Shown in pieces: positions 1 through 64,000 of a stretch of DNA of 64,000 nucleotides. The stretch's first letter is position 1. Every line of letters begins with the position of its first letter. Source of the stretch: Hemiscyllium ocellatum (taxonomy: Eukaryota). The stretch is from the NCBI RefSeq assembly GCF_020745735.1, contig NC_083420.1:22940001-23004000 (forward strand), given 5' to 3'. Position numbers and translations under genes: made by a program. Below the pieces are notes generated by a model, which had not been told where the DNA came from, searched no databases, and was given only the letters and a program-made list of their open reading frames with translations.

Positions 1-990
1 GCATTCCCACACCTACCAGTCTTGCCTTTCACCCGAACAGGAACATACTGTCTCTGGACTTTCGTTATCTCATTTCAGAAGGCTTTCCATTTTCCAGCCG
101 TCCCTTTACCTGCGAACATCTGCCCCCAAATGGCTTTTGAAAGTCCCTGCCTAATACATCAAAATTGGCATTCCTTCAATTTAGAACTTCAACTTTTAGA
201 TCTGGTCTATCCTTGTCCATCACTATTTTAAAACTAATAGAATTATGATCGTTGGCCCCAAAGTGTTGCCCACTGACACCTCAGTCACCTGCCCTGTCTT
301 ATTTCCCAAGAGTAGGTCAAGTTTTGCACCTTCTCTCGTAGGTACATCCACATACTGAATCAGAAAATTTTCTTGTACACAGTTAAATTCCTCTCCATCT
401 AACCCCTTAACACCAAGGCAGTCCCAGTCTATATTTGGAAAGTTAAAATCCCCTACCATAACCACCCCATTACTCTTACAGATAACTGAAATCTGGTCAC
501 CCTGCTATAGAAAGGATATTATTAAATTGGAGAAGGTTCAGCAAAGATGTACCAGGATGCTGCTGGAAATGGAAGGTTTGAGTTACAAAGTTAGGCTGGG
601 ACGTACTTCACTGCAGCGTAGCAGGTTGGAGGATGACTTTATAGATGTTTATAAATTCATTAGGGATACAGGTAAGGTGAATAGCAAGTGTTTTATTTTC
701 CCCTGAGGGTGGGCAAGTTAAAAAATATACACCCTAGTTTTGAAGGTGAGAGGAGAGAAATTTAAAAAAAGGACACAGAGAATGGTTCTTATGTGGAATG
801 AACTGCCAGAAGATGTGGTAGATGAAGAAACAGTTACAATGTTTAAAAGACACTTAGATTGATACATGATTAGGAAAGGTTTGGAGGGAATTGCAGTCAA
901 GTGGGAGAAGTTTCATTTGGGAACATGATTGGCGTGGACTAGTTGTACTGAAGAATTCTGTTTCCATGCTGTATGACTCTGTGACTCTAC
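1..990. mobile_element. CR1-type LINE remnants, two pieces in opposite orientation
   Basis: 1-490 minus encodes GDFNFPNIDW...LDLLL (APE region); about 492-990 plus is an RT C-terminus/3'UTR ending in GACTCT repeats. Confidence 0.8.
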
Positions 991-2342
991 AAGTGTTCTC
1001 CTTTATTCCAAGGGAATTGGATAGGAATGAGAGAATGAGGAAAGGGAAGGAGACAGATTCCTCAGTTTATCCCCACAGTTAAAGTCATAGAGTCATAGAG
1101 ATGTACAGCAGCAATCCACTGCAAATCCCATTCTGTACTCTGTCAAACACCACTGCAAGTTGTTACCATGGGAAACCTAAAACGCCTTGACAACAACTGC
1201 AATTAAGAGCACAAATAATTATAGAATCATAGATTATTGAATGCAGGAAGCCATTCAGCAAATAGCATTTGCTAGTTCAAACAGCAAACAGTTAGTCCAT
1301 CTCCCCTGATCTTTTCCCATATTCCTATAATTTTTAAAAATTCCCTGAAGTTTCAACTCATAAAACTATGATGCATTACATGTAAACATGAAAAGATTAA
1401 ATAAATGATTCAGGACTGTATCAATTTCATAATATTCATCAACACATAAGTTTCTTGAGGATTCTGCTATAAATACAGAGAAAAAGAACTGAAGGGGTGC
1501 AAAAAGGCCCATCTTCAAGGACAGTTCCAAAACAAGGTATTCCAAAAACCAGTGCCATAGGGGAATAAAACCAGGTTCTGGTGGATTTCCACAGCAGCAG
1601 AATTTATTCAATCCAGCAGAACTGATCAGCTAGCTATTGATTTTATCAAGTCTCTATTTGTACTGGAGTGTAGTCCTTGAGGTAGCCACATTTGCTGACA
1701 AAACAATCAGGGTTGCACTTAACATTACAACAGCCTGCATTTGGACTGTGTATTTTACAGAGAAAAATATCTCGAGATGTTTTACAGAAATGCAATCAGG
1801 CAATGTTTGACAGCAAACTAAAGAGGGAGATATGAGAAAATTTGACTGAAAGCTTGTTTAAAGCAGCAAGCTTTAAGAGGGGCTTAAGAGACAAGAGAGA
1901 AAATTTAACTGGCAGTGAAACAAATGGATCTTCAAAAAGGTGCTAAGGGAACACAAACTCCTTTCTGATTCTGCTCCTTTATGTTTGTTTCATTGCATTC
2001 CTTAATTCCATATTGTAAAATTGATAGCCAGCCAAATGTCTGTCAGCTTTCATGGCTAATTCATACCATTGTTCTTGCAGGACTCTAGTAAATGAATCGA
2101 AAATAAACAAGGATCCTGGATTTGATTGATCTTCAACTATGATGGAATTTTTTTTGGCCGTATAAAATAGAGCCTTTATCAACCCATTGCAATGTTATTG
2201 GTACATGAGGAATGCCTGCACACTACCCCTTAACTTACATGAGCACTGCCTAATATGACCAATCACATGAGGTATATCGGCCTGCAGAATGATGCAAATA
2301 TACCCAAGACAGAGAAGTTGATCCCAAAAATGGGGAGTAAGG

Positions 2343-2655
2343 ATTAGATTAGATTACTTACAGTGTGGAAACAGGCCCTTCGGCCCAACAAGTCCACACC
2401 AACCCGCCGAAGCGCAACCCACCCATACCCCTACATTTACCCCTTACCTAACACTACGGGCAATTTAGCATGGCCAATTCACCTGACCCGCACATCTTTG
2501 GACTGTGGGAGGAAACCGGAGCACCCGGAGGAAACCCACGCAGACACGGGGAGAACGTGCAAACTCCACATAGTCAGTCGCCTGAGTCGGGAATTGAACC
2601 CAGGTCTCAGGCACTGTGAGGCAGCAGTGCTAACCACTGTGCCACCATGCCGCCC
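2343..2655 (-). mobile_element. HE1-like tRNA-derived V-SINE, young copy
   Basis: GGGCGGCA(T)GGTGGCACAGTGGTTAGCACTG head, B-box GGTTCAATTCC, V-domain GTGGAGTTTGCACGTTCTCCCCGTG, (ATCTA)n tail. Confidence 0.9.
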
Positions 2656-2764
2656 AAACATTTTAAAAATTAAAAATGGTATATTACAGTGGACCCCTTC
2701 ATAAGGGAGCCTAAGTCAGGAGTAAAAGATTTTGTGTGGGGATGGGTGGTCAGCAAATGGATGT

Positions 2765-3992
2765 GAGCATAAGAGGTATAGTTAGTAAGTTTGCAGATGA
2801 CACCAAAATTGGTGGTGTAGTGGACAGCGAAGAAAGTTACCTCAGACTACAACAGGATCTTGATCAGATGGGCCAATAGGCTGAGGAGTGGTGTTTAATT
2901 CAGATAAATGCGAGGTGCTGCATTTTGGGAAAGCAAATCTTAGCAGGACTTACACACTTAATGGTAAGGTCCTAGGGAGTGTTGCTGAACAAAGAGACAT
3001 TGGAGTGCAGGTTCATAGCTCCTTGAAAGTGGAGTTGCAGATAGATACGATAGTGAAGAAGGCTTTTGGTATGCTTTCCTTTATTGGTCGGAATATTGAG
3101 TACAGGAGTTGGGAGGTCATGTTGTGGCTGTTGACATTGGATAGGCTACTGCTGGAATATTGCATGCAATTCTGGTCTCCTTCCGATTGAAAAGATGTTG
3201 TGAAACTTGAAAGGGTTCAGAAAAGCTTTACAAGGATGTTGCCAGGGTTGGAGGATTTGAGCTATAGAGAGAGGCTGAACAGGGTGGGGCTGTTTTCCTG
3301 GAGCGTCGGAGGCTGGTGGGTTGAACTTATAGAGGTTTACGAAATCATGAGGGGCATGGATAGGATAAATAGACAAAGTCTTTTCCCTGGGGTGGGGGAA
3401 GTCCAGAGCTAGAGGGCATAGGTTTAGGGTGAGAGGGGAAAGATATTTGTGGGCTAGCACTGTTGCCTCACAGCGCCAGAGACCCGGGTCCAATTCCCGA
3501 CTCAGGCGACTGACTGTGTGGAGTTTGCACGTTCTCCCCATGTCTGCGTGGGTTTCCTCCGGGTGCTCTGGTTTCCTCCCACAGTCCAAAGATGTGCGGG
3601 TCAGTAAATTGGCTATGCTAAATTGCCCCTAGTGTTAGGTAAGGGGTAAATGTAGGGGTATGGGTGGGTTGCGCTTCGGCGGGTCAGTGTGGACTTGTTG
3701 GGCCGAAGGGCCTGTTTCCACACTGTAAGTAATCTAATATTAAAGAGACCTAAGGGGAAATGTTTTCACACAGAGAGTGATACGTGCATGGAATGAGCTG
3801 CCAGAGGAAGTGGTGGAGGCTAGTACAATCGCAACATTTAAAAGGCATTTGGATGCGTATATGAATGGGAACGGTCTGCAGAGATATGGGCCAGGTGCTG
3901 GCAGGTGGAACTAGATTAGGTTAGGATATCTGGTCGGCATGGATGGGTTGGACCGAAGGGTCTGCTTCCGTGCTGTACATCTCTATGACTCC
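2765..3992 (+). mobile_element. CR1/HER1-like LINE 3' portion with a SINE nested inside
   Basis: KFADDTK, KCEVLHFG and LEYCMQFWSP motifs; CTCTATGACT tail. Confidence 0.9.
3450..3737 (+). mobile_element. HE1-like SINE nested in CR1
   Basis: Same sequence family as 2343-2655, slightly 5'-shortened; ATATT on both flanks. Confidence 0.9.
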
Positions 3993-4955
3993 AAGTGCCT
4001 GAGCTATTCCATGGAAATCCAGAGAAGGAGGAACAGCCCAACTTTCCCATGAATTCCTACAGTTATATCAATGCAATCAGTGAGCACTGCTGATCTAACA
4101 GAAGCTAGCAGTGAAAAAAAAGGCTTACGAACTTTACCTCAGCTATTTTTATACCTTGTCATAGACTTTCCTGCTCCATCTATTGATTCAAATGAATCAA
4201 GTCAAAGATGCGGATAGAGATGGGAGTGATAAGGAAAAATGTGCATTAAATATTGTAAAAAAAAGTAATCTGGGCAACTCATTTGCAAATGTATATAAAT
4301 ATTCATCAATATTTAAGGTGGGAGAAAAAAGCTTGGGGGGGGGGTTTCTGTAAAGGCTTGGGCAAACCTGTGACGATGTCATAGGCTCTTCTTCATTAGA
4401 TGTGAAATGTAGGCAAAGTTAGGGGTTGGGGGGCGGAAACGAAAAGAAACACCATGAGAGCTAGGTAGAAATTTGAAGTCCATCCATATGCATTTTTGAA
4501 ATACTTGTAGAAAAATAAGGAACTAGACCACCTACCATTAGAAGGAAGAATTTATGGAATAGTCTTTCTATCTTGTAGCCATTCTATCCTGGATACCATG
4601 TATTATAGTATTTATTTATATGTAATAATGTTATAAACTAAGTCTGAAGACTGTTCATGACTTTGTCTTCTCTTTGACCAAACTCATGAATATGGGCACT
4701 ACACCACTAAAAGAGACAGATTTAGAATTCAGGTTAAGATTTGGGTTAGCAGAATAGGTTAAAGTTGGTTAGTCCTTAAACTTAGAACAGGAGTGAAGAT
4801 TTGATTTAGCACTAGGGTGCAAGTTCAATTCTGGATCAGAGACTGGAAGTGAAGGTTATGGTTTATAGCTAGTACGTCAGTATTCGGCTAATATAAGAGT
4901 AGAGATGAGGCTTGTCTAGACTGGTCGAGACGTCAAACATCATTTGGGGCCGCAC

Positions 4956-5248
4956 CTCTCTATTATTAACTTGGTCAGAATAGGCTCCTCATAGTAAACC
5001 GCCGAGATCTCCATCGGCTGGCCATGGCGCTCGGAGCTCTCGGACATGTCTGGAGTGGTTTCATCCTGATGTTCCGTCACCATCCGACACATCAGATTCC
5101 CTTCCGAATGGACGGGCTCCGCCTCTGACAGCGCCTCCTCTACCAAATCGGAGGATTTCCCCTTCGTTAGTTTCTCTTTGTCCTTTTCTTTCTCTTTTTC
5201 CTTCTCCTCCTTCCCTTTCTTCTTCTTCTTGTCTGCTCCTTTCACCAT
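4956..5248 (-). CDS. RSPH10B: Radial spoke head 10 homolog B, first coding exon; exon 2 not found in the window, so the rest presumably lies left of it
   Basis: MVKGADKKKKKG...YEEPILTKLIIE(R/S) resembles human MVKEKKKADKKG...YEESILTKLIVES; AAGATGG start context; phase-2 donor AG|GTGCGG; syntenic position downstream of PMS2. Confidence 0.85.
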
Positions 5249-5254
5249 CTTGGC

Positions 5255-5320
5255 GTCGTCCCTAACAACGTGGCTCGTTACCCAGGCGACGGCATGCGCA
5301 CTCACGAACTACAGCTCGCC
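5255..5320. promoter_or_regulatory. RSPH10B CpG-rich proximal promoter/5'UTR with RFX X-box-like and NRF1-like motifs
   Basis: GTTACCCAGGCGAC at 5277-5290, half-site CCTAACAAC at 5261-5269, GCATGCGCA at 5292-5300; local CpG enrichment. Confidence 0.55.
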
Positions 5321-5474
5321 ACAAGATTCAAAACAAATGCGCCGATATGCACTTTACAATTCAAAACATGTAGCTGGTGCATTGGCATCTGTTGCGCACC
5401 CTGCAAACCACATTCATTTGGTGCAAGAATGTGTTTTATCTTCCCATGTCCGAAATTACTTTACTTACATTTTA

Positions 5475-6345
5475 TAGACTCAGAGGTCTACAGCCCAGAA
5501 GAAGACCTTCGGCCCATCCAGTCTGCACCAATCAAAAACAATGAATTATTCTATTTTCCAACACTTGATCCATGACATGTACCCTGTATACCTTTCCATT
5601 TGCATGCCAACATCTAAACATTTATTACGATATGAGGGTTACTGCCTCTTACACTTACCCCTACAGGCTGTGAGTTCGAGATTCCTACCTTCCCCTGGGT
5701 GAAAACATTTTTTCCCTCACCTCCCCTTTAAATCACCTGCCCTTTAGCTTTAATTTGCACCCCTTACTCATTGATTCCTCCACCAATAGGACTGCTCTAT
5801 TCATGCCCCTCAATTTTATACGTCTCAATCATGTTCCCTTTCAGTGTCCAAACCAAGGAAAACAACCCAGTCTATTCAATCTCTCTTCACAACTAAAACT
5901 GTCCAGTCCAGGCAACATCCTGGTAAACCTCCTCTGCACGCTCCCCATTGCAAACAAATCCATCGTACGATGTAGATTCCAGAACTGCACACAGTATTCT
6001 AGCTTGGCCTAACCAACATTTTATCCAGCAGAAAATCCATGCTCTTTAACTCTATCCCTCAGCTAACAAAGCCAAGTATACCATATGCCTTCATAACCAC
6101 TTTATCCACCTGACCTGTTACCTTAACAGGTAGGATATGCACATCTAAGTCTCTGATCCTTGGTGTTTTCCATGATTCTACCATTCATTGTGTATTCCTT
6201 TGCCATGTTTGTCCTGCCTGAATGCATCATCTCTCACTTATCCAAACTGAATTCCATTTACTACTGATCAGCCCATCTGACTATCTTGTCTATATCTTTC
6301 TGTAACCCAAGGCTATCCTCCTCACTTTTATCCCACCACTCTTCA
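5475..6345 (-). mobile_element. Decayed CR1 LINE
   Basis: CCAGAACTGCACACAGTATTC / GGCAACATCCTGGTAAA signature of the CR1 RT C-terminus. Confidence 0.75.
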
Positions 6346-6354
6346 AAAATGAGT

Positions 6355-6560
6355 TAAGGTGATCCTTTACATCCAACTGAAAAAGACAATGGGGCCTTCC
6401 TTTAATGTCCACTTTGAAAGACAGCACCTCCAGCAGCGCAGCATTCCTCCGGTAATGCAATGCAGCGTTTGCCTAGAATGTTTTGCTCAATGCTTTGCTG
6501 TGGAATTTGAACCCACAACCTTATGATTCAGTCAAGACAGCCACAAACTGAGTCCAGGTG
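6355..6560 (-). mobile_element. Ancient Deu-domain SINE (SacSINE1/AmnSINE-like) remnant
   Basis: GATCCTTTACATCCA...TTTAATGTC...GAAAGACAGCACCTCC...GCAGCATTCC; similar remnants near 33050-33175, 39900-40205, 43130-43340, 45055-45120, 46730-47160 and 55930-56170. Confidence 0.6.
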
Positions 6561-7037
6561 ATAATTCATGATTACAGCCTAACTGCAAGGTATTACACTC
6601 GGAGAGAGAAAAACAGGTGGACTAACCAGTTCAAATATGTTGTTTCTAATATTCTGCAGATTGAAATACGTTTAAACAATTAGTTCAAAGAAAGCAATGG
6701 CTTCATGAGATTATCTTGCTCCAGAAATGCAGATTTGTGAGGCATTGAGAAATGAAGAATTCTTTGGCATACAAAAGTCACATTCCCAGACACAAATACA
6801 ATAAACAAATTACTTTGTTAATAGCGATATATAGTGATTTTTTTAAATAATAAATGGAAATCAATTTAAATTCACTGAAGTAAATTCCACAACTAAAATA
6901 TTGATTAAAATTGCAGTTAGAATTCAAGAAAGATGGCATTTACAACAACTTTGATTATTACATTTTAAAATGAAAGCTTTTCAAGAAATATATGTTCTAT
7001 GACTATAGTTTAATATACATGGGATGAATATAGCCAT

Positions 7038-7181
7038 TCATTCCACCGATATCATATCTAAATTTGCTAGATGTCTCATGGTTGGCCGCCCATGTGGGCA
7101 GTTCCAGGGATGCTCTATTTCACCCATGTGTGTAACCAATTTCTTCATCTCACTGATATGAAGCGCAGTTCCAATCATTAC
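7038..7181 (-). CDS. PMS2: PMS2 exon 15 (terminal; CPHGRP motif)
   Basis: ccag|VMIGTAL...[24 protein letters not shown]; 144 nt. Confidence 0.97.
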
Positions 7182-8041
7182 CTGGAGGTGGAAAAAAAAG
7201 TTGCACAATATAAGGCACAACAGTACTGCCTTCAACCTGCTTCAGTTTATGCCAGTTGTCCCTTCAATATCTCATTCTTCTGCTTATTCCTTTATAGAAA
7301 GCCAAAAAAATGAGTGCTGATAAGACTATTATGCTACTGGGGACATTACAGTTCATTCTGCTCCTGACCTCTTTACCTATTATGCTTTCCAAAAGAAATC
7401 ATTAAATAACAATCATAAAAAGCTTAGATAATTCATTCCTTGCCTAGTTAAAAAGAATTTAACTCCGTTGTAGCTCATCAACTGAACTAGAGCTGATCAA
7501 AGCTGAGCCATTTTGCATGGCTGAATATAATGGCATATGGCCGATGCGGTCTAATTAACTGTGAGAGTTGGGTAAAAATTTAAGGGAGACATCAATAGCT
7601 ACATGTAGCTATAAAGGCCATTCAATCAGGAAAGCACAGCCCAACATGTACAGAACTGAATTTCTGAGCATTGGGAAAGAATTTATTGGGATAAGTAGCT
7701 CTTCTAATGATTCAAAACTCTTCATAAAAAGATTTGAACTTCAAGCGTTGGTCAGATGTAACTCAAGGTTATACTGGAAGGAGTTTATTTCAGAATCCTA
7801 AGGGCCATTTTTCCATGAAATCAACAGTATTACTCTGCAGGGGAAAATAATTGCAAGGCAAAAGCTTCTATTAAGCCAAGAGGACAAATGTTATTTAATA
7901 TGGGCACAAATATAATGATGCCTTTTTCTTAGGTGCTCAATTTCTTTTAAGATTTATAAGACAATTTCATTGTCCATAATACAATAAATTAGTGATGATC
8001 ATTAAATGCACTTTGTTAGGAATGCTTTGAGGAACACTTAC

Positions 8042-8211
8042 CGACTTTCTACAAGCCCTGGAAGCAAACATCTGCCTGACTCTGGATGGTCGACACATCA
8101 CCCCAGGCATATCACTCAGCATGAAAATCAGCTCATCGATATCCTGAGGACCAAATGTCCAGTTCTTGCTCATTGGCAAGGAAACCAGCTTTACTCTATC
8201 AGTGGGAGCAG
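8042..8211 (-). CDS. PMS2: PMS2 exon 14
   Basis: [34 protein letters not shown]...FASRACRKS|gtaagt; 170 nt. Confidence 0.97.
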
Positions 8212-8344
8212 CTTTATTGAAAAACAACAAGGACAAAACAAAAAACACATTCTGTAAACAGGTATTGAACAGTTACTGACCTCAACTTAATTTTCTTCAA
8301 GAATATTTATGTCCGGTGTTTTAACTACAAGGAGATAAACCAAC

Positions 8345-8445
8345 CTTCCTCGTTTATCATAAAATCAAACCCATTCTTTCTGAATATGTCCAGGTTTTCC
8401 ATCAGTACAGTTTCATTCACTGCAGTTAAATGAAGATTCTGGGGT
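8345..8445 (-). CDS. PMS2: PMS2 exon 13
   Basis: [33 protein letters not shown]; AG/GT bounded; 101 nt. Confidence 0.95.
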
Positions 8446-8700
8446 CTAGAAGTTAAAAACAATATTTAACTATATGAATAGAGAAGAATATATTCTTTAA
8501 AAAAAGGATCAAGTCCAACTTAAATTCTACTTTCAGAATTCATCTGTACCACAGGATGACAGAAATGCTTATAGACTGTGGACAACAAAAGACATTTATG
8601 GGCAATTAACTCCACAGACTAAACTTAAATATAATGTATTCAATTATTCTGTTCACTTTTAGGTCGTAAAGTAGAATAATACAACTGAAGCCCACTAAAT

Positions 8701-8971
8701 GGGCAGCACGGTGGCACAGTGGTTAGCACTGCTGCCTTACAGTGCCAGAGACCCGGGTTCAATTCCCGCCTCAGGCGGCTGATTGTGTGGAGTTTGCACA
8801 TTCTCCTGGTGCTCCGGTTTTCTCCCACAATCCAAAAATGTGCAACTCAGGCTATGTTAGGTGCAGGGTTAAACATAGGGGAATGGGTCTGAGTGGGTGT
8901 GCTTTGGCGGGTTGGTGTAGACTTGTTGGGCTGAAGGGCCTGTTTCCACACTGTAAGTAATCTAATCTAAA
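8701..8971 (+). mobile_element. HE1-like SINE, more diverged
   Basis: GGGCAGCACGGTGGCACAGTGG head and AATCT tail. Confidence 0.88.
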
Positions 8972-9469
8972 TCCACAATCAAAAATCTGATACACTCTAC
9001 ATTCGACTACTAGGGAGACATGGTGTGTATAAGTAAAATGAGCTGGTCCCTTACTGAGAATCAGTCAGTCTTCAAGAAATTAGAAACAGGAAGAGACCAT
9101 TCACGTGAACATCAGAATTAGCAGTCAGCCACTTTGGTTTTAGTCATTCATAGGATGTGGGCATTATTGGCTGGACCAGCATTTATGACACACCCCTAGT
9201 TGTCCTTGAGCTGGCGATGTTGAGCTGACTTCTTGAACCACTGTAGTTCATTTGCTACACATAAATATACAATATCATTAGTGAAGGAGTTCCAGGATTT
9301 TGACCCAATGACAGTGAAGGAAAAGCGATATACTGCCAAGTATTGATTGATGAATAACTTCAAACAGGCAATGGAGTTCCCATGAATCTGTTGCTGTTTG
9401 TCCTTTTAGGTATTAGTGGTCATGGATTTGGAAGGTGCTGTCTAAAGGAGTCTTGGTGCAACTTATATC

Positions 9470-11385
9470 TTGGCCCCTTAAGCCTGCTATGGCATTTAAT
9501 AATGCCTGACTGGTTTACTCCACATTTACACTTTCTCCCTTGTAAGCCTTCACCTCCTTCCTTATTAAAAATCTGTCTACCTCCGTCTTAAAAACAAAGA
9601 TTCTGCTTCCACCATCCTCCTTTAAGGAAGAGCTCCAAAGGCTCATCAACCTCTGAAGTTAGTCTCAAATGGATAACTACGTACTTTAAATAGTGACTCC
9701 AGTTTTAGATTCTCCACAGGAGGAAACATCCTTTCCAATATCCACCCTGTGAAGACTCCTCAGAATAGTGCACCCTTCAATTAAGTCACCCCTTACTCTT
9801 GTAAACTCTAACCTTCAAACTTTCCTCAGAATACAACCCACCCATTTCATGTATAAGTCTTGTAAACCTTCTCTGAACTGCTTCCAATGTATTTTCATTT
9901 TTCCTTAAACAAGTGAGTATTGGTAGACACAGTACTCCAGATGTTGTCTTATCAGTGCTCTTTAAACTGAAGCTTCACAGCTACTGTATTTAATTCCCCT
10001 TGCAATAATCAATAACATTCTATTAGCTTTATTAATTATTTGCTGTACCTGCATACTTACCTTCTGCAATTCATTCATAAGGACATCAAGATCCCTCTGC
10101 ATCTGAAGATTCTGCAATTGCTCACCATATCTGAATTATGTTACTTTTTAATTTTTTTTCAGCCAAAACAGACAATTTCACATATTCCTACATTATACTC
10201 CACTCGCTAGATCTTTCCCCCATCAGTTAACCTATCGCTATCCCTCTGTAGTCTCTTTTTGTCTCCTCATAACTTACTTTGCTACCCATCTTTATGTGAC
10301 AGCTTATTTTGTAAGGTTAATTGACAAGGTTAGATCATATGGGATTGGGGTAATTTATTAGCTTGGTTAAATTACTGGCTGATGGACAGACAACAGAAAG
10401 TCAGGATAATTTTTTTTCTGGATGTGAGAAGTAACTAGTGGGGTGCCACAAGGTTTGGTCTTTGGACCCCCAATTATTTGCATTCTATATTAACAACTTG
10501 AGATACAGTGATAGAAGGCTCAATAGCCAAATTTGCAGATAACCCAAAAATAGGCGGGACGGTAAATTGCAATGAGGAATAAGAACCTTACAAATGGATA
10601 TAGATGGGTTGGGAGACTGGGTTAAATATATAGATGGAGTTTACCATTGATAAGTGTGAGGTCACACATTTTGGTTGGAAAAATGGGAAGGCGACCTATT
10701 ATCTTAACGGGAAAAACTTCAGGGTGCTCCAGTGTAGGGGGATCTGGGTTCACAAGCCACAGAAAACTAGCATGCAAGTACAGCAGAGAATAGAGAAAGC
10801 AAATGGAATGTTGGCTTTTATCGCTAAAGGAATAGTTAAGGAAGTATTGTTGCAACTATACTAGGCATTGGTGAGACCATACCTGGAGTATTGTGCACAG
10901 TTTTGGTCCCCTTGTTTGAGGAAAGATGCAGTTGCATTGGAGGCAGTTCAGAGGAGGTTCACTATATTGATCCCAGACATGAGGGGGTTTGTCGTATGAA
11001 AAAAGATTGAATAGTTTAGGCCAATACTCCTGGAATTTAGAAGAATGAGGGAGATCAAATTGACGTATTCAAGATGATAAAAGGTATAGTAAAAATAGAT
11101 ATGAAGCAGATGCTATCTCTTGCGAGACATTCTCGCGCAAGAGGTCACACTCTTCGGATAAGGGGTAGCAAATTTAAAAGAGTTGAAGATAAACAACTTC
11201 TTCCGAAGGATTGTGAATCTGTGGAATTCGCGAACCCAAGGTGTGGTAGATGCTGGGACAGTGAGTAAATTTAAGGAGGTGGATTGAAGGGTTATGGGGA
11301 GAAGGCAGGAAAATGGGGGTGAGAAGCATGTCAGCCATGATCAAATGGCAGAGCAGATTTGATGGGCAAAATGGCCTAAGTCTGC
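9470..11385. mobile_element. CR1 LINE remnants (minus 9470-10310, plus 10315-11385)
   Basis: KCEVTHFG, ANGMLAFI and [10 protein letters not shown] motifs on plus; mirror signature on minus. Confidence 0.8.
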
Positions 11386-12469
11386 ACACTTGGTCAAATA
11401 TGGCCTTCCTGTTAAGGGCAGTCACTTTCTCCACCTCTTGATTTCAGCTCTTTTTTTCCATGTTTGAACCAAGGCCATATGTATTTAGTCCTTTGTATGG
11501 AACAAATGTATTTAGTCCTTTCATCCAACTAATTTAAAACAATTATAAATGATTGATGCCTGAGCAATGTTTCCCACCTCTACACTCTATTTTCTATTAA
11601 CTAGCCAATCCTCTATCTATGCCCCCATGAGCTCTTAGTTTCTGCAATACCTTTGATGTGGTACAATTAATGCCTTCTGGAAATCCAAGTTCAATCCATC
11701 CATCCATTTGCCTTTACCCTATGAGTGTCTTATTTTCTTGAAGAATTTCAATAGATTGGTTAAAATATTTATGAAAAAGGATACTTTGTTTAGGCTTTCC
11801 ATGATGGACTCATCAGGACAATTTGCACGGATACCAATTTAAGAGGAAAACCAACCTTTACATTGTACGAGAGAGAAGAATGTTGATGGGTTGGCAAATA
11901 AACCCAGAATGGCAGAAACATTAACATGGAAAACACACCTATTAATGCTGATTAACAGTTAACAGCCAGGCTTTGATAAAATTTTAAACCAAGCAAGTTG
12001 ACTGTTTAGTCAATTAAGAAATGACAAATTAAAACAGTGTACTGTACATGCATGTTCTTTCCATTTGTAAAGAACAGGGTCCTGTGAATATAAAGCCTCC
12101 GGCACATGTAAGTATGCCACACAGCAGTCGAGACTGATAATTCAAAATTGGTTGTCAGTGTAATTCCTTACCCTTTTAGGATTATCCAGCAAATGTTATC
12201 CAGTTGCTGAATTGCATCTAATGTTAGAAACATACTGGGAGTATTGCAAGCCCAGGCTGGCTGAGAATGATCAGTGCCTTGCTTGTTACAAACAGCCAAA
12301 CAAACATGCTGTTTGATACAACCCATCAGTCTTTGGGATGTACCAAATAACACACTAGCACTGAAATTCATACACCTCATTAATCATTTGACATAATGCC
12401 AGCATTCTGCAGTTGACAAACATCACTCATGCTGCCACTGTGTAGTAGCAACATTTAAAAGACAATTAT

Positions 12470-14860
12470 TAATTCATGGGATGTGGGCTTCGCTGGTTGG
12501 GTAGCATTTTTTGCCCATTCCAAGTTGCCCTTGGAAAAAGTTGTGGTGAGCTGCTTTCCTGAACTGTTGCTGTAGATACATCCACAATGCAATTAAGCAG
12601 AGTGTTCCAGGATTTTGATTCAGCAACACAAATATATTTCCAAGTTCAAATGGTGAGTGGCTTGGAGGGGAACTTGCAGCTGGTGGTGTTCCTATGTACT
12701 TGCTTTCCTTGTCCTTCAAGATGGAAGTGGTCATAGGTTTGGAAGGTACTGTCTAAAGAACTTCAGTGAATCTCTGCAGTGAATCCTCTGGAAGATACAC
12801 ACTACTGCTACTGAATGTTGATGGTGAAAGGAATGGATGGAAAGGGAAAGTGGCTGCTTTGTCCTGAAAAGTGACAGACATCTTGAGTTTTGTTTGAGGC
12901 AAGTGAGATATATTCTATGACATGCCTGACTTATGCCTTGTAGATAGTGGATAGGCTTTAAGGAGTCGGTGAGTTATTTGCTGCAGTATCTCTTACTTTC
13001 TACTTGATCTTGTAGCTACAATATTTATAGTGGCTAGTCCAATTCAGTTTCTGGTCAATGGTAACCCTTAGGATGTTGATAGTCAGCGATTCAGTATGGT
13101 AACGACACTGAATGTTAAGAGACAATCATTAGATTCGCGTCAGAGGTAATCATAGCTTGGCATTTGTGTCGCATGAATATTACTTGCCACTTTTCAGCCC
13201 AAACCTCGATGTTGCTCAGGTCTTGCTGCATTTGGGCATAGAGTACTTCAGTATCTGAGAAGTCACAAATGGTATTGGACACTATGCAATCATTGAAAAC
13301 ATCCCCACTTCTGATCTTACCATGGAAGCAAGATTATTGATGAAATTGTTTGGCTGAAGACACTACACTGAGAAACTCCTGAAGAGATATCCTGAGAACA
13401 GAGATGCCTAACATCTAAAAACTACAATTATCTTTGTCTGTGCCAGGTATGACTCCAACCAACCAAGTGTTTTCCTCGATTCCCATCTTGCTAGAGCATC
13501 TTGATGCACACTTGGTCAAATATGGCCTTGCTGTTAAGGGCAGTCACTTTCTCCACCTCTTGAATTCAGCTCTTTTTTCCATAATTGAACCAAGGCTGTA
13601 ATGAGGTCGGGAGATGAGCGGGCCTGGTGGAACCCAAACTGGGTGATAGCCAGCAAGTTATTGCTAAGCAAGTGTTGCTTGATAGCACTGATGATTAAAT
13701 TGTCTATTACTTTACCAACAATCAAGAGTAAAGTGATGGACCGATAATTAGCCAGATTGGATTTACCCTAGGCAAATTTCCACATTGTTGGGTAGATGTC
13801 AGTGTTGTAGCTGTACTGGAACATCTTGGCTACGAGTGCTGAAGTTCTGGGGCACATCTTCAGTTATCGGAAATATTGTCAGGATATATAGCCGTTACAG
13901 TATCTAGTGCTTACAGCTATTTCTTGATATCTTCAGGAGGAATCAAATTGGCTGAAGACTGTGATGCTGGGATCTCTAGAGAAGGCAGAGATGGATTGTT
14001 GCAAATGCTTCAGCCTTATCATTCTAACTGATATGTTGGCCTCCCACTCACTGAAAATGGAGATTGTTTGTGGACCCTCCTCCATCATTGAGTTGTTTCA
14101 TTGTTGACCACCATACAGAGCTTATAGCTGATCCACTGGTAGTGGAATCACTTAGGTCTGTCAATCAATTGCTGTGTAAGCTGTTTGGCATGCAAGTAAT
14201 CCTGTTTGATACCTTCACCAGACTGACATTTCATTTTCAATTATGCCTGCACTGTTCCTGGAACGTCCACTTGCATTTTCCACTAAACCAGGTTTGATCG
14301 CTTGGCTTAACGGTACAGTGGAGGATATGCTGGACCATAATGTTGTGCTGTATTATGATTCTGCTGTGGCTCATAATGCACAACACCTTATGTATGTCTA
14401 GTCTTGAGTTATTCAACCTATTCGAAGTCTATCCTATTTACCACAGTGATACTGCCACACAACACAATATCATTTCAAAGTGAAGGAGGGGGTTTCATCT
14501 CCATCTTGGTGGTTGGAGTCAACATTGAGGACTCCCAGGGCAAGTCCTTACTGACTATACACCACTGCGCTGCCACTTCTGCTGAGTGTGGCTATCTGGT
14601 GGGACAGACATACCCAGGGATGGATGATGGTCATGTCTGGCACATTACCATTATGGGATGTTCAGTGAGTATGACTATATAAGGCTGTTGCATGACTATT
14701 CTGTGACACAGCTCTCGGAATTTTGGCACTAGCTCCTTGATGTTACATGACTTTTCAGGTCAACAGGGTTGCGTTCGCCATTGTTGTTTCTGCTGCTAGA
14801 TTGGTGCCAGGTAGTCTGTCCATTTAATTTCTTTTTTGAAACTTTCCAGCGATTGTTACA
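12470..14860 (-). mobile_element. Decayed non-LTR retrotransposon of a second CR1/Jockey-group family
   Basis: RT remnant QFGFHQARSSPDLITALVQLWKKELNSRG; related pieces at about 9140-9460, 17270-17520, 40875-41930 and 42820-43090. Confidence 0.75.
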
Positions 14861-15134
14861 CTCCTCGTCCCAATTTATGCCATCCTGTAGCCAAGTCTTT
14901 GTGATTCAGCTTCTGAAATATGTTCCACTATTCAGTGAGGTAATGGTTGATCTGTACTTCAACATTAGCCCTGTATCCTAACAAAAAGGTACTGATCACA
15001 AGCTTGTCAGCTTTCTCAGGAGAAAATTCCAACATTCCTTCCCCTCCGTGACTTAGTGAAAAGTGCATTTTAGGAAATAATAAGTAATTTCATTCAGATA
15101 ACAAAGATAACAAACAACAAATTGTAAATCTTAC

Positions 15135-15302
15135 ACTATAAGCTTCTGACTTTGAAGAACTGTGTGCTGCTGCAGCATTTCAAAGTTGTACTTCTCATCA
15201 GTGGCATGCTGGTCCACAATGAACAGGTCTGAATCCACTTTAGTGATGATAAATCCCAAATTGAACTGACCAATAATTTCCATGCTGGCAAACATATCTT
15301 TG
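15135..15302 (-). CDS. PMS2: PMS2 exon 12 (endonuclease DQHA-X2-E-X4-E motif)
   Basis: [19 protein letters not shown]...[12 protein letters not shown]...QKLI; 168 nt. Confidence 0.97.
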
Positions 15303-15524
15303 CTGCAAACAGTACAAAACAAGATCAATAAATACAAGGCTAATGCAAAATACTTCAGAGAAGAAAATGTGCCATTACATCTATCACTAAATAAACTTCA
15401 TGCAAGATAAAGCAGAGCTCCAATACCCAATAACAGATGGTTGGCGATAGGTCACAAATATCTACACCGTTTCTAAGAAAACAATTGCTAATGCATCAGA
15501 TTTTACTTAAACTTTATATTGAAG

Positions 15525-15846
15525 AGATTAGACTAGATTAGATTAGATTCCCTACAGTGTGGAAACAGGCCCTTCGGCCCAACCAGTCCACACCAACCCT
15601 ATCCAGACCCAATTCCCTCTGCCTAATGCACCAACACGATGGGCAATTTAGTACAGCCAATTCACCTAATCTGCACAGCTTTGGACTGTGGGAGGAAACC
15701 GGAGCACCCGGAGGAAACCCACGCAGACACGGGGAGAATGTGCAAACTCCACACAGACAGTCACCCGAGGCTAGAATTGAACCTGGGACAGCCTAGAATT
15801 CAACCTAGAATTGAAACTGTGAGGCAGCAGTGCTAACCACTGAGCA
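15525..15846 (-). mobile_element. HE1-like SINE of a different subfamily
   Basis: (ATTAG)n tail and V-domain; different middle segment; short CCTAGAATT repeats near the B-box. Confidence 0.88.
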
Positions 15847-15894
15847 CAATATACCGTTAGTTTAAATTAGTCTGGCATAGAGTATTGGTAGCTG

Positions 15895-16214
15895 ATTAGA
15901 TTAGATTAGATTAGACTTACAGTGTGGAAACAGGCCCTTCGGCCCAACAAGTCCACACCGACCCGCCGAAGCGAAACCCACCCATACCCCTACATTTACC
16001 CCTTACCTAACACTACGGGCAATTTAGCATGGCCAATTCACCTGACCCGCACATCTTTGGACTGTGGGAGGAAACCGGAGCACCCGGAGGAAACCCACGC
16101 AGACACGGGGAGAACGTGCAAACTCCACACAGTCAGTCACCTGAGTCGGGAACTGAACCCGGGTCTCAGGTGCTGTGAGGCAGCAGTGCTAACCACTGTG
16201 CCACCGTGCCGCCC
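15895..16214 (-). mobile_element. HE1-like SINE, young copy
   Basis: Nearly identical to 2343-2655 and 37247-37566. Confidence 0.92.
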
Positions 16215-17536
16215 ATAAAAGGAGTGCTGACACTCCTTTATTCACCAACAATGCACTGCTCTATTTGCAGAGCTGCACATCAGATATGATGTTAAACTGA
16301 AATCCTGTTTGCTTTTCATGTGGTCTATAAAATTGATGAGATGGTGGAGTTTATCATGTACCAATGATTAATGGACAAAAGCACTTTCTTCATCATAGCT
16401 TGTTTAAAAGTAAGGTGCCACATCAAGATCATTGTAGAAAATTAAAGCTTACGGTATAGGGAGTAGCATAGTGGCATGGCGAGAGGATTAGCTGACTAAC
16501 AGGATGCAGACCATAGGTGTGAATGGGTCTTTTTTAGGTTGGCAAGATGTAACAAGTGGTATGCCATGGAGATCAGTTATGGGTTCAACTGTTCACAATG
16601 ACCTGCTAGATTTTCTGGCAACACAAAGGTAGCTAGATAAGTAATTTGTGAACAGGACACAAGGAGGATACAAAAATCATTAGTTAATTAAGTGGGAAAA
16701 TGGGAGAATTACATGGAAAAATGTGAAATTGCCCATTTTGACAGGAAGAAGAAAGAACCATTTTCTAAATCTTGTGAGATTACAGAGCTCTGAGATATAG
16801 AGAGATCTGAGTGTTCTCACGCATTAAGCCACAAGATTAATATTAAGCTACCTTTTAATTTGAGGGGAACGGAGTTTATATTTCAAGCTATAAGGGTATT
16901 GACGAGACATCATCTGGAAAGATGTCAATGTGTTGACAGGTTTACTAAACTAAAAATTTACACTGACCATTAATTGTGCACAGCAACATAATTAGAAATT
17001 GTGTGTTATAAAATAGATAATTGCAGTCATAACACTTAGAATGAGGGAAGGCCATTTGAACTCTCTTAACCTTGCTTTTTGTATGGTCTCCATACATATA
17101 AGCTCTTGTGGACTTTGCTGGGATAAAGTTTATATACATATTATTTGATATTTACAATTAATCTAGTAATGTTCAAGTGCAATAAAAAGCTAGTAATCAT
17201 AATGATCCCACTGAACAGAGCATCAGGCTTGAAAGCAAGAATGGTCTACCATGCTCCTAACTCATTTAAATAATGTGGTCTTGAATTGTTTACTATTGTG
17301 CTTTAGGGAAGAAAATCGGCTGTCCTTACCTAGTCAGGTCTACGTGTGATTCCAGATCTTTAGCAATATTGTTGACTCTTAACATGAAATAGCCTATTAA
17401 GCCATTGAGTTTTGTAATCAAGGCAGCAGTTCACCACCATCTTTGTAAAGGCAAATAGGAATGGGTAATAAATACTGGCCTTGACATTAAGCAACAGATT
17501 CGGTGAATAGATTTTTAAAAATGACAATTTAATTAC

Positions 17537-18419
17537 CTTATCTCTTTTCTGAGTTCAGCCTCTGCTGCTTGATTGTCTCCAGGTCTAATTTGGGCTCGAA
17601 ATCGCCTGCGCCTCTGGGCCTCTTTTTGAAGTGCTTGCTGTTCATGGACTAACTTCATTCTTAAAGCAAGAAGGGCCATAGAGAAAGGGAGTATCGCAAT
17701 CTTTTTATTCATTTCTACTGGTATATCAATCTCTGAAGTCTGAAATAATCCAGGTCCTGAAGGCAAGCTATCATCCAACCACAAGCCACCAACCTTCCTG
17801 CGTTTTTCACCCTGGATGACATAACCATGTGAGCAAGAATCTGCCAATAGTTGGCTGCAATTTTCCGCTGAAGCTGACTTCTCTGTTCGCTCACTAATGT
17901 TAGGCACCAAAACTTCACAGCCAATCATTTCAGTTTTCAGTTCTTCCCCTCCTTTCCCAGCTTCGGAAAACTTATGGAGCATGTTCGACAAGCTAACAGC
18001 ATTATCAGAGCCACCAGTGGATTTCGACATGGCGTTAATCTCTAGTGTGTTGTAATCACATTCTGATGATTGTATAGTGCAACCTTTTGCAGAATCTGTA
18101 CCACTTTCAGAGTTCATGGAGTTCTGCTCCATTTGTTTGGGATTTCCAGATACTGGCATGTGGTCAGTCCTACAATCAGGCTGAGGGCTACTCAGTTTAC
18201 AACTGGTAAAAAAATTGTGCAGTTTTCTTTGCACTGGAAAGTCCTGTTGTTTATTAGACTTGGGCCCACATAATGATGACCTGTGTAGGGAGTATGCTTC
18301 ACGCAACCTGGCAACGCCTACATACTTCTCCTTATCTGAATACGATTGCACGGGTGATTGCTGCTTAAGTGGAACAGATGACTTCGGACTGACAGCCATA
18401 GGAACATTTTCAGAGAATC
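17537..18419 (-). CDS. PMS2: PMS2 exon 11 (long, divergent linker)
   Basis: 883 nt open frame with LREAYSL and RFRAQIRPGDNQAAEAELRKEI; ttttag acceptor, AG|gtaatt donor; phases fit neighbouring exons. Confidence 0.93.
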
Positions 18420-19845
18420 CTAAAACAGGGAACACAACTTAATATTTAAAAATAAAAAATGATCTATTACAATATTGCACAATATGCACTGTTATAGAAG
18501 TTTTAAAAATGCTTTCCTGCTTTATTAGTGTTACTAATCTGGTTGTATTTGTTGCCCCTTCTTCATTAGCCAGGACATTAAAAGCCAGGACAAGCAGAAA
18601 CTGCAGTCATTCTTGAACCAAAGTAAGTGGGATGGGTTACTGCAGCTTTACTTCCCTGAAGGACATTGATTTTGTTTTCAAAGTGTAGTTCATTAATGTT
18701 CTAGCAACTTTTTGTGATGATTTTTCTGGTGTCTGCTCATGAATATTCAGATTGGCAGAATTCTATTTCACAACTTGCCATCATGGGATATGAACTCATG
18801 ACTTTTAGGTTCTGAATTTAGTGCCAAAGGCACAATGCTACAACTGAAAGAAATTTTACGTTAAAATTTTTGTTTGATGAGAAGCCAGACTAAATCTTGT
18901 TTAGCAATTGAAGTGCTGCAGAATTATTTACAAGTCTGAATTAATGTTTTGCTTTTATATTTGTGAATATAGCCATAATTTGTGTATGCCAGAGATGTGA
19001 GAGTAGCATTGTCTTTGAAATAATTCAACTCCAATTAGGTGCAATTTGAAACACTCAAAATGACAGCGCCTTCACCAAGTGTAATGTATACTTTCAAATA
19101 TTGCATCATTCCATTTCTAATTCTCAAAGTACTCATTACACAACCAAAAAAAAACTTCAAACCATTCATTTTAGATCTCATAAGCCTAAAAATGATGGCT
19201 TTTGATTTTATTGAATAAATACTTATCAACTTCCTACCCCACTCATGAGTCACACAACTTTGAACTGTTAATCAAAAGGAAATAATGCAGGCATTCTCTT
19301 CATTGTCGCTAGGCCCAAATTCTGGGAGTCTCCCTCTAAAAGCACTGTGAGCAGTATTATCACCACAGGAATTACCATAGTTCAAGAAGGTGGTTCACCA
19401 AAATCTTCTTGTAGGCAATTAGAGGCATGCAATAACACCACAAATGTACAAAGAGAACTGCAACAGAGGATTTCAATATAAACATTTCAAGTGACCTTTT
19501 GCTACTCCGATAAACAAGTTTTCATAGGGGTTTTTTATAATTTATATCAGAATGATCTGCTTGAAGTATAGTTCACATTTAGCCACATCTTAATTTACAA
19601 TGTAATGCAACTTTTACCTATATTAATCTACAGTATACACAATCAAACATCATTAAATATCTATACTATAGGTATTTCATTTAAAGAGACTTTAATAGAA
19701 GATTTATTCCTACTATAAGTTTTTTGATCCATCATGTTCTACACACTGGAACTAAAAGACAGCAATTATAGAATATCTTAGGTTCAGGTTTCACACACAT
19801 CAATGCTTTTCTATTGAGAAGGATGGACATTGTGATGTTCTTTAC

Positions 19846-19998
19846 CTGGCTTCTGTGGAAACGTCTCATTAACATCGAGCTTGTTAACATTAGAATCATA
19901 CATCTGAATAAGGGAGGTCTTCAGGATTGCAAGAAGCAGTTTTTCTTCTTGAAGAAGAATTTGTCTTTTGTCTGGTGTAACATTGAGGTCAACAGACT
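19846..19998 (-). CDS. PMS2: PMS2 exon 10
   Basis: [29 protein letters not shown]; 153 nt. Confidence 0.95.
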
Positions 19999-20229
19999 CT
20001 AAAAATGGCAAAGCACATCTAGTAAATGAAGATAGCTGCAATTATTAGGAAGGTACATCATATCTTGGCTGCATAAATCATCAGAATAGAAGTCCATTAC
20101 GATAATCAATGCATAATTTCCTCTTTTTTTCATTTTAAATAAACTATTTAGTGCATTAGCTCATAATGTTTTCTGGCTTAGTTATTCACAAATACAATAG
20201 CTGAAACATACATCTTGACTCTAACTTAC

Positions 20230-20314
20230 CAGAATTAACACAGATATTAAGGGCAACAAATGGATACTGATGCTTGTTGTACATGTGATAGACTTCATTT
20301 ACAAGTTTGGAAAC
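20230..20314 (-). CDS. PMS2: PMS2 exon 9
   Basis: [28 protein letters not shown]; 85 nt; gtaagt donor. Confidence 0.95.
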
Positions 20315-20384
20315 CTAAAGATAATGTTAAATCATTTTAGTCATCAAATACACAAACCACAATGTTAAATAAATATATCTACCA

Positions 20385-21035
20385 AGTCATAGAATCATAG
20401 AGGTCGACAGCATGGAAAAGGCCCTTTGGCTCATTGAGTCTGTACTGGTCAAAAACAACCAATGAACTATTTTAATCCTATTTTCCAGCACTTTGCCCAC
20501 AGCCTAGTATGTCTAGGCATTGCAAGTGCACATCTAAATACTTCTTAAATGGATTTCTGCCCCAACACCCTTACAGATAACAAGTTATAGATTCCCACCA
20601 TCTTCTGAGTGAAAATATTTTTCCTCACATTCCATTTAAACTTCCTGCCCCTTAGCTTAAATCTATGCCCCCGGTCACTGATCCCTTCACCCAAGAGAAA
20701 AAGACTCTTCCCGACTACCATGTCTGTTTCCCTCATAATTTTGTATATCTTAATTACGTCCCTCTCATTCTGCTCGAAGGAAAATATCCCAGTCTATCCA
20801 ATTTCTCTTCATAACTAAGACTGTCCAGCCAGGCAACATTCTGGTAAATCTCCTCGGCACCCTCTCCCATGCAATCACATTCCTCCTATAATGTGGATTC
20901 CAGAATTATACACAATACCCTAGCTGTGGCAAAGCAATGTTCTATACAGTTCCAGCCTAATCTGTCTGCTGAAACTCTATATCTCAGCCAATAAAGGTTA
21001 AGTACCCAATGCTTCTTAACCACTTTATCTACCTT
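20385..21035 (-). mobile_element. Decayed CR1 3' end
   Basis: RGHRFKLRG...NIFTQKMVGIYN remnant; (CATAGAAT) tail. Confidence 0.75.
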
Positions 21036-21464
21036 TAGTGAGATCTTATTTTACTTCTCCATTCTTTCCAATTTGTCAATTATTTCATATTTTCGGATCC
21101 TTCAAGACCAGTAATCATTTTTAGATGATGTTACACAACAAGTCAGTATGCACTTTGCCAAGAGAAATATGATAATGTGTGGAATGACAACCATGAGTTT
21201 GTCTATTTACTTCCTACACAAAGGTTTATCGGCTTTCAAAGGTCCCAGAAAAGTCACAAATTGAACGCTAGAAAACATCATCATGATCACAGACCAACCA
21301 CAAAGAACCACTGTCACAAGTGAGATCAGAATCTAATAAAAAATCAAAAGCACAAACTATAATCGGGGACTGAATGCATTGATGGATCACTATGTTATGA
21401 AAAATATATGTGAACTATAACTCCACAATCACAAAACTAGGTTGTCAGGCCACCTAAAGCCATT

Positions 21465-21975
21465 GGAATCAAAAAGTGTGGAGTTGAGAAAGCACAGCTG
21501 GTCAGGAAGCATCTGAGGAGCTCTTCATCAGGAATGGAAAGGGAGGGGGTTGCCCAAGGGCGCTGAGATAAATGGGAAGGGTGTGGGGCTGAGGGGAAGG
21601 TAGTTGAAAACTCGCTGGATAGATGAAGGTGTGGGGGTGATGGTGAAAGTTCGGGGAGGAGGGTGGAGCGGATAGGTGGGAAGGGAGGTGGACAGGTAGG
21701 ACAGTTCAACAGGCCAGTGCCGAGTTAGGAGGTTGGATCTAGGATAAGGTGGGGGCAGGGGAGATGAGGAAACTGGTGAAATCACCATTGATCCCATGTG
21801 ATTGGAGGGTCCCAAAGTGGAAGATAAGGCGTTCTTCCTTCAGGCGTCAGATGGCTAGAATTTGGTGGCGGAGGAGGCCAGGACTTGATTGTTCTTAGTG
21901 GAGTGGGAGAGGGATTGAAGTGTTCTGCCACAGGGTGGTGGAGTTGTTTAGTGCATGTGTTCCAGAGCTATTCAA
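21465..21975 (-). mobile_element. Penelope-like element family A fragment
   Basis: Same family as 25208-25968, 52615-53430 and 56175-57420. Confidence 0.7.
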
Positions 21976-22073
21976 TGAAACCTAAATCAATTGGGATAGT
22001 ATGCATGTCAACAGAGTTGTCAGTAGTTGCTATAATTTAATTTTTCACAGTTTGCATTGCTATTGCTCTTTAC

Positions 22074-22173
22074 CTTCAATGGGTCACATGGTCGTTGATT
22101 GATAAAGAAAAACTGTCGATCAGTTGAACTCCTCCCAACACCATGATTACTACGAGACACGAACCCTGTGATT
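22074..22173 (-). CDS. PMS2: PMS2 exon 8
   Basis: [33 protein letters not shown]; 100 nt. Confidence 0.95.
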
Positions 22174-22289
22174 CTTCAGTGTACCGCAGAAAGGAAAGTT
22201 ACTGTTATTGTACATAAAATATTATTCGTTAGTATAAGCTGTCAGGTCAGCAGAATAGCTGTGTCCCTTTATAGTACTCCCTCTTGGCA

Positions 22290-23360
22290 GTTGTTGTTTG
22301 TATTGTTATCCTTACCCAGAAAAGAATATTCTAGCCACACAGGGATGCAATGAATGTTCACCAGTCTGATACCTGGGATTGTGGAATTCCTCTTGAGAAC
22401 AGACTGTGGGGATTGAATTTGTATTCTTTAGCGTTTGATGAATGAAAGATGGTCTAATTGAAATAATCAAAAATCTTCCATGGCTCAACTAAATAGATGC
22501 AGGGAGGATATTACTTCTGGTTGGAGGAGTCCAGAACCAGGAGAGACAGTCTCAGAATAAGCGATCAGTTATGTGGAAATGAAAGGAGAAGGGATTTATT
22601 TGCTCAAAGTGGTGTATCTTTGGAATTCTGGAACCCAGGCGCTATGTTGGCTCAGTTATTGATTATGTTCAACATAGAAATCAATAGATAGTTAGACATT
22701 AAAACATCCAATAATATAACAAACATACTGGCATTTTTTGAGAATGTAACAAGTAGAGAATGATTGGGGGAACCAGTGATGTGGTCTACTTGGATTTCTA
22801 AAAACATTCAATAAAAATCTTACATAAGAGATTAGCATCTAAAATTAAAGCACATTGAGGCAGTGAACTAACATAGAGCATTTGCTGGCAGATAGGAAAC
22901 AAAGAGTAGAAATAAACTGGTCATTTTCTGATTGCAGTCAGTGAATAAGTGAGGTACTACAGGTATAATTTTTTGGAGCCCCAGCTACTCACAAATTATA
23001 TTAGCAATTTCAATGAGGGAGTCAAATATAATATCTCCAAGTTTGAAGAAATATAAAGCTGGGTGAGAGATTGAACTGTGAGGTGGATGCAGATGCTTTA
23101 GTGCGATTTAGATAAGTTGAGTGAGGAGTAAATGCATGGTTTATTAAATATAAGGTGGATAAATGTGAGGTTATCCATTTTAGTAGCAAAAATAGGAAGG
23201 CGGATTATTCGTGGAAAGATGGGGAAGAGGAAAGTGCATTGAGATCTGAGCACCTTTGAATATTAGTCACTGAAAGTATGCATATAGGAGCAGCTGGTGA
23301 TGAAAGTGGCAAATGTTGGCCTTCGTAGCAAGAGGGATGAGCATAGGAACAGAGATGTGC
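22290..23360 (+). mobile_element. Decayed CR1 fragments
   Basis: GATGTGGTCTACTTGGATTT and KCEVIHF-like remnants. Confidence 0.7.
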
Positions 23361-23448
23361 TGTGCAAAACCTGCGTCCACACCAATCCCCTCACCTCTGT
23401 CCAAGGCCCCAAGGGATCCTTCCACATCTATCAGAAATTTACCTGTAC

Positions 23449-25207
23449 TGAGTTTTGAGAAGATTTGTAACTCAGGTTGAGGTTCTGGATGTAGGGTTGC
23501 TCGCTGAGCTGGAAGGTTCATTTTGGACATTTCATCACCATACTAAGTAACTTCTTCAGTAAGCCTCTGAATGAAGCACTGGTGGTGTAGCTCGCTTTCT
23601 ATTTGTATGTTTGAGTTTCCTAGGCTTGGTGACATCATTTCCTGTGGTGACATCATTTCCTGTATCCAAAATTCACAAATCAGGAGCCCCCCCCCCCACC
23701 CCTCCCTCAGACCCACAGTCTCGCTACCTGGAACACCAACTTTCAGATTGGCCAAGTAGCTACACTAAAGACGAAAATACTGAGTAGAAGACTCACGGCA
23801 CTCCATCCACTCTACCCTAGAATTCCTGAAGACCATCAAAAACACCAAGATAGAAGAGGATGAAATAATGGTCACAAGTCTTGTTCATCACATCCATCAA
23901 CATCAACCTGGCCAAGGAAACACTGACTACATTATTAGAAGAACCAAAGACACATACACCAAACACCACCAAATTCATCAGCAAGGACAGTATCGTCAAG
24001 CTAGTGGACCTATGCCTTACCACCCACTTCACCTTCAACAACAAAACCTACAGATAAAGCAACACCCATGGGATCTCCAATATCAGGGTTCTTAGCAGAG
24101 GCAGTAATGCAAAGACTTGGACAAACAGGTCTGCCAACCATCCAACTCAAACTTTGTGTCCGCTACATGGATGACACCTTTGCCATCACTAAACAAAATA
24201 AATTAGAGGAAACCTTCAAGATCACCAATAATAACCTTACTGGCATAAGATTCACTAAAGAGGAGGAAACAACAACAAACTGCCATGCCTAGATGTCACA
24301 GTAGAGCGAACAGCCAATGGAGGACTTCAAACCAGCGTCTACAGAAAAACAACACACATGGACTAAATATTGAACTATAGAAGCAATCACCCCAACATCC
24401 ACAAACAAAGCTGCATTAGAACAGTATTTCAATGAGCCACCACACACTGCTGCACAAAGGAACTACGCAGAGCAGAGGAAAATCACCTATGCAGTAAATT
24501 AAAAAAGAACGGGTACCCAATGAACACAGTCCGCCGATTTCTGAACAAACCCAAACAAGCAAAACATGACCAGAAACCCTAGCCGCTCTCCCCTACATCA
24601 AAGACATCTCGGAAATGACTGCCAGACTACTCAGACCCCTTGGCATCATGGTAGCCCACCAACACACTATAACAGCAGCTAATTAACTTGAAAAATCCTA
24701 TACAGACAACAAGCAAAACTAACGTCATTTACAAAAACTCATTTGCAAGAACTGTAACAAACACTACATTGGACAAACAAGCATAAAACTAGTCACCAGG
24801 ATATATGAACATCTACTAGCCACAAAACGACATGACCCACTCTCATTAGTACCCTTACATATGGATGAGGAAGGACACCACTTTGACTGGGATAACACAT
24901 CCATTTTGGACATGCCAAACAGAGACACGCACGAGAATTCCTAGAAGCATGGCATTCCAACTGGACCTCTATCAACAAATACATTGGCTTGGATCCCATT
25001 TACCACACCCTCAGAAAACGAACAGGAAATGACATCACCATAAGAAATGATGTCACCACAAGAAATGAGTCCACCAACCCCAGGAAACTCAAACAAGGCG
25101 GGCTACATCACCAGTGCTGCTTTCAAAGGCTTATTGAAGTTGTTACCTAGTATGGTGACGAAATGTCTGAAAATGAACTTTCCAGCTCAGCGAGCAAACC
25201 TACATCC
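23449..25207 (+). mobile_element. Penelope-like retroelement family C (RT + GIY-YIG remnants) with an inverted 5' terminal repeat
   Basis: MGSPISGFLAEAVM...RYMDDTF RT motifs; NVIYK..CKNCNKHYIGQT nuclease remnant; about 23486-23672 inverted to about 25022-25207; 12-bp flanking duplication ATTTACCTGTAC. Confidence 0.85.
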
Positions 25208-25968
25208 ATTTACCTGTACCTCTACCAATGTCATCTGCTGCATTCATTGCACCCCGTGTGGTCTCCTCTACATCAGGGAGACAGGATGCCTTCTTGCGGA
25301 TCCTTTCAAAGAACATCTCTGGGACACCCACACCCACCAACCCCACCGCCCCATGGCTGAACACTTCAATTCCCCCTCCCACTCCGTCAAGGACATGCAG
25401 TTCCTGGGCCTCCACCGCCAAACAATTACTACCCGATGCCTGGAGGAGGAATGCCTCATATTCCTCCTTGGGACCCTGCAACCACATGGGATAAATGTGG
25501 ATCTCAACAACTTCCTCATTTCCCCTCCCCCCACATTATTCCACTCCCAAGTCTCCAACTGGGCACCACCCTCCAGACCCATCCATCACTCCCTTTCTGA
25601 CCTATCACCCTCTCCCTCACTTTCATCCACCTATTGCTTTCCCAGCTACCTTTCCTCAACCCCACCTCCTCCAATTCATCTGAGCCCCATCCCACAAGCC
25701 TGATTCCTGACCTGTCTATCACTCCCCTTTCTGACCTATCACCCTCTCCCTCACTTTCATCCACCTATCGCTTTCCCAACTACCTGTCCCCAACCCCAGC
25801 CCCTCCAATTCATCTCTGAGCACCATCCCACAAGCCTGATTCCTGATGAGGAGCTTATGCCTGAAACATCGATTCTCTTGATCCTTGGATGCTGACTGAT
25901 ATACTCTCCTTTTCCAGCACTACACTCTCGACTCTGAACTCCAGCATCTGCAGTCCTCATTTTCTCCC
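25208..25968 (+). mobile_element. Penelope-like family A 3' part; its 5' part lies at about 23365-23448
   Basis: FTCTSTNVICCIHCTPCGLLYIRETG...LGTLQPHGIN GIY-YIG remnant followed by a terminal repeat. Confidence 0.8.
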
Positions 25969-26030
25969 TGTGTTGTCACAATTATATCTATAATGTAACT
26001 CCATTTATTAACCTATTAATCATAACTGAC

Positions 26031-26128
26031 CTGTAGAGCTTTACAGGAATGTCAGTAGAATTAATTCCATAATCTTCACAAATTGCCTCACTTGGGCTTT
26101 GTTGAACAAAAGGAATAACATTCTGTAA
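26031..26128 (-). CDS. PMS2: PMS2 exon 7
   Basis: LQNVIPFVQQSPSEAICEDYG; 98 nt; ccag/gtcagt boundaries. Confidence 0.92.
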
Positions 26129-26524
26129 CTGGAAAGCACAGAAAACAAATGCTACATTAAATCATTTGGAACAGAAACGTATAATTTGTCTCATCATACT
26201 TCTTTGAAAGTACGAACCAGTCAGACCTATAATCCTACTTTTCATTCATTTGAATGTCTTTGAAAGTTGTTACCAAATTTGCTTCCACTGTCCTTTTAAA
26301 TAGGACATTCCAGATTACCACAATGCACTTCTCTATTTTAATCCTGGGTACATAGCAATGCCTAAAAAGCTATTAATGTGACAAGAAGCTCTGACATTTT
26401 TAATATATGTAAATAATCGCATGGGTGGTAACATTCGGCTTTCACAACAGTAAATTACTAGTAGAGGCATAAAATTACTAAGTGTTTGTAAAATTTCATT
26501 CCAACTTATTTATGTTTATAATAG

Positions 26525-29500
26525 ATTTTTATTAAGAAAAAATAGACTTTTAAATATTACAACAAATACGAAACAATGCAATTCAAAAAAGTACAAAATT
26601 AGTACAAAACTAAACCCAAATTATAAAAAACAATTCCCCAACCCACCCTCCTGTACGAATGTATAAACACATATAGAGAAATATAAAATTTAAAAAAACC
26701 TAAACTAGTTATTTAACTAAATAAATAAATATCTAACAACAAACAAATGAATAGTAATAACTCAGCCAAACAAAACACTCATACATTCACAGCTCCTCCC
26801 TCCCTGCATATTGGACTCATGAAACACAATCATTACGGCTATATAAAAGCCCTTGTTAGTGTGGCAGATAAATCTGTGTCCAGGTATTTCAAAAAGGGTT
26901 GCCATGTCTTGTAAAAATTCTCAGTTTTGTGTTGTACCATATTTGTGAGAAAATCCAGGGGAATATGCTCCATAACAATCTTCTGTCAACCCGACAGGCC
27001 TGGGGGGTTTTCGGATATCCAACCTAGCAAGATATTCTTCCTTGCACAGAAAGTAAGAATATTGAAAAGTTTTTTCTTATGTGCGTCTGCAGGAAATACA
27101 ATGGGTAGGCCCAAAAGGAGAGAAATAGAGTCCTTCTCCACCCCTACGCCTATAATCCTCTCCATTGCACCCCCCATAGCACTCCAATATGTTTGAAGCC
27201 TGTCACAAGACAATGGGTAAGAGTGCTTGTGCAGACTTTGCACTTGGGACATGCTGAAGATACCCCGGTTTAAATTTTGACAAACGATCTGGGGCTAAGT
27301 GGACTCTGTGAAGAATCTTCAACTGTAAAGCATGGGTCCTATTGCAAATTGATATCTTCCTTGCATTCTCGCAAATATCTTCCATGCCTCTGAAGAAACT
27401 TCAACATCCAGCTCTCTTTCCCACACCTTGCAGAATCAATCAGACTCATCTGAGGTGGCATCCCCCAGTTGGTGATATAAAGTACTGACAGAGAGTGTAC
27501 ACTTAGCCCTTAGTAACCCTCTTTCTATGTCAGATTTGTAGCGATCAGTCAAAAGTGTGGCCTTTTTTTGAATAAAATCCCCAACTTGAAAAAAACGAAA
27601 GAGATCTCTGTTAGGTAACTCGTACTTCCATACTAACCGATCAAAGGACATCATTGCATCTCCCTCAAATAATTTGTGGGCGGCACGGTAGCACAGTGGT
27701 TAGCACTGCTGCCTCACAGCGCCGGAGACCCGGGTTCAATATCCACCTCAGGCGACTGACTGTGTGGAATTTGCACATTCTCCCCGTGTCTGTGTGGGTT
27801 TCCGCCGGATGCTCCGGTTTGCTCCCACAGTCCAAAAATGTGCAGGTTAGGCGAACTGCTAAATTGCCCGTAGTGTTAGGTGCAGAGGTAAATGTAGGGG
27901 AATGGGTCTGGGTGGGTGCGCTTCAGCCGAAGGGCCTGTTTCTACACTATAAGTAATCTAAATCTAAGTAAATCACCCATTCAAGATATACCCCTAGCTG
28001 CCCAGTGTTTAAATCCTGAATCTATCAGTTGAAAACCCGGCATACCCACTAAAAGTGTAAACAAAGATGTTTTGCCAATATTACCTTGCCAAATTGCCCT
28101 CCATGCTTTAACAGTATTGATGACTATTGGGTTTTGGCAATATTCCCTAACTATCCTCACCTTGTCCAAAAACAGCAAACTGTTAAGGGGGTACCTTGCC
28201 TAGGAGGCTTCGATATCTAGCCATATTGAAAGAGGATCCCCACAAACCCAATCACTCACGCAGGTCAAAAGCAAGCTTAATTGGTAATTCTTAATGTCCG
28301 GAAAGTCTTCTCCCCCCAATCTGTGAGGCAACTGCAGTTTGGCAAATTTAATGAGGGGCCGTTTACGGTGCCAGATAAAGGAACTGAACCAACTGTTCAG
28401 TCTCCTGAGCGTTTGTTTATTGAAAATCAGGGGGAGCATCCGTATAAGATTTAGCAAACGAGGGAGAATATTCATCTTAATAAGTGCTATCTGACCCAAT
28501 GAGACTGGAAGTGCCTCCCATCTTTGGAGATCTTGTTTAATTTTTTCAAATAATTGAGTAAAATAGGCTTTGAACAGCCAATCCAGAACTGGAGTAATCA
28601 TTATGCCCAAATACACAAAACCCCCCGTGACCACCTACAGGGGAATCTATAGTCACTCTCAAGAGCCAACTCTTTTGTAAGACCACCCATAGGCATAGCC
28701 TCTGATTTAGCAAAATTAATCTTATACCCTGAAAAAGCACCAAACGCGTGAATGCATTGTATCAGGCAAGGCACTGATTTGTCAAGAAAATTAGAACATT
28801 GTCTGCATACAGCGAGATCTTGTGTAATTTTGACCCCACTTCTGGAGCTGATATTTTAAGATCTCCACGAATGACCTCTGCCAACGGTTCAATCACCAAC
28901 GTAAAAAGTAATGGTGAAAGGGGACAGTCCTGATAGCTGCCCCCAGAAATATTAAAATTGCTTGATCATACCCCGTTAGTAATGATCGCCGCAAGAGGTA
29001 CACTGTAGAGAACCGTTACCCATCTTATGAAAACTTTGCCCAGACCAAACTGGTTTAGAGTATAGAAAAGGTACGGTTAAATGCCTTCTCTGCATCTAAA
29101 GAAATCACCAATCCCTGTATTGACTGCTGTTGGCATGATTGAATTATGTTAAGCAGCCTCCTAACATTATTGGAGGATCTGCGACCTTTTATGAAGCCTG
29201 TCTGATCCTTTTTAATAATAGAGGGTAACACAGTCTCCAGCCTTAACACGAAAGCCTTAGGGAGGATCTTAAAGTCCACATTTAAGAGCAAGATGGGCCT
29301 GTATGAAGTACAGTCTTCCGGATCCTTCCTTTTTTTTAAAAAGATAAGTGAAATATTGGCCTCTCTCAGAGATGGTGGGAGACAATCATGCCTGTATGAA
29401 TCATTAAACATATTCAGCATCGGGCTTGACAGTATACTTATAAATTTCTTATAGAATTCACTGGGAAGTCCGCCAGGGCTGGGCACCTTTCCACTCTGAA

Positions 29501-31250
29501 GATGCCTCACAGCTTCCTGCACTTCCTGCTCTGATAATGGGGCATTGAGAAAGGACTGTTGTTTGGGAGTCACACCTGGGAGCTTTAGATCTCTAAAAAA
29601 GGATTCCATTTTGGCCTGCCCCTCCTAACAATTCTCAGACTGATATAACTTAGAGTAGAATCTCTGAAATGCCACATTAATCTTTTTAGAATCACATGTT
29701 AGGTTCCCATACCCTTCCCTAATCGCTGTAATGGTTTGTGGGGCACTTCTCTTTCTGGCAAGGTATGCTAAGTATTTGCCTGGCTTGTCATCATGCTCAT
29801 ATAGCCTTTGCTTTGCAAAAGCCAGCTCCTTCTTTGCCATCTGTGTGAGCACGGAATTTAGTGCAGACCGCAGGGCCGTAATCCTCTGTAGTTTGACCAA
29901 CAAGGGTCTGTCAAAATAGGCCTTCTCTGCTGCCTTCAACCGTGCTTCAAGGAGACGAAGATGCTCACCTTTCTGCCATTTCCTACTGGTGGAATATGAA
30001 ATAACTAACCCCTGGCATAAGCTTTGGCAGTTTCCCAAAGAAGAGATGAGCTATCAACCGAGCCTATGTTGATGTCTAGGAATGCCCGAAATTCCCAAGA
30101 GACATACTCCACAAACTTACTGTCCATGAGAATAAAGGGCTCCATTCGCCAGTACCTTGAATCCACTATAACATCCTTAATCTTAACCATGAGGTGCACT
30201 GGAACATGATCAAAGGTGACAATATTATCAATAGTACAGGATGCCACCAGATCCAGGGTTACCGCAGGGGTCAGAAAAAAAATCAATCCTCGTGTGACAT
30301 CTATGCTTATTGGAGAAAAACGTGAAATTCCTTCCTGTAGGGTGGAGACACCTCCAGATGTCCGCCAACCCTAATTCCCCACACAAACCCAATGACTGTT
30401 TAGTTTGTGCGGAGGGTATCGAGGGACCTTTAGGCAATCTATCTACAGTGGGGTCCATGAGGCAGTTAAAATCTCCCCCAATAACGATGTGCCGAGACTT
30501 GAGACTTATCAGTTTAGAAAAAGCATCTATCAAGAATTTAAGAGGATGAGATGGGAGACAATAAACATTTAAAATACCATATTCTTCCCCATTTATCAAG
30601 ACTTTAAGAATTACAAATCTCCCTATGTGTCTTTAACACATTCTAACAATTTAAATGAGAGATTTTTCCTAATCAATATAGCCACTCCTTTACTTCCGGT
30701 ATTAAATTATGAAAAATAAACTCAGTCAAAGCCATTCTGTTGTAATTTCAGATGCTCCTTGTCATCCAAATGTGTCTCCTGTAACAAAGCAAATCCACCT
30801 TCTCCTTTCTAAGACTCAAGAGTACCTTCTTCCTCTTAATTGGTGAGTGACTTCCCTTGATATTCCAGGTACACATGTAATCAAATCATTAGCCATAATC
30901 TTCTACATTTAAATTCCACAGAGGAGGAACCCGAAACACAAATTGCTGAGCCTTAGGGTCGCATGGTCCACCAAATATAAAAACTACATAAACTAAAACC
31001 ATTACATTTAACAAACATACAAAATTATTAAGAATAAAAACAAGAAAAACCAGAAAACAAACCAACATATAAAGCACCAATAGCGCTGAGTAGGGGAACT
31101 CACTCCCTGCCCGGAGAGGGCAACTACCGATCCTGAACTGCCCATAAATAGGCATCTAACCATCTCAACCATCTTCACTTCTCCCAGCTAGAGCCGCATC
31201 TCAAGCACAAGCTAAAAAGAATAAACATCCCATACAATATCAATATGAAT
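26525..31250 (-). mobile_element. L1-clade LINE, ORF2 pseudogenised, ORF1 not seen
   Basis: WNIKG, GGDFNC, HTRIDFF, YRPILLLNVDFKIL, SLDAEKAFNR, LYAD, YLGI and QLKILHR motifs with frameshifts. Confidence 0.92.
27678..27966 (+). mobile_element. HE1-like SINE nested in L1 ORF2
   Basis: SINE head and tail; the L1 sequence resumes after it. Confidence 0.9.
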
Positions 31251-31869
31251 TTTAAAAATTCCAACTATATTTTAAGACTGCTCTACATCGTTCCCCATTT
31301 GCTTCACTGTAATGCTGATCTGTTTCACACTTTTCCCTATCAGATTTGCAAAGATCCTGAATTCACACTCTTTCCTGACTGCTTCACAGGCAAGCAAGCA
31401 GGTTATTTTGCACTAGCAGGTCTAGAGCGTGTGATGCAGACTGGGAGGAGTGTACAAGTGATTAGGATCAATAAAGGAACACCATCCATCAAGTGTGAAG
31501 TAAAGTAGATCAGGATCTTTGTGAAACAGATAGGGAGAAGTGTGAACTGGTCAGCATTACAATGAAGCAGACGGTTAGGATTGTGAAGTAGGTTAGGATC
31601 ACTGACAAGTGAGGAAAATATCAAACTGTGACATCTCCTGAGGATTGTACATTGCATTCAGCTAATCAATGTAGCTTTATTTTCTTTTATTCAAAGTGAA
31701 CAAGTTGATCCAAGCTGGAGAAATTTTATAAAAATTTTGATAGTAAAGGTTAAATGAATTATTTAAATGAAATTCCTTATATTTAAGTGACAAGAGAAGA
31801 GGTGTTGTAAGCAGCTTGTGAATCTTGTTTCTTTTCTCAGTAGTAGGTTTTATTATCTAACAGCTTGGA

Positions 31870-33030
31870 CCACTGAGATGTGCATTCTGTTCCATGGTAC
31901 CGACAACATAGGCAATAGAGAGATGCAGGTCCAAATGCGGGAACTAACCATAGGCTAAACAGGAAATTAACAGGCAATACCTCAAAGTTTTACTCTCAGT
32001 ATCACATGAAAGAGAAAAGAACAGACTAATGTGTGGCTGGAGGATTGCAGGATATAAGGTTTCAGATTGTTGGAACCCTGGAATCAGGGGAAATGGGATC
32101 TGTACAGACCAGATGGGTTAACCTAAACAGACCAGAAGCAATTTTCTTGTACTGCAATTTTTCTAGCATTATTAAGGGTTTGAAGTGGATACTGGTGTGG
32201 GAGCCAGGAAGTAATATTAAAGAGGGATACCACTGTACAAATAATATTAAGAAACTGACAAATACTACTAAAGTAGGAAAGAGTAAGATGTTGGAAGGGT
32301 TCAGTGTAACGGAGAAAATAATAAAGCTTAGGTTAGGGTTACCATGAATGTGTAGAGTGTGGAAAATAAGGCTGGTGCATTATACATGCAGATAGCCATG
32401 TAGAAACATGATACTGGGGCAATAATGCACACCCAGTCAAGGGTAAGATTGGGTATTGAATATTCTTGGATATACTTGTGCTCAGGAAAGATAGGAAGGG
32501 TTTAAAAGAAATGTTGGTGATGTATTTGATCAAGAAGAGCTTTGCAGTTCTGGAGACAGAGGACATCCCAGAGTGTTCAAGGCCAAAATTTACTTGGCTA
32601 TAGCTAAGGAACAAAAATATGCAATTATATTACTCAGTGTAGTCTATAGGACATCAACTAGTGGGAAGGATGTAGATGAACAAATTTGCAAGCAAATTAC
32701 AAGGAAGAGGAAGAATTATGAAGTAGTTATAATGGTGGACTTAATTATATAAATATAGTCCAGGATAGTAGTGTGAAAATGAAAGAGAGGCAAAATTTCC
32801 TAGAGTCTGTTCAGAGAATTTTCTATAGCAGAATGTTTGCAGGCCAATGAGAAAGGATGCATTTCTGGACTAGATTATTGAAAAAGAGGTGGGCCAAGTG
32901 ATCACGGGGTTACATTTGGGGGACAGTGATGATTGTATCATAAAATTTATGTTGGATATGAAAAAGGATAAGCAGGTTAAGAATTAGCTGGGAGAAACCA
33001 ACTTCAACTGGGTAGGAATGAAATTAGCTC
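31870..33030 (+). mobile_element. Highly decayed CR1 (ORF1 end / ORF2 endonuclease region)
   Basis: GGTACCGACAACATAGG, AATATTCTTGGATAT, GTCTATAGG and FLESVQ-like remnants. Confidence 0.6.
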
Positions 33031-33232
33031 TGATACAGGCAACCATGCTCTGCCATGTGAGTACTCCCTCATACTTTAATATGAGGCATTTACACCAAGA
33101 TCCCTCATGCCAGTTGAGTGAATATTTAAGGATCCCAAGGCATTATTCAAAGAGTAGGGAGCTTTGCTGATGTACTTGGGATCCTTAAATATTCAACTTC
33201 TGCACTGGGCAGATGCAATATGAATATTTTAC

Positions 33233-33400
33233 CTGTTTTGATCCAAACAATGCACTGATGTTTTCCTTCAAAGTGGTGCATCCACTGGTACAAAAAACAG
33301 GGTTCCTTTTTCCTTGTCCAACCTGATTCGTACAATTTATCCGTATGCCAGTAGAAATGATGCAATAGGCCTGCAGCACCTGTGCCATTTTACTGTATTC
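33233..33400 (-). CDS. PMS2: PMS2 exon 6
   Basis: [32 protein letters not shown]...[13 protein letters not shown]; 168 nt. Confidence 0.96.
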
Positions 33401-33479
33401 CTTTTTAACAAAAACAATATTAGTTTTATAGAAGTGCAGTTTGAAAATTTAACCTTTTTTTTAAAAAGTACAGGATGAA

Positions 33480-33930
33480 TATTATAGTCCTACAGCATTG
33501 AAACAGGCTCTTTGGCCTAACCAATTAGGTTTCCTAAACGCTCCCTCCCTTTCAAATCCATGCACCTGTGCAAATGTCTTTTAACTTGTATCCACTTCTA
33601 CCACTTCCTCCCACAACCTGGTCATTGCATATATGCACACCTTCTGTGAGAAAAAGTTGCCCCTCAGATCCTTTTTAAATCTTTCCACTTTCACTTTAAA
33701 CCTATGCTCTCTAGTTTTGGACTCCCCTACAGTGGAGAAAAAACCTTGCAAATTACCTTATCATTGCCCCTCATGATTTTATAAACATCTAGAAGGTCAC
33801 TCCTCAGCCTCCTATGCTCCAGCCTATCCACCTCAAACCCTTCAGTCTTGGGAACATCTTTGTAAATTTTCTTTTACACCTTTTTCATTTTGAAACCATC
33901 CTTCTTATAGCAGGGCAATAAAACTTGCTG
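33480..33930 (-). mobile_element. CR1 3' remnant
   Basis: Antisense match to the 2765-3992 family. Confidence 0.7.
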
Positions 33931-34500
33931 AAGAATGAAGTACCTAAGCTTATACTTGTAACACACATTTAAGATGAAGCTAGATAAACACAAGGTAACA
34001 CGGAACAAAATAAGTTATTCTGATAGAACTAGACTAAGTAGGGGGAGTGGTTTGTTTGGAGGACAAACACCTCCACAGACCTTTTGGGCTGAATGTTCTG
34101 TTCTATTTCAGAAACTAATGTTAAAAAACCAAACATGCTTGAAATGGAAATACAAATAAAAGTGCAATGAGACCCTTAATAAGTCTATAGTTATTCAAAG
34201 GCAGGTTCTTACAAATAATTCTGACCAAAATATATATGCAATATAAAGATTTTGCATATTTCTGACATTTACTACTCTTTCTGACTGTCTGTAAGTTCTA
34301 GCCACTATTGTTACCGGCAGTATGTCACTGCTGAACGTTATAAATATCAGAATTCCAGTCCTTTAACTATCTCACTCTCCTAACTGCATTGGAGACTGGC
34401 AGCTTCCCTACAACCTAGGGAAGAGTTGTAAGTATATAAAATATAGAGCGCTGGCAGTTAGAATGTATTTCATGAAAAATGAAATAAAAAACAAACTCAC

Positions 34501-34684
34501 CTTTTTAATATTTCGCTGAAATTCTTTATGCCTGACTGGTAATGTGCAAAACAACTGCTGAACCGTAACTGTTGTCCCTTGCTGTCGAGGATATGGCATC
34601 TTTTCACTGATTTGCCCATTATGGTCAAAAACCAGACGAGTTCCAACCTTGGCGTTTTTGTGACATGTCACGATACTAACGTCA
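34501..34684 (-). CDS. PMS2: PMS2 exon 5
   Basis: DVSIVTCH...[26 protein letters not shown]|gtgagt; 184 nt. Confidence 0.97.
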
Positions 34685-35266
34685 CTGGTGAGAACAAAAG
34701 GATGGCTTTAACTGCATAATCCTGGCCCTGCTAGATCCCTTAAAATTAAATCACAACGAAACCACTGGATTTAAATAATACGTATACTCCAAACTACACC
34801 TAGTAAAGCATTTACAAAGCATTGTCATTTTTATAATGTAAGAAATAATTTCATTCCGAACCCTTGTTCTCACTCATAAGTCCGACTGTTTATATTCACT
34901 CCTAAATATTGTGCATCTATGATTGTGGCCTTTTATGATTTGAGGCAGAGCCTTCAGCTGCATTGGACGAGCTCTTTGGAAGTCACTCTCTAAGAATCTG
35001 AACTGTTCTATCCTCCCTTAAAATGCAATTCATACACATTTCTTTGTCAAAGTCTACATTCACTCTTACCAGTCTATCATTTCCTACCTTGGTATCCATC
35101 ATCTACATTTCAATAAAAAAATGTTTATGGACATAAAAGGTGGTTTTACCTCACAGCCTGTCACCTCTAGTATTTCACAAAATTCACAAAATTCCAGTCT
35201 GTAAGTACAAAAATAATGCTGATCACATTAACAGTGCAACATCATGTAATGCTGAAGGTATAATAC

Positions 35267-35369
35267 CTTAGAGCACACAAGGAGCTCAAAGCTTCACCTC
35301 TAAATCCAAAGGTCTCCACGTGTAAGAGGTCAGAGAAATCTTGCAACTTGGAAGTGTAATGCTTCAGTG
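35267..35369 (-). CDS. PMS2: PMS2 exon 4 (GFRGEAL GHKL motif)
   Basis: [33 protein letters not shown]; 103 nt. Confidence 0.97.
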
Positions 35370-36889
35370 CTTTCAAATCAATAAACAAATATGATATGCA
35401 AATGTAATTACAATAACTAATTCAGATTCACAATTATGTTTAGACAAATTTTTACATTTCACTAACAAATCTTTCAAAACTATTAAAATTTTCAAACTTA
35501 TATAAATTATTCCAGCTTTAAATCTGACATTAGAATTCAATCAAAACATAACCAAGATGAGGAATATTGATGTTACCCTGTTCACTCAGGATCAATATAA
35601 ACATCTCTTCGACATTTATATTCATGTTTCAGTTTTTCATTGAAACAGTATTTATTTTCTTACATCAAAGAAAGGTACAATTTTTAACTTTTAAACTTAC
35701 TAAATCCATTCAGTGTCACAATTTGGCAAATTACATCATAGTCTTGCAGCAGTAACTATCAGACTTTGAATAGGAGTCCAGGATGAGTTAAAACCCAAAT
35801 CAAAGTGCTAAATGGTCAGTATGGTATTCCACAGTAATAACAAAATGTTTTATTATTTAATAGTCAATTGCTTATTTGATTCTTGAAAGTGTATACAACA
35901 GAATTCACTACATTTTAAGACTACATCACAAATTAAAGTTTACTAATCCATAAACATATTTAAATTCTTGTGTTAGTTGTACACTTTCTCCTCTCAAAAT
36001 TTACTTTTTATTTTCATAATCTTTGATCTGCTATTTTCCTCAATATTTCCCACTGTACATATCAACATTTGCAATTAAATTTTGTAATGTCAATAGTTAC
36101 TAGCACTTGATGACTAGCTGACTTTGTAAATTAATTGTTTGAACTCTCCTTCCTATATCCTTTGCCAGTATATCATGTAACATATGCATAACCACTTTGG
36201 GAATGACTATAAAGTTATTTATTTGTCTACTTTAGTCTTAAGAACATCTGAATTTAACTGGGATGTGATGAAGTTTCATCTCAGTTTCAGCATTTCAATT
36301 AACCTTATCCCCTAACAGATCTTTGGGGTACAGCTCTACTGCAAACTAAGTGAAATAATTAAAGTATTTCACAACAAACTTAAACATTTCATATTATAAA
36401 ATCTACAAGCAGATCTTTTAAATTATGTACATTCACGACTGAATGGACAGTTTTAATACATCAACTCTACTCATTTTATATATGTTATACATAACACACA
36501 GGCCTCAATGAACATTTTCATAAGCAATGTCATCAGTGTCTAACTGCAAGCAACTGATTGCTTTGGGAGAACAACTTCTGCTGCAATCTATCACATGAAA
36601 CTCTAAATAGAATGAAATTTGAATTTCAGTGGCAAATGAAATTGAGTGAAGATGTCTTTGAAGAAACAGTTTATCAGGTTTGGCTGGAACATTTGATTAA
36701 AGACTGTTAAATTTAATTTAAGGGATCCTTCACATTTTAACAACCATCAAATGTAAAAGCCTGGGTTGCTTGCCATTTATCATTCAGAAATCGTAATTGT
36801 TTTTAAACTGGAACAGAGGAACAGCAGTTGGACAGCCCTTCAAACACATTTTGCCATTCCATGAGGTTATGGCTGATCTGTGGCCTAGA

Positions 36890-37050
36890 GAGTAGTGCTG
36901 GAAAAGCACAGCCAGTTAGGCAGCATCCTAGGAACAGGAGAATCGACAGCACTCTCCTGCTCCTTGGATGCTGCCTGACTGGCTGTGCTTTTCCAGCACC
37001 ACACTCTTTGACTCTGCTCTCCAGCATTTGCAGTCCTCACTTTCTCCTGT
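36890..37050. repeat. Hairpin made of two inverted Penelope family A termini
   Basis: GCTGGAAAAGCACAGCCAGTTAGGCAGCATCC...GGATGCTGCCTGACTGGCTGTGCTTTTCCAGC. Confidence 0.85.
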
Positions 37051-37246
37051 TCTGTGGCCAAACTCCATAAATCTGTCTCTGGCCCATATCCCTTAATACA
37101 TCTGCTTGACAAAAAATTATTTACCTCAGATTTAAAATTAACAGCTGAGTTAGCATCCACTACCATTTGTGAATAAGTTCCAAACATCTACTATCCTTTG
37201 AATGCAGAAGTGCATCCTTATATCACTCCTGAATGGTCTGGCCTTA

Positions 37247-37566
37247 ATTAGATTAGATTAGATTAGACTTACAGTGTGGAAACAGGCCCTTCGGCCCAAC
37301 AAGTCCACACCGACCCGCCGAAGCGCAACCCACCCATACCCCTACATTTACCCCTTACCTAACACTACGGGCAATTTAGCATGGCCAATTCACCTGACCC
37401 GCACATCTTTGGACTGTGGGAGGAAACCGGAGCACCCGGAGGAAACCCACGCAGTCACGGGGAGAACGTGCAAACTCCACACAGTCTGTCGCCTGAGTCG
37501 GGAATTGAACCCGGGTCTCAGGCGCTGTGAGGCAGCAGTGCTAACCACTGTGCCACCGTGCCGCCC
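37247..37566 (-). mobile_element. HE1-like SINE, young copy, nested in a CR1 remnant (about 36800-37905, minus)
   Basis: Near-identity to the other young copies; flanking CR1 motif [13 protein letters not shown]. Confidence 0.92.
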
Positions 37567-37919
37567 AACACTATGCCCCAGTCCTAGAATCTCCAACCAG
37601 ACGAAATAGTTTATCTGTACCTACCCTGTCTTTTCCTATTAATATCTTTAAGACTCCCTTACCCTTGTAAATTCTAGAGAAGAAAGGGCTCATTTGTATA
37701 ATCTCTCTTCATAACTCTTGAAGTCCAAGTATCATTCTTGTAAACAATGTTGTACTCCTGCCAAGGCCAATATATCATTCATAAAGTGTGGTGTCCAGAT
37801 CTGCTCACAGTACTCAACATGGGGTCTAACCAGGGTTTTGTACAACTGCAGCACAACATCTGCATCCTTACACTTCAGATCTCTGCATATAAAGGACAGC
37901 AGTCCAAAATAAAACTTAC

Positions 37920-38006
37920 TCAGCCCTTCAAAGTTTTTCTCTTCCACTCCATCCCCGTTGTCTGATACTTCAATCAAATTTGCTCCAAATTCTTTCAATC
38001 TGATAT
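37920..38006 (-). CDS. PMS2: PMS2 exon 3
   Basis: [28 protein letters not shown]; 87 nt. Confidence 0.96.
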
Positions 38007-39390
38007 CTGAAAAACATACAACATAAATTCTGGGAATAAAAATTAAAGTATTAGATATTTCTTGCGTGGATGCAGGTCATCTTGAATGTAGTCAAAGATT
38101 CAGCTGCAACAGCCAGAATGGTTTTTCACATAGTAGCTGTTCAGTGTTGTACTAGCAAATGGTTGTCCTTTATAGAAAATACAGTTTATTCACTACTTAA
38201 GTTTATATTTACATGAACATACGCCTGTACTTAAAGTGCGCTAGTACTGAAAATCATTTGCCATTACTAGAACTGTCAAGTTGCCCTTCACGTTGTGTTA
38301 AGTAAATCAGCGATAGTACCAATTATTGAATGAACAAACTGCAACTCAGATGCAATTACTGTGAGTACTTAAACACCAAACAGTGCTGTCATCATTTGTC
38401 ATTAATGGAAGCATCTTATGAAACAAACTGTGTGATACCATCACATGATACAGAGTAGTACAATTAAAAATGGCCTCCAATATCCACCTTCAGACACAAA
38501 GTTGCTGGTTTTGCCATCTCCTCTATTCCTTGCTATAAGGGCACAAGCAGCCTAATAGCACATGTTTATTATAATTGTAAGTTAGAAAATTGCATAATTG
38601 TAATGGTACATTGACCTTAGTATTTATAACTTATAAAGTTCCAGTCAATTATGGAGTTATTAATTTGAACCACTCCGGAATTCTGGAGATTTTAACTGCT
38701 CCAGCATTCTTCTTGCTGAAACAATTGGACAGCTAATTATTATAACTGTGTATGCTGAATTAACATAATTGTAATTGCTATACTGCCACTCAGACTGCTG
38801 TAGAAAGCTGTCTATGGACTCAGTGTTTTTGGTGTAATCACAAGCTACCATGGTTGATTGAGCTGTTCAATGTCAGGTTATAAGCATCACTCTAATTGTA
38901 TAAATGCATACAGTGTTCCAATAAGCAGCAGAACTGGCCATAAATGCAATCTTTAAGAAATTGTCAATTGCTAATGTATACAAAAGATGCAGCTTTCAAA
39001 TCTCCCATTAGTTTCAAGAGCCTCCACAAAATTCACTTTGACTGCACCTTCAATCACTTCCTATGTCCCTCATCGAAAGCTCCTGCCCCTTTTGTTAAGT
39101 ACCATGGGGAACTGTGTAAACATTACAGTTGAAAAATACAAACTGATGTTGGCATTTGCCAATTTGTCAACTGACATATAACTAAGGAACAAAGAGGATC
39201 TCTTCAAAACAGTTGTGTAGAAAACATGGAACAACATTTTTTTAAAAATCATAGAGTGGTACATCACAGAGAGAGGTCATTAACCTAATTTGATCCTACT
39301 AGTTTCTTGAAAGAGCTACTTCCTGCTCAGTATATAAAGGTAAATTGTTGAAAAGTCATGCAAGTTGGGATTATTCATTTTTGTCCTCAC

Positions 39391-39530
39391 CAATATTAGT
39401 AGCTCCAGCATCCAGACTGTTTTCCACCAACTCTTTTACAGCAGTGCTAAGGCTTAACACAACTTGCCCTGAACAAATCTGGTGAACTGACTGTCGGTCA
39501 ATTTGCTGGATGACTCTTGCAGGCGCTGAG
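39391..39530 (-). CDS. PMS2: PMS2 exon 2
   Basis: [46 protein letters not shown]; 140 nt. Confidence 0.97.
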
Positions 39531-40207
39531 CTAAATCAATAGAAAATTGAATAGTATTGAAACAAAATCACATGATACACATTGTCAATTATGATACAAT
39601 TAACAAGCAAATACACACTATATCAATTGTTCTTTGATATTGGATTATATGCAGACTTCTTGAGAATGCTTAAAATATACATGTTACTTTCATTAATCTG
39701 ACAAATTACTTTGGTATATGGTCTCCCATTCTATAACCCGTCACTAGGACTTCACATCATGAAGGACAGATCAATATTGCAAGAGGGGCTATAATTTATT
39801 TGGAAACAGACCTGAAGACTTTATTTTTCCATAGCGATCTCACCATTCCATTCCTGAGCTACGCAATCTAGTTTACAGCATAAAGCAGTGCGATAAAATA
39901 GTAAAACAAACTTCCATTTGTAAAATACTTTTCACATTCTCAAACAACCTAAAACACTTCACAATCAGCATGGAGCTTTTGAATACTATTACAGTTGCCA
40001 AGTAGGCAAATGCAGTAGCAAGGGAATTGGCCAGTAACTATGTTCTTAGTAGTGTTGTTACAGCAATGAATATTGGTTAGAACACTCTAAGTCTCCATAC
40101 TTTTTCTCTTCCACAAGATCTTTTGTCATTTGCTGGAGAAAGTACATAACAGCTTAACATCTCATCCCAAAGCTAGCAGGCTTGACAGTGCAGAACTCCC
40201 TTCAGTA

Positions 40208-40425
40208 CAGGCATTCCCTGGGTTGTGAATGGATTCCATTCTGGAGTCCATTCACAAGTTGATTTATATACAAGTCGAAACACAATGGAGGACAATATAA
40301 AGGAGTCATTTGTAAGTACAAGTAATGTTCACATGTCTGATCTTGAAAATTACATCCCTGTATGAAGTCACATTCTTATGTACAATAGTTCATACGTCAG
40401 GTGTTTGTAAATCAGAGATCTGCTG
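40208..40425. mobile_element. Tigger/pogo-like MITE
   Basis: TA|CAGGCATTCCCTGGGTTGTGAA ... TTTGTAAATCAGAGATCTGCTG|TA: decayed TIRs with TA on both sides. Confidence 0.55.
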
Positions 40426-41451
40426 TACTAGATAATGCGTTGAGGTCTATTCAACAATTTCCATTCATAAAGTATCTTTAACATATTGAAATTTCCCAAG
40501 GTATTTTAATGAGCTTAATGAAACAAAAAATGCAGACAAAGTCAAAGATAGATATAAATAATAAAAAGCTTAGTCAAAGAGGAAGACTTTAAGGAGGTTA
40601 TTAAGGGAAGGGTAAAGAGGCATAAAGGATTTTGACAGCTGAAGAAACAGTCATCAATTCCAGAGCGATGAAGATCTGGATGTATGTGGCCATAACTGAA
40701 ATATTCCAGAAGAAAGATCATCTTAGAGGACTGTGGGGGTCCAGAGACTAAGAGATAGGGAAGAGTGCGACACAGAGGATTTTCGAAATAAAGATACAAA
40801 TTTTAAAATGAAAGTGTTGTAGAGACCAGAACCAGTGTAAACCCATGAGCAAAGGGCTAATGAGCAAACAGAGCTTTATTTTTTAATTCACTCATGGGAT
40901 TTGTGTATTGCTGACTGGGCCAGCATTTATTGCCCATCCATAATTCTGCTCGAGAAGTTGCTGTCTTTTTCACTGCTGCAGTCAATGGATTGTAGGTAGA
41001 TTCACAATGCTATTAGGAACGAAATTTCAGGATTTTGACCCAGTGGCACGAAAGGAATGTCACTAGATTTCCAAGACAGGATGGTGAGTGGTCTGGAGAG
41101 AAACTTGCAATTGTGGTCTTCCCATGCTGCCTTTGTCCCTCAAGGTGGAACTGGTCATTGGTTTGGAATGTGCTAAGAAGCCTTGATGAACTTCTGCACT
41201 GCATCTTTTAGATGGTACACTACTGCAATTGAGCATCAGTGGTGGAGAATGTGGTGTCAATCACTGAGCTGCTTTGTCCTGGATGGTTTCAAGCTTCGGA
41301 AGAGTTATTGGAGGAGTACTCAACCAGGCAAGTGGCAAATATTCAATTACACTCCTGGACAGACTTTGGGAATCAAGAAGTGAATCCTTAGTACAGGATT
41401 CCTCACCTTGCTTTTACAGCCGCTATATTTATATAATTAGTTTTGGAATGT

Positions 41452-41665
41452 GAGAGTCAGTTAGCTTAGTTTGGATGGCTAGTTTGCAATACAGAATGAT
41501 GTCAACTGCATGGGTTCAATTCCCATACTGGCTGAGACGACCATGAAGGTCCCACCTTCTCAACCTCACTCTTTACTTGAGGCGTGGTGACCCTCAGGCT
41601 AAACCACGACCAGGCATCTCTAATGAAAGAAAAACCCAATGGTCCTCTAGAACTATGGTGATAAT
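41452..41665 (+). mobile_element. tRNA-derived SINE of another family, inserted in a LINE remnant
   Basis: A-box-like TAGCTTAGTTTGG and B-box GGTTCAATTCC; the LINE continues on both sides. Confidence 0.55.
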
Positions 41666-42461
41666 ACCTTTTCCAGTCTAGCTTCAGGTCAATGTTAACT
41701 CTCAGGATCTTGATAATGGATGATTCAGTGATGGCAATGCCATTGAATGTCATTGGGCAATGGTCGGTTGCCTCATTGGAGATGATCACTGCCTGGCATT
41801 TGTGTGGCACAAATATTACTTGCCACTTTTCAGTCCAAGTCTAGATACCGTCCACTTCTTGCTGCATTTGGACATAAACTGTTTCAGCATGAGGAGTCGC
41901 TGAACATTCCAAATCATCAGCAAACATACCTTTTTAATTTGATTTGATTTATTTATTATCATGTGTACCTTGCTCCAAAATACAGTGAAAAGTGTACAGT
42001 GTCACCACTCTTCAGCGTCATATTAAAACTCAAAAATAAACCAAAACATAGAATGTAAAGGCAGAAAATAAAGAAAAAGTGTCCAATTTTATTTCCATAC
42101 TAGCCTCAAATAGTGAAAATATTTCACTCTCCAAATAACATCTTCATACAACAGTGAGAATTTAGCATCCTCTCTCTCATTCCTCCATCGGTTCCTTACC
42201 TCTGTTTGCAGCAGAGAACAAAAAGATGCCAGAGAGACAGAGCCAAACATTGGTTTGAACAGCTTGAGATAGAGTTTGGAGAGTTCAAAATTGGATCCCA
42301 TTTCTGGAAGCTGGTTCAGAAAATATGCCACTAGAATTGTAGTAAACAGAGCAGAGATACAATTTAATCTTACAATGGTGGGATAGTTGTTGATGAAGCA
42401 AGGAAGGTATTTTCGTTGAAGAAGATGGTTAAGCAGGCCTAGGACTCTACTGTGAAGAAGT

Positions 42462-42760
42462 AGGGCTCTTATGGTGCAGTGGTGTCTCCACCTCCAAGCC
42501 AGGAGGCCAGAGTTCAATAGAGGCCACCTATTCTAGAGGTCATAGAATACTTAATGCGGAAGCAGGCCATTCCACCCATCGAGTCCACACTATTCCCTTG
42601 AACAGCATCTCACCCAGACTCACCCTATCCCTATACTCCTGTATTTTCCATGGCTAATCCACCTAGTGTACATAATGCCTGGACATTTTCGGTAATTTAG
42701 CATGGCCAACCTACCTAACCAAAGGTGTATCATAACATCTCTGAAGAGGTTGATTAAAAA
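42462..42760. mobile_element. Short tRNA-like SINE (plus) interrupted by a minus-strand HE1-like 3' fragment
   Basis: GGTGCAGTGG...GAGTTCAA head; CATAGAA...TTTAGCATGGCCAA insert with AGGT on both sides. Confidence 0.5.
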
Positions 42761-43457
42761 TGCCGACTCTGAGTAACTCCTGAAGAGATGTCTCAAAGCT
42801 GGGAGTACTAATCTCCAACAACCAAAACGACCTTCCTTCGTGCCAGCGGAGTTTCCCCCCAATTCCCATTTACTCCTTCGTCAAAAATGGCTTCAATGCC
42901 AAGGGCAGCCACTCTGATCTCACTCCCTTGATTGCAAGTCGAGTTTTGGTCAAGCTTGGATTTGTGATGAGTGGAGATGAAAGACACATTTGCATATCTA
43001 TGGCACCTTGCACAGCCACAAGACATCCAAAAGCATTTACAGCCACCTGGAAGTACTCTCCTAAGTTCATACATTGTTGCAACGCAGCAGGCAGTTTACT
43101 AACATCAAATCCCCATCAGCAGCTGTGATAGTGAGCCAATGAAGTGTTTTAGTGATGTTGGTCGGACAGTAAAGACTTCCATGCTCTTCTTGAAAATAAC
43201 TTCGTGGAAACTTTTACTCCCACTTGCGAGTGGACGAGGCCTTGTCGTAACAACGCCTGACCTGAAAGAGGACAGTGCATTAATCCCGTCACTGGGTGTC
43301 AGTCCAGCTTTGGGTCCAGGAGTGAGGAAACCCTGTGATTCAGGGACAGGAGCGCGCCCCAGTGAGCCACGGCGGGTCACTGTCATCTCACCCACAACCG
43401 CATACTGAACACAGTGAAGCTACTCCGATGTTCGGGCCTCCATTCTTTGGGACTCAC

Positions 43458-43468
43458 CAGGCTTCCAT
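43458..43468 (-). CDS. PMS2: PMS2 exon 1 coding part, candidate A (MEA+C)
   Basis: gcaATGGAAGCCTG|GTGAGT: good Kozak context, strong donor, phase 2 as exon 2 requires. Confidence 0.5.
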
Positions 43469-43522
43469 TGCCCCCAACAAAACGACTGCAACCAACAAAA
43501 AAAATTCTCCAGCACAAATTAC

Positions 43523-43563
43523 CCGCCGCTCATCTCTCCCTTCGAACGGACATCATCGTCCAT
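43523..43563 (-). CDS. PMS2: PMS2 exon 1 coding part, candidate B (MDDDVRSKGEMSG+G)
   Basis: ATG...GGCGG|GTAATT, 41 nt, also phase 2; the more promoter-proximal of the two candidate starts. Confidence 0.5.
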
Positions 43564-43564
43564 C

Positions 43565-43916
43565 CGCGCCAGCCAGCAGTCGAACTGCCCTCTGGGAAAT
43601 GTAGTCCCCAAAGGAACAACGCGGGCACTCCACGTCAACAAACTACAAGATCCATAATGCACCGAGAACCAGTCGACCGTTATGAACTGCGTTAAAAAAT
43701 AAAGCCTTTTATTACATACCAGTGAACTTAATTATGATAAAGAAAGTCGATAAATTTTATTGAAGATTATTTAATCAAACAGTTGTATTCGTGCTCATTT
43801 GATTGACGTGCGCACTATCCAATCAGAGACGCGAAGGTCGCGTTGAGGCTGCGGGGAATGATGGGAGGTTTTGCGATAGGTTGTAAGTGAGGTTGGGCCG
43901 GCTTGGGTTTTCAGTA
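43565..43916. promoter_or_regulatory. PMS2/AIMP2 bidirectional promoter
   Basis: Between divergent start codons; CpG-rich; GACTACATTTCCCAGA on minus at 43591-43606; ACTACAAGATCCATAATGCA at 43642-43661; TGACGT-type sites at 43631-43637 and 43804-43809; CCAAT at 43819-43823. Confidence 0.8.
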
Positions 43917-44024
43917 ATGGAGATGTACAAAGTAAATTCTTATCTCCTTAGTGAGGAAGCCGTTGATCTGCCCACCTGCATGTACAAGGTGCCCAATATT
44001 CATCGAGGCACTACGGATACTCAG
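43917..44024 (+). CDS. AIMP2: AIMP2 (p38/JTV-1) exon 1
   Basis: MEMYKV...DLPTCMYKVPNIH resembles human MPMYQV...ELPTCMYRLPNVH; CAG|gtatgg donor. Confidence 0.93.
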
Positions 44025-44191
44025 GTATGGATGTCGTGGGTTGTGGTGAAGCCGCTCCTCACGGGCCCAGGACTCTTCCTTCCACCGACTCCCTCTCGAG
44101 CCTCCTCCACATGAAAGTTTTTGATATATGTTATTTTTGCGAATTCCCTAACATCCCGAAACCTTCAATATATAGCACATATTTAACCAGG

Positions 44192-44475
44192 TTAAAAATC
44201 ACACAACACCAGGTTATAGTCCAACAGGTTTAATTGGAAGCACACTAGCTTTCGGATGAAAGGCTTAACAATCAATTTTTTCAATGTATAATTTCAGTTA
44301 CATCTCACTGCAAATTTTTGCTATAAATTCTGTTACGATCGAGCCCTCCACAATCACCTGATGAAGGAGCAGCGCTCCCAAAGCTAGTGCTTCCAATTAA
44401 ACCTGTTGGACTATAACCTGGTGTTGTGTGATTTTTAACTTTGTACACCCCAGTCCAACACCGGCATCTCCAAAT
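44192..44475 (+). mobile_element. Short Penelope-like family B element with an inverted 5' terminus and a 14-bp TSD
   Basis: 44191-44256 inverted to 44376-44439; CATATTTAACCAGG at 44178-44191 and 44476-44489. Confidence 0.8.
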
Positions 44476-44849
44476 CATATTTAACCAGGGTTTCGTGGGG
44501 GGCGTTAAAATAGAATAAAGTGTCAGAAGTGGAAATGCTCAGCAGATTTGACAGCGTTGTATAGAGAGAAGAGAGAAAGGAAGACTTAAGTTTTCCACGG
44601 CGCATTTTGGTTGGAATACACCACTGTAGACCGAAGGGCCTGTCTCCATGCTGTGGGATTCCATGATTCTATTTCCCATCCTGTGAAGTGGCCTGAAGTG
44701 TTTTGAAATGTCACTTTCGTAGCACTAGTCAGTTTACACTTGGTAAACTCGCACAAATTTAGCCTTCTGGAATGTTGATTTAGCAATAAATATTGTCAAG
44801 CTATTGGAGATAGCTTTCGTTCTGTTCAAAATAACACAGGACCTTTTAT

Positions 44850-45050
44850 GGAGAAAGTAAAGACTGCAGATGCTGGAGATCAGAGTCAAAAAGAGTGGCG
44901 CTGGAAAAGCACAGCAGGTCAGACAGCATCCAAGGAACAGGAGAATAGTTGTTTCAGGCGATCCTGATGAAGTGCTTATGCCTGAAACATCAACTCTCCT
45001 GCTCCTTGGATGCTGCCTGACCTGCTGTGCTTTTCCAGTGCCACATGTTT
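44850..45050. repeat. Hairpin of inverted Penelope family A termini
   Basis: GCTGGAAAAGCACAGCAGGTCAG...CTGACCTGCTGTGCTTTTCCAG with CTGATGA in the centre. Confidence 0.85.
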
Positions 45051-46469
45051 TGATGCAGGATCTTTTATACCTACCTGAGAGGGCAGATGGAGTCTCATCT
45101 TAACGTCTCATCTGAAAGGAAGTGTATTTTGAGTGTGAATTTTAACAGTTGTAATATCAATCTAGGAATTCAGAGTCTCAACAATATTCTAAAAAAGTTA
45201 TCATTTCTAATACAGCTGACTTGCATTAGGCAACAACATTTATGTTTTAGTTAATAGAGAAAGTTTCATCTCAACTTCTCACCTTTTTCAATTCCATACC
45301 TTTAGAAATCTACCTTTATTTTTTGCGCATTTGTTAAACGGCATTGTAACACTGTTTTTCCTTGCTCCTTTCTCCCATTTAAACTTTCAGTTCCAAGATG
45401 TATTGCCCCTTTTCTTCATACCATCTGCAACATCTTACACCCAATTTATTTTGGAATTAATTTACCAATTAAATGTTCTTATTTTGTTACAGTATTCATC
45501 ATTATTAACTGTGTCCTCCATATGGTGCAGAGTCTGGATTTCCTGTTATTTAAAGAAGTGTCTGTGAAGAAAGTGTAAAAGCATTGACAAGGATACTGCA
45601 GAACTGAGAGCTTGTAACAAGCAGAAATGTTGCACAGTGTGGACTTTCTAGAAAACAGTGTTAAGAGCTGACTTGATTGAAGTCTTTAAAATTATGAACG
45701 TCTTTGATAGGATAGACTGTTTCTATTTAAGAGACACCAGATGGAGAGCCATAATTATCTAATAATCAGAAACCCAATAAGGAGATTGAATATGTTGTAG
45801 AATTACCACCAATTTGTAGCTATGATGATTACAATTGGTGTGTTTAAGGGAAAGTTAGATAAACACGTTAAAGAAAAAAGGAACACAGGAGTAATTTGAC
45901 AGTTAAATTTGAGGAATGAGATGAGAGTTGTATGGAATGTAAGCACCAGCATAGACCAGGTGGCTGAACAACTTTTTTCTCAACTAAGTATTATCTTGAA
46001 GATGTAATAATTCATTTTGGAAAATAAAACAGGATATTTTATATATATTTCAAAAAAGGAAAACATCTCATGGTCACGGGGAGAAAACATTGCTGGAACA
46101 TCCTTGGGTAGCTCTTATAAAGAGCTAGCACATGTCAATGTGGAGAGCTATGGCAAGGCGTAAATAATTGCTTCGTTTTATTATTGTAGCATGTAGCAAA
46201 ACCTGACAGTATCTTTCAAATGTAGACTGTTTTTCAAAGCTTTCTGCTGAACAATTATAAATACTTTCACTTTCATTCCTGAATCTCCCAAAGTGAATAG
46301 AGAAAATAGCTTGCATTGATTGAGCACCTTTCACAGCTTTAGGATGTTACAATGCACTTCAGTCAACTTTTGAATTACAGTGCAGGGAAATACAGCAGCC
46401 AATTTATACAAAGCGAGATCTCTGAAGCATTGACACATATAATGTCTAATAAATTGGTTGTGTTTTCAG

Positions 46470-46676
46470 AATGCAGGTGAATATCCAGTACTCCAGAACT
46501 TAGAATTGAGGCAAACAGAAATACTGAAACGTTTGTATGACCTGAAGGCAGTTGTTGATGGGCTCTCGAAGACTGTGCTTACACCAGATGCTGACCTTGA
46601 TATTGCAGAGATTGACCATGCTTGTCTTATACCAAAAATCCATACTGTAGCTAATTTAAGTTCTGTATTGGGAAAG
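46470..46676 (+). CDS. AIMP2: AIMP2 exon 2 (leucine-zipper region)
   Basis: [34 protein letters not shown]; 207 nt, phase 0-0. Confidence 0.96.
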
Positions 46677-48369
46677 GTAAGTCTGAATCTCATCTCAAAA
46701 AGTGCTTTTAAGCATCAATTTAATGATGAAGGATTAAAAACTTTCATTTATAGAGCACCTTTCACAACCACAGGATGTTCCAAACTGCTGTAAAACCAAT
46801 GAAATACCTTTAAATGTGGTCATTGTCATAATATTGGAAATGTGGTAACTACTCTGTACGCAACTCACTCATTCAAACAACAATCGGAGAACGACCAGAT
46901 AATCTGTTTTTGTGATGTTAATTGAGGGGTAAATGTTGACCCAAATCTTCCCTCCTCTTGAAATACTGTAATGGTATTTGCAAGAGCAAATGGGACTTCA
47001 GTTTAACATCTCATCCAAAAGATCGCATCTCTGGCACTGCAGCACTCCCTAGCTATTGTACCAGAATATCAGATGAGATTGTTGTCAAGTCCTGGAGTGG
47101 AACTCAATGTGTCAATCTTCAATGATGCAAGTGCAATCATCTGAGCAATAGCTTGTACATAGAAGCTCACTTCTGCTCCGTGAGCTACAGATATTTCTGT
47201 TTCCCTCGTAGCTCCGAGTACATCCTGTGTAATGCACTCCTTTATCATTCCAACTATAATGCATGACTCTTTCTTTATTACTTTCAAAATTGACCTAAAA
47301 ACTGGACTTTCAGTAACCAACCTATTTCTCCCCTGATCCGTTCTGACCTTGGTATGCACTTGTGTACTGTCTTATAGGACATGCTACAGTAATGTTCTGC
47401 ATATAAAGATAGCTTTAGCATTGCTATAAATTGAGTTGCTATACACATCAATTGTTCTGATTCACTATCTTTTTGATTTGGGGGGGGTCAGGAACATTAG
47501 TGAAGATTTCTTGTGAATAAGGCATTTAAAAGTTAAACTGCACTGTTGAGACTGGTATAAGATTGCTTATTGATTCCTTTTATATATTTATCTGCTTTTG
47601 AAGTTTTATCTTTATGGTTCTTTGCTATACTATAAATATAATTGTTTTTATCATTCTTGTGATTTCCAGTTGGCCATTTGTATAGTTAGCAATCTTTTAC
47701 ACTTTATATTTGAATTGTGGCCATAAAGATTTATTTCTTTACCAAAGCAGATAATTATCACTTGTGTGCTCCATTGTTTCTTCTTTATCGTTAATCAAAG
47801 GGATAGTATCTATTGTAGAATTTTCATGTGGTTGTCTGATAGATAAAATGGATAATTATTTGCAACATGTCAATTTCTTTTGACTTCTTGTATTTTGACC
47901 TCCTGAACTATAATGCAGATATTAGTAATTCACAACTTGCTGTTACTTAAAACTGTTTGTTATATCAACACTTTGTTACTGATTTAACACTTGGTGTAGG
48001 CTTTTTATTGTAATTAAGAGCAGTCTTTACATCAGTAAAATTACTGATTTGACATAATCTGTTCATACAATTAAAGCCTCTAATTCAGTTGCTATAAAGA
48101 ACATGTTCAATACCTCTCTATTCATGCCTGTCCATAAAATTGAGCCTTTGGCTCTAGTGAAATCTAATAAAGGAGATTTTCCACTTATTAATTGCTAGGT
48201 CAATTAAATTAGAAACTGAGATTTCTATGATTTTTGTTAGGTTATCAAAGGATATTCAATTGAGGTACAGCCAGCCATGATCTAATTGAATGACCACTTC
48301 TGTTGCTATGTTGTCAATTTGTATGAGAGCATTGTATTCACAATTACCTTTAATTATGCTTCACTTTAG

Positions 48370-48601
48370 AGTCCTGGTGTCCTCCAAGATATCGTCATCA
48401 ATGCTAACCCTTCTGAGGTTCCACTGTCCCTACTAGTCCTGCATGGTTTGCTGTGTCAACAATATAAGGTGCTATCATCAGTACATGTACATTCTTCCGT
48501 GCAAAATGTTCCCTCCAAACTCTGGAATTGTCTAGGTGAGGGAAATCGCAGTCATTCACGAAGGGAATATCAACTTGGCTTCACTCTTGTTTGGAAGGAT
48601 G
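48370..48601 (+). CDS. AIMP2: AIMP2 exon 3
   Basis: [14 protein letters not shown]...PLSLLVLH...VHVHSSV...[11 protein letters not shown]; 232 nt; not in the ORF track. Confidence 0.95.
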
Positions 48602-49214
48602 GTGAGTAAAAACAATTAGGACGTGCTTGAAGCTTTCCTGAAAACAAGCTTAATACTTCTGGATTTTCCCATAAGAGGAAATATTCTCTCTCCATCTACC
48701 CATTCAAGAACCTTTAGAATTTTATATGTTTCAATTAGTTTGTCTCTTAAAATTTCTAAAATCCAGCAGATACATGCTTAGTCTTTCCTGTCTGTTTTTG
48801 AGGTAGAGACCAATCATGATCTAATTTGGCAACTTTCTCTCTCATTCCTGCATCCATGTCATTTATAAGCATTGTAAATAGTTAAAGTCCCAGTACTGAT
48901 CCCTGTGGCACAACCGTTGTTACATCTGGCTGAAAAAGACCCAATTACCCCATTCAGCTTCCTGTTAGAGAGCCTATCTCTGTCTGTGTGTTTCCTCTAT
49001 ATTATGAACGTTTATTTTTCACAATAACCTTTTGTGCATGTCCAAATGCAGTACTTCCACTGGATCCCTTTTATCTACAGCACATGTTACTCTGTCAAAG
49101 AACTCCAATAGATGAGTCAAACATAATTTTCCTTTCACAAAACTACGTTGACACTGCCTGATTACTTTCAACTTTTCCAAGTATCCTACAATGCATTCAT
49201 TTATCATTTCTAAC

Positions 49215-49557
49215 ATGGGCGGCACGGTGGCACAGTGGTATGGGCGGCACGGTGGCACAGTGGTTAGCACTGCTGCCTCACAGCGCCTGAGACCCGGGTT
49301 CAGTTCCCGACTCAGGCGACTGACTGTGTGGAGTTTGCACGTTCTCCCCATGTCTGTGTGGGTTTCCTCCGGGTGCTCCGGTTTCCTCCCACAGTCCAAA
49401 GATGTGCGGATCAGGTGAATTGGCCACGCTAAATTGCCCGTAGTGTTAGGTAAGGGGTAAATGTAGGGGTATGGGTGGGTTACGCTTCGGCGGGTCGGTG
49501 TGGACTTGTTGGGCCGAAGGGCCTGTTTCCACACTGCAAATAATCTAATCTAATCTA
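49215..49557 (+). mobile_element. HE1-like SINE with duplicated 5' head, nested in a CR1 remnant (about 48640-50230, minus)
   Basis: 25-bp head repeated; AACAT on both flanks; flanking RT motif FVKGKLCLTHLLEFF. Confidence 0.92.
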
Positions 49558-50809
49558 AAAAAACATTTTCCCTATGACAAATATTGAGTTAACTAGCCTA
49601 TAATTTCTTGCTTTTTTTTGTCTTTCTTTTAAATAAGAGTTACATTTGCTATGTTTCAATCTAATAGGACTGTCTTTGAATTAAGGGAGTTTGGAAAAGT
49701 AAAACTAATGCACCAACTATTTCACTAGTCACTTTTAAGGATGAAGTCCAATAGACTTAGCACTTGTCAGCCTGCAGTTCCAACAATTTATTCAGTACCA
49801 CCTCTCAATGATAGTGATTTTTCCTAAGTTCTTCCTTGCCTTAAATTTTCCTGATTTATCGCTACTTTTGTATCCTTTTACAGTGAAGACTGATGCAAAA
49901 TACTTGTTCAATTCACCCTCCATATTTTCCATTATTGATTCCCCAGTCTGACTTCCTATTTTACCAATGTTAACTCTATTTCTGACTAGCTTTTTCTTGG
50001 GTTAATTTTTTTGATGTCATTCTTTGCTTTTCTATATTCTGCCCAAACTTCTGAGCTGTACCTGTTTACACAATTGTTTGCCTTTTCTTTGTTTGATACT
50101 ATCTTTAACACTTCTAGTTAAACAAGGAGGGGGAGTCCTTGGATTTTTTTCTTACTCATTACAATGTATCTATTGTGTGTTCTGAAACATCCCCTTAAAT
50201 GTCTGCCACTGCACTCTGTGGACCTATAATTTGTTAATTTACTTAAGTTGTGAATGGCTCAGGAAACAATATTAACTTTGGTACCTTGTGTGAAAGTGGG
50301 TACGATGCAGTAATACTAACAAACATGGAATAATCCTGAAACCTGGACAAGCTACATTAGTGATCAGAGTTAAGTCTAGAGATTTGGCAGGAGGATGATG
50401 ATGATAAATTGTCATTACTGTTGCTAAACAGTTCATTCTTGGATGGGATTTGCTGCGATTTTATTGAGGCTTGAACATGATGCAGGAAGGTAAACCTCCA
50501 ACTGTTGTGTAAGATTCCACTTACAATTGCTACTGTTATCAGTCATAAGCTTTGACAGTTTTTGATTGTGCAGTACCAGTTTCCCCAGCAGCAATAGGCC
50601 TCTGGCAACACAAGTATTAGAACAGCTGTGTTTTATTGGTTGTTAATTGATCCATGCCTGAGGATTACTGAGCATTACTCATGCCTATGACATATAGTGC
50701 CCACTGTTGGCACTTATTCAAAGTTTCTAATTTGATAACATAAGTCTTGAGGTTTGTCTGTGTGTTTTAGACTTGCTGTGTGTGACAGCTTCTGTTTTTC
50801 TTTTGGCAG

Positions 50810-51192
50810 TACAAAAACCTCAGATGAAATTTAGCGTCCAAAGCATGTGCTCCATTGAAGGTGAGGGGAATGTTGCCCGTTTCCTCTTTGCACTTCTTGG
50901 CCGTGAATATAACGCGGTGACCTCAACACAGATCGACAACTGGGTGGATGTTGCCATCTTTCAGCTGAAGAAGGGTAGCAACAAAGAGAAGGCAGCTGTG
51001 CTACATACCTTAAACTCTTCCCTTGGCAAGAACCCCTGGCTCGTGGGAGTTGATCTGACATTGGCTGATATTATGCTTTACTGTGCCTTGAAGCAGACAG
51101 AGCTTGCCAATGTTCCAGCTAATGTCCAGAGATGGGTTAAATCATGTGAAAATTTAGCATGCTTTCATCTAGCACTAAAGCAGTTAAAATGA
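50810..51192 (+). CDS. AIMP2: AIMP2 exon 4 (GST-C-like domain, terminal)
   Basis: [26 protein letters not shown]...QIDNWVD...WVKSCENLA...*; total CDS 930 nt. Confidence 0.97.
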
Positions 51193-51288
51193 ATCATACT
51201 TATGATTGAATCTGTACATTTAGTCCCTTGTAGTTAATGCCTATACAATACTTTTAAATCTCAATGTTTGCTCATGAAATGCCTATTT

Positions 51289-51294
51289 AATAAA
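51289..51294 (+). terminator. Candidate AIMP2 polyadenylation signal
   Basis: AATAAA about 100 nt after the stop codon, with T/GT-rich sequence downstream. Confidence 0.55.
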
Positions 51295-52039
51295 TATGTT
51301 TTAGAGGCATTCTTTAACTGAAAAAAAACTTATAAAATTTTAAACTTGTGCGTTTTAGTTCGTGAATCTAAAAAGCATTTTCAGGAATATCTGCCAGACA
51401 TGTAATTCACACAAGCAACAACACAAGATGGCCAATAACTATGGACTTCATGTGGGTTCATGCTGCCATTCTGTAGACTTAATACTATTTTAAACAGTAT
51501 GAATTAAAATATAATCAACTTGCACTTTAGGCAGTCAAGATTGCTGACCTTGCTGACAACATGTTTACACCATGAATAGTTCTTCTAATAATGTGTGCTG
51601 TAATCAAAGAACAGTAACTCTTGCATTGCTCTATGACAGTAAAAAAGTTGAATGTAATTGATGAGTAGAACAGGTTGATCAGATGTCTTGTGTCTACAAC
51701 TAAGCAGCCAGGAAGTATTTGAACATAATTTGCTCCAGGCAACAGCATTTCCATGATTCATAAATTTAAAATTTGCAGTACACACTATCGAAGAGATTTG
51801 AGTGGACTTGTGTAAGCAACCTTAACCCCTTTTTTGTGTACTTTTGACTTGAATATTTATTCTCAGGATGTGACAGTACTAACAAGGATATACTTATGGT
51901 CTGTTTTTACTTGCCTGAAAGTAAGGGTTAAGTATCTTCCTGGATCAGTTTGTGAAGGCTAATCTACATTTTGACTGATCGTACTCCAGTAGTAATAATA
52001 CTGGCAGATTAATTCCCAAAGTATGTTCAAGATGGTGAA

Positions 52040-53430
52040 GGGTTCAGCCACGGGGCAGTGGGGTTGGTTGGTGCGGGTGTCATGGATATATTCTCTGAAA
52101 CAATCTGTAAATTGGTGTCCTCCCCGATGTAAAGGAGACTACGTCGGGTGCAATGGATCCAGTAGGTGACATAGGTGGAGATAGATAAATTTCTGTCGGA
52201 TGTAGAAGGATCTTTTGGGGCCTTGAATAGAGTTGTGGGTGCAGGTTTTGCACTTCCTGTGGTGGCAGGGAAGGTGCTTGGAGTGGGGTGTGGGCTGTTG
52301 GGGGTGGGGGTGTGGATTTGACGAGGGAGTCTTGGAAGAAATGGTCTCCCTGGAATGCTGATAGGGTGGGGAGGGGAATATACGTTTAGTGTTGGGGTTC
52401 ATTTGTAGGTGGCAGAAGTGGCAGAGGATGATGCAATATACAGAGATGGGGACCGAGGCATTCTGTCCTTGTAGTGTTGAGGGGGGTGGGACACAAGGGC
52501 AGTGATGTAGGAAGTGGAGGCGATGCACTGGAGGGCATTGTTGACCACGTGAGAGGGGAAATTGTGGTCTTTGAAGAAGCAGAACCACCCCGCCCCCCCA
52601 GTCCTCATCTTCCACTACCTACAAATGGACCCCACCATCTGAGATTTTCCACTGCAACTCTCATCAGATCCACCCCTCTCACCAGCCCACACCCCACTCC
52701 CAGCACCTTCCCCCGCCACTACAGGAAGTGCAAAAGATACACCCATACCACCCCCCTCACCTCCATCCAAGGTCCCAAAGGATCCTTCTACACCCGACAG
52801 AAATTTATCTGTACCTCCAATGTCACCTACTGTATCCGTTGCACCTGATGTGGTCTCCTCTACGTCAGGGAGACAGGATGCCAACTTCCGAGAACATCTC
52901 TGGGACACGCGCACCAACCAACCCCACCGGTCCATGGCTGAACACTTCAACTACCCCTCTCACTCCACCAAGGTCATGCAGGTCTTGGCCTCCTCAATCA
53001 CCAAACCTTTACCACCTGATACCTGGAAGAAGAACATCTCATATTCTGTCTTGGGCCTCTGCAACCACGTGAGATCAATGTGGATTTCACCAGTTTTCTC
53101 ATTTCCCCTCACCCCTGCATTATCCCAATTCCAAGCCTCCATCTTGGCACTGCCCTCCTGACCTGTCCATCACCTTTCCCATCCATCCCCTCCTACCTAA
53201 ACTTCTCCCCCACATTCATCTATCTATCACATTCTCAGCTACCTTCCCCCATTCCCATCCTCCCTTCCATTTTTCTTTAACCTCCCCCCCCACCCAATCC
53301 TCATTCGTGATGAAGGGCTTATGCCTGAAACATCAATTCTCCTGCTCCTTAGATGTTGTCTGACTTGCTGCTTTTCCAGCACCACACTCTTAACTCCGAT
53401 CTCCAGCATTTGGAGTCCTCACTTTTTCCT
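52040..53430. mobile_element. Penelope-like family A with an inverted 5' portion
   Basis: About 52040-52580 antisense and 52615-53430 sense share the GPKGSFY..QKFICTS region. Confidence 0.8.
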
Positions 53431-54424
53431 AGAAATTGCAATAGTTAATCCAAACCTAGAGTTCTAAAGCTGAACAACGGAAACTACGATTGTATGAGAG
53501 GTGAGTTGGTTGTGATTGGGTAACTTTTTTATATAAGGCATAACTGGATAGGCAGTGGATAATGTTTAAGGAACAAATGCATGCATTGCAATAATTCTAC
53601 AGTCCTGGGTGAAAGAACACAACAAGAAATCTGTACGATATATAATTAATAAAACAAATATAGTGTTTAGAATCAGAGCTGCTGGAAAAGGTAACAAACC
53701 TCAGGACTAGAAGCAGCTCAGAGCTCATGAGGACAAGAGATTGATTTTAAAAAGGGGAAACAGTGAATGTAAATTTTCAAAGAATATGTGCACTTTCAGG
53801 AGTGTGTAAAAAGGAAATGGTTAGTGCAGACAAATATCCCTCATTCTGAAATGGGAGAGTTGATAACTGAGAACAATTGTGTCCTCCCAGGAGAAGACCA
53901 TTGTCATATATATTTGTATATAGGTCAAGTTTTGAAGACCATTTTTTAAATTGAAATTAGGAAGTCGACTAATACAGAAGGTATTGTTTGAGGGGATGCA
54001 ATTCAAATTTGGTATGAGTCAAAAAATGGACGAACAAGCCAGATAGCTATACAAAATAATAAACACAATGAAATGAAAAAGAATTATGGCCATTATTGAA
54101 TATTTATATACAAAATTACTGTCTCCATTCTGCCTGCTACAGTAGAAGGGTACTGTTGTACTGTATTCCAGTTACCAGTACCGTTAAGTGCATGTAGACC
54201 TACACATATGTACAAAAGTTAATAGGTGTTATCAGCAGGCGGTCATTGCCATCAATTGTGTGTATTTGTACAACACACAATTCATGAAATAAAAACATAG
54301 GAGCAATAAAAACAAAAAAAAACTGATAGTATTTTAATTTTAAAAATGCATGAAACTTAATATATGATAAACACTTTACATTTGAAAAAAAAACTTATAT
54401 TCACAGTAAACAAAACCTCTTCTG

Positions 54425-54576
54425 ATCGTATATCACAAATATTATGGGATTTTTTCGGACCCCTGAAAAACTAGGGTCGACATCTATATGCAGTATATGA
54501 AAAATACCAGATTTTTTGGCCAAAATAAGGGGTCTCATTATACATGAGATCAAACTATACACAAGTATATACAGTA
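54425..54576. mobile_element. Possible Tc2/pogo-like DNA transposon terminus
   Basis: ...CTATACACAAGTATATACAG|TA resembles a CpG-decayed CCGTATATACTCG-type TIR; the partner end was not identified. Confidence 0.4.
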
Positions 54577-55013
54577 ACTTCTCCAATGTGAGGGAAGTAG
54601 GGATCTATCAGAAATGATATTGAAATAAAAGAAATAGTCCCATTAAATTTCCCAGTACTAAAAGCTGACAAATTACCAAGGCCAGATAATCTACATTTAA
54701 AGCTACTAAAGAAGGGGGTCATGAAAATAGCACAAGCTTCGGTTGTGCTCTTCCGAAATTCTGTTAATTCTGAAATCATCTTGACAGACTTGAAGGTAGC
54801 ATAATATTCTGACTGCAATGAGTGCTACCTGCTGAAACATAGCAATTCCATGAATGAAAAGCCTTGACACTGTCTTTTAATTTAATATTTAATCTCTCAT
54901 TTTACAGAACATAAAATTAAACTTGTACATTCACAAAACAGTCATACATGAGGCAGTCAAAACTAATTTAGGTGGAAAAAAATCAAATTATTTCCAGTCC
55001 ATTAAGATTATCT

Positions 55014-55166
55014 CTAACTGGGTTCTCTCTCCCCAGCCAGTAATTTGATCACTTCCTTGAGACTCCTGATTTCATCTTGCTGATCGATCACTTTCTGTTG
55101 TAGGCTCTTAATTTCTTGCTCCTGGGTAACTACTTTCCATTCAAGGTTGTCTCGAGATACATTTAC
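55014..55166 (-). CDS. EIF2AK1: EIF2AK1 (HRI) terminal exon, C-terminal coiled coil
   Basis: atag|VNVSRDNLEWKVVTQEQEIKSLQQKVIDQQDEIRSLKEVIKLLAGEREPS*; resembles human LQMKIIEQEKEIAELK; not in the ORF track. Confidence 0.85.
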   Translation of the reverse strand, partial: VNVSRDNLEWKVVTQEQEIKSLQQKVIDQQDEIRSLKEVIKLLAGEREPS

Positions 55167-55449
55167 CTATATTTGAAATATCAGGGGAGGGGTAAGGAAA
55201 TCAATGAATCTTAAGATGAAGCAGCAAAGATTATCCAGCCCATCAGCTCTTGCTTGAGCAATCCAAAAATCCTGCTAAAGTCCCAGATTCTCACAAGCTT
55301 CACTAGAAAATTTTTAAAAAGTTCAATCTAAAGACCAGCATTAGTCTAAGTAAACCACACATCTGCCTCAGGGAGAAAGATGTACATTTTATAGCACCTT
55401 GCATGAACTCAATGTCCCAAAACGATAAACAGCAAATTACGTTTAAAAG

Positions 55450-55940
55450 AAGATGGTGGCAGAGTCGCAGTGCAGCTACTGTGGGCTCCTGCTCGAAGCT
55501 CACCTGCTCCGTCCGCTTTAACTTTTTTTTCTTCAGTTTAATTTACTTAACCTTATGAGAGTTTGGGCTTGTCCTCTCCACACTGCACAATGTGGTGGCG
55601 AGAAAGGTCGATGGCAGTCACACCGAATGGTGGCAAAAGCAATCAGCTGCTCCTGAGCTGGGAGCAGCTCAAGGCTGAAAGGCAGTGAGAGAATGACGGC
55701 ACGGACAAAGGTCAAGCTATTATGAGGAGTGCATAGCCAGGTGCTTGTGGACTGTGGTGTTGAACCTTTAACTGTGTTTCTTTGTTTTTCTGCTTTTTAA
55801 ATAAGCGCTGTAATGTTTAACTTGTTAAATTTTGCTTCTTTATTTTCCTGTTTTATACCCAAGATTGCTCCGCAAGTGGTGCCTTGTAAACTTTTCACTG
55901 TACTCATGTGAGTACATATAACCATAAAGCTCATTCAAAT
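55450..55940 (+). mobile_element. Non-autonomous retroelement with a Rex/Babar-like 3' tail
   Basis: AAGATGG start; CTTTTCACTGTAC..GTACA..ATAAA tail, also seen antisense at about 41935-41995. Confidence 0.45.
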
Positions 55941-56174
55941 AGGTACTTTAGTTGTAGGAAATGCAATAGCCAATTTCATGCAGCAAATCCTGAAATGAAG
56001 TAAGTGACCAAAGAGATGTTGATTTTGTATAAAAATTGACCAGGACAGAATCTTGTACGTCTACGTGACAGTGCAGACATTGACTATCAGTTTAAAGACT
56101 CAACCAAAAGGTTGCATCTCTGACAACATTTTCTCAATTGTATACTGGGTCTGTCATTCTGGAGTTGGGCTCAG

Positions 56175-57420
56175 GAGAAAATGAGGACTGGAGTTAAAGT
56201 GTGGTGCTAGAAAAATACAGCAGGTTAGGCAATATCTGAGTAGCAGAAGCCCTTCATCAGAAATGTGGGAGGGGAAGGAAGCTAAGAGATATTGAGTGAG
56301 GGAAGGTACCTGGGAAGGCGATAGGTAGATGCAGGTGGAGGGTGATAATGATTGGTCGGAAGGAAGGATGGAGCGGATAGGTAGAAAGGAAGATGGACAG
56401 GTAGGACAGTAAGAGGCTGGTGCAGAGTTGGAGGGTTGGATCCATGATAAGGTGGCAGGAGGGGAAATAAGGAAACTGGTGAAGTTGAAATTGATGCTAT
56501 GTGGTTGAAGGATCCCAAAGCGAAAGATGAGGTTTCTACCTCCATTTGTCCGTGGATTGGATTTGGTGGTGGAAGAGGCTCAGGACTTGTATATCCTCGG
56601 TAGATTAGGAGGGGGAGTTGAAGTGGTTGGCCAAAGGGCAGTGGGATTGTTTGGTGCGTGTGTCCCAGAGATGTTGTCCCAAATGTTCCGTGAGTTGGCG
56701 TCCTATCTACACAATGTAGAGGAAATCACATTGAGAGCATCAGACACAGTTGATGAAGTGCAGGAAAATCTCTGTTGGATGTGAAAAGATTCTTTGGGGC
56801 CTTGAACAGAGGTGAGGGGGGAGGTGTGGGCGCAGGTTTTATACCCCACGTACTAGCAAAGGAAGTGCTGGGAGTGTAGAGTGGTTGGTGGAGGGTATGG
56901 ACCTAACAAGGAAGTCATGGAGGAAATGGTCTCTGTGAAATATGGATGTAGGGTGGAGGGAAATACATCTTTGTGGGTGAGTTTATTTATAAGTGGTGGA
57001 AATTAAGGAGGATAAAGGGCTGTATCTGGAGATTAGTGGCTGGAAGGTGAAGCCTGGGGGTTTCTATCCTTGTTGCGGCTGAGGAGTGGGGTTCAAGGGC
57101 AGAGGTGCTGGGGGCATTTAAACAGGAGGCCATTTGGATGTCCTGGAGTGGAATTGCTACTCCTGGAAACAGATATGGCAGAGGTGGAGGAATTTGGAGG
57201 GGGGGGAGGGCTTGTAGTCCAGGTAGCTGTGTGAGTCTGAGAGTTTGAAATAGATGTCCGTGTTGAGTTGCTGACCGCAGATGGCGACAGAGAAATCTGC
57301 GGGGAGGGGTATCTGAGATTGTCCAACTGAACTTGAGATCAGGGTGGAAGGTGTTAGTGAAGTTGATGAACTGTTCAGCCTCCTGGTGGGAGCATGGGAT
57401 GGGCTCAGACTCACTTCCGA
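56175..57420 (-). mobile_element. Penelope-like family A (RT C-terminus + GIY-YIG remnant)
   Basis: EQFINFTNTFHPDLKFSWTISD and TDIYFKLSDSHSYLDY remnants. Confidence 0.82.
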
Positions 57421-57429
57421 TTAAAGAAA

Positions 57430-58150
57430 AGAATCGTACAGTCCAACTAGTCCACACTGACCCATTTCCAAACTAAATTAGTCCCTCTTGCCTGTATTTG
57501 GCTCATATCCCTCCAAACCTTTCCTATTCATGTACTTGTCCAAATGTCTTTTAAACTTTGTAACTGTAACTGCATAATCACCATCTCTGGCAGTTCATTC
57601 CATACACTAACTACTCTATGTGAAAAAGGTTGCCCTTCATATACTTCTTAAATCTTTCCCTCTCAACTTAAAAATATAGCCTCCTAGTTTTGAATTCCCC
57701 CACTTTAAGGAATAGACCTTTTACTATTCACTTTATCTATACCCTCATGATTTTACAAACCTCGAAAGTCACCCCTCACCCTCCTATGCTTCAGTGGAAA
57801 ACTTTCCAGCCTCTTCAGACTATTTTTATGATTGAACCCCTCCATTCCCAGCACGATCCTGGTAAATCTTATCTGAACCCTCTCCAATTTAGTAGTAAGC
57901 TTCTTATAATAGGCAACCAGAATTGCACACAGTACTCCAGAGGAAGCCTCACAAATGTCCTGTACAACCTCAACATGACATCCCACCTCCTATACTCAAA
58001 GGTCTGAGCAATGAAGGGAAGAATGCTAAATGTCTTCTTAACCACTCTGTTTACATGTGATGAAATTTCAAAGAATTATATACCTGAACCCTTAGGTCTA
58101 AATTCTACAAAATGACCAAGGGCCCTACCATTAATTATGTAAGTCCTGTC
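57430..58150 (-). mobile_element. CR1 3' remnant
   Basis: KLERVQIRFTR remnant. Confidence 0.75.
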
Positions 58151-58425
58151 TTGCTACCCACTATGCTGTGGCTCATTAGATGCCTCTAATTAAATCACTA
58201 AATTAAACTCAGTGAGAAATTCAGTAATATACACATCTCTACAACTAATGGTTAGCTGACAACACTATTCGAAATAAAAAAATATTTTTTTCAAATCCCC
58301 TTCCCTCATTTGTCAAAGGTATTTATAAACAAAAACAAGAATGCTGATGGGTTTTATGTTTATTTAGTGGGGAGTTTGTCTTTATTTCCTAACCAATTTT
58401 AACAAAATAAACTTGTCATTCCTAC

Positions 58426-58659
58426 CTGAGGTGAACTACGGAAGAGTTCACTGGTCAACATCTCATCTGCACTCGGTCTGCAGGATGCAATTCGGCTGGT
58501 TAGCATCTTAACATATTTAGCATGTACAGGCCAGTGCTGTGCAAAGTCCTCTGAGATATGGGACTCTCGAAGGGCTGTGAGCATCTTTATCCTTTCCATT
58601 GCTGTTCCAAATGGCTGAAAGAGCTCCATTAAGATGATACCTACGCTGTACATGTCTGA
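58426..58659 (-). CDS. EIF2AK1: EIF2AK1 penultimate exon (kinase subdomains IX-XI)
   Basis: SDMYSVGIILMELFQPFGTAMER...RPSADEML; 234 nt; tttag/gtagga boundaries. Confidence 0.95.
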
Positions 58660-58684
58660 CTAAACATTAAAAGAAAGGGCATAT

Positions 58685-59790
58685 AAAAATGCAAGGAACG
58701 GTACAGAGTGAGACAAATACAGACCAATGAAGGGCCACAAAGCAGTTTGTGAGAGCAGCCAAAAGGGATTATGAAAGAAAACTTGCAATGGACATAAAAG
58801 ACAATAAGAGGAGTCTTTGTAGTCTATGTAAAGGGAAAACGGCTGGTTAAGAGTACTATTGGTCCACTGAAGACAGACAGGGAAATGGCAGATATGTTGA
58901 ACAATTATTTTGCTTTAGTGTTCACAGCAGAAGAGTATAGTTTGCCAGAAGCCCCAAAGAAATTAAGAGGATCAGAGACAGGTTTAAATAAAATTAGCTT
59001 AAGTAAATCATCAATAATAGGGAAATTAATGGAACTGAAGATTGACATGTCCCCAGAAATGATGGTTTCCATCCATGCATGTTAAAGAGATAGGAGAACA
59101 CATTCTGATACCCTAACCATAATCTTTCAGAATTCCCTGGGTTCAAGAGTTGTACTTCTGGATTGGAAACTTGCTCATGTCCCTCCACTCTTGACAGAGA
59201 CAGAGGGAAGCTAGGCAATTACAAAGCAGTTAGCCTAACACCTATGGTGGGGAAATTATTGGAGTCTGTTTTCAAGGATATGGTAACTGATTGCCTTGAA
59301 AAATGTCAGTTAATCAGAGAGTCATCAGGAAGGATGGGTCATGCCTGACAAATCTCAGTTTTTCGAAGAGGTGATAAAGGTAATGAACAGAGGTAAGTTG
59401 ACGGATGTTGTTTATACAGGCTTCCAGAAGGCTTTTGATAATGTCTTACACAAGAGACTGTTAGCAAAGGTGGAAGCCAAAGTAATTGAGGGGATAATTA
59501 CTGACATGGATAGGAAATTGATTGAGCAGTAGGAAAGAGAGATTTGGAATAATGAGCAAGTATTCAAATTTGCAGAATGTTACAAGTGCTGTCCCACAAA
59601 GTTCTATATTGAGGCCTCAATTATTCACAATATTCATTAACAACTTGGATAATAGCATTAAAAAGTAAAGTATTCAAATTTACTGACGACACAAAATCGG
59701 GCAGCGTTGTAGACAGTGTTGATGACAACATAAAATTACAACAGGATAATGATAAATTAGGTGAATGGGTAAAGTTGTGGCAGATGCATT
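58685..59790 (+). mobile_element. CR1 RT remnant
   Basis: NYKAVSLT...GKLLES and DVVYTGFQKAFDNV motifs. Confidence 0.8.
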
Positions 59791-62700
59791 TTTTTTGAAA
59801 ATATAGTTATTAGCAAGAAAGTTTTTTTTGACTTTACAAAAATATAAAGTTATTGAAAATATAACAAATAACATACCAGTATAATAAAGAAAAACGCAAA
59901 TTACAATACAACTACTATCTAGTAACTACTATCGTACCCTATAATACAAAACAAAACCTAACATTGTGCAAAACAATACTAATAAATAAGTAAGCGATTA
60001 ATAAAATAAAAGAACACACAAAAACACAAAATAATGCTCGGTGCAAACCTTCCAAACAAAAGAACGGGAGCATTGTGTATATACCTGTATTAACTTAGGA
60101 GTCCCCCCTCGAGGGCCCAGGACTCAGCAAACCTAACCATCCCGGTTAAACAAATGCTCTAGTTAACATAGCAGACAAATCTCTATCCAAATAACTAGGA
60201 AGGTCTGTTGTATGGTGCATCACGTTTGTAAAAAAAAAATCCAAGGGAATGTGCTCTTTAACTAATTTTTGACATCCCAGCAAGCCCAGTGAGTGCTCAG
60301 ACCCTAATTCATCAGAATATTCTTCCATGCACAGTAAGTAAGAACATTATATAGTTTCATCCCATGCCCATCTAAAGATGATATATTCGATAGACCTAGG
60401 ATTGGTCCTCAATTCCCTCCTTATCTCTCCTGCCACAGCACCTGCAATAAACATGGAGTCTGTGGCATGTCCAGAAGCAATGGGTAAGAGTACCTACACT
60501 CTTTTGCCCCTTTTTTAAACTTCGCCACAAGGACCGGTGCCAGATGAACTCCAGCAGAACTTTTAACTGCATAGCACATGTCCTGTTACAGATTGAGGTC
60601 TTTCACATGTTCTCCCATATGTCCTCCCACATTTCAGAAGACATCTCCATTCCTAGCTCTTTCACCCAGACCTCATATAACTAGTTAATATCCTGCCAGA
60701 CCCTGCCACCCAGCAGGCAATAGAGGGCACTAATTGAGAGGGTGCTTGTGGAATGTAGCAACAACCTCTCTGTATTATGCTTATAGGGCTTAGAAAGAAG
60801 CGTAGTCTTCTTCTGAACGAAATCCCTAACCTGAAAAAAATGGAAAAGATCTCTGCTGATCAACCCGTATTTGCAGCTCAATTGCTCGAAAGACATCATA
60901 ACCTCCCTCTCAAACAAGTCTCTCAAACTGGAAACTCCTCTCGCTGCCCATAGTTTGGACCCTGAGTCCATCATCCCTGATCAGAAAGCTGGCAAACCAA
61001 CTATAGGCATAAGTGGCGAAGTCTTGGATAAGCAACACTCACTCTAACTCATCACCCTCCATGCCATGACTGTACTAATAACAATGGGTTCTGGCAGTGG
61101 TCCATAACTGTCCTCATCTTATCAATGAAGAACAGGTTAATAAGAGGGCACTTTGACCGGGAAGCCTTGATATCCAGCCATATAGAGCCAGGATTGTTAA
61201 CTGCTCAATCGCAGACAAAGGACAGCAGGGAACGCAATTTTTACCTCCTGATGTCTAGGAAATTTCTATCCAAATAACTAAAAAAGGTCTGTTGTATGGT
61301 GCATCATGTTTGTAAAAAAAATCCAAGGGAATGTGCTCCATAATTAATTTTCACCATCCCAGTGAGTTCTCAGACACCTAATTCATCAGAATATTCCTCC
61401 ATGCACAGTAAGTAAGAATATTAAATAGTTTCATCCCATGCCAGTCTAAAGATGATACTTTCGATAGACCTAGGAGGAGAAATATTGGGTCTACCTTAAC
61501 TTTGGTCCTCAATACCCTCCTTATCTCTCCTGCCACACAGCCTGCAATAAAAATGGAGTCTGTGGCACATCCAATGGGTAAGAGTACCTACACTCTATTG
61601 CCCCCTTTTTAAACTTTGCCACAAGGACCGGTGCCAGATGAAGTCTTTAACTGCATAGCACATGTCCTATTACAGATTGAAATTTTTCACATGTTCTCCA
61701 ATATGTCCTCCCACATTTCAGAAGACATCTCCATTCCTAAGTCTTTCTCCCAGACCTCATATAACCAGTTAATATCCTGCCAGACCTTGCCACCCAGCAG
61801 GCAATAGAGGGCACTCACCATCCTTAAGGCAAGTGCAATTTAGTAAGCTTGATGAGGGGCCGTCCACGATGCCAGACAAAGGAACTAAATCAACCCGTAA
61901 GTTTCCGTAGCATTGACCTGGGAAACATTATAGGGAGCCATACACATGGAATAAACCAAATGAGAAAGGACACTCATCTTAATGAAGGCTGTTCGGCCCA
62001 ACCATGAACTTGGAAGAGCCTCCCATCTCTGGAGATCCTGCCTAATATTATTGAGCAAGTGAGCAAAGCTAGTCCAAATTAACCAATCAAACATGGGGGT
62101 TATAAAAATGCCTAGGTATTGGAGCCCCACCCGTGACCACTTAAAAGGGAACCTAGGCCACCTTCAACTTCTGGCACTTCTTTGAGATTCCCCAAAGGCA
62201 TAGCCTCCGATTTTGCAAAGTTGACCTTATATCCTGAAATAGCCCCAAGTGAATTGATACAATGTATCAGATGGGGGTACAGGGGTCATCAGGTTCAGAA
62301 ACAGAAGGACATCATTCGCATACAGAGTAATTTTGTGTCCCCTCGATCCCACTTTCGGAGCGGTTACGTAGACGTTCTGGCGAATGGTCTCTGCCAGCCG
62401 CTCTATCATCAATGTAAACAACAAAGGTGAAAGGGGCAGCCTTGATGACTACCCCGCCAATCCGAAAGTTCCCAGACTTCACCCTGTTGGTGATGACCAC
62501 GGCCAGAGGGTGGCAATATAAAACCTCCACCCACCTAGCAAAGACCCCACCCAAACCAAACTGCTCTAAAAGACATACGGCCATTCCCCCCAACCGGTCA
62601 AATGCTTTTGCTGCATCTAAGGAAATCACCAACCCCTGAATTGATCGCTGCTGATATACTTGGACCATATTCATGGACTATTATTAGAAGACCTATGGCC

Positions 62701-64000
62701 CCTTATACGATCCGTCTGGTCCTCTTTGATAATATGGGGCAACACTTTCTCCAATCTCAGCGCCAAGATCTTAGACAGAATCTTGAAATCTGAATTTAAT
62801 AAACAGATGGGCCTGTATGAGGCACAATCCTCAGGAAACTTCCCCTTCTTAAGAAGGAGGCAAATATTAGCTTCTCTCAAAGATGGTGGTAAGCATTCAT
62901 GCATGTAGGAATGATTGGACGTCTCCAATATCGGCCATGACAGAATCCCTATTAACTCCTTATAAAACTCACCCGGGAGACCATCAGGGCCAGGCATTTT
63001 CCCACTCTGAAGTTGCCTCGCTGCCTCCTGTATTTCCTGAACTGTCAAGAGGGTATTAAGGAGTGAGGCCTGTTCCAGGGTTACCCTGGGAGGTCCAGGT
63101 TCCTAAAAAAAAGGCTTTCATTTTAGCCCACCGGTCCTCGCAACCTTCAGACCTATACAATTCAGAGTAAAAACTCCAAAAAGCCTCATTAATCCTTTTG
63201 GCATCGTATGTAAGGACCCTGGCGCTGTCTCTAACTGCAGTAATGGATTGGGGAGCATGCTTTTTCTTAGTCAGATATGCTAAATACTACCCTAGCCTAT
63301 CCCCATACTCAAACAGCCTTTGTCTAGCGAAAGCAAATTCTTTCTTTGCAGTTTGTGTAAGTATTGAATTCAAGGCAGCCCGGAGAGCCATAATTCGCTG
63401 TACCTTAGTCACCGAAGACCACTCAAAATGTGCCACCTCGGCAGCTTTCAACTATGTCTCAAGTAGCCGCTGCTGTTCCCAATTCTGTCGTTTCCAGCTA
63501 GCTGAATAGGAAATAGCTAATCCCTTAGCAAAGGCCTTAGCAGTCTCCCATAGCATAGACAAACTACTATCCATGCCTGAGTTGATATTCAGAACTCCTG
63601 AAACTCCTTCAAAAAGTATTCCATAAATTTGGAATCCTTAAGGAAAAAAGGATCCAGACACCAGTGCCACAAACCTATCCCCTCACTCTTGGCCTTAACC
63701 TCCAAATATACCGCTGTGTGATCAGAGATACCCATGTTCCTAATATTACAACCCATAATCAAATCCAGAAGGATCAAGGGAGCCAGAAAAAGATCAATCC
63801 TCGTGTGACATTTATGTGGGTTTGAAAAGAAAAGGTGAAGTCCCTGCTAGTAGAGTGAAGATATCTCCAAATGTCCACCAAACCCAACCCCTCACATAAG
63901 TCAGCCACCTACTTGGCCTGCGAAGAAATAGTTGGAGGCCCACTGGGCATTCTGTCGGCTATCAAATCCAAAAGGCAATTACAATCCTCCCCATAATAAT
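59790..64000 (-). mobile_element. Second L1-clade LINE (distinct subfamily), decayed ORF2, runs off the window
   Basis: GPDGLPGEFYK, YRPICLLNSDFKILSK, SLDAAKAFDR, LYANDVLL and QYLGIF motifs. Confidence 0.92.

What the first reader, a model, noticed from the sequence alone, without database searches (positions are those of the whole stretch)
18208..18231. Canonical PIP-box-like motif QRKLHNFF in the PMS2 disordered linker
The exon 11 translation contains Q-x-x-L-x-x-F-F, the textbook PCNA-interacting peptide, shortly after the conserved LREAYSL motif in otherwise poorly conserved linker. The described human PMS2 PCNA motif is the non-canonical QRLIAP in the endonuclease domain, and its counterpart QKLIVP is also present here across exons 12/13. 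As I recall it, the human linker has no FF-type box at this place. This PMS2 may therefore have a second, stronger PCNA (or Rev1/MLH1-type FF motif) tether. That is inference.
Basis: partly seen in the sequence, partly recalled or inferred. Interest (0 to 1): 0.7.

Follow-up and report, generated by a model that had tools for sequence, protein, structure and literature searches.

The report
Ancestral PIP box in PMS2 linker
The shark mismatch-repair protein PMS2 carries a textbook PCNA-docking motif (QRKLHNFF) in its floppy linker; the same motif sits at the same spot in cartilaginous fishes, ray-finned fishes, the coelacanth, amphibians and a lizard, but has decayed in mammals, birds, a crocodile and turtles, so the model organisms used to study this repair step may lack an ancestral clamp tether.

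Summary
Window 18208-18231 (minus strand) encodes QRKLHNFF inside exon 11 (17537-18419) of PMS2. The exon translation is 293/293 identical to Hemiscyllium ocellatum PMS2.

The motif is not a chance match. At the homologous place, Q-[KR]-x-L-x-x-F-[FL] is present in:
- 15/15 chondrichthyan sequences
- 2/2 sturgeon and paddlefish sequences
- 119/121 teleost sequences
- the coelacanth
- 31/34 amphibian sequences, Xenopus tropicalis included
- one lizard

It is absent or decayed in 102 bird, 4 mammal, 3 turtle and 1 crocodile sequences.

In a 31-taxon alignment, the first 225 residues of the exon-11 stretch have only five invariant columns. Three of them are PIP positions 1, 4 and 7. The surrounding sequence is predicted to be disordered, with a one-turn helix over the motif. 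The flanks carry net positive charge. The Q and L codons vary synonymously between species.

This pattern fits a canonical PCNA-interacting peptide. It does not fit an MLH1-, MSH2- or REV1-binding FF motif, or a PIP degron.

No paper in the held library describes the motif. The only described PMS2-PCNA contact is the QRLIAP-type site in the endonuclease domain, present here as QKLIVP.

Verdict: a real, ancient and apparently undescribed PIP box, and a new member of a known kind.

The parts
18208..18231 (-). PIP-box motif QRKLHNFF (PMS2 residues 440-447 of P0032)
   Evidence: Translation. Strict match to Qxx[LIMV]xx[FY][FY]. Q, L and the first F are invariant in the 31-taxon alignment A1 and near-invariant in 154 unique orthologous 28-mers.
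17537..18419 (-). PMS2 exon 11. It encodes most of the disordered linker and the start of the C-terminal domain.
   Evidence: Splice sites read. 293/293 identity to P0032 residues 378-670. No Pfam domain. AlphaFold2 gives 163/293 residues with pLDDT below 50.
18286..18306 (-). LREAYSL anchor, the most conserved island of the linker, 18 residues upstream of the motif
   Evidence: L38 and S43 are invariant in A1. Best 8-mer conservation window in the linker. AlphaFold2 helix at exon residues 35-43. Retained also in birds and mammals.
18160..18279 (-). 40-residue peptide (SSLCGPKSNKQQDFPV-QRKLHNFF-TSCKLSSPQPDCRTDH) with positively charged flanks. This is the unit to test for PCNA binding.
   Evidence: Translation. 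The net charge of orthologous 28-mers averages +3.5, range +1 to +6.
15135..15148 (-). First part of the known-type CTD clamp motif QKLIVP (QKLI plus two bases of the V codon), at the end of exon 12
   Evidence: Pfam MutL_C hits the exon 12 translation. The motif type Qx(hydrophobic)[L/I]xP is described in PMC8495741.
8442..8445 (-). Second part of QKLIVP (last base of the V codon plus the P codon), at the start of exon 13
7041..39529 (-). PMS2 gene body as far as mapped (exons 2-15 of 15)
   Evidence: tblastn of P0032 against the window. Approximate exon positions: 39529-39392, 38007-37897, 35367-35269, 34686-34444, 33409-33227, 26158-25997, 22175-22071, 20314-20219, 19999-19844, 18419-17537, 15304-15135, 8445-8343, 8236-8021, 7181-7041. 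Only the exon 11 boundaries, the exon 12 end and the exon 13 start were checked at the splice-site level.

Best explanation
QRKLHNFF is a functional, canonical PCNA-interacting peptide (PIP box) embedded in the intrinsically disordered linker of PMS2.

Proposed mechanism (inferred):
- The Q inserts into the Q-pocket of a PCNA subunit.
- L and the two aromatics, on a one-turn helix, fill the hydrophobic pocket under the interdomain connecting loop.
- The basic flanks add electrostatic affinity.
- Because the motif sits on a long flexible arm about 280 residues upstream of the endonuclease-domain contact (QKLIVP), it would act as a tether. It would keep MutL-alpha (MLH1-PMS2) on DNA-loaded PCNA and raise the local concentration of the weak, orientation-defining CTD-PCNA contact that licenses strand-specific nicking. 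This is analogous to the N-terminal PIP arms of MSH6 and MSH3.

Shown here: the motif exists, is positionally conserved since the last common ancestor of jawed vertebrates, is constrained at exactly the PIP-defining positions, lies in predicted disorder, and is present in spliced mRNAs of orthologues.

Inferred: that PCNA is the partner, and that the role is tethering.

The motif has eroded at least twice among amniotes: in mammals, and in the turtle, crocodilian and bird lineage.
For: 1. Sequence. Strict canonical PIP box. The teleost form QKTLQSFF differs by one residue from the UNG2 PIP QKTLYSFF and by two from the MSH6 PIP QSTLYSFF. Both are measured PCNA binders, with Kd 34 and 3 uM (PMC6881253).

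2. Distribution. Qxx[LM]xx[FY][FYL] at the homologous site:
- Chondrichthyes 15/15 (FF in orectolobiform, lamniform and carcharhiniform sharks and the chimaera; FL in Heterodontus, Heptranchias, Pristiophorus, rays and skates)
- Acipenseriformes 2/2
- teleosts 119/121 (the two exceptions are isoform or gene-model artefacts)
- Latimeria
- amphibians 31/34, including Xenopus tropicalis QRKLVSFF
- the lizard Elgaria

3. Pattern of constraint. In the 31-taxon alignment A1, the only invariant columns in the first 225 residues of the exon-11 stretch are L38 and S43 (the LREAYSL anchor) and Q63, L66 and F69 (PIP positions 1, 4 and 7). Among 154 unique 28-mers, position 1 is Q in 154; position 4 is L in 152 and M in 2; position 7 is F in 152 and Y in 2; position 8 is F in 138 and L in 16. 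That set was selected with Q..[LIMV]..[FY][LIMVFYW], so it adds information only within the allowed residue classes. It is the second most conserved 8-mer island in the linker.

4. Context. AlphaFold2 with this alignment predicts disorder (mean pLDDT 54.5), with a short helix at residues 67-71, HNFFT. Bound PIP peptides adopt such a turn. Flank net charge averages +3.5, which PMC6881253 links to PCNA affinity.

5. Selection acts on the protein. Q is CAA or CAG, and L is CTG, CTT or CTA, across shark, skate, sturgeon, frog, salamander and teleost. The linker overall evolves fast (dN/dS 0.29-0.46, dS 0.6-1.4 among three chondrichthyans).

6. Expression in orthologues. Full-length uninterrupted ORFs carrying the motif lie in roughly 3-kb contigs from skate, sturgeon, frog, salamander and teleost runs. 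These can only be spliced mRNAs.

7. Biology. MutL-alpha nicking is already known to depend on PCNA (PMC13644597; PMC13123911).
Against:
- Mammals, birds and yeast carry out PCNA-dependent MutL-alpha activation without such a linker motif, so it cannot be essential for the core mechanism.
- FF-containing PIP-like motifs can overlap RIR and MIP specificities (PMC6881253 citing its ref. 30).
- Half of the chondrichthyan sequences have L, not an aromatic, at position 8, which usually lowers affinity. Even so, 43% of verified PCNA motifs lack one aromatic.
- Sampling is limited to the top-120 lists of three searches. There is no lamprey, hagfish or lungfish, no named zebrafish, salmon or eel, only one named squamate, and only one invertebrate (Limulus, no motif).
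- RNA evidence for this shark itself could not be obtained.
Confidence: 0.68

Rival explanations
1. It is a conserved FF-type short linear motif for a partner other than PCNA. Candidates are the S2 site of the MLH1 C-terminal domain (MIP-like, possibly in cis within the heterodimer and competing with EXO1), MSH2 (SHIP-like) or the REV1 C-terminal domain (RIR-like).
For: PMS2 is the obligate partner of MLH1, and FF motifs mediate MLH1 and MSH2 contacts in EXO1, Rad5 and others (PMC9243396; PMC13644597). PIP, RIR and MIP motifs are reported to overlap (PMC6881253).
Against: - The published examples read here are MIP EERKRFF (Rad5) and SHIP NKESFLF. The usual MIP consensus [RK]-S-[RKH]-[FY]-F is from my own knowledge and was not read here. 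In PMS2 the residue before the first F is S, C, T or A, and a basic residue only rarely. The residue before that is mostly Q or H.
- There is no aromatic two residues after the first F, as a SHIP box would have.
- The residues that are invariant here, Q1 and L4, are irrelevant to MIP, SHIP and RIR but define a PIP box.
- The second aromatic, needed by MIP and RIR, is L in 16 of 154 forms.
- G or P often follows within four residues (FFKGP, FFNVSP). By my own knowledge of RIR motifs this disfavours the helix they need.
Confidence: 0.14
2. It is a PIP degron. PCNA-bound PMS2 would be presented to CRL4-Cdt2 and degraded in S phase or after damage.
For: Sharks have a basic residue at +4 (FFTSCK), one of the two degron-specific features (PMC6881253).
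Against: The T-D pair at positions 5-6 is absent everywhere (HN, QS, HS and so on). The +4 position is V, P, G or A in most bony vertebrates, where the conserved K is at +5.
Confidence: 0.04
3. The conservation reflects something other than partner docking. Possibilities are an intramolecular contact of the linker with the PMS2 or MLH1 domains, or a nucleotide-level constraint such as an exonic splicing element.
For: AlphaFold-based work predicts that other linker segments of MLH1 and PMS2 dock back on the MLH1 CTD (PMC10325900). F7 is TTT in all eight DNA sequences examined.
Against: Synonymous variation at the Q and L codons and at neighbouring codons argues against a nucleotide-level constraint. 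The residue pattern is exactly that of a known docking motif. In isolation AlphaFold2 gives only moderate confidence here (block means 62 for exon residues 61-70 and 52 for 71-80, below the 70 usually taken as confident) and no packing.
Confidence: 0.09
4. A chance PIP-like string without function.
For: 0.7% of shuffled exon-11 peptides contain a strict match. Disordered linkers generate such strings.
Against: Retention at the homologous site across lineages that, by general knowledge, have been separated for more than 400 million years, within a linker with 39% mean column identity and dN/dS of 0.3-0.5.
Confidence: 0.02

Closest known systems
N-terminal PIP boxes of MSH6 (QSTLYSFF) and MSH3 in MutS-alpha and MutS-beta
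   Same: A canonical Qxx(L)xxFF motif in a mismatch-repair protein, on a long disordered arm, tethering the complex to PCNA (PMC6881253; PMC4942255). Near-identical residues: the teleost PMS2 form QKTLQSFF and the amphibian form QRKLQSFF.
   Different: The MSH6 and MSH3 motifs are at the extreme N-terminus of a MutS homologue and are retained in mammals and yeast. This one is internal, between the ATPase and endonuclease domains of a MutL homologue, and is missing in mammals and birds.
UNG2 PIP box (QKTLYSFF)
   Same: Differs from the commonest teleost PMS2 motif by one residue. A measured PCNA binder, Kd 34 uM (PMC6881253).
   Different: An unrelated protein (uracil-DNA glycosylase) with the motif at the N-terminus.
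PMS2/Pms1 endonuclease-domain PCNA motif (human QRLIAP, yeast QKLIIP; bacterial MutL QEMIVP for the beta clamp)
   Same: Same protein and same presumed partner. Present in this shark as QKLIVP. Required for MutL-alpha-PCNA interaction and endonuclease activation (PMC13123911; PMC8495741).
   Different: A different motif class, Qx(hydrophobic)[L/I]xP, with no aromatics. It lies on the folded CTD next to the active site and is conserved from bacteria to man. The linker motif is a classical aromatic PIP box about 280 residues upstream in disorder and is lineage-restricted.
Animal EXO1 C-terminal PIP box, alongside its MIP and SHIP boxes
   Same: A mismatch-repair nuclease with a PIP box in a disordered region that is present only in some lineages ('in animals'; PMC13644597).
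   Different: A different protein. The EXO1 tail combines PIP with MLH1- and MSH2-binding boxes, and no such boxes were recognised next to the PMS2 motif.
MLH1 linker 'ConMot' and PMS2 'P-motif'
   Same: Conserved short motifs within MutL-alpha linkers otherwise regarded as spacers (PMC10325900).
   Different: ConMot is needed for endonuclease function and is predicted to dock on the MLH1 CTD. It is conserved across eukaryotes and is not a PIP box. The P-motif is the helix at the C-terminal end of the PMS2 linker (here exon residues about 247-275), not the site studied.

Membership tests
Canonical PIP box (PCNA-interacting peptide) | Sequence Q-x-x-[L/M/I/V]-x-x-[F/Y]-[F/Y] | tested here: met
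   QRKLHNFF. Definition from PMC6881253.
Canonical PIP box (PCNA-interacting peptide) | Located in an accessible, intrinsically disordered region | tested here: met
   AlphaFold2 on a 31-sequence alignment gives 163/293 residues with pLDDT below 50. Apart from the helices over the last ~50 residues of the exon, there are only short helices at the LREAYSL anchor and at HNFFT. No Pfam domain. This is a prediction, not a measurement.
Canonical PIP box (PCNA-interacting peptide) | Key positions 1, 4, 7 and 8 are selectively conserved among orthologues relative to the flanks | tested here: met
   Q63, L66 and F69 are three of the five invariant columns in the first 225 residues of the exon-11 stretch. 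Logo counts. Position 8 is F or L.
Canonical PIP box (PCNA-interacting peptide) | Positively charged flanks (supportive, modulates affinity) | tested here: met
   Net charge of the 28-mers averages +3.5, range +1 to +6. Rationale in PMC6881253.
Canonical PIP box (PCNA-interacting peptide) | Direct binding to the PCNA hydrophobic pocket and interdomain connecting loop, lost on mutating Q or FF | not testable with these tools
   Complex prediction with an archaeal PCNA surrogate was not folded.
PIP degron (CRL4-Cdt2) | T-D at positions 5-6 plus a basic residue at +4 | tested here: not met
   Positions 5-6 are HN here and mostly QS elsewhere. +4 is K in sharks but V, P, G or A in most bony vertebrates. 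Definition.
MIP box (MLH1-interacting peptide) | Basic residue(s) immediately before [FY]-F, typically [RK]-S-[RKH]-[FY]-F | tested here: not met
   The residue before F7 is S (109), C (15), T (11) or A (10) of 154, and K or R in only 5. The residue before that is Q (124) or H (11). Published example EERKRFF. The consensus itself is from my own knowledge.
SHIP box (MSH2-interacting peptide) | S-[FY]-x-[FY]-type spacing, as in NKESFLF | tested here: not met
   The aromatics are adjacent (FF or FL), and the residue two after F7 is K, N, T or S. Only one published example was read, so this test is coarse.
RIR (REV1-interacting region) | FF followed by a helix-compatible stretch; upstream residues are unimportant | tested here: inconclusive
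   Position 8 is L in 16/154 forms, G or P is common within +2 to +4, and the constraint lies upstream on Q1 and L4. All of this speaks against RIR, but the RIR definition is from my memory, not from a source read here.
MutL CTD clamp-binding motif Qx(hydrophobic)[L/I]xP | The motif lies in the endonuclease domain at the position of human QRLIAP | tested here: met
   QKLIVP at P0032 residues 723-728, split between exons 12 and 13. This is a separate site, not the finding itself. It shows that the shark has both.

The most novel reading that the evidence does not exclude
The ancestral jawed-vertebrate MutL-alpha was a two-point PCNA client. A high-affinity canonical PIP box on the PMS2 linker held the complex on replication-associated PCNA, while the weak QxLIxP site on the endonuclease domain set strand polarity.

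Mammals, and separately the turtle, crocodilian and bird lineage, lost the tether. On this reading the mechanism worked out in human and yeast systems is a derived, tether-less state. Fishes, amphibians and squamates may recruit and activate MutL-alpha differently, for example partly independently of MutS, or with different kinetics of strand memory.
Probability: 0.45. Interest if true: 0.75.

Novelty: new member of a known kind. Interest (0 to 1): 0.6.

Why it matters
How PCNA finds, orients and activates the MutL-alpha endonuclease is the step that gives eukaryotic mismatch repair its strand specificity. It has been studied almost only in human and yeast proteins, whose single known contact is weak and has been hard to capture.

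A natural, canonical PIP box in PMS2 of Xenopus, fishes and sharks would give:
- a ready experimental handle. FF-to-AA add-back in Xenopus egg extracts, where gap-directed repair and PCNA retention are already assayed, or knock-ins in fish.
- a possible aid to trapping MutL-alpha-PCNA complexes for structural work.
- a case of lineage-specific rewiring of short docking motifs in a cancer-relevant repair pathway.

It also cautions against transferring PMS2 linker variant interpretation and mechanism across vertebrate classes.

Tried and rejected
- Complex prediction with the 40-residue shark peptide and an archaeal PCNA (PCNA_PYRFU) as a surrogate clamp was NOT FOLDED, because the tool does not pair a eukaryotic chain with a microbial one. 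The job was counted. There is no verdict either way.
- A PDB sequence search with the peptide and with a 24-column motif profile gave nothing meaningful. The motif is too short for HMM statistics.
- Pfam finds nothing in exon 11, as expected for a linker.
- The look-up of encoding contigs for the unnamed fragments P0015 (motif decayed) and P0009 (QRKLQTFF) returned only SRA run ids and no organism, so these stay unassigned.
The codon comparison therefore rests on eight sequences, and the 16-codon dN/dS around the motif is too short to interpret.
- Table 2 of PMC6881253 (83 verified motifs) is not held as text, so no PIP position-specific scoring matrix could be built.
- MIP, SHIP, RIR, PIP-degron and chance readings were considered and rejected. 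The reasons are under Rival explanations and Membership tests.
- Literature searches for six variants of the motif string, for PMS2 + PIP-box + Xenopus + MutL, and for PMS2 + PIP box + zebrafish found no description of this motif. Subscription-only papers are not covered.

Full report
**Observation.** The minus strand of window 18208-18231 reads CAA AGA AAA CTG CAC AAT TTT TTT, which translates to QRKLHNFF. It lies in a 300-codon ORF. The true exon limits are a ttttag|GA acceptor (first exon base 18419) and an AAG|gtaatt donor (last exon base 17537). The exon translation (293 aa) is 293/293 identical to residues 378-670 of the NCBI protein 'mismatch repair endonuclease PMS2 isoform X2 [Hemiscyllium ocellatum]' (P0032). 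tblastn places 14 of that protein's 15 exons on the minus strand between 7041 and 39529. The window is therefore the epaulette shark PMS2 locus, and the exon is the large linker exon 11. A strict Qxx[LIMV]xx[FY][FY] turns up in 0.7% of shuffles of this peptide. Taken alone, the match would be only mildly unusual.

**Conservation.** A search of the 50%-identity protein library with the exon returned one full-length shark PMS2 and many single-exon fragments. Several of these carried Q-[KR]-x-L-x-[ST]-F-F at the same distance after the LRE[AS][FY]SL anchor. Three searches with full-length PMS2 from Heptranchias, medaka and the frog Ascaphus gave named orthologues (cluster names). At the homologous site the results were as follows.

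- Chondrichthyes: 15/15 sequences.
  - QRKLHNFF in Hemiscyllium, Chiloscyllium and Stegostoma
  - QRKLHKFF in Scyliorhinus and Mustelus
  - QRTLQKFF in Carcharodon
  - QRKLQSFF in the chimaera Callorhinchus
  - FL endings in Heterodontus, Heptranchias, Pristiophorus, Mobula, Hemitrygon, Pristis and skates
- Sturgeon and paddlefish: 2/2 (QKKLH[SC]FF).
- Teleosts: 119/121, mostly QKTLQSFF. The two exceptions are an isoform lacking the region and a gene-model artefact reading SKTLQSFF.
- Coelacanth: QRKLLSFF.
- Amphibians: 31/34 strict.
  - These include Xenopus tropicalis (QRKLVSFF), salamanders (QRTLQSFF) and caecilians (QRKLQSFF).
  - The exceptions are Ascaphus (PRTLKSFF) and the frogs Rana and Mantella, with a one-residue insertion (QRTLQSFNF).
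- The lizard Elgaria: QRKLLTFF.

In contrast, none of 102 bird, 3 turtle, 1 crocodile or 4 mammal sequences has it. The aligned block shows the motif decaying in place:
- turtles: KRKLTSFL, KRKPVSFL
- crocodile: HRYLSDL
- palaeognath birds: RQLPSFD
- neognath birds: RQMSLD
- echidna: QRKL-SFSS
- wombat and koala: QRNLWSFC
- rhinoceros: QKRSGPFR

Given the accepted vertebrate tree, the motif was present in the common ancestor of jawed vertebrates and of amniotes. It eroded at least twice: in mammals, and in turtles plus archosaurs. The one invertebrate seen, Limulus, has no such motif. The origin before jawed vertebrates is open.

**Pattern of constraint.** In a 31-taxon alignment from sharks to the lizard (A1), mean column identity is 39%. 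The only invariant columns in the first 225 residues of the exon-11 stretch are L38 and S43 of the anchor and Q63, L66 and F69, which are PIP positions 1, 4 and 7. Over 154 unique 28-mers:
- position 1 is Q in all
- position 4 is L in 152 and M in 2
- position 7 is F in 152 and Y in 2
- position 8 is F in 138 and L in 16
- position 2 is K or R in 149
- flank net charge averages +3.5

These 28-mers were picked with a pattern requiring Q, [LIMV] and [FY] at positions 1, 4 and 7. The counts at those positions therefore add only the near-exclusive use of L and F within the allowed classes. A sliding-window scan ranks the motif as the second most conserved island of the linker, after the anchor. 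The Q and L codons vary synonymously across eight DNA sequences. The linker as a whole evolves quickly (dN/dS 0.29-0.46, with dS 0.6-1.4 among three chondrichthyans). The constraint is therefore on the protein. AlphaFold2 with this alignment predicts disorder (mean pLDDT 54.5, with 163/293 residues below 50). It places short helices only at the anchor and at residues 67-71 (HNFFT), plus the helices that lead into the C-terminal domain. A single helical turn over the hydrophobic residues is what bound PIP peptides adopt (PMC6881253). Full-length ORFs with the motif lie in roughly 3-kb contigs from skate, sturgeon, frog, salamander and teleost runs. These can only be spliced mRNAs.

**Interpretation.** The canonical PIP box is Qxx(L/M/I/V)xx(F/Y)(F/Y), found in disordered regions, with basic flanks raising affinity (PMC6881253). 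All sequence-level criteria are met. The teleost form differs by one residue from the UNG2 PIP (QKTLYSFF, Kd 34 uM) and by two from the MSH6 PIP (QSTLYSFF, Kd 3 uM). The FL variants are within the range of verified PCNA ligands, 43% of which lack one aromatic.

The alternatives fit worse:
- MIP boxes need basic residues directly before the aromatics (EERKRFF). Here that place is S, C, T or A.
- SHIP boxes have spaced aromatics (SFLF).
- RIR and MIP motifs do not use the upstream Q and L, which are invariant here.
- A PIP degron needs T-D at positions 5-6 and a basic residue at +4. T-D is absent everywhere, and +4 is basic only in sharks.

I therefore read the motif as a PCNA tether on the PMS2 linker. 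It would act with the known weak Qx(hydrophobic)[L/I]xP contact on the endonuclease domain, much as the MSH6 PIP arm acts for MutS-alpha (PMC4942255). The binding itself and the tether role are inferences.

**Comparison with the literature.** Papers that discuss MutL-alpha-PCNA contacts name only the endonuclease-domain motif (QRLIAP or QKLIIP): PMC6393296, PMC13123911, PMC8495741, PMC10325900 and a 2026 review, PMC13644597. No paper in the library contains any of six variants of the linker motif string. No paper links PMS2 with a PIP box in Xenopus or zebrafish. Subscription-only literature is not covered. Within these limits the motif appears undescribed, plausibly because human, mouse, chicken and yeast proteins lack it.

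**Verdict.** The feature is real and ancient. It is best explained as a canonical PIP box: a new member of a known motif class in a protein already known to work with PCNA. Confidence that it is a selected functional short linear motif is about 0.95. Confidence that its partner is PCNA is about 0.68. Interest is moderate to high, because the motif is present in Xenopus and fish models, where it can be tested directly, and because its repeated loss in amniotes questions how general the mammalian picture of MutL-alpha activation is.

**Caveats.**
- Counts are of 90%-identity cluster representatives from top-120 lists, not of species.
- Several clades are missing or thin: cyclostomes, lungfish, non-acanthomorph teleosts by name, squamates (n=1) and mammals (n=4).
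- Unnamed fragments hint at further variation: QKKMQSFF, QKKMFSFV, and a reptile-like fragment with a decayed site.

Noticed in passing
window 18208-18214: The two F codons plus the preceding AAT form a T7 mononucleotide run in the coding strand (A7 on the + strand). This is a slippage-prone tract inside a mismatch-repair gene, at the motif itself. F7 is TTT in all eight species' DNA examined.
   Followed up: partly
window 18082-18111 (-), exon-11 residues 103-112 (SESGTDSAKG): This is the third conserved island of the linker. Most vertebrates have D-S-G-x-G-S-T-S here (consensus SESDTDSGKGS, S109 nearly invariant). From my own knowledge this resembles a DSGxxS phosphodegron. This shark has A in place of the G. 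Function unknown to me.
   Followed up: no
window 18286-18306 (-), LREAYSL: This is the most conserved element of the PMS2 linker. It is kept even in birds and mammals that lost the PIP box, and is predicted helical. No function was found in the papers read.
   Followed up: partly
window 2363-2704 (+), 3146-3589 (-), 15922-16218 (+), 37274-37609 (+), and partial copies near 8640-8830, 15557-15836 and 27654-27956: A repeated element of roughly 300 nt is scattered in both orientations through PMS2 introns and downstream of the gene. It shows up as near-identical spurious ORFs (MWKQALRPNKSTPTRRS...GRKPEHPEETHADTGRTCKLHT...). It looks like a SINE-like family.
   Followed up: no
window ~28200-30600 (-): A run of long minus-strand ORFs in PMS2 intron 6 (144, 184, 137, 93 and 123 aa). 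Read by eye, with no domain search, they look like endonuclease and reverse-transcriptase parts of a LINE.
   Followed up: no
Nothing was laid, and no letters of these places were sent to any tool afterwards.
   Followed up: no
P0322 (Rana temporaria), P0327 (Mantella), P0151 (Ascaphus): These are the exceptions among frogs. The frogs Rana and Mantella have a one-residue insertion that splits the aromatics (QRTLQSFNF). Ascaphus has P in place of Q (PRTLKSFF). They are natural variants useful as binding controls.
   Followed up: partly
P0042 (Pan troglodytes, 1402 aa, 'uncharacterized protein LOC751032'): A chimpanzee protein model matched only about 20% of the PMS2 queries at 72-74% identity, with unrelated Pfam domains. 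It is probably one of the primate PMS2-derived partial duplicates fused into another gene model.
   Followed up: no
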